A program made the position numbers and the translations under genes. Below the pieces are notes generated by a model that saw only the letters and a list, made by a program, of their open reading frames with translations, did not search any database and was not told the origin of the DNA. Of a DNA stretch of 38,597 nt, positions 1 through 38,597 are shown in pieces; position 1 is the stretch's first letter, and every line of letters starts with the position of its first letter. The DNA is from a bacterium (GTDB lineage Bacteria; UBA6262; WVXT01). The stretch spans positions 1 to 38,597 of the forward strand of contig JBHIBS010000016.1 in assembly GCA_046759165.1 (NCBI GenBank), read 5' to 3'.

Positions 1-156
1 CTGCTGAAAGGAGAGAAAGTTACTTGCCTTTTTCATTCATTTTGCGAAAGAACCCGCTTCGCTTCACTCGGTGACCTGCCTGCTCACCAACTCGCAGGCG
101 TCGCTGACCCGTTCCTCCTTATTCGTCGGAACAGCAACCCTCCTTCCTTTTACTAA

Positions 157-3100
157 TTATACCAAGGGTTCCATCTCTAAAGCCGGATGCTTCACCTTCT
201 GCAAAAATGAGAAAAGTTCCTCCGTTGTGGTAGCCACTTCCTCATCACCAATCTTATCTATCAGGTCAGGAACTCCTTCCTCTTCGCACCTCTTCTTAAA
301 TTTCTCTCCCAGCGCTTCTTTGAGCCCTTTTGTCATCCAGACTATGCGCCTTATCCCCCCGTCGGCAGAAATAAACTTTCTGCTCACGATATACAGCCTC
401 CCAATACCCATAAAGCCTGGAGTCTGCGTTCCTCCACCGACGGAACCAGCCAGGGTGCTAAAAGTCATGCCTATTGGAGTCATACCAGCAAATTCCCTAT
501 TTACGATCATAAAACCATTCATCTCAGGAAGTATAGCAATGATGCACTCAAAACAACCACAATTTTTAATCAATATAGCGTTGGCGAAATAGCAATGCTC
601 ATCTGAGGTAGTTAAATTGTAAACATATTTGTACTGGTTTTTGTTCTGAATCTTTTCGACTTTGGTTACAATGTCTAAGAAATAGTCAGTTTCCATTAAA
701 GTTTTAAACATATCTTGCTTCTCTTGAGGTAATGCATCTATGACTTTCGCTACATTTGCCATAACAGGTCTCGACCTTGCTGTTTCGTAGTAGAAATGAG
801 TTGTAGGACTTAATATCTTTCTACTTTCAGGAAGTTCAGCTATAGCCTTTCCAAACGAAAAAGGCAAAACCTGTTCCTGAGACTTGTTAATCTTATTCTC
901 AGATGATAGGAATCTGATATCCTCCAAAATCTCTCTCTTTCTTGGATGCTTAACAGGGATCTGCTCGGCAAACTTAACTAAGTTAGTTCCGTGTAGTTCA
1001 ATCTTATAGACCGATCCTGCCTTCCGGAGATTGCCAATAACCCCTAATCTTTTTAAGAGTAATTGAAGGTGGAATGCAGCTCTTTTTTCTTCTATGCAAA
1101 GATAGGCCTCGCCAATATCCCATTTGTTTCTGTATTTTCTTAACCTTACACTTCCATCACCATCGAAAATACCGGCTAAATAGGAGACAATAAAATTTTG
1201 AGGAAGACTAAGCAACTTGGATAGATTCCACTTACCCTTAGCACCAACTTTTATTCCAAAGTAATTGAGAATAACTCCTAACAGTGGATTATTAGTGTGG
1301 CATAAGAAACATGTCTTAGTAGAATTAATTTTTCTTCCCCTAATTTCCCCTTTACTTTTACCTTTAAGTCTAACGTTTATTGACTTCTCGGGAAAGATTT
1401 GCCGATAAGTATTTGTGTATACAGAAATTAGCTCTTCATTTGTATTTATAAAGTCAATCCAGTATTCATACTTACCCCAGCGAGAAATTGAACCGTCAGA
1501 GGTGATTAGACCTGCCAGGTAGAATAGTTCGGGACTCAGAGCTTCAGGGAGATTGACTACAGAAGCAGCACGAGCAATTTTTCTAACCGACTTTTTAACC
1601 TCCTCCCAATCCTCACCTAAATCCTCTACAATAAGCTTAAGAGATTTTAAAGTAAAGCCTTTTAATCTTGGATTATATCTTCCCCAATTCAATTTTTTCC
1701 AGGCTGAAGACAGCGAGCCGTATTTTGCCTTTAATTTATGCTTGATTAAAGTTATCAGCGCTTCGTCCCTCACCCAAAAATCGTCAGGAATGAGGTTGAT
1801 AATCTCTGGGGTTTGGCTGGGTAATTCTAATTTTCTAAATGATATCGTCCTATCCCCGGGCACAACTTTCTCACTCATAACCCAACTCAAACCTTCTGAC
1901 CTATCTATGGCAATTTTGTGCTCCCTGGTCAAAATAATCTCTGCACCTGATTTGGTAGTCAGTTTTATTAAATTTTTTGGGGCAGGAAATTTCTGTATTG
2001 CTACTATTTTCTCTGGCACAGTCTTGCCATTCCTCAAAGTCAAAACTGAGGATTTGGTATATTCTTCTCTTCCTTGATGTTTATTTATAAACTCACCGAC
2101 TTTAACCACTTGTCTATCAATAATTACTTCTGTATTTCCAACACAACAACTCGTCTCTGGAAATGTGATTATAGAATATCCGTGAAATCTTTCCAGGGTC
2201 TTATTTGACTTTTGATAGATGAAATCGTTCACTCCTTTCCACTCACCCCTCACTGGGTCAAGACATTCTCCTTTCTTAACCGGCTGATTCGGTCCTGTGG
2301 GATTCAGCTCATAACATGCGCGAGCATCCAGCCAGGTATAAGCGCCACATAAGCCCAATCTTTCCGGCTTAACTATGCAAACATGATTCGGAGCGAACGA
2401 TTGGCAGAGACTGCAAGAGTAGAGCGTATCCACGCTCTCATCGGTCATTCCTGCCATACGCTCATCACGTTCCTCATAAACTTTTTTGGCCTGGGAAATG
2501 TATTTTTCCACATCTTCCTGTCGAGTGTAAATGGTAACCTGAGCCTTATCCACTATTGCCCCGAAGGTGTCGTGAAGGCGAGCGTGAATAATTACGCCAA
2601 AATGGTGAATCTTAAAACCCTTCTTCTTCGCGTCTTTACTAATCCTTAACCAATTAAGGTCTCTTTGACCCATGTGGAATATCCCCATAGCCTCGTTCAA
2701 AAACGTATGAATCTGCCGTTCTAATATAGGCTCAAAATCCTTCTGCATCTTTCTGCCAGCTACCTCCACATAAATTCCCAAAGGCATAGCGCTGCCTTCC
2801 TGAGCTTTATCTATTTCCGGGCCAATTAATTCTATCTTTCCATCTTCCACTTTATCCAAGTCTCTCGTAGTAACGTACTCAAAAGCTTTGGAATATTTCC
2901 CTCCAAACTGGACATACATCTGTTCTTTTCTCACGGTTTCCCCTTCAAAGGCAGCAGAATAGGCAACGGGAATAGGAATTTCCGTTACCCTCACCTTAAC
3001 GCCACGCACCTGAATAGAAGTAGGAATCAGTTTCTTATGATCGAGTTCTTTCACTAAATGTTCATAGGTGCAGATACCACTAGGCCTTATTTCAGGGATA

Positions 3101-3921
3101 TCGGTATCTGCGATTACAGGAAAACCCATGTTCATAGCTCCTGCGCCAGTAGCATACTTCACATCATCCAGTTCGCCTAAAGTCAAACCAAAGGCGAATA
3201 CTCTATTCTGACAATATTTGAGACACTTCAGCGCCTCTCCCTTCTTATGGCCACCAAAGGTAAGAGCCGCTCTGATAGCCCAGTTGAGCGGATAGATTCC
3301 AGTTATAGTATCGCGTCCGTAAGGAACTATATATGTCTCCCAACCCATCTGGACATTTTCTTCTTTAAGTTGGTCGATTATACTCCTACCATTATGATTA
3401 GAACCAACAAAACATATAATATTTCTCTTCTGAAGTTCTCTGACTATCTCCACCGCCATTTTGTTATCCGGAGCCGCACCTAATATGGCAGCAAAACCGG
3501 GCATCCTGCCATCTACCAGTTGTATCCCATAACTTCTCATCCAGGTATCTGTATAGAAACCCACACAATCGGGTTGGGGTTCTTTGCCATACAGATATCT
3601 CAGGGCAACAATAATTTCTTCTCCAAAAAGGGTGGCTATTCCGGAATCGAGAGCGTCACCAAGATAAGGAAGCCAGAGAGATTTACTCGGCTCCTCTCTC
3701 AAAAGCGACTTTGCTTCTTTTAACACTGGTATCATATCCCCCAAAGTCCTGACTTCAATTCCCAAGAGAGCATAAGCCATAGGGAGAAAGAAACCTGTCT
3801 CGGGAAACTCAACTTTCTGGTCTTTTCCTTTCTCCTTTATAGCTCTATTTAGAAACTCTTCAGCTTCTCCAACAATTTTTCTCCCGCCCCTGATGGCTGC
3901 TCCTGCGACTATTTTCGACAT
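157..3921 (-). CDS. acsB: Acetyl-CoA synthase (bacterial-type ACS, A-cluster subunit), intein-containing precursor; about 725 aa after splicing
   Basis: Full bacterial N-terminal domain, LVDG..PG motif, A-cluster ligands CSLCQSFAPNHVC and GLCGA, and TS|CGCFE split by an insert; ends in ADGGI.RIVWM. 1254 aa minus 529 aa gives 725 aa, the normal AcsB size. Confidence 0.97.
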   Translation of the reverse strand: MSKIVAGAAIRGGRKIVGEAEEFLNRAIKEKGKDQKVEFPETGFFLPMAYALLGIEVRTLGDMIPVLKEAKSLLREEPSKSLWLPYLGDALDSGIATLFGEEIIVALRYLYGKEPQPDCVGFYTDTWMRSYGIQLVDGRMPGFAAILGAAPDNKMAVEIVRELQKRNIICFVGSNHNGRSIIDQLKEENVQMGWETYIVPYGRDTITGIYPLNWAIRAALTFGGHKKGEALKCLKYCQNRVFAFGLTLGELDDVKYATGAGAMNMGFPVIADTDIPEIRPSGICTYEHLVKELDHKKLIPTSIQVRGVKVRVTEIPIPVAYSAAFEGETVRKEQMYVQFGGKYSKAFEYVTTRDLDKVEDGKIELIGPEIDKAQEGSAMPLGIYVEVAGRKMQKDFEPILERQIHTFLNEAMGIFHMGQRDLNWLRISKDAKKKGFKIHHFGVIIHARLHDTFGAIVDKAQVTIYTRQEDVEKYISQAKKVYEERDERMAGMTDESVDTLYSCSLCQSFAPNHVCIVKPERLGLCGAYTWLDARACYELNPTGPNQPVKKGECLDPVRGEWKGVNDFIYQKSNKTLERFHGYSIITFPETSCCVGNTEVIIDRQVVKVGEFINKHQGREEYTKSSVLTLRNGKTVPEKIVAIQKFPAPKNLIKLTTKSGAEIILTREHKIAIDRSEGLSWVMSEKVVPGDRTISFRKLELPSQTPEIINLIPDDFWVRDEALITLIKHKLKAKYGSLSSAWKKLNWGRYNPRLKGFTLKSLKLIVEDLGEDWEEVKKSVRKIARAASVVNLPEALSPELFYLAGLITSDGSISRWGKYEYWIDFINTNEELISVYTNTYRQIFPEKSINVRLKGKSKGEIRGRKINSTKTCFLCHTNNPLLGVILNYFGIKVGAKGKWNLSKLLSLPQNFIVSYLAGIFDGDGSVRLRKYRNKWDIGEAYLCIEEKRAAFHLQLLLKRLGVIGNLRKAGSVYKIELHGTNLVKFAEQIPVKHPRKREILEDIRFLSSENKINKSQEQVLPFSFGKAIAELPESRKILSPTTHFYYETARSRPVMANVAKVIDALPQEKQDMFKTLMETDYFLDIVTKVEKIQNKNQYKYVYNLTTSDEHCYFANAILIKNCGCFECIIAILPEMNGFMIVNREFAGMTPIGMTFSTLAGSVGGGTQTPGFMGIGRLYIVSRKFISADGGIRRIVWMTKGLKEALGEKFKKRCEEEGVPDLIDKIGDEEVATTTEELFSFLQKVKHPALEMEPLV
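562..2148 (-). mobile_element. Intein with LAGLIDADG homing endonuclease (529 aa, precursor residues 592-1120) in acsB
   Basis: Block A CCVGNTEV, block B LTREHKI (TxxH), LAGLIDADG motifs YLAGLITSDGS and YLAGIFDGDGS, blocks F/G YVYNLTTSDEHCYFANAILIKN followed by +1 Cys. Removal restores FPETS-CGCFEC. Confidence 0.96.
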
Positions 3922-3958
3922 ACTGGCCCTCCATCACAAGAAAATTAACCTAATACTA

Positions 3959-4717
3959 TCAAATTATACCTGTTTTAATTTCACTTATTTTCCTACTCAA
4001 GTCTTTCCTTTTACAATCCATACAGATTTCGAAAATCTCTTCTGGCAATTCAATTTTTCCCTTTAATTGTTCCAGTTCCTTTTTAGGGGCAAAATATTTA
4101 CCACAAACTTTACAACTTTTAAGTTCCAATTCTGTGTGCCAGGTTTCCAAGATTCTTTTATCAAACATCTCTTTAATCTTAATTGCCCCCGTGGGACAAA
4201 CTGAACTGCAAGCCCCACAACCTATGCAGACATCAGATTGAGCTTGGAAAGGCGTCTCCACCTCTCTATTTGCCCCCCTATTTATGAATCCTATCACATT
4301 GGCTCCAATTATCTCTTGACAAACACGCACGCAAAGGCCACACAATATGCATTCCTCCTCTTCCTTTTTGAACCTTACCTCTTCAACTTCCACCTTCCTG
4401 GCTAAATCCTTTACTTTCTCTGCCTCTGGAGAGCGAGCCAGAAGAAGCTCAATAATCAACTTTCGACTCTCTACCACCCTCGGGGAACCAGTGTTCACCT
4501 CCATGCCCTCTTCTGCTAAACACGTACAGGAAGCTGTCAGTCCTGGCTTCATTCCTTTAACTACCTCTACTACACAGACCCTGCAAGCACCATAGGGGCT
4601 GACTCCTTCGTGATAACATAGAGTAGGAATTTCGATTCCCAGTTTCTTAGCCGCGTGGAGAACCGTTGCGCCCTTCTCCACTGTAACTTTCTTACCATCA
4701 ATACTTAGATTTAACAT
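3959..4717 (-). CDS. HydA/NuoG N-terminal-like iron-sulfur subunit ([2Fe-2S] plus 2x[4Fe-4S], C-terminal CxxC...CxxC), with no H-cluster or Mo/W domain
   Basis: IPTLC...GACRVC...ASC [2Fe-2S] motif; CILCGLCVRVC and CIGCGACSSVCP; CKVC and CMDC tail; only 252 aa. Confidence 0.88.
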   Translation of the reverse strand: MLNLSIDGKKVTVEKGATVLHAAKKLGIEIPTLCYHEGVSPYGACRVCVVEVVKGMKPGLTASCTCLAEEGMEVNTGSPRVVESRKLIIELLLARSPEAEKVKDLARKVEVEEVRFKKEEEECILCGLCVRVCQEIIGANVIGFINRGANREVETPFQAQSDVCIGCGACSSVCPTGAIKIKEMFDKRILETWHTELELKSCKVCGKYFAPKKELEQLKGKIELPEEIFEICMDCKRKDLSRKISEIKTGII

Positions 4718-4726
4718 TTATTTCTC

Positions 4727-6631
4727 TCAGTCTACCTCTACTGCATCAAAATTGCAAATTTCAAAACATATCCCGCACTTAATGCACCTGCTTTCACCTA
4801 TCGAATGCGGCTTCTTCTTCTCTCCAGAAATTGCCCCTTGAGGACATTCCTTCAGGCAGAGCCCGCAACCTGTGCACTTCTCTCTATTTATTGAGTAGTG
4901 AATTAAATCTGGACAGATATGAGCCGGGCATTTCTTATCCCTTATGTGAGTTTCGTACTCATTACGAAAATATCGCAGAGTAGTCAATACTGGATTGGGT
5001 GCTGTTCCTCCCAATGCACAAAGTGAAGCATCTTTAACTACTTTGGCCAGACTCTCCAGCAATTCTAAGTCACTCTCTTCCGCTTTGCCCTTACTTATAT
5101 CATCGAGAATCTCCAACATCCTCTTTATGCCTTCTCTACAAGGCGTACATTTTCCGCAGGATTCATCTTTTGTGAAATTAAGAAAATACTTAGCCACATT
5201 TACCATACAAGTATCTTCATCCATAACCACCATTCCACCCGAACCCATCATCGAACCCGCTTGAGTTAACTGTTCGTAATCGACCTCCAAGTCAAGCAAT
5301 TCTGAGGGAATACAACCACCTGAAGGACCTCCTGTCTGCACTGCCTTGAACTTCTTACCTTCAGGAATTCCTTCTCCAATATCATAAATCATCTCCCTCA
5401 ATTTAATCCCCATGGGAACTTCTACCAATCCTGTGTTATTAATCTTCCCTACCAAAGAGAAAACCATTGTGCCTTTACTTTTTAAAGTCCCCATCTTAGA
5501 ATACCAATTTGCTCCCCCGGCTATGATGACAGGAACATTTGCCCATGTCTTGACATTATTAATATTTGTCGGCTTATCCCATAGTCCTCTTTCTGCAGGG
5601 AAGGGTGGCCTTGGTCTGGGCTCACCTATTCTGCCCTCAATAGAAGCTAATAACGCGGTCTCTTCTCCGCAAACGAAAGCTCCTGCTCCCTGGCTTATCC
5701 TTACTTTGAAATCGAATCCAGAATTAAATATGTTTTCTCCCAGAAGACCATATTCTTCAGCCTGCTCAATTGCCCGCTCGACACTGTGATAAGCCAAGGG
5801 ATACTCGTTCCTCACATAAATATATCCATCATGGGAACCTATGGCATATGCTCCAATAACCATGCCTTCCAAAATGGTATGAGGATCTCCCTCAAGTATG
5901 CTCCTATCCATATATGCGCCAGGGTCGCCTTCATCAGCATTACAAATTATATATTTCGGATCTCCCGGGGCATCTCGACAGAATTTCCATTTAAGACCCG
6001 TAGGAAATCCTGCTCCCCCTCTGCCCCTTAAACCGGAGTTCTTTATCTCTTCAATTACTTGTTCTTCCTTGAAGCCGGAGAGAACTCTGGCTAGAGAGAA
6101 GTAACCACCTCGAGCTATATATTCTTCTATATTATCAGGGTTCATAAAACCACAGTTTCTCAAGGCAATCTTCTTTTGTTTCTTATAAAATGGGAGCTCT
6201 CGATATAATGGAATATCTTTTCCATCTTTTCCCGTAATAGAATATCCTTTTTTTATATTTTCTATTATGAACTCTTCTTCTTCCAGTCTACAAAGGGCCC
6301 ATTCTTTCCTCATTTTCCCTTGGGCAAGTCCGAGCACCAAATCCCTCGCCTTTTCAGGATCCATTTCAGAATAGATTATCCGCGATTTCCCGGGTTGCCA
6401 GACATCAACCAATGGTTCTTTCTGGCAAAATCCAAGACAGCCTGTCTTGCAAACTACGGCATCAATTCCTTGTTTTTCTATTTCCTCAATTATCGAATCA
6501 AATACTGCCCGGGCACCTGTGGCTATTCCGCAAGTTCCCAACCCCACATTTATTTTTGTCCTCTTGGGGTAAAGAGAGTCTAAACCCTTAGCTTTTAATC
6601 CTTCAAGGTCTTTCAGGTTTTTTATTTTCAT
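4727..6631 (-). CDS. HydB/NuoF-like FMN/NAD-binding subunit (electron-bifurcating-type architecture)
   Basis: GLRGRGGAGFPTG, NADEGDPGAYMDR, GAFVCGEET, GGPSGG, SCGKCTPCREG...LC; N-terminal thioredoxin-like Fe-S domain; C-terminal 2x[4Fe-4S]. Confidence 0.93.
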   Translation of the reverse strand: MKIKNLKDLEGLKAKGLDSLYPKRTKINVGLGTCGIATGARAVFDSIIEEIEKQGIDAVVCKTGCLGFCQKEPLVDVWQPGKSRIIYSEMDPEKARDLVLGLAQGKMRKEWALCRLEEEEFIIENIKKGYSITGKDGKDIPLYRELPFYKKQKKIALRNCGFMNPDNIEEYIARGGYFSLARVLSGFKEEQVIEEIKNSGLRGRGGAGFPTGLKWKFCRDAPGDPKYIICNADEGDPGAYMDRSILEGDPHTILEGMVIGAYAIGSHDGYIYVRNEYPLAYHSVERAIEQAEEYGLLGENIFNSGFDFKVRISQGAGAFVCGEETALLASIEGRIGEPRPRPPFPAERGLWDKPTNINNVKTWANVPVIIAGGANWYSKMGTLKSKGTMVFSLVGKINNTGLVEVPMGIKLREMIYDIGEGIPEGKKFKAVQTGGPSGGCIPSELLDLEVDYEQLTQAGSMMGSGGMVVMDEDTCMVNVAKYFLNFTKDESCGKCTPCREGIKRMLEILDDISKGKAEESDLELLESLAKVVKDASLCALGGTAPNPVLTTLRYFRNEYETHIRDKKCPAHICPDLIHYSINREKCTGCGLCLKECPQGAISGEKKKPHSIGESRCIKCGICFEICNFDAVEVD

Positions 6632-7095
6632 TTATATCTCTTTAATATTTCTGGCACTTTTTCTTGTTTTAATCGACCATACGCATCTTCGTCAGTTCTA
6701 ATTACAGGAGCCAAACTACAACATCCAATACAATGAACGGTCTCTAAAGAAAACTTCAAATCGCTGGTCGTCTCGCCAGCCTTTATCTCCAACTCTCTTT
6801 CCAGTTTTTCCAGAATCCTCCTTCCTCCCTTTACAAAGCAGGCAGTTCCCAGACAAACATTTATTAAGTGGCGTCCTCTCGGCTTCAGGCTAAAGGCAGT
6901 ATAGAAAGTAGCAATACCATAGACCCGAATTAAAGGAACATCCAGTTTTTTGGCTACCAGCTTCAAGGCATCTTCGGGCAAATAACCATATTCAAGATTT
7001 ATTTCCTGCAACACAGGAATCACTCCGCCCTTCTCCGGCCTATATTTGTTTATCCTTTTCTCTAAGTCTGTTCCTTTATTCTTCTCGTCAACCAT
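6628..7095 (-). CDS. HydC/NuoE-like [2Fe-2S] subunit
   Basis: YG+ATFY..F, VCLGTACFVKG and CIGCCSLAP motifs; 4-nt overlap with the next gene. Confidence 0.93.
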   Translation of the reverse strand: MVDEKNKGTDLEKRINKYRPEKGGVIPVLQEINLEYGYLPEDALKLVAKKLDVPLIRVYGIATFYTAFSLKPRGRHLINVCLGTACFVKGGRRILEKLERELEIKAGETTSDLKFSLETVHCIGCCSLAPVIRTDEDAYGRLKQEKVPEILKRYK

Positions 7096-7099
7096 CTTT

Positions 7100-7621
7100 T
7101 TATCCTTTGATTATCTTCCCGTCCTTTTTGAAGCCGACCAGAAATTCTGCTTTCTTTAATTTAGCTATCCCTTCTATAGAAAGAAGCTGTAAGGCCTTTG
7201 TAGGACACGATTTAACACAAGCAGGCTCCTCGCCTTTTTCCAATCTTTCCAGACAAAGGTCACACTTGATAATTACCTTTCCTTCCCGATTAACATTCAA
7301 AACTCCAAAAGGACAAACGAGAACACACCACTTGCAGCCGATACACAAATCTTCTTTAATAATGACTGGCTCCCCAGGCGCTAACTTCTCCAGCGCCTTT
7401 GTGGGACAAATTTTGATGCAGGGGGCATCCTCACAATGTCGGCATTGTAAAGGAACAGATAAGTCCCCGTAAGCTTCCACCTTCACCCGAGTCTGTGAAA
7501 GGGGTTCCTCTTTAATGGCTTTGAAAAGGGCTTTGGACTGCGAATGTTCTATAGCACATTGCAGTTCACAAGTCTTACAACCCAGGCACTTATCCAAATC
7601 AACATAAAGAATTGTTTTCAT
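7100..7621 (-). CDS. cooF: CooF-like 4x[4Fe-4S] electron-transfer protein
   Basis: CLGCKTCELQC, CRHCEDAPCIKICP, CIGCKWCVLVCP and KCDLC...CVKSCP motifs; directly after cooS. Confidence 0.88.
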   Translation of the reverse strand: MKTILYVDLDKCLGCKTCELQCAIEHSQSKALFKAIKEEPLSQTRVKVEAYGDLSVPLQCRHCEDAPCIKICPTKALEKLAPGEPVIIKEDLCIGCKWCVLVCPFGVLNVNREGKVIIKCDLCLERLEKGEEPACVKSCPTKALQLLSIEGIAKLKKAEFLVGFKKDGKIIKG

Positions 7622-9543
7622 ACCAGTACCTTCTCCTTAACTTCGTACATCACAGGCTTTAACTTTAAAACCTCCCTTTTCTTATTTATATGTCCAATCA
7701 TCAGGTGGGCAGCCTTGACGGGATCTGATTCAAAGGCGAAGTTTGCTCCCACAATCTCTTCCAATTTCCTGGTAAGTAACTCGGTTACCTCTTTGCTTCC
7801 CAAAATTGGAAAGGGATTCCCCAGCACAGTAAACACCCCAGAAGCCACAACATAGAATGCGATAGAAACTGCTTTCTCGCTCATCCATTCTGGAGCAGCC
7901 CCGGCAACAGGCAATTCGGATATATCATCACCCAAACCGCCTTCGGCAACAACATTACAAAGAGTAATTAGAATTCTGCTATTATCTACGCAAGAACCAA
8001 CATGGAGAACCGGTGGAACTCCCACTGTCTCGCATATTTCCTTGAGACCTTTTCCTGCATATTGAAAAGCAGCTTCTGGTTTCAAAAGTCCTGCCTTAGC
8101 GTCAGCAATAGCCGAGCAACCAGTGACCACCACCAGGACATCATTCTTAATTAACTCCTTAGCCATCTCCACATGACCCCAATCATGCTTTATCTTGGGA
8201 TTATTACAGCCAACAATACCTGCTGCGCCTCTTAATCTTCCACTGATTATACCATCGTTCAAGGGACGATAAGTTGCTCGATATTTTCCTCCCAGAAATT
8301 TAAACACGCTCTCCGCAGTAAATCCCGCCACCAAATCCATTTTCTCATCAGGTATATTAACTTTCTCTTTCACTCTACTCTCAAAATTCTCCACTGCCAT
8401 TCTTACAATCTTTTTAGCAATAGGCAGAGCTTCCTCTTCTTTAAACTCCACATGTTCTGCTCCTGGAAATTTTGCCTTAGGAGAAGTGGAGACAAGCTTT
8501 GTATGGAAACATTTAGCTACCGAGGAGAGAGCAGGCATTATACACTGAACATCCACCAGCATTAAATCGACCGCTCCCGTGGCGATTGCCAGCTCTTGCT
8601 GGAGAAAATTTCCTGCAATAGGAATGCCATGGCGCATCAAAATTTCATTAGCAGTGCAACAAATTCCAGCCAGGTTAATCCCTTTTGCTCCATTCTTTTT
8701 GGCAAGTTCGATGAGCTCTGGGTCCTGAGCAGCTGCCACAATAACATCTGAAAGCGTCGGTTCGTGACCATGGACTACCAAGTTGACTTCATCCTCTTTA
8801 AGTACACCTAAGTTTGCCATAGCGCGGATGGGCTTGGGGATTCCAAAAAGTACATCGGAAAGTTCTGTGGCAATCATAGAACCACCCCATCCGTCTCCTA
8901 AAGCAGTTCTCATACCATGGGTTATGAGATTTTCACAATCGTTATCCACACCAATGTGCGTGCGGTGCATCACTTCCACAATCTCCCTGTCGATTCCTCT
9001 AGGCATAATCCCCAGCTTCCGCCATAAAGCTTGTCTCTTCTCTGGAGCGCGGTGAGAAAATTGAAGCTCTCCGTGCTGTTGACCAAACTCAGAAAACACT
9101 TTTTCCGCTAACTCCAATGCAATCTCTTTCTTATCTCTCCCATTGCTTTTTATCCCCAACTCAGTGGCGAGGGAAAGCAATTTCTCTTCATCTTTAACCC
9201 CATAACCATTCGTCTTTCCCTGGGCAGTCAAGAGCAACGTATGGGCAATGTCCCGTCCATGGTCAGAATGGGCAGCAGCCCCGGCAGCAATCATACGGAT
9301 TAAATTTCTGGCTGCAATAATTTCTGCCGTAGCCCCACAAACTCCCTTTTGAGGACCCTCTCCAAAGGGGTCAATCCGGCAGGGCCCTAAAAAGCAGTTC
9401 CTGCAGCAAAGACCGAGTTCACCAAACCCACACTGCGGAAGCATCGCTTCATATCTATCCCAAGCAGTATCGAGTCCCTCTTTTTCGGCAATTTCCAATA
9501 GTTCCTGGCTCGCCTTATCTATGGACTTCTCTTCCTTTCTCAT
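7618..9543 (-). CDS. cooS: Anaerobic Ni-Fe carbon monoxide dehydrogenase catalytic subunit (CooS/AcsA)
   Basis: CGFG..GLCCRNC..GPC (D/B clusters), AAHSDH, HGHEP, GICCTANE, DVQC, GCNN, GCS, GSCVDN and EWMSEKA. Confidence 0.97.
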   Translation of the reverse strand: MRKEEKSIDKASQELLEIAEKEGLDTAWDRYEAMLPQCGFGELGLCCRNCFLGPCRIDPFGEGPQKGVCGATAEIIAARNLIRMIAAGAAAHSDHGRDIAHTLLLTAQGKTNGYGVKDEEKLLSLATELGIKSNGRDKKEIALELAEKVFSEFGQQHGELQFSHRAPEKRQALWRKLGIMPRGIDREIVEVMHRTHIGVDNDCENLITHGMRTALGDGWGGSMIATELSDVLFGIPKPIRAMANLGVLKEDEVNLVVHGHEPTLSDVIVAAAQDPELIELAKKNGAKGINLAGICCTANEILMRHGIPIAGNFLQQELAIATGAVDLMLVDVQCIMPALSSVAKCFHTKLVSTSPKAKFPGAEHVEFKEEEALPIAKKIVRMAVENFESRVKEKVNIPDEKMDLVAGFTAESVFKFLGGKYRATYRPLNDGIISGRLRGAAGIVGCNNPKIKHDWGHVEMAKELIKNDVLVVVTGCSAIADAKAGLLKPEAAFQYAGKGLKEICETVGVPPVLHVGSCVDNSRILITLCNVVAEGGLGDDISELPVAGAAPEWMSEKAVSIAFYVVASGVFTVLGNPFPILGSKEVTELLTRKLEEIVGANFAFESDPVKAAHLMIGHINKKREVLKLKPVMYEVKEKVLV

Positions 9544-10282
9544 CTAGCCTCCTGATTAGATTCTCCTTAATTTCTTTTATTTCCCCAATAATAGAAACTG
9601 TCACTTTATCAACTAATTTATTATTATACCAAATGAAACCCAAGATTTCAAAATCGGAAATATTCTTTCTAATGAAATCTATATCTTCACGACCACGAAC
9701 CTTATTGCCCACAACAAAAACCCTCTCTATTTTCAAATCTCCTGCCAGAGACTTAATTCTGAGCGCCGTCTCGATGCTCCTCATGCTCGGCTCCACAACT
9801 ACAATGAGACTATCCACTCCTTCTGCCGTTCCTCTTCCCAAATGTTCTATCCCTGCTTCCATATCAAGAATTACAACATCTTCCCGACTAAAAAATAGGT
9901 GGGAAAGTATTGCTCTAAGAAAGGCATTTTCAGGACAGAAGCATCCACTTCCACCCTTCTTTACCCTTCCCATGAGTAGGACTTTTATGCCCTGATGCTC
10001 TCTAGAAAACTTATCAGGAATATCGTCCACCCTGGGATTGAGCTTGAAGTACCCTCCCATTGTGCCGGGTTCAACACCTGTCCTCTCTTCAATCAGTTGC
10101 TTCATCTCCACAAGGGGAACTATCTTCTCAGGTTCAGGAAAACCAAGAGTGGCTGCCAGGTTACTGTCGGGATCGGCATCGATAGCTATAACTTTCTTCC
10201 CATCCTGAGTAAAACTAAGGGCCAATCCTGCAACCAGAGTAGTCTTTCCCACTCCACCCTTGCCGGTTATTGCCAATTTCAT
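9515..10282 (-). CDS. cooC: CooC/AcsF-type nickel-insertion ATPase
   Basis: GKGGVGKTT, DADPDSNL, GCFCPEN (CxC) and DMEAGIEHLGRGT. Confidence 0.94.
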   Translation of the reverse strand: MKLAITGKGGVGKTTLVAGLALSFTQDGKKVIAIDADPDSNLAATLGFPEPEKIVPLVEMKQLIEERTGVEPGTMGGYFKLNPRVDDIPDKFSREHQGIKVLLMGRVKKGGSGCFCPENAFLRAILSHLFFSREDVVILDMEAGIEHLGRGTAEGVDSLIVVVEPSMRSIETALRIKSLAGDLKIERVFVVGNKVRGREDIDFIRKNISDFEILGFIWYNNKLVDKVTVSIIGEIKEIKENLIRRLDEKGREVHR

Positions 10283-10313
10283 CTTTTTCCTCTACTCCTA
10301 ACATTTTTACCAT

Positions 10314-10493
10314 TTAAAAGATAGTTTGTGAAGGACTTGTGGAATTTCAGCCAAAGAACGAGGACGATGCTTTCTCTCCCAAGCAAGAATTTGTTTGACC
10401 CCGCATTGCGGGGGAGTTTATTTTTGCGCCCTGCAAAGTCCAAAGTTCTTTGGCGTCAAGAAATTCCGTAGGAACGAACAAACTATCTTTTAA
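10314..10493. repeat. Palindromic intergenic element, copy 1 (180 bp, short form, perfect 16-bp terminal inverted repeats)
   Basis: TTAAAAGATAGTTTGT (10314-10329) pairs with ACAAACTATCTTTTAA (10478-10493). Inner pairs are GGAATTTC/GAAATTCC and GCCAAAGAAC/GTTCTTTGGC, with a central CCCCGCA-T-TGCGGGG hairpin. Confidence 0.88.
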
Positions 10494-11361
10494 TTGCTAT
10501 TTCTCTTTTCACGAGGTCTTGATATCCCTTATGAATTTTTTGAGTGACAGGGCCCGGCTTTCCCTTGCCGATTCGGCGACCATCGACTTCTACAAGGGGC
10601 ATAATTTCAATTAAAGAACTGGTAAGGAAAGCCTCCTCTGCTCCCATCAGCTCATCTAAGAAGACTCTTCTATTATATGCCTTAATCCCCAGATTGGGAA
10701 CCAACCCCAGGACGACTCCTCGTGTTATCCCTGGCAATAATCCCGACTCTTCTGGTGGTGTAATTACAACACCCCTTTTCACCAAAAAGATATTGCTCGT
10801 CGAAGCTTCAGTAACATCGCCTAAAGTATTGAGCAAAATTCCCTCATCAACTTGCTTCGCTTGTGCCTCTTTTCTGGCCAATATATTATTTAGAAAGTTG
10901 AGCGACTTCAATCTGGATACAGGCGATGCCTGATTCTGTCTGATCTCAACTACTGTAGCTTTCCATCCTTTTCTATACTTTGAAGGAGAAAAGGGCTTGA
11001 ACTCTCTTGCCACTATTACCAGAGTGGCTGAGGATTTATGTTTAGAAATTAAGCCAGGCTCGGAAACTCCTCTCGAAACAGTGAGTCTTATGTAGGCCTC
11101 GGAAACACCATTTATTTTCAGTATTCTCTTAATTATATTTTTTAGATCTTTTCGAGTATAAGAGAGGGAAATTTCTATTTCCTTTGCCGAGCGGAAAAGC
11201 CTGTCTAGATGGTCTTCCAGGCGAAACACTTCACCCGAGTAGGCGCGCATTGTCTCAAATAGACCATCCCCATAGAGAAATCCCCTATCGAAGACAGAAA
11301 TTTTTGCCCGGGTAAGATTCACAAAAGAACCATTGAGAAAGATTTTTTCCATATTCGGCAC
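10483..11361 (-). CDS. PLP fold-type IV enzyme, probably 4-amino-4-deoxychorismate lyase (PabC-like); an IlvE-like aminotransferase is not excluded. Start may be 11352.
   Basis: DRGFLYGDGLFET, LKSLN, E...SNIF and LPGITR; directly after pabB. Confidence 0.8.
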   Translation of the reverse strand: MPNMEKIFLNGSFVNLTRAKISVFDRGFLYGDGLFETMRAYSGEVFRLEDHLDRLFRSAKEIEISLSYTRKDLKNIIKRILKINGVSEAYIRLTVSRGVSEPGLISKHKSSATLVIVAREFKPFSPSKYRKGWKATVVEIRQNQASPVSRLKSLNFLNNILARKEAQAKQVDEGILLNTLGDVTEASTSNIFLVKRGVVITPPEESGLLPGITRGVVLGLVPNLGIKAYNRRVFLDELMGAEEAFLTSSLIEIMPLVEVDGRRIGKGKPGPVTQKIHKGYQDLVKREIAIKR

Positions 11362-11388
11362 TTTCCCGACTACATCCCTCCTTTTCGG

Positions 11389-11436
11389 GAGGACTCCAAA
11401 AGACTCGCCTTAGAGGACTTCAAAAGGCTCGCCTTA
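11389..11436. repeat. 24-bp tandem duplication (2 copies, 22/24 identical)
   Basis: GAGGACTCCAAAAGACTCGCCTTA followed by GAGGACTTCAAAAGGCTCGCCTTA. Confidence 0.85.
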
Positions 11437-12885
11437 TAAACTGCTTGGATGAGTAAGCACCTCTCTCCCTTTCCCCATAGTCAGAGTTTCTATCAAAGCT
11501 CTGGCTTTGTGTAACGTCTCTTCATATTCTATCTCGGGATCGGACTCGGCTACAATTCCGCCGCCAGCATGGAAGTATATCTTTCCAGCAGTGATTACCA
11601 TAGTTCTAATTACAATGTTGAGGTCGGTTTCGCCATTGAACCCTATGTATCCGATAGAGCCAGTGTAAACACCCCTCTGATTTGGCTCCACCTCATCAAT
11701 TATTTCCATAGCCCTGATCTTTGGCGCCCCTGTTATCGAACCTCCCGGAAAACATGCTTTTAAACAATCGATGTGCTCTTTACCTTCTTTTAGCACCCCC
11801 TCCACTGTAGAAACTAAGTGAAATACTGTAGGATGAGCCTCCAGAGTGATGAGTTCAGGTACTCTCACAGTTCCGTATTCGCAAACTCTTCCCAGATCAT
11901 TTCTTTCCAGGTCAACTATCATTATCAACTCTGCCCTATCCTTCTCGCTCTCCAAGAGTTCCCTGGCTAACCTCCTATCTTCGAAGTTATCTCCACCCCT
12001 GGGACGCGTGCCTTTAATAGGACGAGTCTGGACCTTTCTTCCGGATATGCGCAAGAACCTTTCAGGAGAAGCACTTACTATAGTAATTTCGGGAAAATTT
12101 AAGAAACTTGCAAACGGTGCAGGGTTAATTCGACGAAGGCGCTCATATATGGTGAAAGGTGAAGCCATTTGACAGCAGCTAAATCTCTGAGAAAGGTTAA
12201 CCTGAAAGATGTCTCCTGCCCTGATATACTCCCTGGCTGTCTGTACAGCGTTGAGATAGGCTGACCGTGAAAAATTCGACATTATCTCTGGAATATCATA
12301 CTCTTTCCCAACTGAAGAATCTTCTTTGGAAGATTTCTTCAATATATCTAGCGCCTCCTGCAAGCGCAACTCGGCTCTCCTTCTTATTTCACCAGGTTCT
12401 CTTTCCGGAAGACCCGAAGAAGAGATGAAAAGTCTACCCGTCAAGTGGTCGAAGGATAACACCAGGTCATAAAAACCTAAATAGCAGTCGGGAAGTTCTA
12501 AATCGTCAACGCTCTTTCTGGGCAGTTTTTCAACAAAATGGCATAAGTCATAGCCAAAATAACCCACTGCTCCACCCAGAAAGGGAGAGTAACTAGAAGA
12601 AGCTAACCTGTACTGAGAAATGAGCCTTTTGAGGACACCAAAAGGATCTCCTGAAAATCTCTGACTCTGGCCTCCTTCACAAATTTCAATTTGTTCTCCT
12701 TTACTCTTGAACACGAGAAAGGGGTCACTACCCATGAACGAATACCTACTGAAATCGCCTACAGAACCCCCGCTTTCGAGGAAAAAACTGTAACGGCTAT
12801 CCAGAAAGAGTCTAAATAGCTTCTGGGGAGGAGACAGAGGAGGAATCTCTCCTATCCATTGTAAAGGCCTGACTAACTCCTTCAT
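11434..12885 (-). CDS. pabB: Aminodeoxychorismate synthase component I
   Basis: GDIFQVNLS, NPAPF, SASPERF, TRPIKGTRPRG (PIKGT is PabB-type), AEL.MIVDLERNDLGR and FPGGSITGAPK. Confidence 0.88.
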   Translation of the reverse strand: MKELVRPLQWIGEIPPLSPPQKLFRLFLDSRYSFFLESGGSVGDFSRYSFMGSDPFLVFKSKGEQIEICEGGQSQRFSGDPFGVLKRLISQYRLASSSYSPFLGGAVGYFGYDLCHFVEKLPRKSVDDLELPDCYLGFYDLVLSFDHLTGRLFISSSGLPEREPGEIRRRAELRLQEALDILKKSSKEDSSVGKEYDIPEIMSNFSRSAYLNAVQTAREYIRAGDIFQVNLSQRFSCCQMASPFTIYERLRRINPAPFASFLNFPEITIVSASPERFLRISGRKVQTRPIKGTRPRGGDNFEDRRLARELLESEKDRAELIMIVDLERNDLGRVCEYGTVRVPELITLEAHPTVFHLVSTVEGVLKEGKEHIDCLKACFPGGSITGAPKIRAMEIIDEVEPNQRGVYTGSIGYIGFNGETDLNIVIRTMVITAGKIYFHAGGGIVAESDPEIEYEETLHKARALIETLTMGKGREVLTHPSSL

Positions 12886-12889
12886 CTAC

Positions 12890-13951
12890 TCACCTCCCAA
12901 AATAGCTGGCTCTAATGCCATCGGAAACTCCTTTGGTCAACTTCACTACCTTTTCAGCAACCTCGACTGGCAGAGTCCCTGTCCCACAACTGGGAGTAAT
13001 CAATAAGTTCTCCAGAATCCTTTCCCTGCCTACGCCCTTACTGACTAAAAGTTTTAATCCATCTTCGAATCTTTTAATTAAGCTCCTTACCTCCTCTCCC
13101 ATTGCTCTGGAGGATGCGGGCACAATACCCCAGGCTAAGTAGCGACCTTGACTTAAAAATTCTTTCAACTTTTCTGGGTACAGGCTAATAGCTTCCAGGT
13201 AACTATATGCATCGAAACTTATGATGTCCACTTTTGTATCCATAAGAATTGACCAGTCTGTGTTTCCACAACAGTGTATCCCCGCAATGGCTCCCTCTAA
13301 TTTAATGGAATCGATAACCTGATTCAAATAATTCACTACTTCATCTCGACTCAGTGAAACGAAAGCAGAACCAAAGGATGCAAGATAGGGCTCATCTATA
13401 AAAATAATAACTTTAGGGAAAACCTCTTTCATTCTTATAATCTGCCAGCGAGCCTTCATCCCGCAAGTCTTCACTACCGCATCCACAAGTTGCTCGTGAT
13501 AGAGGATAGACTTTCTATTTTCGTCAGTAACAGTAAGCCCAAAACTAATAGGGCCAATAAGTTGTCCCTTGAGCGCCAGAATACCAGCTCCTCCTTCCTC
13601 CTTTGGGAGATTCTTTCTCATTTGTTCCATAAGGGAGTAGAAACCTACTGCATACTCCTCGCTAATCTTGAAATAATCGACTCTGTTCTTTATTATTTTT
13701 TCATAGAACTTCTCTAACTCCCCAGTTATGTCTCCTTTTGTTTGGAAGTACACCATCCCTTTCCCCTCATCTAAGACGAGGCAGGGCATCCCTTTGCTCA
13801 CCTGTATATACATATTCTCCCGTAAATCAAGTTTCGGAAGTTGTGGCCAGGCCGGTATTTGGGGAAAACTCTCTAAGACTATCTCACAGGCCCTTTCAAC
13901 GTCCTGGTGAGGTAGGCTGCCAATCGCTGTACACAGTCCTTTGAATTCCAT
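12890..13951 (-). CDS. Short (core) folate-independent methionine synthase, MesB-like Zn-dependent corrinoid:homocysteine methyltransferase
   Basis: IGSLPH...PAWPQLP...ENM, IDEP, GIHCCG and ITPSCG; only the catalytic half of MetE (353 aa). Confidence 0.75.
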   Translation of the reverse strand: MEFKGLCTAIGSLPHQDVERACEIVLESFPQIPAWPQLPKLDLRENMYIQVSKGMPCLVLDEGKGMVYFQTKGDITGELEKFYEKIIKNRVDYFKISEEYAVGFYSLMEQMRKNLPKEEGGAGILALKGQLIGPISFGLTVTDENRKSILYHEQLVDAVVKTCGMKARWQIIRMKEVFPKVIIFIDEPYLASFGSAFVSLSRDEVVNYLNQVIDSIKLEGAIAGIHCCGNTDWSILMDTKVDIISFDAYSYLEAISLYPEKLKEFLSQGRYLAWGIVPASSRAMGEEVRSLIKRFEDGLKLLVSKGVGRERILENLLITPSCGTGTLPVEVAEKVVKLTKGVSDGIRASYFGR

Positions 13952-13966
13952 CCTCTAACCTCCCAA

Positions 13967-14074
13967 GAAAAGGGGACAGGCTACTTTTTCTTCTCTGCAC
14001 TATCGCTTTGTCGCCCCCGTGACGGAACAGGGGAGGCTAATTTTTCCAGTCAAAAAGTAGCCTGTCCCCTTTTC
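13967..14074. repeat. Perfect 23-bp inverted repeat pair with a 62-bp spacer (MITE/REP-like)
   Basis: GAAAAGGGGACAGGCTACTTTTT (13967-13989) and AAAAAGTAGCCTGTCCCCTTTTC (14052-14074). Confidence 0.9.
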
Positions 14075-14084
14075 CTCCCCTTTT

Positions 14085-15371
14085 TTACTTCTTCTCCCAT
14101 TTTAGAAGTTCTGTAACTTTCCCCAGGGTCCCGCCCTCTTTAATCTCTTTTCGAATCCTGTTCTCCCTTTCCAATACATCCATTGCCCGATTGGTAATTT
14201 CCACTGCTCTCTTTTGAGGAATGACTACAACTCCGTCATCGTCTCCGAAGACCCAGTCTCCCGGAAAGACCCTCATTCCGCCAACTTCCACCGGCACGCC
14301 CATTTCACCAAATCCCTTAGGCTCGCCTGCTGTGGGCGTAATAATTCGGGCAAAAGCAGGAAACTCAAGCTTCCTGATTTCTACCACATCTCTAATCGCT
14401 CCATCAATTACCACTCCAGCTATACTCTTTTCCAAGCAACTGTTTGTAGCCAATTCTCCCCAAACTGCTGGTCCAACTCCTCCTGCATCAATCACAATGA
14501 CGCTCTCTTGAGGCGCCTCATCGATTGCTTCCACTGTCTTTGCCCAGTCTCCAGGATAGGTTCTCACTGTGAACGCAGGTCCGATCATCTTAATGCCAGA
14601 ACAGACCGGACGAATGCCCTTCAGTTCACCCTGGCGATGCATAGCATCAGAGATATTTGGTGAAGAGACCTTGGAAAGCATCTCCCTTATATTCTCCTCA
14701 GAAACCCTTTTAAATAGTTCACTTTTAATTTTAACCTTTTTCTCTATTGCCCTCTTAATTTCTGTGGTTGCCTTTTTGGCGTCCACGCTTTTAATAATCG
14801 CTCCTCCCACAATAATGATATTTGCGCCTGCCTCCACTGCCTCATAGGCATTTTCGGAATTGACTCCTCCAGCAACACCGATCGGAACTCCTATCTTGCC
14901 TGCAATCGTTCTTACTCCTTCAAAGGATACTTTTCCTTCCATCTGCTCATCAATTGAGGTATGAAGACTTATATAATCGGCACCCATTCTCTCAACCTCT
15001 TTCGCTCTTTCCAAGAGCGCGTCAACTTCTAAGAGGTCTACCGTTATCTTTGCTCCGTAATGGCTTCCCGCCTCAATACACTCTCTTATGGTAGAGTCGC
15101 TGGCCAGCCCAAGAACAACTACCACGTCAGCCCCCGCCTTAGCAGCGCTCTCAACCTCAATCCTCCCCACATCCATTGTCTTCATATCGGCCACCAGTGT
15201 AGCCTTGGGATACCTCTTTCTCAGCTCCCTCACCGCATCCAGCCCACTACTTTTGATAAGGGGTGTTCCTGCCTCAATCCAATCCGCTCCACCCTGTAAA
15301 GCCTCCCCGGCAAGTTTTAATGCCCTGGGCAAATCAATGAAGTCCAATGCTACCTGAAGTATAGGTTTCAT
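14085..15371 (-). CDS. 3-hexulose-6-phosphate synthase fused to an RraA/MenG-like (HMG aldolase-like) domain
   Basis: N-terminal half: LQVALD, IEAGTPLIK, ADMKTMD and VAGG. C-terminal half: SPNISDAM, GDWAKTVEAID, AVWGELA, DGAIRD and GDDDGVVVIP. Confidence 0.88.
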   Translation of the reverse strand: MKPILQVALDFIDLPRALKLAGEALQGGADWIEAGTPLIKSSGLDAVRELRKRYPKATLVADMKTMDVGRIEVESAAKAGADVVVVLGLASDSTIRECIEAGSHYGAKITVDLLEVDALLERAKEVERMGADYISLHTSIDEQMEGKVSFEGVRTIAGKIGVPIGVAGGVNSENAYEAVEAGANIIIVGGAIIKSVDAKKATTEIKRAIEKKVKIKSELFKRVSEENIREMLSKVSSPNISDAMHRQGELKGIRPVCSGIKMIGPAFTVRTYPGDWAKTVEAIDEAPQESVIVIDAGGVGPAVWGELATNSCLEKSIAGVVIDGAIRDVVEIRKLEFPAFARIITPTAGEPKGFGEMGVPVEVGGMRVFPGDWVFGDDDGVVVIPQKRAVEITNRAMDVLERENRIRKEIKEGGTLGKVTELLKWEKK

Positions 15372-15793
15372 TCCTCTTCCCCCACTATCTGTAGAATCAC
15401 TTCCCGCTTTCTGGGTCGGTTGTCAAAATCGACAAAGATAATCTGTTGCCATGTTCCCAAGATCAGCTCTCCTTTTTCGAAGGGCACTGTGAGAGATGGT
15501 CCCAGAAGAGTTGCTCTCAGGTGTGAATGAGCATTCCTATCCAGATGAGTCCCATTGTGCAGGTAACCTTTCTCCCTGGGAACAAGTCGCTCGATGACAG
15601 TGGTAAAATCTTCCACCAATCCCGGCTCATACTCCATAGTGGTTATCCCCGCTGTAGCTCCGGCAACAAAGATATTAACCACGCCCTTTCCCAGACCAGT
15701 CTCTTCTAAATTCCTCGCTACCCGCTCGGTAAGGTTGACAATATCCACATTGCCTTGAGTGGAAAAACGGATTTTTCTAGAAACTATTCTCAT
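15368..15793 (-). CDS. yjbQ: YjbQ/UPF0047 family protein
   Basis: TA.IT..E.EPGL..D, YLHN...NAHSHLRA.LLG and LGTWQ.I...DFD; start at 15793 overlaps the folD stop (ATGA). Confidence 0.88.
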   Translation of the reverse strand: MRIVSRKIRFSTQGNVDIVNLTERVARNLEETGLGKGVVNIFVAGATAGITTMEYEPGLVEDFTTVIERLVPREKGYLHNGTHLDRNAHSHLRATLLGPSLTVPFEKGELILGTWQQIIFVDFDNRPRKREVILQIVGEEE

Positions 15794-16710
15794 TCTTTCT
15801 TCTCGATTTGCCACTTGCAAGCAGCAAGTGTGTTTCTTAACAGCATTACCACTGTAAGGGGGCCGACTCCACCAGGCACAGGAGTAATATAGGAAGCTTT
15901 TTCCGCCGCTTCTTCGAACACAACATCGCCAACTGTCTTCATCTTGCGCTTTCCTTCATTATCGACAACAGGCTTCCCTGTCTCGTCCAGAACTGGAACT
16001 CGATTTATACCCACATCGATTATAATTGCCCCGTGTTTAATCATATCTCCCTTGATCAATCCCGCCTTTCCCACGGCAACAATGAGGATCTCAGCATTTC
16101 TGGTATGGGAACCCAAATCCCTGGTGGCAATATGGCAAACAGTGGGAGTAGCCGACTCCAGAACCGAAGAGAGTAGAAAGAGAGTTATGGGTTTGCCTAC
16201 AATCTCGCTATGTCCTACAACAGTTGCTTCTTTACCCTTTATATCCACGCCCGTACTCTTTAAAAGCTCCATAGCCGCCAGCGCGGTACAGGGAGCGAGT
16301 CTGGGACTTCCATAGACCAGCATACCCATGTTGAAAGGGTTCATACCTTCAACATCTTTCGTGGGAGTAATGGCCATCTGCACCCTGCGAGCATTTATCT
16401 GTTGAGGAAGGGGCATTTCCAGAATAATACCGGCGACCTTATCATCTCTATTCAATTTCTCAACGAGTTTGAGAAGTTCTTCCTCGCTTGTTGCTTCTGC
16501 CAATTCGTGGAGTTGATAATCGATCCCTACCTCTTCGCAACTCTTCCTCTGGCTCTTAACGTAGACTCTTGAGGCAGGGTTCTCTCCAACCTGTATTGCT
16601 GTTAACAGGGGTACCACTCTATGCCTCTCTTTCAACTGTTCAACTTCCTTCTTGATATCTTCCTTGAACTTCGCCGCCAGAGATTTACCATCAATTATTT
16701 CTGCTGCCAT
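15790..16710 (-). CDS. folD: Methylene-THF dehydrogenase (FolD family, probably monofunctional)
   Basis: IIDGK, KDVEG, PCT, IVGKP, IIDVGIN and ITPVPGGVGP. Start moved to the ATG at 16710, behind a G-rich RBS. Confidence 0.94.
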   Translation of the reverse strand: MAAEIIDGKSLAAKFKEDIKKEVEQLKERHRVVPLLTAIQVGENPASRVYVKSQRKSCEEVGIDYQLHELAEATSEEELLKLVEKLNRDDKVAGIILEMPLPQQINARRVQMAITPTKDVEGMNPFNMGMLVYGSPRLAPCTALAAMELLKSTGVDIKGKEATVVGHSEIVGKPITLFLLSSVLESATPTVCHIATRDLGSHTRNAEILIVAVGKAGLIKGDMIKHGAIIIDVGINRVPVLDETGKPVVDNEGKRKMKTVGDVVFEEAAEKASYITPVPGGVGPLTVVMLLRNTLAACKWQIEKKE

Positions 16711-16789
16711 GTTAACCCCCCTGTAAACCCTCTCCCCTGACCCTCCTTGCAAGGAAAAGGGGATTTTTATGATGATACCCAGATATCTC

Positions 16790-17431
16790 TCAGGTAATAT
16801 TCTCTATTTTATCTTCGGTCTTTCTCAATATTTCGTCTTTTATTTTTATTCTGTTTCCCACAAGGGAGCCTATAACCTTCGTTCTCTCTTCCACAAAGCT
16901 TCTATCTTGGATCGTTTTTAGATTTATCCTTACATTGAGCTCTGCTCCCTTCAATGCGGCCTCCAATAATCCTGCAGCAACGCCCACATCACTGACTAAC
17001 CTAACGTTGCCTATCTCCACAAGCCTTCTTGCCAGATCCAGACCCTCCAAACAAGAACGGGCTACTTCCAGAGGAACAATTAGTGCGTCTTTACAGGCCT
17101 GTTCGATTGCTTTGGAACACACTTCCCTTTGTTTATCAGTCGTGCGGGGCAATTTATAAGCAATGGAGACCTTACCATAGGCTCTAATATCTTCATCCAC
17201 CAACTCGGTCAATCTCTCACGCAAATCTTCGCTTCTCTTTAAAAGCTCCGCTACCTCCTTTTCGCTTTCCCTATACTTCTCTTTTCCGAGAGTAAAATTT
17301 GAAACCATGCTCAGAAGCCCGACTCCCAGTGCACCCACTAGAGCCACCACACTTCCCCCTCCAGGCGCAGGAAGTTTGGCGGCCAAATCATCAACATACT
17401 TTTCTAACCGTTCACTTCTATAATCTCCCAT
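16790..17431 (-). CDS. fchA: Methenyl-THF cyclohydrolase (FchA; cyclodeaminase/cyclohydrolase family)
   Basis: PAPGGGSV.AL, L..LVDED..AY, GN..L.SDV and A.LNVRINL. Confidence 0.88.
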   Translation of the reverse strand: MGDYRSERLEKYVDDLAAKLPAPGGGSVVALVGALGVGLLSMVSNFTLGKEKYRESEKEVAELLKRSEDLRERLTELVDEDIRAYGKVSIAYKLPRTTDKQREVCSKAIEQACKDALIVPLEVARSCLEGLDLARRLVEIGNVRLVSDVGVAAGLLEAALKGAELNVRINLKTIQDRSFVEERTKVIGSLVGNRIKIKDEILRKTEDKIENIT

Positions 17432-17465
17432 TATATCTCCTTACAAATATTTTTATACATGAAAT

Positions 17466-17696
17466 TTGAAAGATAGTTTTGAAGAGCATCAGGAATTTTA
17501 GCCAAAAAACGATGACGACATACTCCCCTAATGCGAGTGGATTTGGTGTAGCGAACATTAGAATTTTTAGCCAAAAATCGAAGAAAAGAGTTTATCCGAA
17601 ACTGACCGTAGGGAATTTCGGGAAACTCCTAAGATTTTTGGCGGTGCTCAAACAGCAAAAAATTCTCAGTGACCGAACCAAATCCCGAGCATTCCT
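17466..17696. repeat. Palindromic element, copy 2: outer-left arm plus the complete 161-bp inner unit; outer-right arm missing
   Basis: Starts TTGAAAGATAGTTT...GGAATTTTAGCCAAAAAACGA. The inner unit 17529-17689 matches 22433-22593 with 13 mismatches (hand count) and no indels. Confidence 0.9.
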
Positions 17697-18569
17697 TTAT
17701 AGACCAGCTGCTTCTAAAACTTTGGGGACTTTATTCCCCCAGCCAAGAGGCATAATGTGAACGCCCTGGCAGAGACCTTTAAGTTCCTTGATTAGCCTCG
17801 CGGCAATTTCTACGCTCTTCTCTCCTCTCTTCTCTTTTTCTACCTTCTCCATTTCCTCAATAATCGGGTCTGGAACGTGTACTCCGCTAACGTTCTTATT
17901 CATATACCTTGCCATTCCTGCGGACTTCAAAAGAACAATTCCAGCCAGAACAGGAACGCCAAAACCATTCCCTTTCTCCATAAACTGGGCAAACTTCTCA
18001 GGCTCATAAACTGCTTGTGTCTGGAAGAACTGTGCACCAGCTTTTATCTTCTTTTCCATTTTTATTATTTGAGGCTCTATAGGGTCGGCACCTGGATTCA
18101 CCACTGCTCCCAGAAAGAACTTTGGCGGTTCCCCTTCCAATTTATTCCCCGCCATATCTTCCCCTTCCTGTAATTTTTTGACTGCTTCCAGGAGCTGGAC
18201 CGAATCGAGGTCGAAAACAGGCTTTGCTGCTGGATCGTCACCCAATTTGGGATGGTCTCCCGTGAGAATGAGCAAATTCCTAATCCCCAGAACATAGGCA
18301 CTCAGTATATCCGATTGGAGGGCAAGGCGATTGCGGTCACGACAGGTGACTTGAAAGACAGGCTCAAGACCCTTCTCTATTAATAGACGACAAGTAGCTA
18401 AAGAACCTAATTTCATAACCGAACTCTGGAGGTCAGTTACGTTCACAGCCTCCACTCTACCCTTAAAGAATTCAGCTTCAGAAAGGATTTCTTTAGTGTC
18501 TACACCCTTAGGTGGTCCTATCTCTGAAGTCACTACAAATTTACGCGATTTTAAAGCCTCAGAAAGCAT
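17697..18569 (-). CDS. metF: Methylene-THF reductase, catalytic flavoprotein subunit
   Basis: EIGPPKG, VNVTD, TCRDRNRLALQSD, LTGDHP, KPVFDLDS and GAQFFQTQ. Confidence 0.94.
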   Translation of the reverse strand: MLSEALKSRKFVVTSEIGPPKGVDTKEILSEAEFFKGRVEAVNVTDLQSSVMKLGSLATCRLLIEKGLEPVFQVTCRDRNRLALQSDILSAYVLGIRNLLILTGDHPKLGDDPAAKPVFDLDSVQLLEAVKKLQEGEDMAGNKLEGEPPKFFLGAVVNPGADPIEPQIIKMEKKIKAGAQFFQTQAVYEPEKFAQFMEKGNGFGVPVLAGIVLLKSAGMARYMNKNVSGVHVPDPIIEEMEKVEKEKRGEKSVEIAARLIKELKGLCQGVHIMPLGWGNKVPKVLEAAGL

Positions 18570-18597
18570 TACTTTCCTCCTCTATCCTTCGGCAAGA

Positions 18598-19494
18598 CTA
18601 ATGAGTTGCCTTGCGAATGAAGCGGATTGAAAATTCACTTGCCCTATATGAACTACGAACAAACGGCCCTGATGCCACAAACAGAAACCCCATCTTTTCC
18701 GCTACCCCTTTGTACTGTTCAAATTTGCTCGGAGTAACAAATCTACGAACTTCCAGATGTGAGCTACTCGGCTGTAGATATTGACCCATGGTGAGAATAT
18801 CGCAATCTATTCCTCTCAAATCTTCCATTACACTCAAAATCTCCTGCTCCTCCTCTCCTAAGCCGAGCATCAGACCCGACTTAGTGTAAATATCAGGCTG
18901 CGAAATCTTCACCAACTTGAGCAACTCTAGAGACCTCTCATAAGATGCCGCGCGCCTCACTCTTCTATATAGGGAAGGCACTGTCTCCAAGTTATGTCCG
19001 ATAATGTCGGGCCTTGCCTCCAATACCCGCTCAATTGCTTCTTTATTTCCCGCGAAATCGGGAATAAGTACTTCGATAATCACATCAGGACTTATTGAAC
19101 GAACTTCCTTAATTGTAGAGAAAAATTGAGCAGCCCCTCCATCCGCCAAATCAACGCGGGTAACTGAAGTAATTACTACATGCTTCAAGCCCAATTTCTT
19201 CACCGCTTGGGCTAACCTTTCGGGTTCCTTCTGGTCAACTGGTAAAGGGCTCCCTTTAGCCACACTACAGAACTTACAGTTCCTTGTACAGATATTACCT
19301 AAAATCATGAAAGTGGCTGTAGATTCACTGAAACATTCCCAGATGTTTGGACAGTGCGCTGCCTCACAGACAGTGTTCAAATTTAATCTGCGAAGCAGAT
19401 TTCTCACCTCATATACTTGCTTTAGCCCTCTATTCTTGTCAGAGGGAGCAAGATACAACTCCTTTATTATCCAGGGTGGAAACCTCTTTACCAT
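18598..19494 (-). CDS. lipA: Lipoyl synthase (radical SAM)
   Basis: CEAAHCPNIWEC (CX4CX5C), CTRNCKFC, HNLETV and RSSY. Start set at ATG 19494 (MVKRFPPW). Confidence 0.95.
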   Translation of the reverse strand: MVKRFPPWIIKELYLAPSDKNRGLKQVYEVRNLLRRLNLNTVCEAAHCPNIWECFSESTATFMILGNICTRNCKFCSVAKGSPLPVDQKEPERLAQAVKKLGLKHVVITSVTRVDLADGGAAQFFSTIKEVRSISPDVIIEVLIPDFAGNKEAIERVLEARPDIIGHNLETVPSLYRRVRRAASYERSLELLKLVKISQPDIYTKSGLMLGLGEEEQEILSVMEDLRGIDCDILTMGQYLQPSSSHLEVRRFVTPSKFEQYKGVAEKMGFLFVASGPFVRSSYRASEFSIRFIRKATH

Positions 19495-20164
19495 CTTTCT
19501 CCATTTCCAGATTGAATACTTCTCCAAAGTGTTGTACCAGATGACGGCGAACACCTGCGGGCTCGACTGCCCTGCCCAATATCTGGCTGAGAGAAGTCAC
19601 CATTCTACTTTCAAATCCACAGGGCCTAATTAATGAAAAATAGGATAGGTCTGAATTTATATTGAGGGCAAATCCATGGAAGGTGACCCAGCCCTTTATA
19701 CCAACTCCTATGGAAGCGACCTTTCTCCCTCCTACCCAAACTCCGGTATTGTTTTCAATCCTTTGCGCATCTATTCCGTAAACTTTCAATGAACGGATGA
19801 TTACTTCTTCGAGATTTCTCAAATACCTATGTATATTTTTCCCATGAAACCTTAGATCGAGAATTGGATAGCCTACGAGCTGTCCGGGACAATGGAGAGT
19901 AACATCCCCTCCCCTGTCGATTTCAAAAACTCTAATTCCTTTGCTCTGCAGGAACTCTCCTGAAACTAAGATATTATCCCTCTCACCTTTCCTTCCAATA
20001 GTCACCACTGGCTCATGCTCTAGTAGAATCAAAACATCATCGATTCTTCCTTCTCTCCTGAATTTATGGAGTCTCCTCTGTAAATCGTAAGCTTTCTCAT
20101 AACCAACAAGTCCCAGGTCGAGCACTCTACATTTAACCATCCTTCCCGTGATTCTCGTCTCCAC
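19439..20164 (-). CDS. lipB: Octanoyltransferase (start may be 20140)
   Basis: LEHEPVVT.GR, DRGGDVT.H.PGQLVGYPI, KVASIG, HGFALN and PCG. Confidence 0.94.
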   Translation of the reverse strand: METRITGRMVKCRVLDLGLVGYEKAYDLQRRLHKFRREGRIDDVLILLEHEPVVTIGRKGERDNILVSGEFLQSKGIRVFEIDRGGDVTLHCPGQLVGYPILDLRFHGKNIHRYLRNLEEVIIRSLKVYGIDAQRIENNTGVWVGGRKVASIGVGIKGWVTFHGFALNINSDLSYFSLIRPCGFESRMVTSLSQILGRAVEPAGVRRHLVQHFGEVFNLEMEKDGKEVSTLDNKGVVSCSL

Positions 20165-21585
20165 TATTTCTTCCTCAAATCGATAGCCTCTCCCTGGACA
20201 TCATGAGCTGCTTCAAATATTGCCTCACTCAAAGTGGGATGGCCATGAATCATCCTTTCCAAATCCTTAGTGGTAACTCTCGCTTTAATAGCCACACTGG
20301 CCTCAGCTATCAATTCCGTAGCATCCGGACCAACTATATGTACCCCTAATATCTCATCAGTTTTTCTATCCGCTACTATTTTCACCATCCCTGCCCTCTC
20401 TCCCAGAATGGTTGCCCTGGCACTGGCCAAGAAGGGGAATCTTCCCACAGCCACTTCATAACCCATTTCTCTTGCTTTCTCCTCACTGAGACCAACGCTG
20501 GCAACTTCGGGGATAGAATAGATACAATTGGGAATAACCCTATAGTCGATTCTTAATCGATTACCCATCGCATTTTCACTAGCCACAATACCCTCGCCCG
20601 AGGCGACATGGGCAAGAAGAACCCCGCCCACTACATCTCCAATGGCAAATATTCCTCGAAGATTCGTTTCCATCCTCTCATTTACCAATATTCTCCCCTT
20701 TTCCAGCCCAATTCCTGTCTTCTCCAGACCCAGACCCTCTGTATAAGGCTTCCTACCTGTAGCAATCAGCACCTTCTGGGCAATTTTTTCTTTTTTTCCT
20801 TGGGGAGTCTCTATTACAACTTTCTTTTTGCCATTGTCAGATACTATCTCTTTAACTTTGACTCCTGTGTTTACTTCTATTCCAGACCTGACCAAAAATT
20901 TCTTCAATTCTTCAGATATTTCTCCGTCCTCCGTGGGAATAATCCGTGGCAGTAGTTCAACAATTGTCACCTTACTTCCCAAGCTGTTAAATATAGAAGC
21001 AAATTCAACTCCAATAACCCCACCTCCCACAATAAGCAGCGAAGAGGGAATTTCTTCCAATTCCAGAGCCTGGTTGCTGGTCATCACATCCCGTTCATCT
21101 ATGGAGATCCCAGGAATCTGGGCAGGGATAGAACCTGTGGCAATGATCAACTTTTTAGCCATAAGTTTTTCTACTGAACCATCATCTTTCTCTACTTCAA
21201 TCTCGACCAGGTTATCCTTAATTCTCTCAGTCAACCTCCCTTTTCCTTTTATCACCTCAACGACATAGCTTTTGAATAACTGACCTATTCCACTAACAAG
21301 TTGTTTTACTATCTTTTCTTTTCTTCTACATATTTTAGAGAAATCTACACTGACTTCTCCAGAATTGATTCCAAACTCGCCTCCCTTCTTAACTGAATCG
21401 AGAACCTGAGCACTTGCCAGAAGCGTCTTTGTGGGAATACAGCCTCTGTTCACACAGGTTCCTCCCAGTTCGCCTTTTTCAATCACTACTACTTTACCGC
21501 CCAACTGGGAAGCCCTGATTGCCGCCACATAACCCCCTGGTCCAGCGCCGATTATGGCGATGTCATAATTTGCATTTGAGTCCAT
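20164..21585 (-). CDS. lpdA: Dihydrolipoamide dehydrogenase
   Basis: GAGPGGYVAA, GGTCVNRGCIPTK, GGGVIGVE and HPTLSE. Start set at ATG 21585 (RBS GGAAGAGGGG). Confidence 0.95.
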   Translation of the reverse strand: MDSNANYDIAIIGAGPGGYVAAIRASQLGGKVVVIEKGELGGTCVNRGCIPTKTLLASAQVLDSVKKGGEFGINSGEVSVDFSKICRRKEKIVKQLVSGIGQLFKSYVVEVIKGKGRLTERIKDNLVEIEVEKDDGSVEKLMAKKLIIATGSIPAQIPGISIDERDVMTSNQALELEEIPSSLLIVGGGVIGVEFASIFNSLGSKVTIVELLPRIIPTEDGEISEELKKFLVRSGIEVNTGVKVKEIVSDNGKKKVVIETPQGKKEKIAQKVLIATGRKPYTEGLGLEKTGIGLEKGRILVNERMETNLRGIFAIGDVVGGVLLAHVASGEGIVASENAMGNRLRIDYRVIPNCIYSIPEVASVGLSEEKAREMGYEVAVGRFPFLASARATILGERAGMVKIVADRKTDEILGVHIVGPDATELIAEASVAIKARVTTKDLERMIHGHPTLSEAIFEAAHDVQGEAIDLRKK

Positions 21586-21621
21586 CCCCTCTTCCTTTCT
21601 GCTTTCGCAATTCACTGGTCG

Positions 21622-21707
21622 GGCACCATTTATGGTGCCGTTCAATTCTCATAACAGCAAAGCGCGAGCTTTGCCTTAGGTAAAAAATGACTCTGACCCC
21701 TTTTTTT
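21622..21707. repeat. Cluster of short palindromes and a half-site related to the 13967/14052 repeat
   Basis: GGCACCAT-TT-ATGGTGCC (21622-21639), GCAAAGC-GCGA-GCTTTGC (21657-21674) and AAAAAATGACTCTGACCCCTTTT (21682-21704). Confidence 0.65.
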
Positions 21708-21719
21708 CTTTTTTTTCTG

Positions 21720-22382
21720 TTAACTACCCAGTGTCAAGGTACGGGGCTTTATAAGTTTCGAATGGTCCTTTGCAGGTTGTATGGCTTTCATTCTATCGAG
21801 GTTTCCTCTCTTTTTCAACTCTTCATAAATAAGTGCCCAGCCACAATCACGCTCAGGATCAACCTCACATTTCCCTTCAGAACTTCCCCCGCAAGGACCA
21901 TTGAGAAGTCCCTTTGAGCAGCGAGTAACAGGGCAGATTCCACCCGTTACTTCTAAAAGACAATCTCCACAAAGACTACATTTCTCCTCAAAATATCCTG
22001 CCCTTACCACTTCCCCGAGGAAAAGTGTGTTGCATCCCGGATAGACCGGTTTTTCCATCTTTATCCTCTCTGCGCTTTCCTTTACAGTCTGCACCCCGTT
22101 ACCGCAAGCCATTACTAAAATGGCATCAGTTGAGGCAATCTTATCTTTATTTGCCTGGAAACTCTTCTTTACCTCCACGCCCTGGCAGGCTGGGTCTATA
22201 ACTACCCAACCACTCACCTTCTTGCCTTGACCCTCCAATTTCTCTTTCATAACTTTAACTTCTTCTTCACCACCAACTTTACACACAGTTGCGCACTGTG
22301 CACAACCCACAATAAATATGGACTTTTCATCCTTAAAAAACGAAAGGATTTCCTCAAATGGTTTCTGTTCCATTATTACCAT
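21720..22382 (-). CDS. metV: MetV, iron-sulfur/Zn partner subunit of methylene-THF reductase
   Basis: GCAQCATVC..GG, C, ACGNG.Q and C..CGDC.L..TGGICP.TRCSKGLLNGPCGG...GKCEVD...CGW. Confidence 0.9.
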   Translation of the reverse strand: MVIMEQKPFEEILSFFKDEKSIFIVGCAQCATVCKVGGEEEVKVMKEKLEGQGKKVSGWVVIDPACQGVEVKKSFQANKDKIASTDAILVMACGNGVQTVKESAERIKMEKPVYPGCNTLFLGEVVRAGYFEEKCSLCGDCLLEVTGGICPVTRCSKGLLNGPCGGSSEGKCEVDPERDCGWALIYEELKKRGNLDRMKAIQPAKDHSKLIKPRTLTLGS

Positions 22383-22432
22383 CTCTTACTCCTTTCCACC
22401 ATAAAATTTCGCTCTGCCATTACAATTCACCA

Positions 22433-22644
22433 TAATGCGAGGGAATTTGGTGTAGCGAGCATTAGAATTTTTAGCCAAAAATCGAAGAAAAGAGTTTAGC
22501 CGAAACTGACCGTAGAGAATTTCGGGAAACTCCTGAGATCTTTGGCAGTGCCCAAAGAGCAAAAAATTGTCAGCGAGCGAACCAAATCCCGAGTTACCTT
22601 TTGGCATTAAGAAATTCCTCAGCGATGAACAAACTATCTTTCAA
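22433..22644. repeat. Palindromic element, copy 3: complete 161-bp inner unit plus outer-right arm; outer-left arm missing
   Basis: Inner unit 22433-22593, then TTTTGGCATTAAGAAATTCCTCAGCGATGAACAAACTATCTTTCAA. The last 14 nt are the exact reverse complement of 17466-17479. Confidence 0.9.
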
Positions 22645-22651
22645 TTCCTAT

Positions 22652-22888
22652 TTACTCTTCTTCAATAATTCCAAGGACCTGTCCAGATTTTACCACTTCG
22701 CCCTCGCCAGCGGAAATTTTGCTTAAAATTCCAGAAGCGGGGGCCTCAACTTGAAAACTGGCTTTCTCGGTGGTAATCTCTACTAGATCTTCCCCTTTGG
22801 TTACCCTATCTCCCTCCTCGTGATGCCAGAAGGAGATAGTTGCTTCCTCTACCTCCTCACCCATATCTGGTAAAATTATTTCTTTCAC
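22652..22888 (-). CDS. Stand-alone E2-type lipoyl domain protein (78 aa)
   Basis: LPDMGE.V.EATI..W...EGD.V..GE.L.EITTEKA...V.AP.SG.L, with the lipoylation Lys in TEKA; GTG start with GGAGG RBS. Confidence 0.88.
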   Translation of the reverse strand: MKEIILPDMGEEVEEATISFWHHEEGDRVTKGEDLVEITTEKASFQVEAPASGILSKISAGEGEVVKSGQVLGIIEEE

Positions 22889-22977
22889 TATTATCCCTCC
22901 AATGAGTAGTCTCGACAGGTGTGGTGTTCTCCGGAGAACAAACTCTGTGGTTAAACTTCTCTAAGGACAGAATTCGT

Positions 22978-24675
22978 CTAGAACAATCCCACCGTCTTTC
23001 CAGTCTTATCAATGTCGACTTTGGTGGCAGCTGGAACTGAGGGAAGTCCAGGCATAGTACTCATAGCCCCTAAGAGAGGATAGAGGAATCCAGCTCCCAC
23101 TGATGCCCGGATATCTCGAATGGGTATCCTGTAATGGCGAGGCACACACTTTAGATTTGGGTCGTGGGAAAGGGATAGATGGGTCTTTGCCATGTTGATG
23201 GGCATCTTGCTATACCCCGACTCAGTGTACAACCTAATCTTCTCTTCGGCTAGAGAAGCATAATCTGCCCCATCTGCTCCATATATCTTCGTTGCTATTG
23301 TCTCAATCTTCTCTTTAATAGATGCATCGTCTGGATACAGGAAGCGCATCTGGTGTGGCTTATCAACTGCTGCCACAACTGCTTTGGCTAACTCGACGGC
23401 ACCCTTGCCCCCTTTAGCCCAACAATCTACGGGGACAGCGTACTCCGCCCCTGCCTCGAGGGCTTTTTTTCTTACCAATTCTATCTCTTTGTCAGTATCT
23501 GAAGTAAATCTATTGATCGCCACTACTGCAGGAAGCCCATGGATGTGGACGTTCTCTATCTGTTTGGCAAGATTTTCACATCCCTTTTCCAGAGCTTCCA
23601 TATTCTCTTTGGCAACCAGCTTCTCATCTATGGGCACTCCCGGACGCACTTCAAAGGCTCCACCATGCATTTTCAATGCCCTTATCGAAGCGACCACTAC
23701 ACCACAATCGACTTTTAAACCGCTCTGTCGGCACTTAACGTTGACCAATTTCTCAAAACCACAGTCCACACCAAAGCCACTTTCTGTAACCACATAATCG
23801 GCCAGTTTAAGGGCTACCATATCTGCAAGTGCCGAGTTATTCCCATGAGCAACATTAGCGAAAGGTCCAGCATGGTCCAAAACAGGCGTATTTTCTGTTG
23901 TCTGCACAAGATTGGGCTTAATGGCATCCCTCATTAGAACTGTCATCGCTCCAGCTATCTTGAGGTCTTCAGCAGTTACCGGTTTACCATCATAAGTATA
24001 ACCCACCACTATTCTCCCCAACCTCTTTCTCAGGTCGAATAGCCCCGTGGTTAGTGCAAGGATAGCCATAGTCTCGGTAGCCACTGTGATATCATAACCT
24101 GTCTCCCGGGGATGACCATTAGCCTTACCCCCCAGTCCAATAACTATGTTTCGCAGTGCCCTATCACTGACATCAACACATCTCCGCCAGGTAATACCGA
24201 AAGGATCTATGTTCAATTTGTTTCCATGAAGAATGCTGGCATCCATTGCCGCGGCTAAAAGATTGTGAGCTGACTCTACTGCATGGGTATCTCCAGTAAA
24301 GTGTAGATTAATGTTCTCCATAGGAAGAACCTGAGAGTAGCCTCCCCCTGTGGCTCCGCCCTTAATCCCAAAAGTAGGCCCCTTTGAAGGTTGGCGACAG
24401 GTGTTACAGACTTTCTTTCCTATCTTGGCTAATGCCATCCCTAACCCAAAGGCAGTAACTGTCTTTCCCTCTCCTAAGGGAGTGGGAGTAATTGCTGTCA
24501 CTGTAATAAATTTACCACTGGGCCTATCTTTCAACCTCTCCAGGATTTCGAGGGAGACTTTGGCCATATACTTTCCATAAGGCTCAATCTCATCTTCTTT
24601 GATGCCGAGAGCCTTGGCAATTTCCACAATGGGCTTCATCTTTGCCCTTTGGGCAATCTCTAAATCACTTAACAT
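22978..24675 (-). CDS. fhs: Formate-tetrahydrofolate ligase
   Basis: TAITPTPLGEGKT, FGIKGGA.GGGYSQV, INLHFTGD, GPFANVAHG and TMPGLP. Confidence 0.97.
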   Translation of the reverse strand: MLSDLEIAQRAKMKPIVEIAKALGIKEDEIEPYGKYMAKVSLEILERLKDRPSGKFITVTAITPTPLGEGKTVTAFGLGMALAKIGKKVCNTCRQPSKGPTFGIKGGATGGGYSQVLPMENINLHFTGDTHAVESAHNLLAAAMDASILHGNKLNIDPFGITWRRCVDVSDRALRNIVIGLGGKANGHPRETGYDITVATETMAILALTTGLFDLRKRLGRIVVGYTYDGKPVTAEDLKIAGAMTVLMRDAIKPNLVQTTENTPVLDHAGPFANVAHGNNSALADMVALKLADYVVTESGFGVDCGFEKLVNVKCRQSGLKVDCGVVVASIRALKMHGGAFEVRPGVPIDEKLVAKENMEALEKGCENLAKQIENVHIHGLPAVVAINRFTSDTDKEIELVRKKALEAGAEYAVPVDCWAKGGKGAVELAKAVVAAVDKPHQMRFLYPDDASIKEKIETIATKIYGADGADYASLAEEKIRLYTESGYSKMPINMAKTHLSLSHDPNLKCVPRHYRIPIRDIRASVGAGFLYPLLGAMSTMPGLPSVPAATKVDIDKTGKTVGLF

Positions 24676-25612
24676 CTTTTTTTCTCCCTTCTAAGAATTT
24701 AACCAGATTCCAAACAGCCCTATTCAGTGGCGTCGGTATGCCTACTTTCTCAGCTTCAGAAACTATTGCTCCGTTGATAAAATCTATTTCTGTTCTCCTC
24801 TTTTTCAATATATCTTGCAGCATAGAAGAAATATTATCCCTGGAAACCTGACAGGACTCTTCCACTTTCTCAAATACTCTCTGGTAAGGTAGTCTGATCC
24901 CCTTCTCGAGAGGAACTCGCATACCCTCTTCGACTATGACTTTCATTGTCTCTCTTAGACGAGGAGATTCCAGCAACTGGCCATTTCTGACTCTAGTAAT
25001 GGCTGTTAAAGGATTTATGGCTGCATTGATTAATAATTTGCCCCACAACACACCCTCTATGTTATCGGAAATCTCAGTATCTATGCCAGCCTTGTTAAGA
25101 ATGTCTGAAATGTGTTTAATTCTTTCACTTTCCTTGCCGTCAATTTCTCCAATCACCGTCTTTCCACAGCCTGCATGCCTTATTCTTCCCATCTCTAAGA
25201 CAGTAGCACCTTGATAGGTGATACCACCAACCACTCTACCCTTACCCACAAGTTTACCCATCTTCTCAATGTTCCCCAGCCCATTTTGAAGGGTAAGCCA
25301 GACTGTCTTGCTTCCGGTTAGAGGTAAAGAATTCCTCGTGGCTTCTTCCGTATCATAGGCTTTAACGAAAAGAATAACCAAACCGCAGGGCCCTACTTCG
25401 GAAGGGTCTGTTGTTGCCCTTATTTTTATTATATCCTGTGTAGGTTCCTTACGTTGAAGGGCTCTACTTGTTACTATAATCAGTCCTTCCCTATTTATCT
25501 TTTCCGCTCTTTCTTTATGATTATCCATTAGCCAAACATCCTGCCCTGCTCTGGTAAGCATCCCACCAAATAACCCACCCATTGCCCCAGCACCCACAAT
25601 TCCTATCTTCAT
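24665..25612 (-). CDS. panE: 2-dehydropantoate 2-reductase
   Basis: GAGAMG, VKAYD, LQNGLG, WGKLLINAAIN and SSMLQD...RTEIDFING. Confidence 0.92.
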   Translation of the reverse strand: MKIGIVGAGAMGGLFGGMLTRAGQDVWLMDNHKERAEKINREGLIIVTSRALQRKEPTQDIIKIRATTDPSEVGPCGLVILFVKAYDTEEATRNSLPLTGSKTVWLTLQNGLGNIEKMGKLVGKGRVVGGITYQGATVLEMGRIRHAGCGKTVIGEIDGKESERIKHISDILNKAGIDTEISDNIEGVLWGKLLINAAINPLTAITRVRNGQLLESPRLRETMKVIVEEGMRVPLEKGIRLPYQRVFEKVEESCQVSRDNISSMLQDILKKRRTEIDFINGAIVSEAEKVGIPTPLNRAVWNLVKFLEGRKKDVK

Positions 25613-25648
25613 TCCTTAAACCCAAATCTATCAATTCCTTCAGAAATT

Positions 25649-25666
25649 TTGTGAAAATTTTCACAA
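25649..25666. promoter_or_regulatory. Rex-type operator (perfect 18-bp palindrome)
   Basis: TTGTGAAAATTTTCACAA matches the Rex consensus TTGTGAA-N4-TTCACAA and lies between the promoter and the panE start. Confidence 0.8.
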
Positions 25667-25704
25667 GTTTTTGATTAAAAAATAAGCAAAACCAACCAAC
25701 TAGA

Positions 25705-25734
25705 ATTTTATAAAATTAATTTTTGGATTGTCAA
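25705..25734 (-). promoter_or_regulatory. Putative sigma70 promoter of the panE-fhs...acsB cluster
   Basis: TTGACA-18 nt-TAAAAT on the minus strand in an AT-rich gap. Confidence 0.65.
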
Positions 25735-25811
25735 GTAAATAAGAACTGAAGAGTTTAGTGAAATAGCCATTGCAAATTAGATATGCTGCGGAGCTATCGC
25801 CCCATTATTCG

Positions 25812-26354
25812 TTATCTTGCCCTGATAATTTTCTCGGGAAGGGTAAATTCATTACCTCCAACATGCAAAAGCGGTCTTGCCTTTAAAGGGTCGTACTTCC
25901 CTTTTACTAAAAGTCCTTTTTCCAATTCTACACCCACTATTCTCCCCACCACAACTATGTGGTCTCCTGCTCCATACATTGCTTCAAGCTTACATTCAAA
26001 CTGAGCGAGGGCCTCAGCCACTTTTGGTGATTTTATCTTTTTCGATTTCTTTTCGGTAAGGCGCGCTTTTTCAATCTCGCTAACTCCTTTAGGAAAATCT
26101 TTGCCACAGGTCCAGAGTTGGTTCACTGTGGTCACACTGGAAATATTAACTACGAAATTTCCTGTCTCCCTGATATTGGATATGGTGTGGTGTTCTGGGT
26201 CCGAGGCAAATGCAATCATTGGCGGTTCCACTGAAACCGGCATTACGAAGCTAAAAGGTGCGGCGTTAGAGACGCCTTGTTTACTTACTGTGGAAATTAG
26301 AACTACAGCCCTAGGACTTAAGACCTTGTACCACTTCGATAGTCCTATCTTCAT
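25812..26354 (-). CDS. Flavin reductase-like FMN-binding protein (DIM6/NTAB family)
   Basis: PR.VVL.ST, NAAPFS, TI.NIRETG.FVVN, ECKL and GDH..VVG. Confidence 0.85.
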   Translation of the reverse strand: MKIGLSKWYKVLSPRAVVLISTVSKQGVSNAAPFSFVMPVSVEPPMIAFASDPEHHTISNIRETGNFVVNISSVTTVNQLWTCGKDFPKGVSEIEKARLTEKKSKKIKSPKVAEALAQFECKLEAMYGAGDHIVVVGRIVGVELEKGLLVKGKYDPLKARPLLHVGGNEFTLPEKIIRAR

Positions 26355-26377
26355 AAGGGCCTCCTGAAATTCTGTCC

Positions 26378-26716
26378 TTAACAGGTTAAATGCAAGGCAA
26401 CGATAGTTTTATTTGATTTAAAAAGCCGATTATATGCATCACAAGCCCTTTTAGTCGTATCTACCACCAATTTAATCCCTTGGGAAGTTATATAACTTTC
26501 CATTTCCTTAGGCACTTCCATCAATCCGGAAGCTCCAGTACCAATAATTAGAATCTGGGGCTTCTGTTCTATAGCTTTCTCAATATCAACTAACTGGAGT
26601 CGGTGACCTTCCTTTCGCCACCAATTACCATCAACATGGTCAGGGTAGATTATCACATCACAGTTGTATTCTTTCCCATCGACAATTATCCTGCCAAAAC
26701 TGTAGAAGTCTATCAT
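26378..26716 (-). CDS. Mth938-like domain protein
   Basis: YSFG.I.VDGKEY..DVII, WWRKEGH, IIGTG..G.M and C-terminal LHLTC. Confidence 0.85.
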   Translation of the reverse strand: MIDFYSFGRIIVDGKEYNCDVIIYPDHVDGNWWRKEGHRLQLVDIEKAIEQKPQILIIGTGASGLMEVPKEMESYITSQGIKLVVDTTKRACDAYNRLFKSNKTIVALHLTC

Positions 26717-26735
26717 TTGTCTTTCCTATTTAAGT

Positions 26736-26923
26736 CTAAATGGAACCACTAAAGGCAACATAGATTACCAACCCACCCCAAGAGGGAACTAGTCTATGGT
26801 GGCCTTCGCGCTCGTTGGGCTATCCATTACCCCGAACTTTCTCGCTAGAGGAGGGATGAGAGGCATTACCGCTGAAAGAATTAGTCCAGACAGGAGAAAA
26901 ACAAGAAGATAAGAGGTAAGCAT
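26736..26923 (-). pseudogene. Frameshifted, truncated 5' relic of a WecA/TagO (MraY-family) undecaprenyl-phosphate sugar-phosphate transferase
   Basis: MLTSYLLVFLLSGLILSAVMPLIPPLARKFGVMD, then after a 1-nt frameshift near 26821 PNEREGHHRLVPSWGGLVIYVAF*. This matches the family motif D.P..RK.H..P.P..GG. Confidence 0.78.
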
Positions 26924-26971
26924 CTAATTCTTACCAAGAATGAAAAAATAATCCTGCTATGGGCTATTCGA

Positions 26972-28225
26972 TTATTCCTTTCCCAGTCTTTTCTTGTATA
27001 AGGGAAATTTTTTGGTTAATTTACGTACTTCCTTTTTCAAATTCGCAAGATAGCCCTCATCATAACGATGATCGAGGGCATCTGATATCAACGCGGCAAT
27101 TTTCTCCATATCTTCTTCTCTCATCCCCCTAGTCGTCAGGGCCGGTGTCCCCAAACGAATCCCACTGGTCACAAAGGGTTTCTCAGGATCGTAGGGAATA
27201 CTGTTCTTGTTAACTGTAATACCTGCCTTATCTAAAACTTCCTCAGCTACATCTCCTGTCAATCTCTTATTCCTCAAATCTACCAGCATCAGGTGTGTAT
27301 CTGTACCTCCAGAAACAATCTTGAAGCCCCTCCTTATCAATCCCTCGGCCAGCGCCCTAGCATTCTTTACTATGTGAGCCTGATATTTTCTAAATCCGGG
27401 CATAAGCGCCTCCTCGAAGGCCACAGCTTTGGCAGCAATAACGTGCATGAGAGGACCTCCCTGTATTCCAGGAAAGATATTTCTGTCTATAACCGAAGCA
27501 TACCTCTTCTTACACATCACCATTCCCCCCCTTGGTCCGCGAAGCGTCTTATGCGTTGTAGTGGTTACAAAGTCAGCGTAAGGAACGGGAGAAGGGTGCA
27601 GGTCAGCAGCGATCAGTCCAGCTATATGGGCAACATCGGCCATCAGAAAAGCATCCACCCTGTCGCAGACCTCTCGAAACTTCCTAAAATCTATAATCCT
27701 GGAATAGGCGGAGGCCCCAGCAACAATCAATTTTGGTCTATGTTTAATGGCAAGCCTTCTCATCTCCCCGTAATCTATAAGTCCTGTTTTCTTAGATACA
27801 CCTATGGGCACAGTCTTAAAATATTTGCCAGAGAAACTTGTAGGATGGCCATGGGAAAGGTGTCCTCCATGCGACAAGTGCATCCCCATAATTGTATCTC
27901 CTGGTTCAAGAACAGCAAAGTAGACCGCCATATTTGCCTGGGTCCCGGAATGGGCTTGAACGTTCACGTGGTCAGCACCGAACAACTTTTTGGCGCGCTC
28001 AATGGCCAAAGATTCAACCACATCGTAATATTCACATCCCCCATAGAATCTATGGCTGGGATAACCCTCCGCATACTTGTTGGTCATCACTGACCCTTGA
28101 GCTTCCAGAACTGCTTCAGAGACAAAGTTTTCAGAAGCAATCAACTCAAGATTTTCCGCTTGCCTCTTAGTCTCCATGTAAATTGCTTTGTGAACTTCGG
28201 GATCAAATTGTTTCAAGCTTGACAT
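26972..28225 (-). CDS. glyA: Serine hydroxymethyltransferase
   Basis: [35 protein letters not shown] and SGIRLGTPA. Confidence 0.97.
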
Positions 28226-28250
28226 TTTTTTCTCCTTGAATTATCTATAA

Positions 28251-28709
28251 CTAATTTTTGATTTTCTCCAGTATTTTCACCAAATATCCCCTAATCTCCT
28301 GGAGCCGGCTTCGATAGACCTCTTCGGGCTGGCCAATAGGATCGGGAATATCTAAATTCTCTTTTTCACCGGCAAACTCTTTCAATAGAAATACTCTATT
28401 TTCTACTTCTAAAGCCATCTCCAGGATAGCCTCTTTGTGTCTTCTCTCCATCACCAGAATCAGATCGGCATCTCTAACTATTTGAGGAGTAATTTGGGCA
28501 GGCTTGTGGTTTGAAATTTCGATACCCTCTTCTTTTAATACTTTTTCCAGTAGACCATGAATACCATAGGAGGGGAGAGCAGCAATTCCAGCAGAATTCA
28601 CCCGCACATTCTCTATTCCTTCTTCCCTTAGCATCTTCTTGAATAGTCCTTGTGCCATCACGCTGCGACAGGTATTACCAGTACAAACAAAAAGAATCTT
28701 CTTATCCAT
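28251..28709 (-). CDS. Low-molecular-weight protein (arginine/tyrosine) phosphatase, YwlE-like
   Basis: FVCTGNTCRS P-loop and DIPDPIG. Confidence 0.9.
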   Translation of the reverse strand: MDKKILFVCTGNTCRSVMAQGLFKKMLREEGIENVRVNSAGIAALPSYGIHGLLEKVLKEEGIEISNHKPAQITPQIVRDADLILVMERRHKEAILEMALEVENRVFLLKEFAGEKENLDIPDPIGQPEEVYRSRLQEIRGYLVKILEKIKN

Positions 28710-28722
28710 TAAAGATATTCCC

Positions 28723-29337
28723 TTATCTGTCTTTGTCTCTTGTCGCCTCTTGCAGTTCTATCTCTTTTATGCATCCTTCTCTGACCACTTCGAAAGGATG
28801 ATCGGTCACATCGAGGACAGTAGAGACTCTTCCCCGGGGGGCCTTGCCACCATCGATACACAAATCGGCCTCTTGTAAGAGTTCATTTTCCACTCTTTTA
28901 AGTGTTACATTCTCTTTTCTCCCGGAAAGATTGGCGCTGGTCACAGCCAATGGTCCAGCACCTCTAATCAGCCTAAGAGCTATCCTATGGTCTGGCATTC
29001 TCAAAGCAATTGTCTTATACTTTTTTGAAGGGAAAATTAAAGTCAGAGGACCCGGCCAGAAATCCCTTATCAGTTTTTTTACTTCATTAGATAACCTATT
29101 AGTGAACTTTGCTATGTCCTTTTTGAAGCCGATTAGGAAGACTAAAGGTTTCTTCCCAGATCGCTTTTTTATCATGTAAATTTTCCTTATTGTTCTGGGA
29201 ACCCGAATGCTTGCGCCCAGCCCATAAACAGTGTCTGTGGGAAAAATCACAAGCCCTCCCCATCTCAATACACGCACAGCCTCTTCGATTCTTTTCCTTT
29301 CGGGCTTCTGAGAATCAATCTTAATTATCTTCCCCAT
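28723..29337 (-). CDS. tsaC: L-threonylcarbamoyladenylate synthase (TsaC/YrdC)
   Basis: FPTDTVYGLG, K.R...KPL, FWPGPLT and TSANLSG. Confidence 0.92.
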   Translation of the reverse strand: MGKIIKIDSQKPERKRIEEAVRVLRWGGLVIFPTDTVYGLGASIRVPRTIRKIYMIKKRSGKKPLVFLIGFKKDIAKFTNRLSNEVKKLIRDFWPGPLTLIFPSKKYKTIALRMPDHRIALRLIRGAGPLAVTSANLSGRKENVTLKRVENELLQEADLCIDGGKAPRGRVSTVLDVTDHPFEVVREGCIKEIELQEATRDKDR

Positions 29338-29413
29338 CTATCTGAATCAGTCTCTGCTTGCTAATATATTGGGACTACGGACAGGTCTAAAGCCTACACT
29401 CCACTTTATTGGC

Positions 29414-29713
29414 GTTCAAAAGACAGTTTGTAAAGAGCCTTTGCAATTTTAGCCAAAAAACGAAGACAACATACTCCCTTAATGTGAGCGAATTTGGTAA
29501 GGCGACTAGCATTAGAACACGTTCTAACGGCACAAGGATTCCTAATAGCAGAAAGCGTAAGTTTTGCTTCCTCTCACGAGAGCTTCCCTCTGCAGCTGCA
29601 AAGGTTTTTGGCAGCGGTCTAGGAGCAAAAAAATCTCTGGGAGCGGAACTAAGTCCCGGGCTGGCCTTTTGGCGTTAAAAAATTCCTCAGCGATGAATAA
29701 ACTGCCTTTTAAC
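29414..29713. repeat. Palindromic element, copy 4: full nested form (outer-left, diverged inner unit with a different core, outer-right), about 300 bp
   Basis: Left: GTTCAAAAGACAGTTTGT...AATTTTAGCCAAAAAACGAAGACAACATACTCCC.TAATG.GAG.GAATTTGGT. Right: TTTTGGCGTTAAAAAATTCCTCAGCGATGAATAAACTGCCTTTTAAC. Both arms align with copies 1-3. Confidence 0.85.
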
Positions 29714-29747
29714 TCTATCACCTTTTATGTAAGTCCCCTGTGCTAAT

Positions 29748-30947
29748 CTATGTCCTGTAACATGAATTGATCTTTACGTAATCGGGAGTCAAATCGCAGG
29801 TATAAACCTTAGCCTCAGCACTTCCCTGTTTCAAATTTATCACTATTTCTACTTCTCTTTTCTCCAATATGCGCTTAGCTTCTCTGTCAGAATAAGACGC
29901 CGGTTCACCATTTTTCACCACTCGCAATTTACTGAAATAGATATCTATTCTTTGTGGGTCAATTCTTATTCCAGAGGAGCCAATTGCTGCCATCAACCTT
30001 CCCCAATTCGGGTCAGAGCCATATAGTGCCGTCTTGACCAAAGGAGAGTTGGCGATATGCCTTCCAATCTTTCTTGCACTTAGAGCGCTCTTTGCATTTC
30101 TAACTATTATCCTAACCAATTTCGTTGCTCCCTCACCATCCCGGGCAATTGACTCCGCCAGCCCTGACATCAGGGAGTCGAGATTATTCTGGAACCTCAA
30201 AAAATCACGATTTGCATCATTTATCGGTCTATTCCCTGCTCGACCATTAGCCAGGATTAGAACAGAATCGTTGGTGCTTGTATCACCATCAATAGTAAGT
30301 GAGTTAAATGATCTTTCAGCCGAAGTCATTAACGACCTTCGCAATAATCCTCTGTCGATAGCTATGTCAGTAATTATAAAACAGAGAAGAGTGGCAAGGT
30401 CAGGATGGATCATCCCTGCACCTTTGGCCAATCCGCAAATCCCTGCTCTCTGACGATTCTGAATCAAGAATTGCTTACTGATTATCTTCACAGTAGTATC
30501 AGTGGTCATAATGGCTTCAGCAAAAAACTCAGGCTTAGAATGGCTCCCTACGGTTTCGGTTATCCTCCGAATACCTTCTTTAACTCGATTCATCGGGAGG
30601 AATCGACCAATTACCCCTGTGGAGGCGAGTAGAACATCTTCCTTTCTTACACCTAGTTGATAAGCCAAATCATAAGCGATCATCTCTGCATCTTTCATTC
30701 CCCTTCTTCCAGTGCAAGCATTTGCACAACCCGAATTGACCAGAATCGCCTGCGCCCGGCCATTCCTCAACCGCCTTTTCGAAATTATGACCGGAGCTGC
30801 CTTTACTCTATTTTTAGTGAAGAGTCCAGCTGCCACACAGGGAACTTCTGAATAGATCAGAGCTATGTCTCTTTTTTTCCTATCTGCTATCCCTGAGTTA
30901 ATTCCATTTAGAAAAAAACCCTTGGGGAGAAATAATTGAGTTCCCAT
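29748..30947 (-). CDS. argJ: Glutamate N-acetyltransferase / amino-acid acetyltransferase
   Basis: NSGCANACTG, ASTGVIG, IMTTDT, KGAGMIHPDLAT, DGDTSTND and DGEGATK; start ambiguous (30947 or 30965). Confidence 0.95.
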   Translation of the reverse strand: MGTQLFLPKGFFLNGINSGIADRKKRDIALIYSEVPCVAAGLFTKNRVKAAPVIISKRRLRNGRAQAILVNSGCANACTGRRGMKDAEMIAYDLAYQLGVRKEDVLLASTGVIGRFLPMNRVKEGIRRITETVGSHSKPEFFAEAIMTTDTTVKIISKQFLIQNRQRAGICGLAKGAGMIHPDLATLLCFIITDIAIDRGLLRRSLMTSAERSFNSLTIDGDTSTNDSVLILANGRAGNRPINDANRDFLRFQNNLDSLMSGLAESIARDGEGATKLVRIIVRNAKSALSARKIGRHIANSPLVKTALYGSDPNWGRLMAAIGSSGIRIDPQRIDIYFSKLRVVKNGEPASYSDREAKRILEKREVEIVINLKQGSAEAKVYTCDLTPDYVKINSCYRT

Positions 30948-30987
30948 AACAGAATTAATACCCAAACTAGAATCTTCCGAATTTCCT

Positions 30988-32010
30988 TTAAAGTAATCCC
31001 TCTGTTTCTCTGAATCCAGACATTAAGTTCATATTCTGTATAGCCTGTCCAGAAGCACCTCTAACCAAATTATCTATCGCCGTAATGATAATTATCCGAT
31101 TTGTACGTTCATCAACCATAAGACCTATCTCACAGAAGTTTGTTTCCACGATGTCTCTTACTTCCGGAAAAGTGGATTTTGGTAGAATCCGTATAAATGG
31201 TGCTTCTCTATAGTATTTTCTATAGACAGACCATGCCTTATTGAGTGAAATTTTCCCCTTGAGATTAAGATAAATTGTGGATAGAATTCCACGGTCCATT
31301 GGAACTATATGGGGGGCAAAGGAGATAGTCACCTTTTGTTTAGAAATCTTTGATAACTCCTGTTCTATTTCTGGAATGTGTCGGTGTTTCCCGACATTAT
31401 AGGGCATCAGATTTTCGTGGCACTCACTGAAATGGTAGGCGATATCCAATCTCCTCCCCGCACCGGATACTCCCGATTTAGCATCGGCAATTATGGAATT
31501 CCCATCGCCTAATCCATGAACTAGAAGAGGAGCAACCCCTAAGATTATTCCCGTGGGATAGCAACCGGGATTTGCTACAAGAGAGGATTTCTTTATCTCT
31601 TCCTTATAAATTTCTGGTAGTCCATAAACCGCTCTTTTGAGAAGCCGAGGATAAGAATGTTCAAGCCCATACCATATCTTATACAGTGACTTGTCCTCTA
31701 ATCTATAGTCGGCTGAGAGGTCTATAACTTTCTTTCCTCTTTCCAAAAATTCTGCTACCAGCTTCTGAGATTTACCATGAGGAAGGGCAAGAAAGACAAG
31801 GTCTGAATCCTGAGCGACCTTAGCAGTATTCAACTTCTCAAACCTCTTATCTGTAAAGCCGGTAAGCTTTTTGTGCACCTCTGAAATTCTCTTTCCCTTA
31901 TATGTCTCCGAAGTCAGGTGAGCAATTTTGACGAGGGGATGTTTAAGGAGAATCTTTATTAATTCCCTCCCCGTATAACCACTAGCTCCCACAATACTCA
32001 CTCTTATCAT
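30988..32010 (-). CDS. argC: N-acetyl-gamma-glutamyl-phosphate reductase
   Basis: GASGYTG, DLSADYRL, ANPGCYPT, SGVSGAGR and DNLVRGASGQA. Start set at 32010 (GGAGG RBS). Confidence 0.96.
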   Translation of the reverse strand: MIRVSIVGASGYTGRELIKILLKHPLVKIAHLTSETYKGKRISEVHKKLTGFTDKRFEKLNTAKVAQDSDLVFLALPHGKSQKLVAEFLERGKKVIDLSADYRLEDKSLYKIWYGLEHSYPRLLKRAVYGLPEIYKEEIKKSSLVANPGCYPTGIILGVAPLLVHGLGDGNSIIADAKSGVSGAGRRLDIAYHFSECHENLMPYNVGKHRHIPEIEQELSKISKQKVTISFAPHIVPMDRGILSTIYLNLKGKISLNKAWSVYRKYYREAPFIRILPKSTFPEVRDIVETNFCEIGLMVDERTNRIIIITAIDNLVRGASGQAIQNMNLMSGFRETEGLL

Positions 32011-32085
32011 TGAACTTCCTCCAATTCTTAAGGAATGTCGGGCTCCCTTTCGCACTCAAATGCGACTATTGGAAAGCTTCTCCCT

Positions 32086-32670
32086 TCATAAAGAAAAAGA
32101 AAGTATTACTAAAAGAATACAGGCCAGAGGGAGAAATATAAGAAGTACCATAAAGAAGAGAACTGGTGTCAAAAGTATCAAAAGGGCCTCTAAAGGGGCA
32201 GAAGAATAGACTTCTCTAATAGCAGCCAGCGCAAGAAAAAAACACCAAAGGAGAATAGCGATGGTAAAAATAGACTGAAAGAAGATTCTACCTCTACCTA
32301 ATCCTTCCACTATTAAGGATAGGGGACTAACAAGAATAAAGGGGAACATTGCTAATCCAAAAGTAATGAAAAGGTCGATCACTCTTCCCCTTTTTCCCCA
32401 CACTTCAGCAAAGAAATGGAGAATTCCCACATTAATTATCCAGAAGAAAGTGAGGAGAATCATAATGAGAAAGAGATTCGAAAAGAATGAGACTCTCCCC
32501 GCTCCGGTGAAGCTGGAAACAAATAAAGTGGCTCCAGTAGCAATACTAATTTCTGACAGAATAACAATAGCTACCAGAAAAATCCATGGTCTATGCTCTT
32601 TGGCTCGATTGAGCCCTCTTCCTGGATGGGCAACTAAATCATAAGGGAGCGCTGAATAGTTATTTTCCAT
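32086..32670 (-). CDS. Yip1-like multi-pass membrane protein
   Basis: About five hydrophobic segments; L..P near the N-terminus, H.FAE..G..G and A+REVY pattern. Confidence 0.6.
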   Translation of the reverse strand: MENNYSALPYDLVAHPGRGLNRAKEHRPWIFLVAIVILSEISIATGATLFVSSFTGAGRVSFFSNLFLIMILLTFFWIINVGILHFFAEVWGKRGRVIDLFITFGLAMFPFILVSPLSLIVEGLGRGRIFFQSIFTIAILLWCFFLALAAIREVYSSAPLEALLILLTPVLFFMVLLIFLPLACILLVILSFSL

Positions 32671-32691
32671 ATTTCCCCACTGAATCGGAGT

Positions 32692-33618
32692 CTATTGGAG
32701 GATATATTCTAATCTTATGGAATTTCCGTCAATTAAATCTTGTATAGTATTAGTCCTAAACCGACTAGAAAGAATATCAAAAATTCTTGGGAATGGCTTT
32801 GGCAACTCAATGACCTTCGGTTCGCCTGGAATGCCAGCAAGTTTACCTGCAAGTCTGACGGCATCTTGAAAATTTCCAATTTCATCAATTAGCCCCAAAT
32901 CTTTTGCTTGCCGTCCAGTAAAGACCTGGCCTTGAGCGATCTTCTCTGCTTCACTTTTCTTAAGGTTCCTGCCCTCAAATACTGCCTGGAGAAATTGGTC
33001 GTAGGCATCGTCTATCAGTCCCTGAAGCAGTTTCTTCTCTTCCGATGTCATTTCTCGGGATAGAGAACCGATGTCCTTGTGCCTCCCCCTTTTTATAACC
33101 TCAACTTTAATTCCTATCTTACGAAACAACTCTTCCATATTACCAAAGCTCATGAGTACCCCTATACTCCCTGTAATGGTTCCAGGATTGGCGACAATTT
33201 TATCTGCAGCACAAGCAATATAGTATGCCCCTGAGGCGCCCACATCGCCCATGGAGACAACAACCTTTTTCCCTTTTTCTCTTAGCCTATTTACCTCCTC
33301 ATAAATTTCCTGGACCGCACCGATGCTTCCGCCGGGACTGTTGATTCTTAAGACCACCGCCTTTATAGTGGCAATTTTACTTATCTTTCTCAACTCACTG
33401 GTGACCCTGTCAGCTCCAGGCAATAAGCGAGCCCATCCCGATGCGCGTCGAGAGATAAACAATGGCCCGTAAAGATAGACCACTGCCACTCCCTCTTTTC
33501 TGACCAAAAGTCGAGCCTTTCCCTCAACAGCTTTATCCCAAACAAGATATATACCCATTACAATAGAAACAATACATAAGAAAAGAAGAATTGCGATGAT
33601 TAAATTTTCCTTTTTCAT
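32692..33618 (-). CDS. sppA: Signal peptide peptidase, short (36K) type
   Basis: N-terminal TM, LRINSPGGS, ASGAYYIA, TGSIGV and GQVFTGRQA...GLID. Confidence 0.93.
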   Translation of the reverse strand: MKKENLIIAILLFLCIVSIVMGIYLVWDKAVEGKARLLVRKEGVAVVYLYGPLFISRRASGWARLLPGADRVTSELRKISKIATIKAVVLRINSPGGSIGAVQEIYEEVNRLREKGKKVVVSMGDVGASGAYYIACAADKIVANPGTITGSIGVLMSFGNMEELFRKIGIKVEVIKRGRHKDIGSLSREMTSEEKKLLQGLIDDAYDQFLQAVFEGRNLKKSEAEKIAQGQVFTGRQAKDLGLIDEIGNFQDAVRLAGKLAGIPGEPKVIELPKPFPRIFDILSSRFRTNTIQDLIDGNSIRLEYILQ

Positions 33619-33652
33619 ATTCTTCTCCTTTATTAACTTTAATAACTTTTAA

Positions 33653-33681
33653 ATTATATTCTAATTATCTAACTTTGTCAA
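33653..33681 (-). promoter_or_regulatory. Consensus sigma70 promoter upstream of sppA
   Basis: TTGACA-17 nt-TATAAT on the minus strand. Confidence 0.8.
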
Positions 33682-33727
33682 ATCATAATTTCTTGAAAGT
33701 TTGCGTCAAAAACTTTCCTACTTTTTC

Positions 33728-33763
33728 AAAAAAAAGCGGAAGCAATAGACCCCTTGCTTCCGC
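33728..33763 (-). terminator. Rho-independent terminator after rpsI
   Basis: 10-bp stem GCGGAAGCAA/TTGCTTCCGC followed by T8 on the minus strand. Confidence 0.85.
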
Positions 33764-33793
33764 AAATTTACACTCCAGTCTTACAAGACAATT

Positions 33794-34192
33794 TTATCTC
33801 TTGGAGAATTGGAATCTCTTTCTTGCTTTTGGCCGTCCGGGTTTCTTTCGCTCGACCATACGGGCATCGCGCGTCAAGAATCCCTCCTTTCTCAAAATAA
33901 GCCTCGTTGGTTCGCCAACCTTGGCCAGTGCACGTGAAATTCCATGCCTTATTGCCCCTGCTTGACCACTTTTACCTCCACCGGAAACATTCGCCAAAAT
34001 ATCGAATTTATTTAGTAAATTAGTCACTTTTAGGGGTTCCATACTGAATTCCTTTAGCCCGGGCAAGCCGGAAAAGTATTTATCCAGAGGCAATCTATTG
34101 ATTACGACCTTTCCATTACCAGTTTTCAATATAACCCTGGCAATCGCTGTCTTTCTTCTGCCTACGCCCCAGATCTCTGTCACTTCGGCCAT
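33794..34192 (-). CDS. rpsI: 30S ribosomal protein S9
   Basis: GRRKTAIARV, GGG.SGQAGAIRHG and LTRD.R.VERKK.G..KAR..QFSKR. Confidence 0.97.
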   Translation of the reverse strand: MAEVTEIWGVGRRKTAIARVILKTGNGKVVINRLPLDKYFSGLPGLKEFSMEPLKVTNLLNKFDILANVSGGGKSGQAGAIRHGISRALAKVGEPTRLILRKEGFLTRDARMVERKKPGRPKARKRFQFSKR

Positions 34193-34225
34193 GTGTCTCC
34201 CCTCCAAAAACTTTTAAGTGAAAAT

Positions 34226-34669
34226 TTAACGGGCTTTCTTTTCAATTTTTAGTATTTGAGGTTTCTGTGCTCCATGTGGGTGTACCTTACCCTTATATAT
34301 TTTTAATTTAGTAATTAATCTATTACTGAGTTTATTCGACGGTAACATTCCTTTGACAGCTAATCTAATTGCCTTTTCTGGGTTTTCTGCCATCAGTTTA
34401 TCGTATCGGATAAATTTTGCCCCACCCGGATAACCCGAATGGGTAAAATGGAACTTCTGTTCCAATTTTTTTCCAGTCAGTAAAACCTTCTCTGCATTAA
34501 TAATAATCACATAATCGCCTGTATCCATATGAGGAGAGAAAATGGGCTTGCCCTTGCCCCTTAATAACTCTGCTACCTTTCTTGCCAATCTTCCCAAGAC
34601 CATACCAGAACCATCAATTAAATACCATTTTTTTTCAATATTCTCCCTTTTTGGCACAAAAGTCTTCAC
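34226..34669 (-). CDS. rplM: 50S ribosomal protein L13
   Basis: WYLID...LGRLA, LRGK.KP.F.PH.D.GDYVII.NA, HSGYPGG and HPH.AQ.P. Start set at GTG 34669. Confidence 0.96.
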   Translation of the reverse strand: MKTFVPKRENIEKKWYLIDGSGMVLGRLARKVAELLRGKGKPIFSPHMDTGDYVIIINAEKVLLTGKKLEQKFHFTHSGYPGGAKFIRYDKLMAENPEKAIRLAVKGMLPSNKLSNRLITKLKIYKGKVHPHGAQKPQILKIEKKAR

Positions 34670-34795
34670 TCTCACCCCCATTCCCCAGAAAACTAACCCC
34701 ACCCCAAAAAACTAACTCCTCTACTTAAAAACTTTCCGGATGGGGACTGCCCATGTCAAAAATTGACAAACTATCAAAAGATACTAAATTATTTT

Positions 34796-34972
34796 CTATT
34801 CTTTTTTCGAAGGGTAAAGCTCAAGCGCTATCGCCAAACCTAAGCAATAGCCCGCAAAGAATAAGAAGGTGCGGGGCGCTACCACCAGTGTCGATTGAGT
34901 GAGTCTAGTGATAATTCCCAATGCCAGGCTAACCAGGCTCACAATGATCGATAGTGTAATCCATTTTTTCAT
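34796..34972 (-). CDS. Small hypothetical membrane protein, 58 aa (absent from the ORF track)
   Basis: MKKWITLSIIVSLVSLALGIITRLTQSTLVVAPRTFLFFAGYCLGLAIALELYPSKKE; G-rich RBS, its own promoter, two hydrophobic stretches. Confidence 0.7.
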   Translation of the reverse strand: MKKWITLSIIVSLVSLALGIITRLTQSTLVVAPRTFLFFAGYCLGLAIALELYPSKKE

Positions 34973-35035
34973 CTCTTACCCCCTTTAACCCAGACCTTAC
35001 CTTTTCCCCTCCCATTTGTCTGCTAACTTGTGTAA

Positions 35036-35064
35036 AAATTAGCAAAAAAGAGATTTTTTGTCAA
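35036..35064 (-). promoter_or_regulatory. Putative sigma70 promoter with extended -10
   Basis: TTGACA-17 nt-TAATTT with TGn immediately before the -10; overlapped by the inverted repeat AAAAAAGAG/CTCTTTTTT. Confidence 0.6.
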
Positions 35065-35232
35065 CTCTTTTTTAAGAAACGGTATTGCCAAGAACTGTAG
35101 GAGACTCTTTGCTTTTCTTAAAATGGGTAAAATAGATGGGAAAAAGTGCAAAACGGACTTTAACATAAATGAGAATAGGGAGCGGTAGGATGACATAGAG
35201 GAAGATAGTTGAAATATGGCGCGTTTTCCTTG

Positions 35233-35886
35233 CTAAAAAAATTTCTTAACGCCCTCTCTACGTTTAAGGCTCGTGCCAATCCTCTGCACCACAATATCTA
35301 CTCTTCGATTCATTGCTTTGTGTTCTTCAGTATCGTTATCCACAACAGGTTGATACTTTCCGTATCCTGCAGATGATATGCGTCCCGGAGGGAAATTTAG
35401 TGTCTCCAGTAGATAGCGGGTCACATTCGTAGCCCTCCCCGTCGATAGTTCCCAGTTGGTGGGAAATTTGGTCTTCAATTCCGGCCCAATAGAGACGTTA
35501 TCAGTGTGCCCTTCAATCCGGACATTATTTGGCACATCGACAATCTCTTTAGTAATGTCCTTCAAGATGTGTTTCGCTTCTTGGTAAATTTCGGCTCTTC
35601 CACTATCGAACATCAACTTCTCACGGAGAGAGATCACCAATCCTTTCTCATTAATTGTTAAACCGATATAGTTTTCCAAATGTTGGTCCATAACGTATGT
35701 TTCCAGTCCCTTCTTTAACTTTACCAGTTGTAATTCGTTCATAGCACTGGCTAGAGCGAACATCATAACGAAAAATATCAAAATCTGCGTCATTAGATCT
35801 GAATAAGTCAACATCCATGCAGGTGCGGTCCTTCCTACTTTTATTTCACTATCCGCTCGCCTGGGAACCCCTGGCAGAATAGCCAT
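35233..35886 (-). CDS. motB: Flagellar stator subunit MotB/PomB (OmpA-like peptidoglycan-binding domain)
   Basis: WMLTYSDLMT TM with the conserved Asp; FDSG.A, IEGHTDN, NWELST.RA and NRRVDI. Confidence 0.92.
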   Translation of the reverse strand: MAILPGVPRRADSEIKVGRTAPAWMLTYSDLMTQILIFFVMMFALASAMNELQLVKLKKGLETYVMDQHLENYIGLTINEKGLVISLREKLMFDSGRAEIYQEAKHILKDITKEIVDVPNNVRIEGHTDNVSIGPELKTKFPTNWELSTGRATNVTRYLLETLNFPPGRISSAGYGKYQPVVDNDTEEHKAMNRRVDIVVQRIGTSLKRREGVKKFF

Positions 35887-35908
35887 TATCTCTCCCCTCA
35901 AAAATAAG

Positions 35909-36712
35909 TCAGGCAGCTTTTTCTATGGGTGTGATCTTTTCCCCGGCTGCCCTCTTCCTCAATTGTGGAGCCAGGTAGGCCTTCAATTTGGCTTCCATAA
36001 TACTGGGAATCTCCCCTACCTGCAAGGAGAGAACTCCTCTAATAATAACTTCCTTGATAAATATCTCATCTTCACTGCGGCGTTTCAATTTCCCAGCAAT
36101 GGGCAAGAAGAAAAGGTAGCCAGCCACCGCGCCATAAAAAGTGGTTAAAAGGGCTACCGCCATACCAATAGCAATCCCACTCTGGTCTTCAATGCGGGCA
36201 AGCATCATAATTAGTCCCATAATTGTGCCAATCATACCAAAGGCAGGACAGTATGTGCCCAGAGTTAAGAAAATCTCCTGCCCCACACGGTGCCTCTCAC
36301 GAATGAATGTTATCTCTGTTTCTAGCTCAGTGCGGATTCTCTCCTGCTCGGCGCCATCAACAACTAATTGCACACCCTTCCTCAGAAAATCATTATTGAT
36401 CTTATTTAATTCTTTCTCAAGTTCCAATATCCCTCGCTTGTGAGCTATCTTGGTGAAATTTATAAGCTGGTTGATTAATTCAGTAGGATCTTCGTCCTTC
36501 TCTGTTAAAACTTTCTTCGCAATTTTGAAAACTCCCAAAACCTGCTTCATGGGATAATTGACCAGTGTGGCAGCAAAGGCACCCCCAAAAGTAATAAACA
36601 TTGAAGATATATCAAAGAAGCCCTTTAACCCCATCCCTCCCATTCTCATAAAGATGGCAACACCAATTAAGCTAATTCCGCTTACCACTCCTAAAATAGT
36701 GGTAATGTCCAT
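35909..36712 (-). CDS. motA: Flagellar stator subunit MotA/PomA
   Basis: G+L.LE, FL.KG.QL.VDG, PAFGMIGT.MGL and MAVALLTTFYG...P+A.KL. Confidence 0.93.
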   Translation of the reverse strand: MDITTILGVVSGISLIGVAIFMRMGGMGLKGFFDISSMFITFGGAFAATLVNYPMKQVLGVFKIAKKVLTEKDEDPTELINQLINFTKIAHKRGILELEKELNKINNDFLRKGVQLVVDGAEQERIRTELETEITFIRERHRVGQEIFLTLGTYCPAFGMIGTIMGLIMMLARIEDQSGIAIGMAVALLTTFYGAVAGYLFFLPIAGKLKRRSEDEIFIKEVIIRGVLSLQVGEIPSIMEAKLKAYLAPQLRKRAAGEKITPIEKAA

Positions 36713-36720
36713 TTCTCCTC

Positions 36721-36954
36721 CTATTGTGGCTTGTCACTTTTCGCTTGTCTTTTATTCCAGTTCTTAGTTCTTTTTTGATTTACCAAGCATCGGTATTCCA
36801 TAATCTTTTCAATGACTTCTGGAACCGTATCTTTCACAAGTATCTTATTTCCTGTAGCCAAAGAAATGGTTGTATCCGGCCTGGCCTGAACTGTTTCAAT
36901 CAGCTCAGCGTTTATAACTACCTCTTCTCCATTTATCTTTCTCACTTTAATCAC
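36721..36954 (-). CDS. flbD: FlbD/SwrD family flagellar protein
   Basis: IKV...NGEE..INAELIE.V...PDT.I.L.TG.K+.VK. Start set at GTG 36954. Confidence 0.88.
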   Translation of the reverse strand: MIKVRKINGEEVVINAELIETVQARPDTTISLATGNKILVKDTVPEVIEKIMEYRCLVNQKRTKNWNKRQAKSDKPQ

Positions 36955-36999
36955 TTTAGAATCCTTCACGACTTGAAATTGTATCCACAAAATCCCTGA

Positions 37000-38568
37000 T
37001 TATTCAGCGCTTACGGGTTCATTCAGCCACTGCCAAAATTTTACCATCATGCCATGCTTAGCCTTGGCTAACTGTGTGTTAATTTCTTCTTCTCTTTTTT
37101 TCTCTTCATCCCTGAGTCGCGCCTGTTTCTCTGCAATTTCAGCAAGTGCCTGCGATGCTTCCTTTTCCTTAGTTAACTCTGTTTCTAACTCTTTTATCTT
37201 TCTCTCTTTCTCACTCAGCTCTTCTGACGCTGCCATTTCCGTCTCTACTACTTTAGCCTTCATTCTTCTTATCTCTTCCTCTTTACTTCTAACCATTTCT
37301 TCCTTATCCAAAGACTCATTTTTTTCTATTTCCAATTCCTTTCTTAGCCCTTCTATCTTCTCCTCCAGTTCTGCCTTTGGTCCCTCTGATTGTTTTCTCT
37401 TCTCTTCTACCTCATTTTGAAGCTCTTCTTTTCGCCGGGAAAACTCTTCTTGCATCTGCTTTATCTTTTGCTTAATTTCATTATTCTCTTCTTCTTTTAC
37501 TTTTAACCTTTCTTCCCATTGCGACCTCTGATTTTGTAATTCTTTCTCTAGCTTTTCCTTTATTGTTTGAAATTCTCCCTCTCTCTCTTCATATAGTTCT
37601 ATCTCCAAGTTTTTGACTTTCTTTTTCATCTCTTCTCTTATCTGGTCTATTTCCTTCTCTCTCTTCTCCCGCTCATGCTTAAGTTCCATATCTTTCTGAG
37701 CTAAGAGCTCCCCAAATGAACCCACCAAGTCCCTCTGCCTTGCCAGTTCCCTTTCTAATGCTTTCAGTTCTATCTCTTTCCTCTGAAATTCACCCTCCAA
37801 TAGGTCTCCCCTTTGAGAAGTTCCTCTATACGGCAGATATTTTTGTTCCTCTAATTTACGATTCACTTCTTTTAGTCTGTCCTCAAGATATTCTGTTAAT
37901 CTCTCTAACCTCTGTTTCAGCCTTCTACTGTCTTCTTTAAATTCCTGCTCTTTATATTCCAATTCCATTTTGAATATCCTGTTCTCATCTTCTCGGCTTA
38001 TAAATTCTTTCTGTCGCATCTTCTTTTCCTCCAAAAGTTTATTCTCTAACTCATCCACTCTCTGCTCCTCTCTTCTCAATTCCTCTTCAGTTCTTGCTAT
38101 TATCTCCCCGCTACTCTTCAACATCTCTCTCAACGTTTGTTTCTCTTTCTGTACTTCCTTTTCCAAATCCTGGAGTCTGGAGGTGAGTTCTTCTTTCTTC
38201 TTAGTTTTCTCTATTTTCAAATTCTCTATTTCCTTATTCAGCTCTGCCTGGAGTTTGCTTTTTTCCTCCTCTTTAGCCTTCAGCTTAGCTTCCATCACAT
38301 CTATCTTCGGAGAGGAGATTCTCCTCTCCTCTTCCAGCTTTTCCCTTATTTCTTTCAACTCCCTTTCAACATGTCCCTTTAAGACATTTGCCTCTTCTTC
38401 TCTCTTAATTCTTTCAAGCTCGAGTTCCTCTATCCTCTGCCTCAGCTCCCTTTCTATTCTATTCTTCTCTTTCTCTTTAGCTCTGAGTCTCCCCTCAAGC
38501 TCACTCTTGACTTCCTCAAATTCTCTCTCCTTATCTTCCAATTTCGCCTTCCCTCTCTTTCTCCTCAT
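37000..38568 (-). CDS. Long Glu/Lys/Arg-rich coiled-coil protein of unknown function; possibly extends past the window edge through a frameshift
   Basis: 522 aa of heptad-like E/K/L/R sequence ending in the short aromatic tail KFWQWLNEP. Confidence 0.75.
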   Translation of the reverse strand: MRRKRGKAKLEDKEREFEEVKSELEGRLRAKEKEKNRIERELRQRIEELELERIKREEEANVLKGHVERELKEIREKLEEERRISSPKIDVMEAKLKAKEEEKSKLQAELNKEIENLKIEKTKKKEELTSRLQDLEKEVQKEKQTLREMLKSSGEIIARTEEELRREEQRVDELENKLLEEKKMRQKEFISREDENRIFKMELEYKEQEFKEDSRRLKQRLERLTEYLEDRLKEVNRKLEEQKYLPYRGTSQRGDLLEGEFQRKEIELKALERELARQRDLVGSFGELLAQKDMELKHEREKREKEIDQIREEMKKKVKNLEIELYEEREGEFQTIKEKLEKELQNQRSQWEERLKVKEEENNEIKQKIKQMQEEFSRRKEELQNEVEEKRKQSEGPKAELEEKIEGLRKELEIEKNESLDKEEMVRSKEEEIRRMKAKVVETEMAASEELSEKERKIKELETELTKEKEASQALAEIAEKQARLRDEEKKREEEINTQLAKAKHGMMVKFWQWLNEPVSAE

Positions 38569-38597
38569 TTTCCAACTTTCCCTTTATCTCTCTTTCC

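Follow-up and report, generated by a model that had tools for sequence, protein, structure and literature searches.

The acetyl-CoA synthase gene (acsB) in the stretch of bacterial DNA analysed here (38,597 nucleotides from an Omnitrophota-like bacterium, hereafter the window) very probably carries a splicing-competent class-1 intein with a LAGLIDADG homing endonuclease, inserted just before the equivalent of Moorella Cys595 and kept there by selfish spread. To judge from its sequence, the intein is almost certainly real and able to splice, and its endonuclease looks active. It belongs to a large family at a single site in acsB/cdhC (ACS-b), which has a sister family at a second site of the same gene (ACS-a), and ACS inteins are common in uncultured bacteria although, as it appears, they have not been described in print.

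The host gene and the intein

The host protein is AcsB, with 1002.7 bits against NCBIfam NF040764 (cut-off 800) and 984.9 against NF007078 (cut-off 809), and its frame of 1254 codons is uninterrupted. The NF040764 match comes in two pieces, stopping at residue 592 and resuming at 1120, and the ACS chains of the PDB (E 1.5e-210) are also matched in two stretches: residue 592 is aligned to residue 595 of Moorella chain 1oao_C, where the alignment is taken up again by residues 1120-1253 (on residues 599-733 of 7nyp_A, the chain with the best score). In the alignment with Moorella the A-cluster ligands, i.e., the four [4Fe-4S] cysteines and the Cys-Gly-Cys, are all kept. We take the equivalents of Moorella Cys506, Cys518 and Cys528 (Cys503, Cys515 and Cys525 here) to be the ligands of the [4Fe-4S] cluster. 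The gene belongs to a Wood-Ljungdahl cluster that also encodes a CooC-like ATPase and the catalytic subunit of CODH and includes fhs, folD, fchA and a metF-like gene. Searches of the window for tRNAs and Rfam elements gave no hits. According to excerpts of PMC10299331, Cys509 bridges the [4Fe-4S] cluster to the proximal nickel, which is ligated by Cys595, Cys597 and Cys509, whilst the distal nickel is bound by the same pair, Cys595 and Cys597, and by backbone amides of the Cys595-Gly596-Cys597 tripeptide; this confirms the nickel-binding role of the CGC on which the original prediction relied.

The insert lies between PETS and CGCFE of AcsB, and splicing would leave a Cys at position 592. Read from the DNA, the junction codons are those of Ser (2149-2151), intein Cys1 (2146-2148) and the terminal Asn (562-564), both junctions being in frame and codon-exact. 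The original prediction of a 529-aa intein with two LAGLIDADG motifs that splits PETS/CGC, the mature Cys592 corresponding to Moorella Cys595, is borne out by this reading, by the profiles and by the PDB alignment; the span it gave, 556-2151, located the intein and was slightly too long, the exact limits being 562 and 2148, since it also took in the codon of the preceding Ser and those of the following Cys-Gly (Table 1). An intein starting at the second Cys was considered and rejected, as it would end in Cys instead of Asn, and intein-free relatives read ...PETSCGCFE....

Table 1. Positions in the window of the acsB precursor, its intein and their functional residues.
Feature	Position	Strand	Basis and remarks
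acsB precursor ORF	157..3921	-	Open frame, 1254 aa + stop codon; N-extein + intein + C-extein
N-extein, residues 1-591, ending ...FPETS	2149..3921	-	Pfam CODH_A_N, CdhC and first part of ACS_CODH_B_C; PDB alignment ends at 592
Cys503, Cys506, Cys515, Cys525 (N-extein)	2347..2415	-	Equivalent to Moorella Cys506, 509, 518, 528, numbered three higher in 1oao_C
Intein, 529 aa (precursor residues 592-1120), class 1 with LAGLIDADG endonuclease	562..2148 (1587 nt)	-	DNA reading, profiles, AF2, fold matches
Intein Cys1 (precursor Cys592)	2146..2148	-	Putative nucleophile of splicing step 1; in 62/62 site-b members
Block B, LTREH (Thr74, His77; TxxH motif)	1918..1932	-	Both residues 62/62 in the site-b family
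LAGLIDADG motif 1, LAGLITSDG (intein residues 211-219), acidic Asp218	1492..1518	-	Asp218 in 59/60 full-length members
LAGLIDADG motif 2, LAGIFDGDG (intein residues 324-332), acidic Asp331	1153..1179	-	Asp331 in 60/60 full-length members
Presumed block F, VYNLT...EHCYFAN	580..624	-	V509 and Y510 62/62, N511 59/62 in the site-b family
Block G, LIKN, terminal Asn529	562..573	-	Asn529 62/62 in the site-b family
+1 Cys-Gly-Cys (Cys1121-Gly-Cys1123)	553..561	-	Moorella Cys595-Gly596-Cys597, ligands of both nickel ions; PDB alignment and excerpts of PMC10299331
C-extein, residues 1121-1254 + stop codon	157..561	-	ACS_CODH_B_C profile positions 108-245

The excised 529 residues score above the cut-offs of PF14890 (39.7 against 35.8), PF14528 (46.8 against 22.5) and TIGR01445 (37.2 against 24.5), as does the whole protein with TIGR01443 (17.5 against 15.6). 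An AF2 model of the intein (pLDDT 89.9, pTM 0.90) finds intein homing endonucleases as its top PDB matches in Foldseek, i.e., PI-TkoII (2cw7, E 5.7e-22), the TliVMA intein (7qss, 4.3e-21), PI-PfuI (1dq3, 5.8e-16) and PI-SceI, and in this predicted model the N- and C-terminal lobes together take the Hint fold, with a Foldseek probability of 1.00 to solved inteins. The signature residues of class 1 are present, namely Cys1, the TxxH motif and a terminal Asn followed by the +1 Cys (Asn529 and Cys1121), and each of the two LAGLIDADG motifs ends in an acidic residue (Asp218 and Asp331), presumably catalytic. The GC content of the insert is 0.371, against 0.441 and 0.462 in the exteins.

Two features are less usual. 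The penultimate residue is Lys528 in place of the His of block G, which is usual and not obligatory; inteins without it can still splice. Lys is also the most frequent residue here across the site-b family (Lys in 49 of 62 members, Ala in 11, His and Glu in one each). In the stretch that we take to be block F, Asn511 occupies a position held by Asp in most inteins. Together, penultimate Lys and Asn511 could make C-terminal cleavage slow or conditional. In addition, a second cysteine (Cys2, 2143-2145) directly follows Cys1, and this is found in 15 of the 62 site-b members.

If the standard intein pathway is followed, Cys1 would attack the Ser591-Cys1 peptide bond in an N-S acyl shift, the +1 Cys, later to bind nickel, would then accept the N-extein on its thiol by trans-thioesterification, cyclisation of Asn529 would release the intein, and an S-N shift would restore ...PETS-CGCFE.... 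Only after splicing could the CGC, with Cys503, Cys506, Cys515 and Cys525, assemble the [4Fe-4S]-Ni-Ni A-cluster. Because the N-extein contains the [4Fe-4S] ligands and the C-extein the CGC, on opposite sides of the insert, we infer with good reason that ACS is inactive until splicing, which has to precede the assembly of its nickel site. The freed intein, or the endonuclease domain still inside the precursor, is predicted to cut intein-free acsB at a highly conserved DNA stretch and in this way to copy itself.

Distribution of the ACS inteins

The original prediction proposed a search for other ACS proteins with an insert at the CGC, and this yielded 61 further protein clusters (at 90% identity) with an intein at the same N/CGCF junction, all 62 having Cys at +1. 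The site-b intein is present at no fewer than 64 loci (64 of the 77 fetched from species-representative genomes), such locus counts being lower bounds, and these bear nine phylum labels, which are taken from the titles of MAG records and may in part reflect binning errors (e.g., the Planctomycetia and Clostridia labels). A chromosome-level record of 1.55 Mb, CP070837.1, has the same architecture. The core splicing residues Cys1, Thr74, His77 and Asn529 are each found in 62 of 62 members, and, among the loci listed, 11 of the 54 with a measurable intein have mini-inteins of 149-222 aa with no endonuclease. Junctions were called by motif anchoring, which agrees with precursor-based mapping; global alignment to an extein-only reference was not used, as in divergent proteins it broke the insert into several gaps and so produced false sites.

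The second site, ACS-a, reads YSC(T/S)L/CQSFAP and precedes the residue matching Cys509 (Cys506 here); it is occupied in relatives, and empty in the window's protein. Its penultimate residue is Lys in 24 of 26 members, as it is in 49 of 62 at site b.

No NCBIfam model covers intein-containing ACS, and some of these proteins are consequently named only 'LAGLIDADG family homing endonuclease', which is the sole NCBI name of 10 of the 70 other intein-bearing ACS clusters. Under such names acsB can go unnoticed when the metabolism of MAGs is reconstructed, and it can also be dropped by length filters.

As for the literature, the original prediction suspected that the insertion site had not been described. 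This stands for the literature searched, whose matches, represented mostly by title and the start of the abstract, contained no description of an ACS intein; any suggestion of rarity does not, given the many copies in public databases. Two of the three supplementary files of the survey in PMC4760082 have no ACS or CODH entry (file 1 might list one), and the accessible text of a Desulfonema paper that mentions both an intein and acetyl-CoA synthase describes GyrB and DnaE inteins only. The premise that proteins of replication and repair host most inteins agrees with the same survey, in the parts of it used here, where COG category L accounts for 61.5% of the intein-bearing proteins in bacteria and 66.9% in archaea (PMC4760082).

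Mobility and selfish spread

The presence of these inteins is patchy. Among the best 120 N-extein matches (all at least 74% identical, query included) 101 carry no intein, 8 have one at site b only, 9 at site a only and 2 at both, and occupied, empty and endonuclease-less alleles are intermixed among exteins at least 90% identical. The window's own extein clade (support 100) has ten members, of which six are empty, two have the site-b intein, one the site-a intein and one is double. The 34-row outgroup clade of the extein tree consists almost only of intein-bearing proteins because these were fetched with the intein as query.

The comparison of intein and extein phylogenies suggested in the original prediction reveals conflicting trees. 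With the inteins of loci L001 and L002 the window's intein shares 70-71% identity, the N-exteins being at about 80%, but with that of cluster P0006 only 55%, though here the exteins are 92-93% identical. In AU tests on groups defined post hoc, after these identities had been seen, the intein tree rejects a grouping of the window with P0002 and P0006 (p 1.8e-4), and the extein tree rejects one of the window with L001 and L002 (p 2.9e-72). Conservation is equal in the endonuclease region and the N-terminal splicing lobe, at 69% identity each to L001 and 74% each to L002.

The original prediction had allowed for a selfish element at an invariant site as an alternative to a regulatory device, and a mobile element of this kind is what the patchy presence, the tree conflict, the conserved endonuclease residues, the endonuclease-less remnants and the lower GC point to and favour. 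The conflict between the trees could also come from recombination within acsB instead of endonuclease-driven homing. Persistence of the family is best explained by selfish spread combined with the intolerance of an invariant active-site residue to anything but exact excision. A selfish origin would be compatible with a regulatory role, any regulatory use being then secondary.

Alternative readings

Such a regulatory role is the main alternative, although an unlikely one. The junction thiols (Cys1, Cys2 in this lineage, the +1 Cys and the +3 Cys) might be oxidised to a disulfide, or bind Ni2+, Zn2+ or Cu2+, with the result that splicing would be reversibly blocked and ACS would become active only in reducing conditions with a controlled metal supply; this too is compatible with a selfish origin. 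ACS is an oxygen-sensitive enzyme, four cysteines lie within five residues of the two junctions, the thiol serving trans-thioesterification is a nickel ligand as well, and the unusual penultimate Lys is common to both ACS intein families (49/62 at site b, 24/26 at site a), all of which agree with a maturation checkpoint. Precedents exist in excerpts of PMC10663303, where, in an oxygen-labile enzyme, a disulfide that links Cys1 to a Cys of the N-extein traps the Pyrococcus abyssi MoaA intein, and where zinc and copper bind active-site residues and inhibit the Prp8 and mycobacterial DnaB inteins; the same source, however, reports Cys-dependent inhibition by Zn or Cu for several inteins, and it need not be adaptive. 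Cys2, moreover, being present in only 15 of 62 members, is no feature of the family. The retention of mini-inteins lacking the endonuclease (11 of the 54 listed loci whose intein could be measured) would suit a checkpoint, but is accounted for just as well if precise loss from an invariant site is hard to achieve. With 101 of the best 120 N-extein matches free of any intein, an organism has no need of the switch, and patchy distribution together with tree conflict is the pattern of a parasite.

An extension of the same idea to both acsB inteins is, in our judgement, rather improbable. Of the three cysteines that bind the catalytic proximal nickel, two are the +1 nucleophiles of these inteins, and premature binding of Ni or Zn, or oxidation, might stall splicing at either site; the family-wide penultimate Lys could be part of the tuning of such checkpoints. 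Were this true, carbon fixation by the Wood-Ljungdahl pathway would be switched on post-translationally, once the cell is in a reduced state and nickel arrives in the right order, and not before.

It is also conceivable, at a very low probability, that the intein no longer splices and that this copy of acsB is a non-functional remnant, possibly with an intein-free paralogue elsewhere. The absence of a penultimate His would fit a dead gene, and the contig ends 156 bases past acsB, so that the rest of the genome is unseen. Against this, the 1254-codon frame is intact, the A-cluster ligands are all kept, the N-extein is 93% identical to that of an intein-free allele (P0080), every core splicing residue is the family consensus, the penultimate Lys is the norm of the family (49/62) and so unlike a defect, and the Wood-Ljungdahl cluster around the gene is intact. 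Finally, the joining of foreign intein DNA into acsB by the assembler, to which the lower GC of the intein (0.371, flanks 0.44-0.46) might be attributed, is very unlikely and indeed barely credible, because the same junction and architecture recur in 61 other protein clusters and at 64 or more independent genome loci, CP070837.1 included, and because the insert is in frame and codon-exact at both ends.

Significance

A selfishly spreading, splicing-competent intein, which remains the preferred reading, extends the range of inteins to a central Wood-Ljungdahl enzyme, the key carbon-fixing enzyme of this bacterium, both insertion sites being at a nickel-ligand Cys. As one and the same atom serves as splicing nucleophile and as metal ligand, the system offers a natural and clean test bed for the debate on selfish versus regulatory inteins. 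In at least 64 loci under nine phylum labels, the biogenesis of ACS must include protein splicing before assembly of the A-cluster. In addition, the predicted target of the endonuclease, an extremely conserved 40-bp stretch of acsB, could serve as a marker or tool.

Comparison with known inteins

The nearest solved structures, i.e., PI-TkoII (2cw7), the TliVMA and PhoVMA inteins (7qss and 7qst), PI-PfuI (1dq3) and PI-SceI (1vde and others), have the same architecture, a Hint domain interrupted by a LAGLIDADG endonuclease with two motifs, along with additional DNA-binding elements, and match the model with Foldseek E values from 5.7e-22 to 1e-9 and TM-scores of up to 0.62 (normalised to the query) and 0.75 (to the target). 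Cys1, TxxH, the terminal Asn and the +1 Cys are common to all. In spite of these similarities, they are no more than 11-18% identical in sequence to the ACS intein, which interrupts a metabolic Ni-Fe-S enzyme, whereas their hosts are a polymerase, RNR or V-ATPase, and which has a penultimate Lys for His and a block F Asn for what is generally Asp.

ACS-a is closer in kind, with the same host gene, class-1 splicing residues with LAGLIDADG, a +1 Cys that is a proximal nickel ligand and, mostly, a penultimate Lys (24/26). It includes the best-scoring relatives of the window's intein outside site b (23-28% identity, up to 155 bits, against at most 117 bits for the inteins of other hosts). Even so, it occupies another insertion site and forms a distant sequence family, and a Cys of its N-extein, absent at site b, stands three residues ahead of Cys1 (making C-x-x-C with it).

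Inteins of V/A-ATPase subunit B (in clusters P0074-P0076 and P0078) and of a ThDP enzyme (P0072) are elements of the same kind in conserved catalytic regions, those of the P0072-P0078 proteins being 24-28% identical to the window's intein, and the NCBIfam 'exception' models for intein-containing Tes and RtcB match the window's protein at E 1.7e-9 and 1e-4; all four differ from the ACS intein in host and site. The inteins of P. abyssi MoaA, mycobacterial DnaB and Cryptococcus Prp8 are likewise Cys-based and class 1, with splicing controlled by junction thiol chemistry and with MoaA as an oxygen-labile metalloenzyme (excerpts of PMC10663303). Their response has been measured, whereas that of the ACS intein is hypothetical, and, unlike the MoaA type, site b has no N-extein Cys near Cys1, the candidate partners being instead Cys2, the +1 Cys and the +3 Cys.

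Results

The acsB gene is an uninterrupted ORF whose product scores 1002.7 bits against NF040764, the NCBIfam model of the acetyl-CoA decarbonylase/synthase alpha/beta subunit (AcsB; cut-off 800), in two parts, breaking at residue 592 and resuming at 1120; the flanks carry Pfam CODH_A_N, CdhC and ACS_CODH_B_C, and the middle Intein_splicing and LAGLIDADG_3. Alignment to solved ACS structures runs through FPETSC and resumes at 1120 with (N)CGCFE, residue 595 of the Moorella chain 1oao_C pairing with query residue 592, a Cys in the predicted mature AcsB. The codon positions at both junctions fix the limits of the insert, so the position, the length, the mature Cys592 and the use of the first Cys of Cys-Gly-Cys as +1 residue, all claimed in the original prediction, hold by reading frame, profiles, structure alignment and codons. 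Its description of this motif as a nickel ligand agrees with PMC10299331, where Cys595 and Cys597 bind both nickels and Moorella Cys509 bridges to the [4Fe-4S] cluster.

Features of the acsB region and its neighbourhood
Feature	Position	Strand	Remark
acsB precursor ORF, 1254 aa	157..3921	-
+1 Cys-Gly-Cys	553-561	-	DNA reading
Intein terminal Asn codon	562-564	-	DNA reading
Intein, 529 aa	562..2148	-
Helical segment, intein residues 126-200	1549..1773	-
Intein Cys1 codon	2146-2148	-	DNA reading
Ser codon before intein	2149-2151	-	DNA reading
Equivalent of site a, between residues 505 and 506	near 2404-2406	-	empty
Fe-S protein, NuoE-, NuoF- and NuoG-N-terminal/HoxU-like genes	3959..7621	-	between CODH catalytic subunit gene and acsB
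lipA, lipB, dihydrolipoyl dehydrogenase gene, glyA (SHMT)	18598..21645, 26972..28225	-	amid folate genes
ORF, 220 aa	21720..22382	-	no NCBIfam match at E <= 1e-5
ORF, 112 aa	26378..26716	-	no NCBIfam match at E <= 1e-5
ORF, 194 aa	32086..32670	-	no NCBIfam match at E <= 1e-5
ORF, 522 aa	37000..38568	-	no NCBIfam match at E <= 1e-5

All core elements of a class-1 intein are present: Cys1, block B (LTREH, with Thr74 and His77), a block-F-like segment (VYNLT...EHCYFAN) and block G (LIKN, ending in Asn529 before the +1 Cys). Both LAGLIDADG motifs, LAGLITSDG (Asp218) and LAGIFDGDG (Asp331), are as intact as originally described, the acidic residue being kept in each. The penultimate residue is Lys and block F position 511 is Asn, the textbook consensus being His and usually Asp, respectively. 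A poorly conserved helical segment, missing from family members of 447-466 aa, separates the endonuclease from the N-terminal splicing lobe; it may be an accessory DNA-binding module.

By N-extein (upstream host part) search the ACS groups with Omnitrophota-labelled sequences, and the nearest genome locus among the matches listed is the Omnitrophota chromosome CP070837.1. A Wood-Ljungdahl cluster, entirely on the reverse strand, ends with acsB and also comprises fhs, a metF-like gene, fchA, folD and genes for a CooC-like ATPase, the CODH catalytic subunit, an Fe-S protein and NuoE-, NuoF- and NuoG-N-terminal-like proteins. The four genes next to acsB point to an electron module of the CODH/ACS operon that is linked to NAD(P)H or ferredoxin, and lipA, lipB, the dihydrolipoyl dehydrogenase gene and glyA hint at a linked branch, either glycine cleavage or reductive glycine.

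Precursor residues 575-1140, searched against a set of 5.8 billion proteins, returned 79 proteins including the query, 71 of them ACS. The database check for inserts at the same CGC found 62 ACS proteins, the window's included, sharing the exact site (site b, Asn directly before CGCF); in the other nine CGC is uninterrupted and the intein lies elsewhere. Cys1, which begins the intein, Thr74, His77 and Asn529 are each kept in 62/62 site-b inteins, and Asp218 and Asp331 in 59/60 and 60/60 full-length members; two of the 62 are mini-inteins (157 and 169 aa) without endonuclease. Short CdhC-like forms lacking the N-terminal domain (protein clusters P0057 and P0059) carry the intein too.

Mapping revealed only one other site (site a), between YSC(T/S)L and CQSFAP, directly before the residue matching Moorella Cys509; two of the three proximal-nickel cysteines therefore serve as intein +1 residues somewhere in nature. 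Site a is occupied in P0002-P0005, P0007, P0009, P0016, P0018, P0021, P0023, P0026, P0028, P0063-P0071, P0115, P0153 and P0172, and among its inteins are the relatives from outside the site-b family that score best against the window's intein (23-28% identity). Penultimate Lys occurs in 49/62 site-b and 24/26 site-a inteins. A Cys three residues before Cys1 gives the site-a N-extein a C-x-x-C, which we take to be the spacing of the MoaA redox trap. Among 175 ACS proteins pooled from the intein-region and N-extein searches, 101 have no intein, 48 site b only, 14 both and 12 site a only. Anaerolineae MAGs (genome loci L052:1039-8067 (+), 2342 aa with both inteins, and L044:2638-7881 (+)) encode a fusion of AcsB with a domain of CdhD (delta subunit), as in P0058 and P0060.

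Species-representative genomes, scanned for [IV][KA]NCGCFE at the junction together with a LAGLIDADG pattern, gave at least 77 loci. The site-b junction is found in 64 of the 77 listed: 35 in Chloroflexota, 8 in Omnitrophota, 4 in Planctomycetota, 3 each in Actinomycetota and Bipolaricaulota, 2 each in Aerophobota, Bacillota and Fraseribacteriota, 1 in Poribacteria and 4 with no phylum read from the title, these labels being record titles of MAGs, some of which may reflect binning errors. Full-length inteins number 43 and minis (149-222 aa) 11, whilst 10 were not measurable. Distantly related inteins (21-26% identity) occur in genes without CGCF in Methanosarcinales MAGs (L062, L066, L067, L072), Nanobdellota/Woesearchaeota (L064, L069, L074) and Nitrososphaeria (L071).

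Discussion

The best explanation is very probably that a mobile LAGLIDADG intein, predicted to be splicing-competent, has inserted at the AcsB residue matching Cys595, and the sequence data fit a mobile parasite. Occupancy is patchy: among the best 120 N-extein matches (at least 74% identity, query included) 101 lack an intein, 8 have site b, 9 site a and 2 both, and the window's extein clade of ten, with support 100 and identities of roughly 90% and above, has six empty, two site-b, one site-a and one double member. L001 and L002 share 70-71% identity with the window in the intein and about 80% in the N-extein; P0006 shares 92-93% in the extein but only 55% in the intein. The comparison of phylogenies proposed in the original prediction revealed conflict: the intein tree places the window with L001/L002 (support 100/99; AU rejects {window, P0002, P0006}, p 1.8e-4) and the extein tree with P0006/P0002 (100/100; AU rejects {window, L001, L002}, p 2.9e-72), the p-values being post hoc, as groups were picked after identities were known. 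At the broad scale the intein tree tracks extein context groups (8 changes, where shuffling gives a mean of 35), so that spread is mostly within lineages.

The intein is richer in AT than its host gene, with GC of 0.371 in the intein and 0.441 and 0.462 in the exteins (GC3 0.348 against 0.421 and 0.485). Its endonuclease region and its N-terminal splicing lobe are conserved to the same degree, and remnants without endonuclease exist, as the homing cycle predicts. Conservation is high in the flanking DNA: over the seven C-extein (downstream) codons CGCFECI, first and second positions agree in 95-100% of the 55 sequences compared, from 54 loci and the window.

It can be soundly inferred that the A-cluster cannot form before splicing, because the insert lies between CGC and the four cysteines of the [4Fe-4S] cluster, and splicing uses up the +1 thiol as branch-point nucleophile; conversely, the second splicing step would be blocked if that thiol carried a metal or a disulfide. 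A metal- or redox-conditional switch, compatible with the selfish reading, has precedents in the MoaA disulfide trap and in zinc or copper inhibition of splicing (PMC10663303), but Cys2 occurs in only 15/62 site-b members, so is not a family feature, and most close relatives have no intein at all; such a switch seems improbable here. The original interpretation thus stands in part: its selfish-element alternative fits the patchiness, the tree conflict, the minis and the low GC.

The insertion site, originally supposed undescribed, has no published ACS intein in the open full-text literature searched, and none is listed in the main text or in two of the three supplements of the large intein survey PMC4760082. 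The sequences are already public, some named only ‘LAGLIDADG family homing endonuclease’ by NCBI (P0003, P0014, P0025, P0027, P0036, P0043, P0048, P0051, P0053, P0071), and NCBIfam lacks a model for ACS with an intein; annotation-based pathway reconstruction would miss such proteins.

The intein is of an ordinary type; its host and insertion site appear undescribed. A further finding is that its family is large and has a sister site at the other cysteine that bridges nickel. The AlphaFold2 model of the intein, built from an 11-row alignment, is confident (pLDDT 89.9, pTM 0.90) and its closest matches in the PDB are homing endonucleases of inteins: PI-TkoII (2cw7, E 5.7e-22), the TliVMA intein (7qss, E 4.3e-21), PI-PfuI (1dq3, E 5.8e-16) and, also among the best, PI-SceI.

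What the first reader, a model, noticed from the sequence alone, without database searches (positions are those of the whole stretch)
3959..9543. Hydrogenase-less HydABC-type module sandwiched between CODH and ACS: candidate electron-bifurcating CODH/ACS
Seen: cooS-cooF-hydC-hydB-short hydA-acsB with overlaps or gaps of at most about 40 nt. The HydB homologue has the extra N-terminal Fe-S domain, C-terminal 2x[4Fe-4S], and the ADEGDPG, AFVCGEE and GGPSG motifs. The HydA homologue has no H-cluster or Mo/W domain and lacks the His-Cys3 cluster (LLLARSP). Established: those HydB features typify bifurcating HydABC enzymes, and in model acetogens CODH/ACS uses free ferredoxin. Inference: CODH, via CooF, is the catalytic input/output, coupling CO2/CO directly to NAD(H) plus ferredoxin.
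Basis: partly seen in the sequence, partly recalled or inferred. Interest (0 to 1): 0.78.

Follow-up and report, generated by a model that had tools for sequence, protein, structure and literature searches.

The report
NADH/ferredoxin bifurcating module inside CODH/ACS operon
Between the CO dehydrogenase gene and the acetyl-CoA synthase gene of a carbon-fixation operon sit four genes for a flavin and iron-sulfur module of the electron-bifurcating Bfu family, which probably ties the CO2/CO step to both NADH and ferredoxin; the same layout recurs in many uncultured bacterial groups but has never been tested at the bench.

Summary
On the minus strand lie cooC, cooS, cooF, bfuC (nuoE-like), bfuB (long nuoF-like), a short bfuA, and acsB, separated by overlaps or gaps of at most 37 nt. 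All quoted motifs are present.

The module is a Type-2 member of the BfuABC (HydABC) family. BfuB carries every extra site that non-bifurcating NuoF lacks. BfuA, BfuB, BfuC and CooF each match a subunit of the solved bifurcating tungsten aldehyde oxidoreductase WorABCSL (PDB 9MQX), with CooS in the place of the catalytic subunit.

Among the 80 closest BfuA loci from public genomes, 24 hold cooS and 16 hold acsB, against 2 to 4 for other Wood-Ljungdahl genes. Four loci repeat the window's exact gene order. The nine full-length CooS proteins that sit beside acsB, including the window's, form one side of a branch (support 100/99).

A CO-linked "Codh-Bfu" (also written CodhABCSF) is already in print as an unpurified prediction (Schut 2022; PNAS 2025), but only as a stand-alone CODH. 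I found no paper that places it inside CODH/ACS. This is therefore a new variant of a predicted kind.

Bifurcation and physical assembly remain inferred, because complex modelling was unavailable. Separately, acsB carries a 529-residue intein at its active-site Cys-Gly-Cys motif.

The parts
9515..10282 (-). cooC-like Ni-insertion ATPase (255 aa), first gene of the block
   Evidence: CbiA/ParA-type P-loop Pfam hits. It has 58% identity over its full length to the gene in the same position upstream of cooS in L002.
7618..9543 (-). cooS/acsA, Ni-Fe CO dehydrogenase catalytic subunit (641 aa)
   Evidence: TIGR01702 scores 700.8 bits against a cutoff of 478. The Cys and His residues C38, C46, C47, C50, C55, C69, H258, C295, C334, C446, C476 and C518 are conserved in 18 of 18 aligned CooS. 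Best PDB matches are 6t7j, 6ytt and 9fzy. It falls in the 9-row ACS-linked side of the CooS tree with support 100/99.
7100..7621 (-). cooF-like polyferredoxin (173 aa, 16 Cys for four [4Fe-4S] clusters), the proposed wire from CooS to BfuA
   Evidence: Matches Fer4_11. All 16 Cys are invariant in 21 of 21 and 24 of 24 aligned sequences. It matches WorS (9mqx_E) end to end, residues 1-166 against 1-151 of 152, E 9.5e-25, and also HycB3. A cooF gene lies directly upstream of bfuC in 16 of 80 loci.
6628..7095 (-). bfuC (hydC/nuoE-like, 155 aa), holds the C1 [2Fe-2S] cluster
   Evidence: PF01257 at 1.5e-51. C81, C86, C122 and C126 are conserved in 97-98% of 66 sequences. The eight best PDB hits are all C subunits of Bfu-family enzymes.
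4727..6631 (-). bfuB (hydB/long nuoF-like, 634 aa): N-terminal thioredoxin-like domain (B5 site), FMN/NAD(H) site, B1 [4Fe-4S], B2 site, C-terminal B3 and B4 [4Fe-4S]
   Evidence: Motifs read and Pfam hits. The nine best PDB hits (E 7e-233 to 7e-187) are all B subunits of Bfu enzymes, and seven of them also cover the N-terminal domain. Non-bifurcating FdsB and NuoF match only about residues 143-567, with E of 9e-121 or worse. Conserved ligand candidates are C492/C495/C498/C538 (100%), H562/C568/C573 (93-94%) and eight C-terminal Cys (81-91%) of 67 sequences.
3959..4717 (-). short bfuA (252 aa): A1 [2Fe-2S], two [4Fe-4S] (A2 and A4 by analogy), no His-ligated A3 cluster, C-terminal Cys4 site and terminal helix
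   Evidence: Translation and Pfam. Invariant Cys are C34/45/48/64, C123/126/129/133, C164/167/170/174 and C202/205/232/235. The best PDB sequence hit is WorA 9mqx_A, E 4e-47, over residues 3-243. The AlphaFold2 model has mean pLDDT 79.7 and a helix at 233-250. Foldseek ranks 9mqx_A first with TM 0.80/0.82 over 244 columns, the only match with a high TM-score on both lengths among the 50 rows shown.
157..3921 (-). acsB, acetyl-CoA synthase (A-cluster subunit) with the N-terminal CODH-docking domain, interrupted by an intein
   Evidence: NF040764 scores 1002.7 bits against a cutoff of 800, in two stretches. Pfam finds CODH_A_N, CdhC and ACS_CODH_B_C together with Intein_splicing and LAGLIDADG_3.
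562..2148 (-). 529-aa intein with a LAGLIDADG homing-endonuclease domain (AcsB aa 592-1120), inserted directly before the Cys-Gly-Cys motif
   Evidence: Intein-free homologues in L002, L003 and L039 read ..(E/M)TSCGCFEC.. at this point. The window reads ETS, then the intein (which begins with Cys and ends ..KN), then CGCFEC.

Best explanation
The block encodes a CODH/ACS whose CO dehydrogenase is wired to a Type-2 BfuABC electron-bifurcating core, rather than relying only on free ferredoxin.

Proposed path of electrons:
1. CooS interconverts CO2 and CO at its Ni-Fe C-cluster.
2. Electrons leave through the surface cluster of the CooS dimer into the four-cluster polyferredoxin CooF.
3. CooF docks on the zinc-finger and C-terminal-helix end of the short BfuA.
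4. They then pass through BfuA clusters A4, A2 and A1 to the FMN, B1 and C1 site of BfuB and BfuC.
5. One electron pair is exchanged with NAD(H) at the FMN. The other is exchanged with ferredoxin through the C-terminal B3 and B4 clusters.

By analogy with HydABC and WorABCSL the overall reaction would be 2 CO + 2 H2O + NAD+ + 2 Fd(ox) <-> 2 CO2 + NADH + 2 Fd(red) + 3 H+. AcsB docks on the same CooS through its N-terminal domain, so the CO made or consumed is the CO of acetyl-CoA synthesis or cleavage.

Shown here:
- Gene content, cofactor-binding motifs and family membership of each subunit.
- One-to-one correspondence with subunits A, B, C and S of WorABCSL.
- Conserved synteny with cooS and acsB.
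- The ACS-type identity of the CooS.

Inferred:
- Physical assembly, stoichiometry, simultaneous use of NAD(H) and ferredoxin, and direction of flow.
- My arithmetic with the potentials tabulated by Schut 2022 (CO2/CO -520 mV; physiological Fd about -500 mV and NAD about -280 mV, mean -390 mV). CO oxidation is downhill by about 130 mV, roughly -50 kJ per 2 CO. The reverse reaction is feasible only if the CO/CO2 ratio is held near 10^-4, which channelling CO to the A-cluster could provide.
For: 1. Tight operon. Overlaps or gaps are at most 37 nt. The only terminator-like site on the coding strand lies inside acsB, and total sites do not exceed the shuffle expectation.

2. BfuB has the B2, B3, B4 and B5 sites that non-bifurcating homologues lack, according to passages of Li et al. 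2025. This rests. BfuC's eight best PDB hits are all Bfu enzymes.

3. BfuA lacks A3 and A5, which is how Schut 2022 define Type 2. It matches WorA over its full length in sequence (E 4e-47) and in predicted fold (TM 0.80/0.82), including the four Cys that bind zinc in WorA and a terminal helix. CooF matches WorS end to end. The PNAS 2025 passages state that CooF is the WorS homologue and predict a CodhABCSF built like WorABCSL.

4. Synteny over 80 loci:
- cooS is present in 24, acsB in 16, either in 28 and both in 12.
- bfuA is directly followed by acsB in 12 loci.
- cooF is directly followed by bfuC in 16, cooS by bfuC in 8, and bfuA by cooS in 6.
- The exact window order recurs in L002, L003, L039 and L058.
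- The controls fhs, folD, metF and metV appear in 2, 3, 2 and 4 of 80.
- The acsB-linked loci carry record labels from nine phylum-level groups.

5. In L002 and L003 the genes after acsB are acsC, acsV, a cooC-like gene (31-37% tblastn identity to the window's CooC; no NCBIfam hit for the L002 copy, and the L003 copy was not scanned), acsD and acsE. These are complete acs operons with the module inserted.

6. All 12 loci holding both genes show exactly one cooS hit. The 9 full-length CooS from acsB-containing loci, including the window, form one side of a branch with UFBoot 100 and SH-aLRT 99. The CooS next to the module is therefore the ACS-type CODH.

7. AcsB keeps the CODH_A_N docking domain.

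8. Pfam finds no hydrogenase, formate dehydrogenase or Hdr gene anywhere in the 38.6-kb window.
Against: - No Codh-Bfu enzyme has been purified. The PNAS 2025 passage says so.
- CO is a stronger reductant than both acceptors, so CO oxidation needs no bifurcation. Schut 2022 call this unexplained.
- 52 of 80 related loci have neither cooS nor acsB. In those loci the same BfuA type sits with pyruvate-oxidoreductase subunits (11-14 loci), Hdr-like, glutamate-synthase-like or NiFe-hydrogenase genes.
- In the BfuB tree the ACS-linked rows are scattered: 8 label changes for 10 rows, and 46 of 500 shuffles do as well. BfuB sequence therefore does not predict the partner.
- Four loci (L006, L014, L032, L061) have a cooF-bfuCBA unit with no cooS in the stretch held, and L004 has bfuCBA followed by a cooF-like gene, also with no cooS. 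The module is therefore not always in cis with a CODH.
- The window ends 156 nt after acsB, and no acsC start is visible.
- AcsB must first splice out its intein to be active.
- Whether the B5 and B2 sites hold Fe-S clusters or zinc cannot be read from sequence.
Confidence: 0.6

Rival explanations
1. The CooF-BfuCBA unit is a soluble NADH:ferredoxin redox-balancing module that is only co-regulated with the Wood-Ljungdahl genes. It adjusts the NADH and ferredoxin pools needed by FolD, MetF and CODH/ACS, and it does not bind CooS.
For: Four loci (L006, L014, L032, L061) carry cooF-bfuCBA with no cooS in the stretch held, and L004 has bfuCBA followed by a cooF-like gene without cooS. BfuB phylogeny does not follow partner type.
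Against: Per Schut 2022, all characterised Bfu enzymes use a third substrate delivered through BfuA. The linkage is specific to cooS and acsB (24 and 16 of 80) rather than to other pathway genes (2-4 of 80). The module sits between cooS and acsB with 4- to 37-nt spacing. CooF corresponds to WorS, whose role is to wire a catalytic subunit to BfuA.
Confidence: 0.15
2. It is a non-bifurcating CO:NAD+ oxidoreductase. Electrons from CO go through CooF and BfuA to the FMN and reduce NAD+ only. The ferredoxin-side domains of BfuB are not used or only store electrons.
For: CO at -520 mV can reduce NAD+ without help (potentials). The minimal FMN, B1 and C1 set also occurs in non-bifurcating enzymes.
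Against: BfuB keeps the complete B2, B3, B4 and B5 sites. The eight C-terminal Cys are conserved in 81-91% of 67 relatives. Deleting B3 and B4 abolished bifurcation in the T. kivui enzyme, as cited. The homologous WorABCSL, whose substrate is also low-potential, is described as reducing ferredoxin and NAD together (abstract).
Confidence: 0.1
3. The module serves another enzyme, such as methylene-THF reductase MetFV or an enzyme encoded elsewhere (hydrogenase, formate dehydrogenase or Hdr). Its position next to cooS and acsB is only operon packing.
For: metV and metF lie directly upstream of cooS in L003, and metV or metF occur near bfuCBA in L025, L054 and L079. The same BfuA type pairs with POR, Hdr-like and NiFe-hydrogenase genes in other loci.
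Against: In the window metF and metV are 13-17 kb away. metF and metV occur in only 2 and 4 of 80 loci. The cooF-bfuC or cooS-bfuC junction is conserved in 24 loci. No hydrogenase, Fdh or Hdr gene is in the window.
Confidence: 0.08

Closest known systems
WorABCSL, the electron-bifurcating tungsten aldehyde oxidoreductase of Acetomicrobium mobile (PDB 9MQX; PNAS 2025, PMC12318220, passages read)
   Same: The non-catalytic subunits correspond one to one.
- BfuA to WorA: E 4e-47; fold TM 0.80/0.82; no A3 cluster; Cys4 zinc-finger site; terminal helix.
- BfuB to WorB: E 4.5e-195.
- BfuC to WorC: E 2e-35.
- CooF to WorS: E 9.5e-25, end to end.

   Different: The catalytic subunit is a Ni-Fe CODH (CooS) instead of the tungstopterin WorL. 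The CooS in turn is the partner of an acetyl-CoA synthase. BfuB is closer to the NiFe-hydrogenase HydB 7t2r_B (E 7e-233) than to WorB.
Codh-Bfu / CodhABCSF, predicted from genomes of Acetohalobium arabaticum, Clostridium cellulovorans and Sporomusa silvacetica (Schut 2022, PMC9304861, sections and passages read; PNAS 2025, passage read)
   Same: A BfuABC core plus CooS and CooF, with CO proposed as the third substrate. It is Type 2, so BfuA lacks A3 and A5.
   Different: The published cases are stand-alone CODHs: 4 sequences, said to occur only in Firmicutes, with the CODH genes lying between bfuB and bfuA, and proposed for CO oxidation or detoxification. That paper contains no occurrence of 'Wood-Ljungdahl' or 'acetyl-CoA synthase'. 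Here the order is cooS-cooF-bfuC-bfuB-bfuA-acsB inside an acs operon. The CooS is of an ACS-linked clade, and the arrangement spans nine labelled phylum-level groups.
Classical bacterial CODH/ACS (Moorella thermoacetica 1MJG/1OAO; Clostridium autoethanogenum 6YTT; 9FZY)
   Same: CooS matches these CODH subunits (E 1.5e-214 for 6ytt_B, 2.9e-214 for 9fzy_B, 7e-157 for 1mjg_A). AcsB has the N-terminal docking domain and the A-cluster motifs.
   Different: From my own knowledge, those enzymes exchange electrons with free ferredoxin, and their operons have no nuoEFG-like genes between acsA and acsB. The window inserts cooF-bfuCBA there. The best PDB hit of the window's CooS is in fact the monofunctional Thermococcus CODH2, 6T7J.
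Non-bifurcating NuoEFG-type modules (complex I Nqo1-3, NAD-dependent formate dehydrogenase FdsABG, Hox diaphorase)
   Same: The FMN/NADH domain, the N3-like [4Fe-4S] and the NuoE-type [2Fe-2S]. One NCBIfam NuoF model is passed (NF010120, 405 bits against a cutoff of 389).
   Different: Their F subunits lack the N-terminal domain, the B2 site and the C-terminal 2x[4Fe-4S], and they match only about residues 143-567 of BfuB. TIGR01959 falls below its cutoff (508 against 559). No membrane-arm nuo genes are in the window.

Membership tests
BfuABC (HydABC) electron-bifurcating family | BfuB with the 51-kDa FMN-binding domain, the NuoF Fe-S domain and a ferredoxin-type 4Fe-4S domain. Schut 2022 list the InterPro domains IPR011538, IPR019554, IPR019575 and IPR017896; my mapping of these numbers to Pfam names is recalled. 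| tested here: met
   PF01512 at 2.8e-46, PF10589 at 1.1e-34 and a C-terminal Fer4 pair. The soluble-ligand-binding domain was not reported by Pfam at E <= 0.001, but that region aligns without a break to 7t2r_B and 9n5u_B.
BfuABC (HydABC) electron-bifurcating family | BfuB carries the B2, B3, B4 and B5 sites that are absent from non-bifurcating homologues (Li 2025 passages) | tested here: met
   The N-terminal domain, residues 27-100, aligns to 7t2r_B, 9bov_B and 9n5u_B. H562, C568 and C573 are present, as are the eight C-terminal Cys C586 to C626. Whether B5 and B2 hold Fe-S or zinc cannot be told from sequence.
BfuABC (HydABC) electron-bifurcating family | BfuC with a NuoE-type [2Fe-2S] cluster, encoded next to bfuB | tested here: met
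   PF01257 at 1.5e-51. C81, C86, C122 and C126 are conserved. The gene overlaps bfuB by 4 nt. The top eight PDB hits are Bfu C subunits.
BfuABC (HydABC) electron-bifurcating family | Simultaneous, mutually dependent reduction of NAD+ and ferredoxin by a third substrate | not testable with these tools
   This needs an enzyme assay. No Codh-Bfu has been purified.
Type 2 Bfu / WorABCSL-like architecture (Codh-Bfu, CodhABCSF) | BfuA keeps A1, A2 and A4 but lacks the A3 and A5 clusters | tested here: met
   There are four Cys for the [2Fe-2S] and 4 + 4 Cys for two [4Fe-4S]. LLLARSP stands where the His-Cys3 motif would be. The C-terminal Cys4 aligns to the four Cys that are a zinc finger in WorA.
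Type 2 Bfu / WorABCSL-like architecture (Codh-Bfu, CodhABCSF) | A separate catalytic subunit and a WorS/CooF-type polyferredoxin are encoded with bfuABC | tested here: met
   cooS and cooF lie directly upstream. CooF matches WorS at E 9.5e-25 over its full length. The same linkage is seen in 24 of 80 loci.
Type 2 Bfu / WorABCSL-like architecture (Codh-Bfu, CodhABCSF) | Physical docking of the polyferredoxin on the C-terminal end of BfuA | not testable with these tools
The only support is indirect: the BfuA model has a terminal helix at 233-250 and superposes on WorA.
Bacterial CODH/ACS | A Ni-CODH subunit with intact cluster ligands and an AcsB with the N-terminal CODH-docking domain and the A-cluster motif | tested here: met
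   TIGR01702 and NF040764 both score above their cutoffs. The CooS Cys and His are conserved in 18 of 18 sequences. CODH_A_N is present. The Cys-Gly-Cys motif is intact only after intein removal.
Bacterial CODH/ACS | The corrinoid Fe-S protein (acsC, acsD) and the methyltransferase (acsE) lie in the same cluster | tested here: inconclusive
   The window ends 156 nt after acsB with no acsC start. In L002 and L003 acsC, acsV, acsD and acsE follow acsB.
Respiratory complex I N-module (NuoEFG) | Association with membrane-arm nuo genes; a NuoF without extra Fe-S domains; a NuoG with the His-ligated cluster and the molybdopterin-like domain | tested here: not met
   No nuoA-N genes in the window. 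BfuB has the extra domains. The 252-aa BfuA lacks the His cluster and the C-terminal domain. TIGR01959 and TIGR01973 fall below their cutoffs.

The most novel reading that the evidence does not exclude
In a broad set of uncultured anaerobes (nine labelled phylum-level groups in this sample), the carbonyl branch of the Wood-Ljungdahl pathway is run by a CODH/ACS-Bfu supercomplex that reduces CO2 to enzyme-bound CO with one NADH and two reduced ferredoxins per two CO. This would be possible only because CO is channelled to the A-cluster at a CO/CO2 ratio near 10^-4. Run in reverse, the complex would recover NADH as well as reduced ferredoxin from acetyl-CoA cleavage. That would halve the low-potential ferredoxin cost of the most demanding step of the pathway. 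It would also change energy budgets for acetogenesis, for syntrophic acetate oxidation and for life near the thermodynamic limit.
Probability: 0.3. Interest if true: 0.8.

Novelty: new variant of a known kind. Interest (0 to 1): 0.6.

Why it matters
Textbook energy budgets for the Wood-Ljungdahl pathway assume that CO2 reduction to CO costs two reduced ferredoxins, the scarcest currency of anaerobes.

If CODH/ACS can be hard-wired to a Bfu core, half of those electrons could come from NADH. In the oxidative direction, NADH could be harvested directly. Either case changes ATP-yield estimates for acetogens, acetate oxidisers and many uncultured subsurface lineages.

It would also give a physiological reason for the so-far puzzling pairing of a bifurcating core with a very low-potential substrate.

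The hypothesis is directly testable. The arrangement is conserved, and a stand-alone version sits in a cultured methanogen, Methanospirillum stamsii (L047).

Tried and rejected
- **Complex modelling.** Complex prediction for BfuA (alignment A1) with CooF (alignment A2) was answered as unavailable. No multimer model was made, so docking stays untested.
- **Single origin of the ACS-linked module.** Rejected. In the BfuB tree (67 rows, quick method) the CODH+ACS label needs 8 changes for 10 rows, and 46 of 500 shuffles do as well.
- **CooF tree.** With 21 rows, the bfuC-adjacent CooFs cluster (2 changes; 1 of 500 shuffles as low), but only 2 of 18 inner branches are well supported. I put no weight on it.
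- **Promoter and terminator scan of 1-11500.** Counts sit at the shuffle expectation (23 against 19.9; 8 against 9.8). The scan is uninformative beyond showing no terminator on the coding strand inside the block.
- **Rfam over the whole window.** 0 matches.
- **Taxonomy.**
  - Ribosomal protein L13 has 78-97% identity only to unnamed or 'MAG: bacterium' records, apart from one partial record labelled Candidatus Aminicenantes (88%).
  - The AcsB exteins are 90-93% identical to unnamed records and 77-80% identical to records labelled Candidatus Omnitrophota.
  - The phylum is left open.
- **CooS type from PDB similarity.** Not decisive. The best hit is the monofunctional Thermococcus CODH2 (6T7J), followed by two CODH/ACS entries.
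- **Literature.**
  - Searches found no paper proposing a Bfu-linked CODH/ACS.
  - Passages read in PMC7325909, PMC8671834, PMC5736913, PMC6085454, PMC10689502, PMC10482914 and bioRxiv 2021.07.06.451242 were irrelevant.
  - PMC13056359, a genomic-context survey of CODH, has no occurrence of bifurcat, NuoF, NuoE, Bfu or HydB.
  - Supplementary tables of Schut 2022, which list the Bfu gene clusters, were not opened and could hold ACS-adjacent cases.
- **Collections.** The closed collections metagenome contigs and viral contigs were not searched. Only the best 80 of 580 confirmed genome-contig loci were kept, so the frequencies describe the closest relatives only.

Full report
**What is in the sequence.** All genes of interest lie on the minus strand.

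| Gene | Coordinates | Junction with the gene before |
|---|---|---|
| cooC-like ATPase | 9515-10282 | - |
| cooS | 7618-9543 | 29-nt overlap |
| cooF-like polyferredoxin | 7100-7621 | 4-nt overlap |
| nuoE/hydC-like | 6628-7095 | 4-nt gap |
| long nuoF/hydB-like | 4727-6631 | 4-nt overlap |
| short hydA/nuoG-like (252 codons) | 3959-4717 | 9-nt gap |
| acsB | 157-3921 | 37-nt gap |

- Family scans agree with these names. CooS scores 700.8 bits on TIGR01702 (cutoff 478), and AcsB scores 1002.7 bits on NF040764 (cutoff 800).
- PF01257, PF01512 and PF10589 identify the NuoE-like and NuoF-like proteins.
- The quoted motifs ADEGDPG, AFVCGEE, GGPSG and LLLARSP are all present.
- The rest of the window is a folate-type Wood-Ljungdahl neighbourhood: fhs, metV, an lpd-like gene, lplA-like, a radical-SAM gene, metF, fchA, folD, then pabB and pabC just upstream of cooC, and glyA further on.
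- Pfam finds no hydrogenase, formate dehydrogenase or Hdr gene in the 38.6 kb.

**What the module is.**

*BfuB.*
- The nine best solved relatives (E 7e-233 to 7e-187) are all B subunits of structurally characterised Bfu/HydABC-family enzymes. They include NiFe-HydABCSL, NfnABC, FeFe-HydABC and WorABCSL.
- Seven of those nine matches also cover the N-terminal domain, and all nine reach the C-terminal domain.
- Non-bifurcating FdsB and NuoF match only about residues 143-567, with E of 9e-121 or worse.
- Residue-level alignments show the N-terminal thioredoxin-like domain, the FMN/NAD region, and the His-x5-Cys-x4-Cys stretch after the N3-like cluster, and two CxxCxxCxxxC motifs at the end.
- Across 67 relatives the candidate ligands are conserved: C492/C495/C498/C538 at 100%, H562/C568/C573 at 93-94%, and the eight terminal Cys at 81-91%.
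- According to passages of Li et al. 2025, the B2 to B5 sites are exactly what non-bifurcating homologues lack, and B3/B4 are required for bifurcation.

*BfuC.* Its eight best solved relatives are all Bfu C subunits.

*BfuA.*
- It has four Cys for a [2Fe-2S], two CxxCxxCxxxC motifs and an invariant C-terminal CxxC...CxxC. It has no His-ligated cluster.
- This is the Type 2 pattern of Schut et al. 2022: A3 and A5 are absent, and electrons enter through A4 from extra subunits.

**The closest solved enzyme.**
- BfuA's best sequence match is WorA of the bifurcating tungsten aldehyde oxidoreductase WorABCSL (9mqx_A, E 4e-47, residues 3-243), including the four terminal Cys.
- An AlphaFold2 model of BfuA has mean pLDDT 79.7 and is weak at residues 143-161.
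- Foldseek ranks 9mqx_A first with TM 0.80/0.82 over 244 columns. It is the only match with a high TM-score on both lengths among the 50 rows shown.
- CooF matches WorS end to end (9mqx_E, E 9.5e-25) and also HycB3 of the CO2 reductase filament.
- The PNAS 2025 passages say that in WorA these four Cys form a zinc finger. They also say that a terminal helix recruits WorS, and that electrons run S4-A4-A2-A1 into the BC core.
- Those passages add that a predicted 'CodhABCSF' of Sporomusa silvacetica should be built the same way, with CooF as the WorS homologue, but that it has not been purified.
- Schut 2022 had already named 'Codh-Bfu': 4 sequences, Firmicutes only, a stand-alone CODH.

**Comparative evidence.**
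- An alignment of 30 BfuA relatives retrieved 580 confirmed loci from the species-representative genome collection, and the best 80 were kept.
- I mapped the window's proteins onto them with tblastn and counted:
  - cooS is in 24 of 80 loci, acsB in 16, either in 28 and both in 12.
  - bfuA is directly followed by acsB in 12 loci, cooF by bfuC in 16, cooS by bfuC in 8, and bfuA by cooS in 6.
  - Other pathway genes scored in the same run are rare: fhs 2, folD 3, metF 2, metV 4.
- The window's exact order recurs in L002 (Clostridia), L003 (Planctomycetia), L039 (Phycisphaerae) and L058 (Hydrogenedentota).
- Permuted orders occur in loci labelled Anaerolineales, Firestonebacteria, Spirochaetota, Verrucomicrobiota, Acidobacteriota, 'delta proteobacterium' and in one unclassified bacterium.
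- In L002 and L003 acsB is followed by acsC, acsV, a cooC-like gene, acsD and acsE.
- Each of the 12 loci holding both genes has exactly one cooS hit.

**Which CooS.**
- I built a tree of the 18 CooS with at least 85% coverage. Seven partial ones were dropped: L034, L038, L040, L042, L043, L044 and L045.
- The nine from acsB-containing loci, including the window, fall on one side of a branch with UFBoot 100 and SH-aLRT 99. The root is unknown.
- The CODH next to the module is therefore the ACS-type CODH, not a detoxifying CODH that happens to be nearby.
- AcsB also keeps its N-terminal CODH-docking domain.

**Evidence that limits the claim.**
- BfuB phylogeny does not follow the partner. ACS-linked rows are scattered, and the window's BfuB sits in a well-supported set of 8 rows (4 CODH, 3 with neither gene, 1 CODH+ACS).
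- In the 52 loci without cooS or acsB, I clustered 340 flanking ORFs and scanned 18 proteins (cluster representatives plus a few extra members) against Pfam.
  - Pyruvate-oxidoreductase subunits appear in 11-14 loci.
  - The other clusters include HdrA/MvhD-like, HdrB-like, glutamate-synthase-like and NiFe-hydrogenase genes.
- The module is therefore a general adaptor, as Schut 2022 proposed.
- Four loci (L006, L014, L032, L061) have cooF-bfuCBA without cooS in the stretch held. L004 has bfuCBA followed by a cooF-like gene, also without cooS.

**Mechanism and energetics (inference).**
- By analogy with WorABCSL, electrons pass from CooS to CooF to BfuA (A4, A2, A1), then to the FMN, B1 and C1 site. 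From there they go to NAD(H) and, through B3 and B4, to ferredoxin.
- I used the potentials tabulated by Schut 2022. CO oxidation to a mean acceptor potential of about -390 mV is downhill by about 130 mV.
- The reverse reaction needs a CO/CO2 ratio near 10^-4. Channelling CO to the A-cluster could maintain such a ratio. This is my arithmetic, not a measured result.

**Literature and novelty.**
- Inoue 2019 noted NuoEFG-like COGs in Wood-Ljungdahl contexts of Ni-CODH (passage).
- Suzuki 2018 noted nuoEF near a CODH/ACS cluster (passage).
- Searches found no paper proposing a Bfu-wired CODH/ACS.
- Schut 2022 contains neither 'Wood-Ljungdahl' nor 'acetyl-CoA synthase'.
- I therefore class this as a new variant of a predicted, uncharacterised kind.

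**Side finding.**
- AcsB carries a 529-aa LAGLIDADG intein (nt 562-2148), inserted directly before the Cys-Gly-Cys motif.
- Long, intein-bearing AcsB proteins are common in public data.
- One search found no paper that mentions both an intein and this enzyme.

Noticed in passing
window 562-2148 (minus), within acsB 157-3921: AcsB is split by a 529-aa intein with a LAGLIDADG homing-endonuclease domain. It is inserted directly before the Cys-Gly-Cys motif, so the +1 Cys is the first Cys of that motif. Intein-free homologues read ..(E/M)TSCGCFEC.. at this point.
   Followed up: partly
proteins P0126-P0244: Of the 119 listed AcsB relatives, 69 are at least 850 aa long, and the listing shows intein or LAGLIDADG Pfam domains for the long entries. 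The list favours these because they also match the intein. A crude motif test puts 35 of the 69 at the same site. Eight keep an intact Cys-Gly-Cys, so their insert lies elsewhere. About 14 are 1600-1800 aa. Several are named only 'LAGLIDADG family homing endonuclease' by their source. A search for intein together with acetyl-CoA synthase or AcsB listed no paper with both among the 10 best-ranked of 305.
   Followed up: partly
L047 (Methanospirillum stamsii chromosome), also L060, L068, L077: A cultured methanogen carries cooF-cooS-bfuC-bfuB-bfuA-cooC. Three other Methanomicrobiales contigs show the same bfuB-bfuA-cooC end. This is a tractable organism in which to test the stand-alone Codh-Bfu prediction.
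   Followed up: no
L005, L007, L009, L010, L013, L018, L021, L041, L048, L055, L057 and others: The same full-length, zinc-finger-type BfuA sits directly downstream of the four pyruvate/2-oxoacid:ferredoxin oxidoreductase subunit genes (POR_N in 11 loci, the TPP subunit in 14). This matches the published Por-Bfu prediction but spans several phyla.
   Followed up: partly
L028, L061, L072, L079: Two bfuCBA sets lie in tandem or close together in one locus.
   Followed up: no
window 14085-15371 (minus): A 428-aa fusion of an OMP-decarboxylase/hexulose-phosphate-synthase-type domain with an RraA-like aldolase domain. It sits between the folate genes and pabB.
   Followed up: no
window 17697-22382 (minus): metF and metV are separated by a radical-SAM gene, a lipoate-protein ligase-like gene and a dihydrolipoyl-dehydrogenase-like gene. 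From memory, an lpd gene also sits in the Wood-Ljungdahl cluster of clostridial acetogens.
   Followed up: no
window 12890-13951 and 37000-38568 (minus): Two ORFs of 353 and 522 aa have no Pfam match at E <= 1e-5.
   Followed up: no
window 9651-9623 (minus), inside cooC: An 11-of-12 sigma-70-like match with an extended -10 TG lies about 80 nt upstream of the cooS start. It may be an internal promoter, but total promoter-like matches in the region do not exceed the shuffle expectation.
   Followed up: no
window 1-156: The window ends 156 nt after acsB with no acsC start in any frame of the coding strand. In L002 and L003 acsC begins about 20 to 50 nt after acsB.
   Followed up: partly
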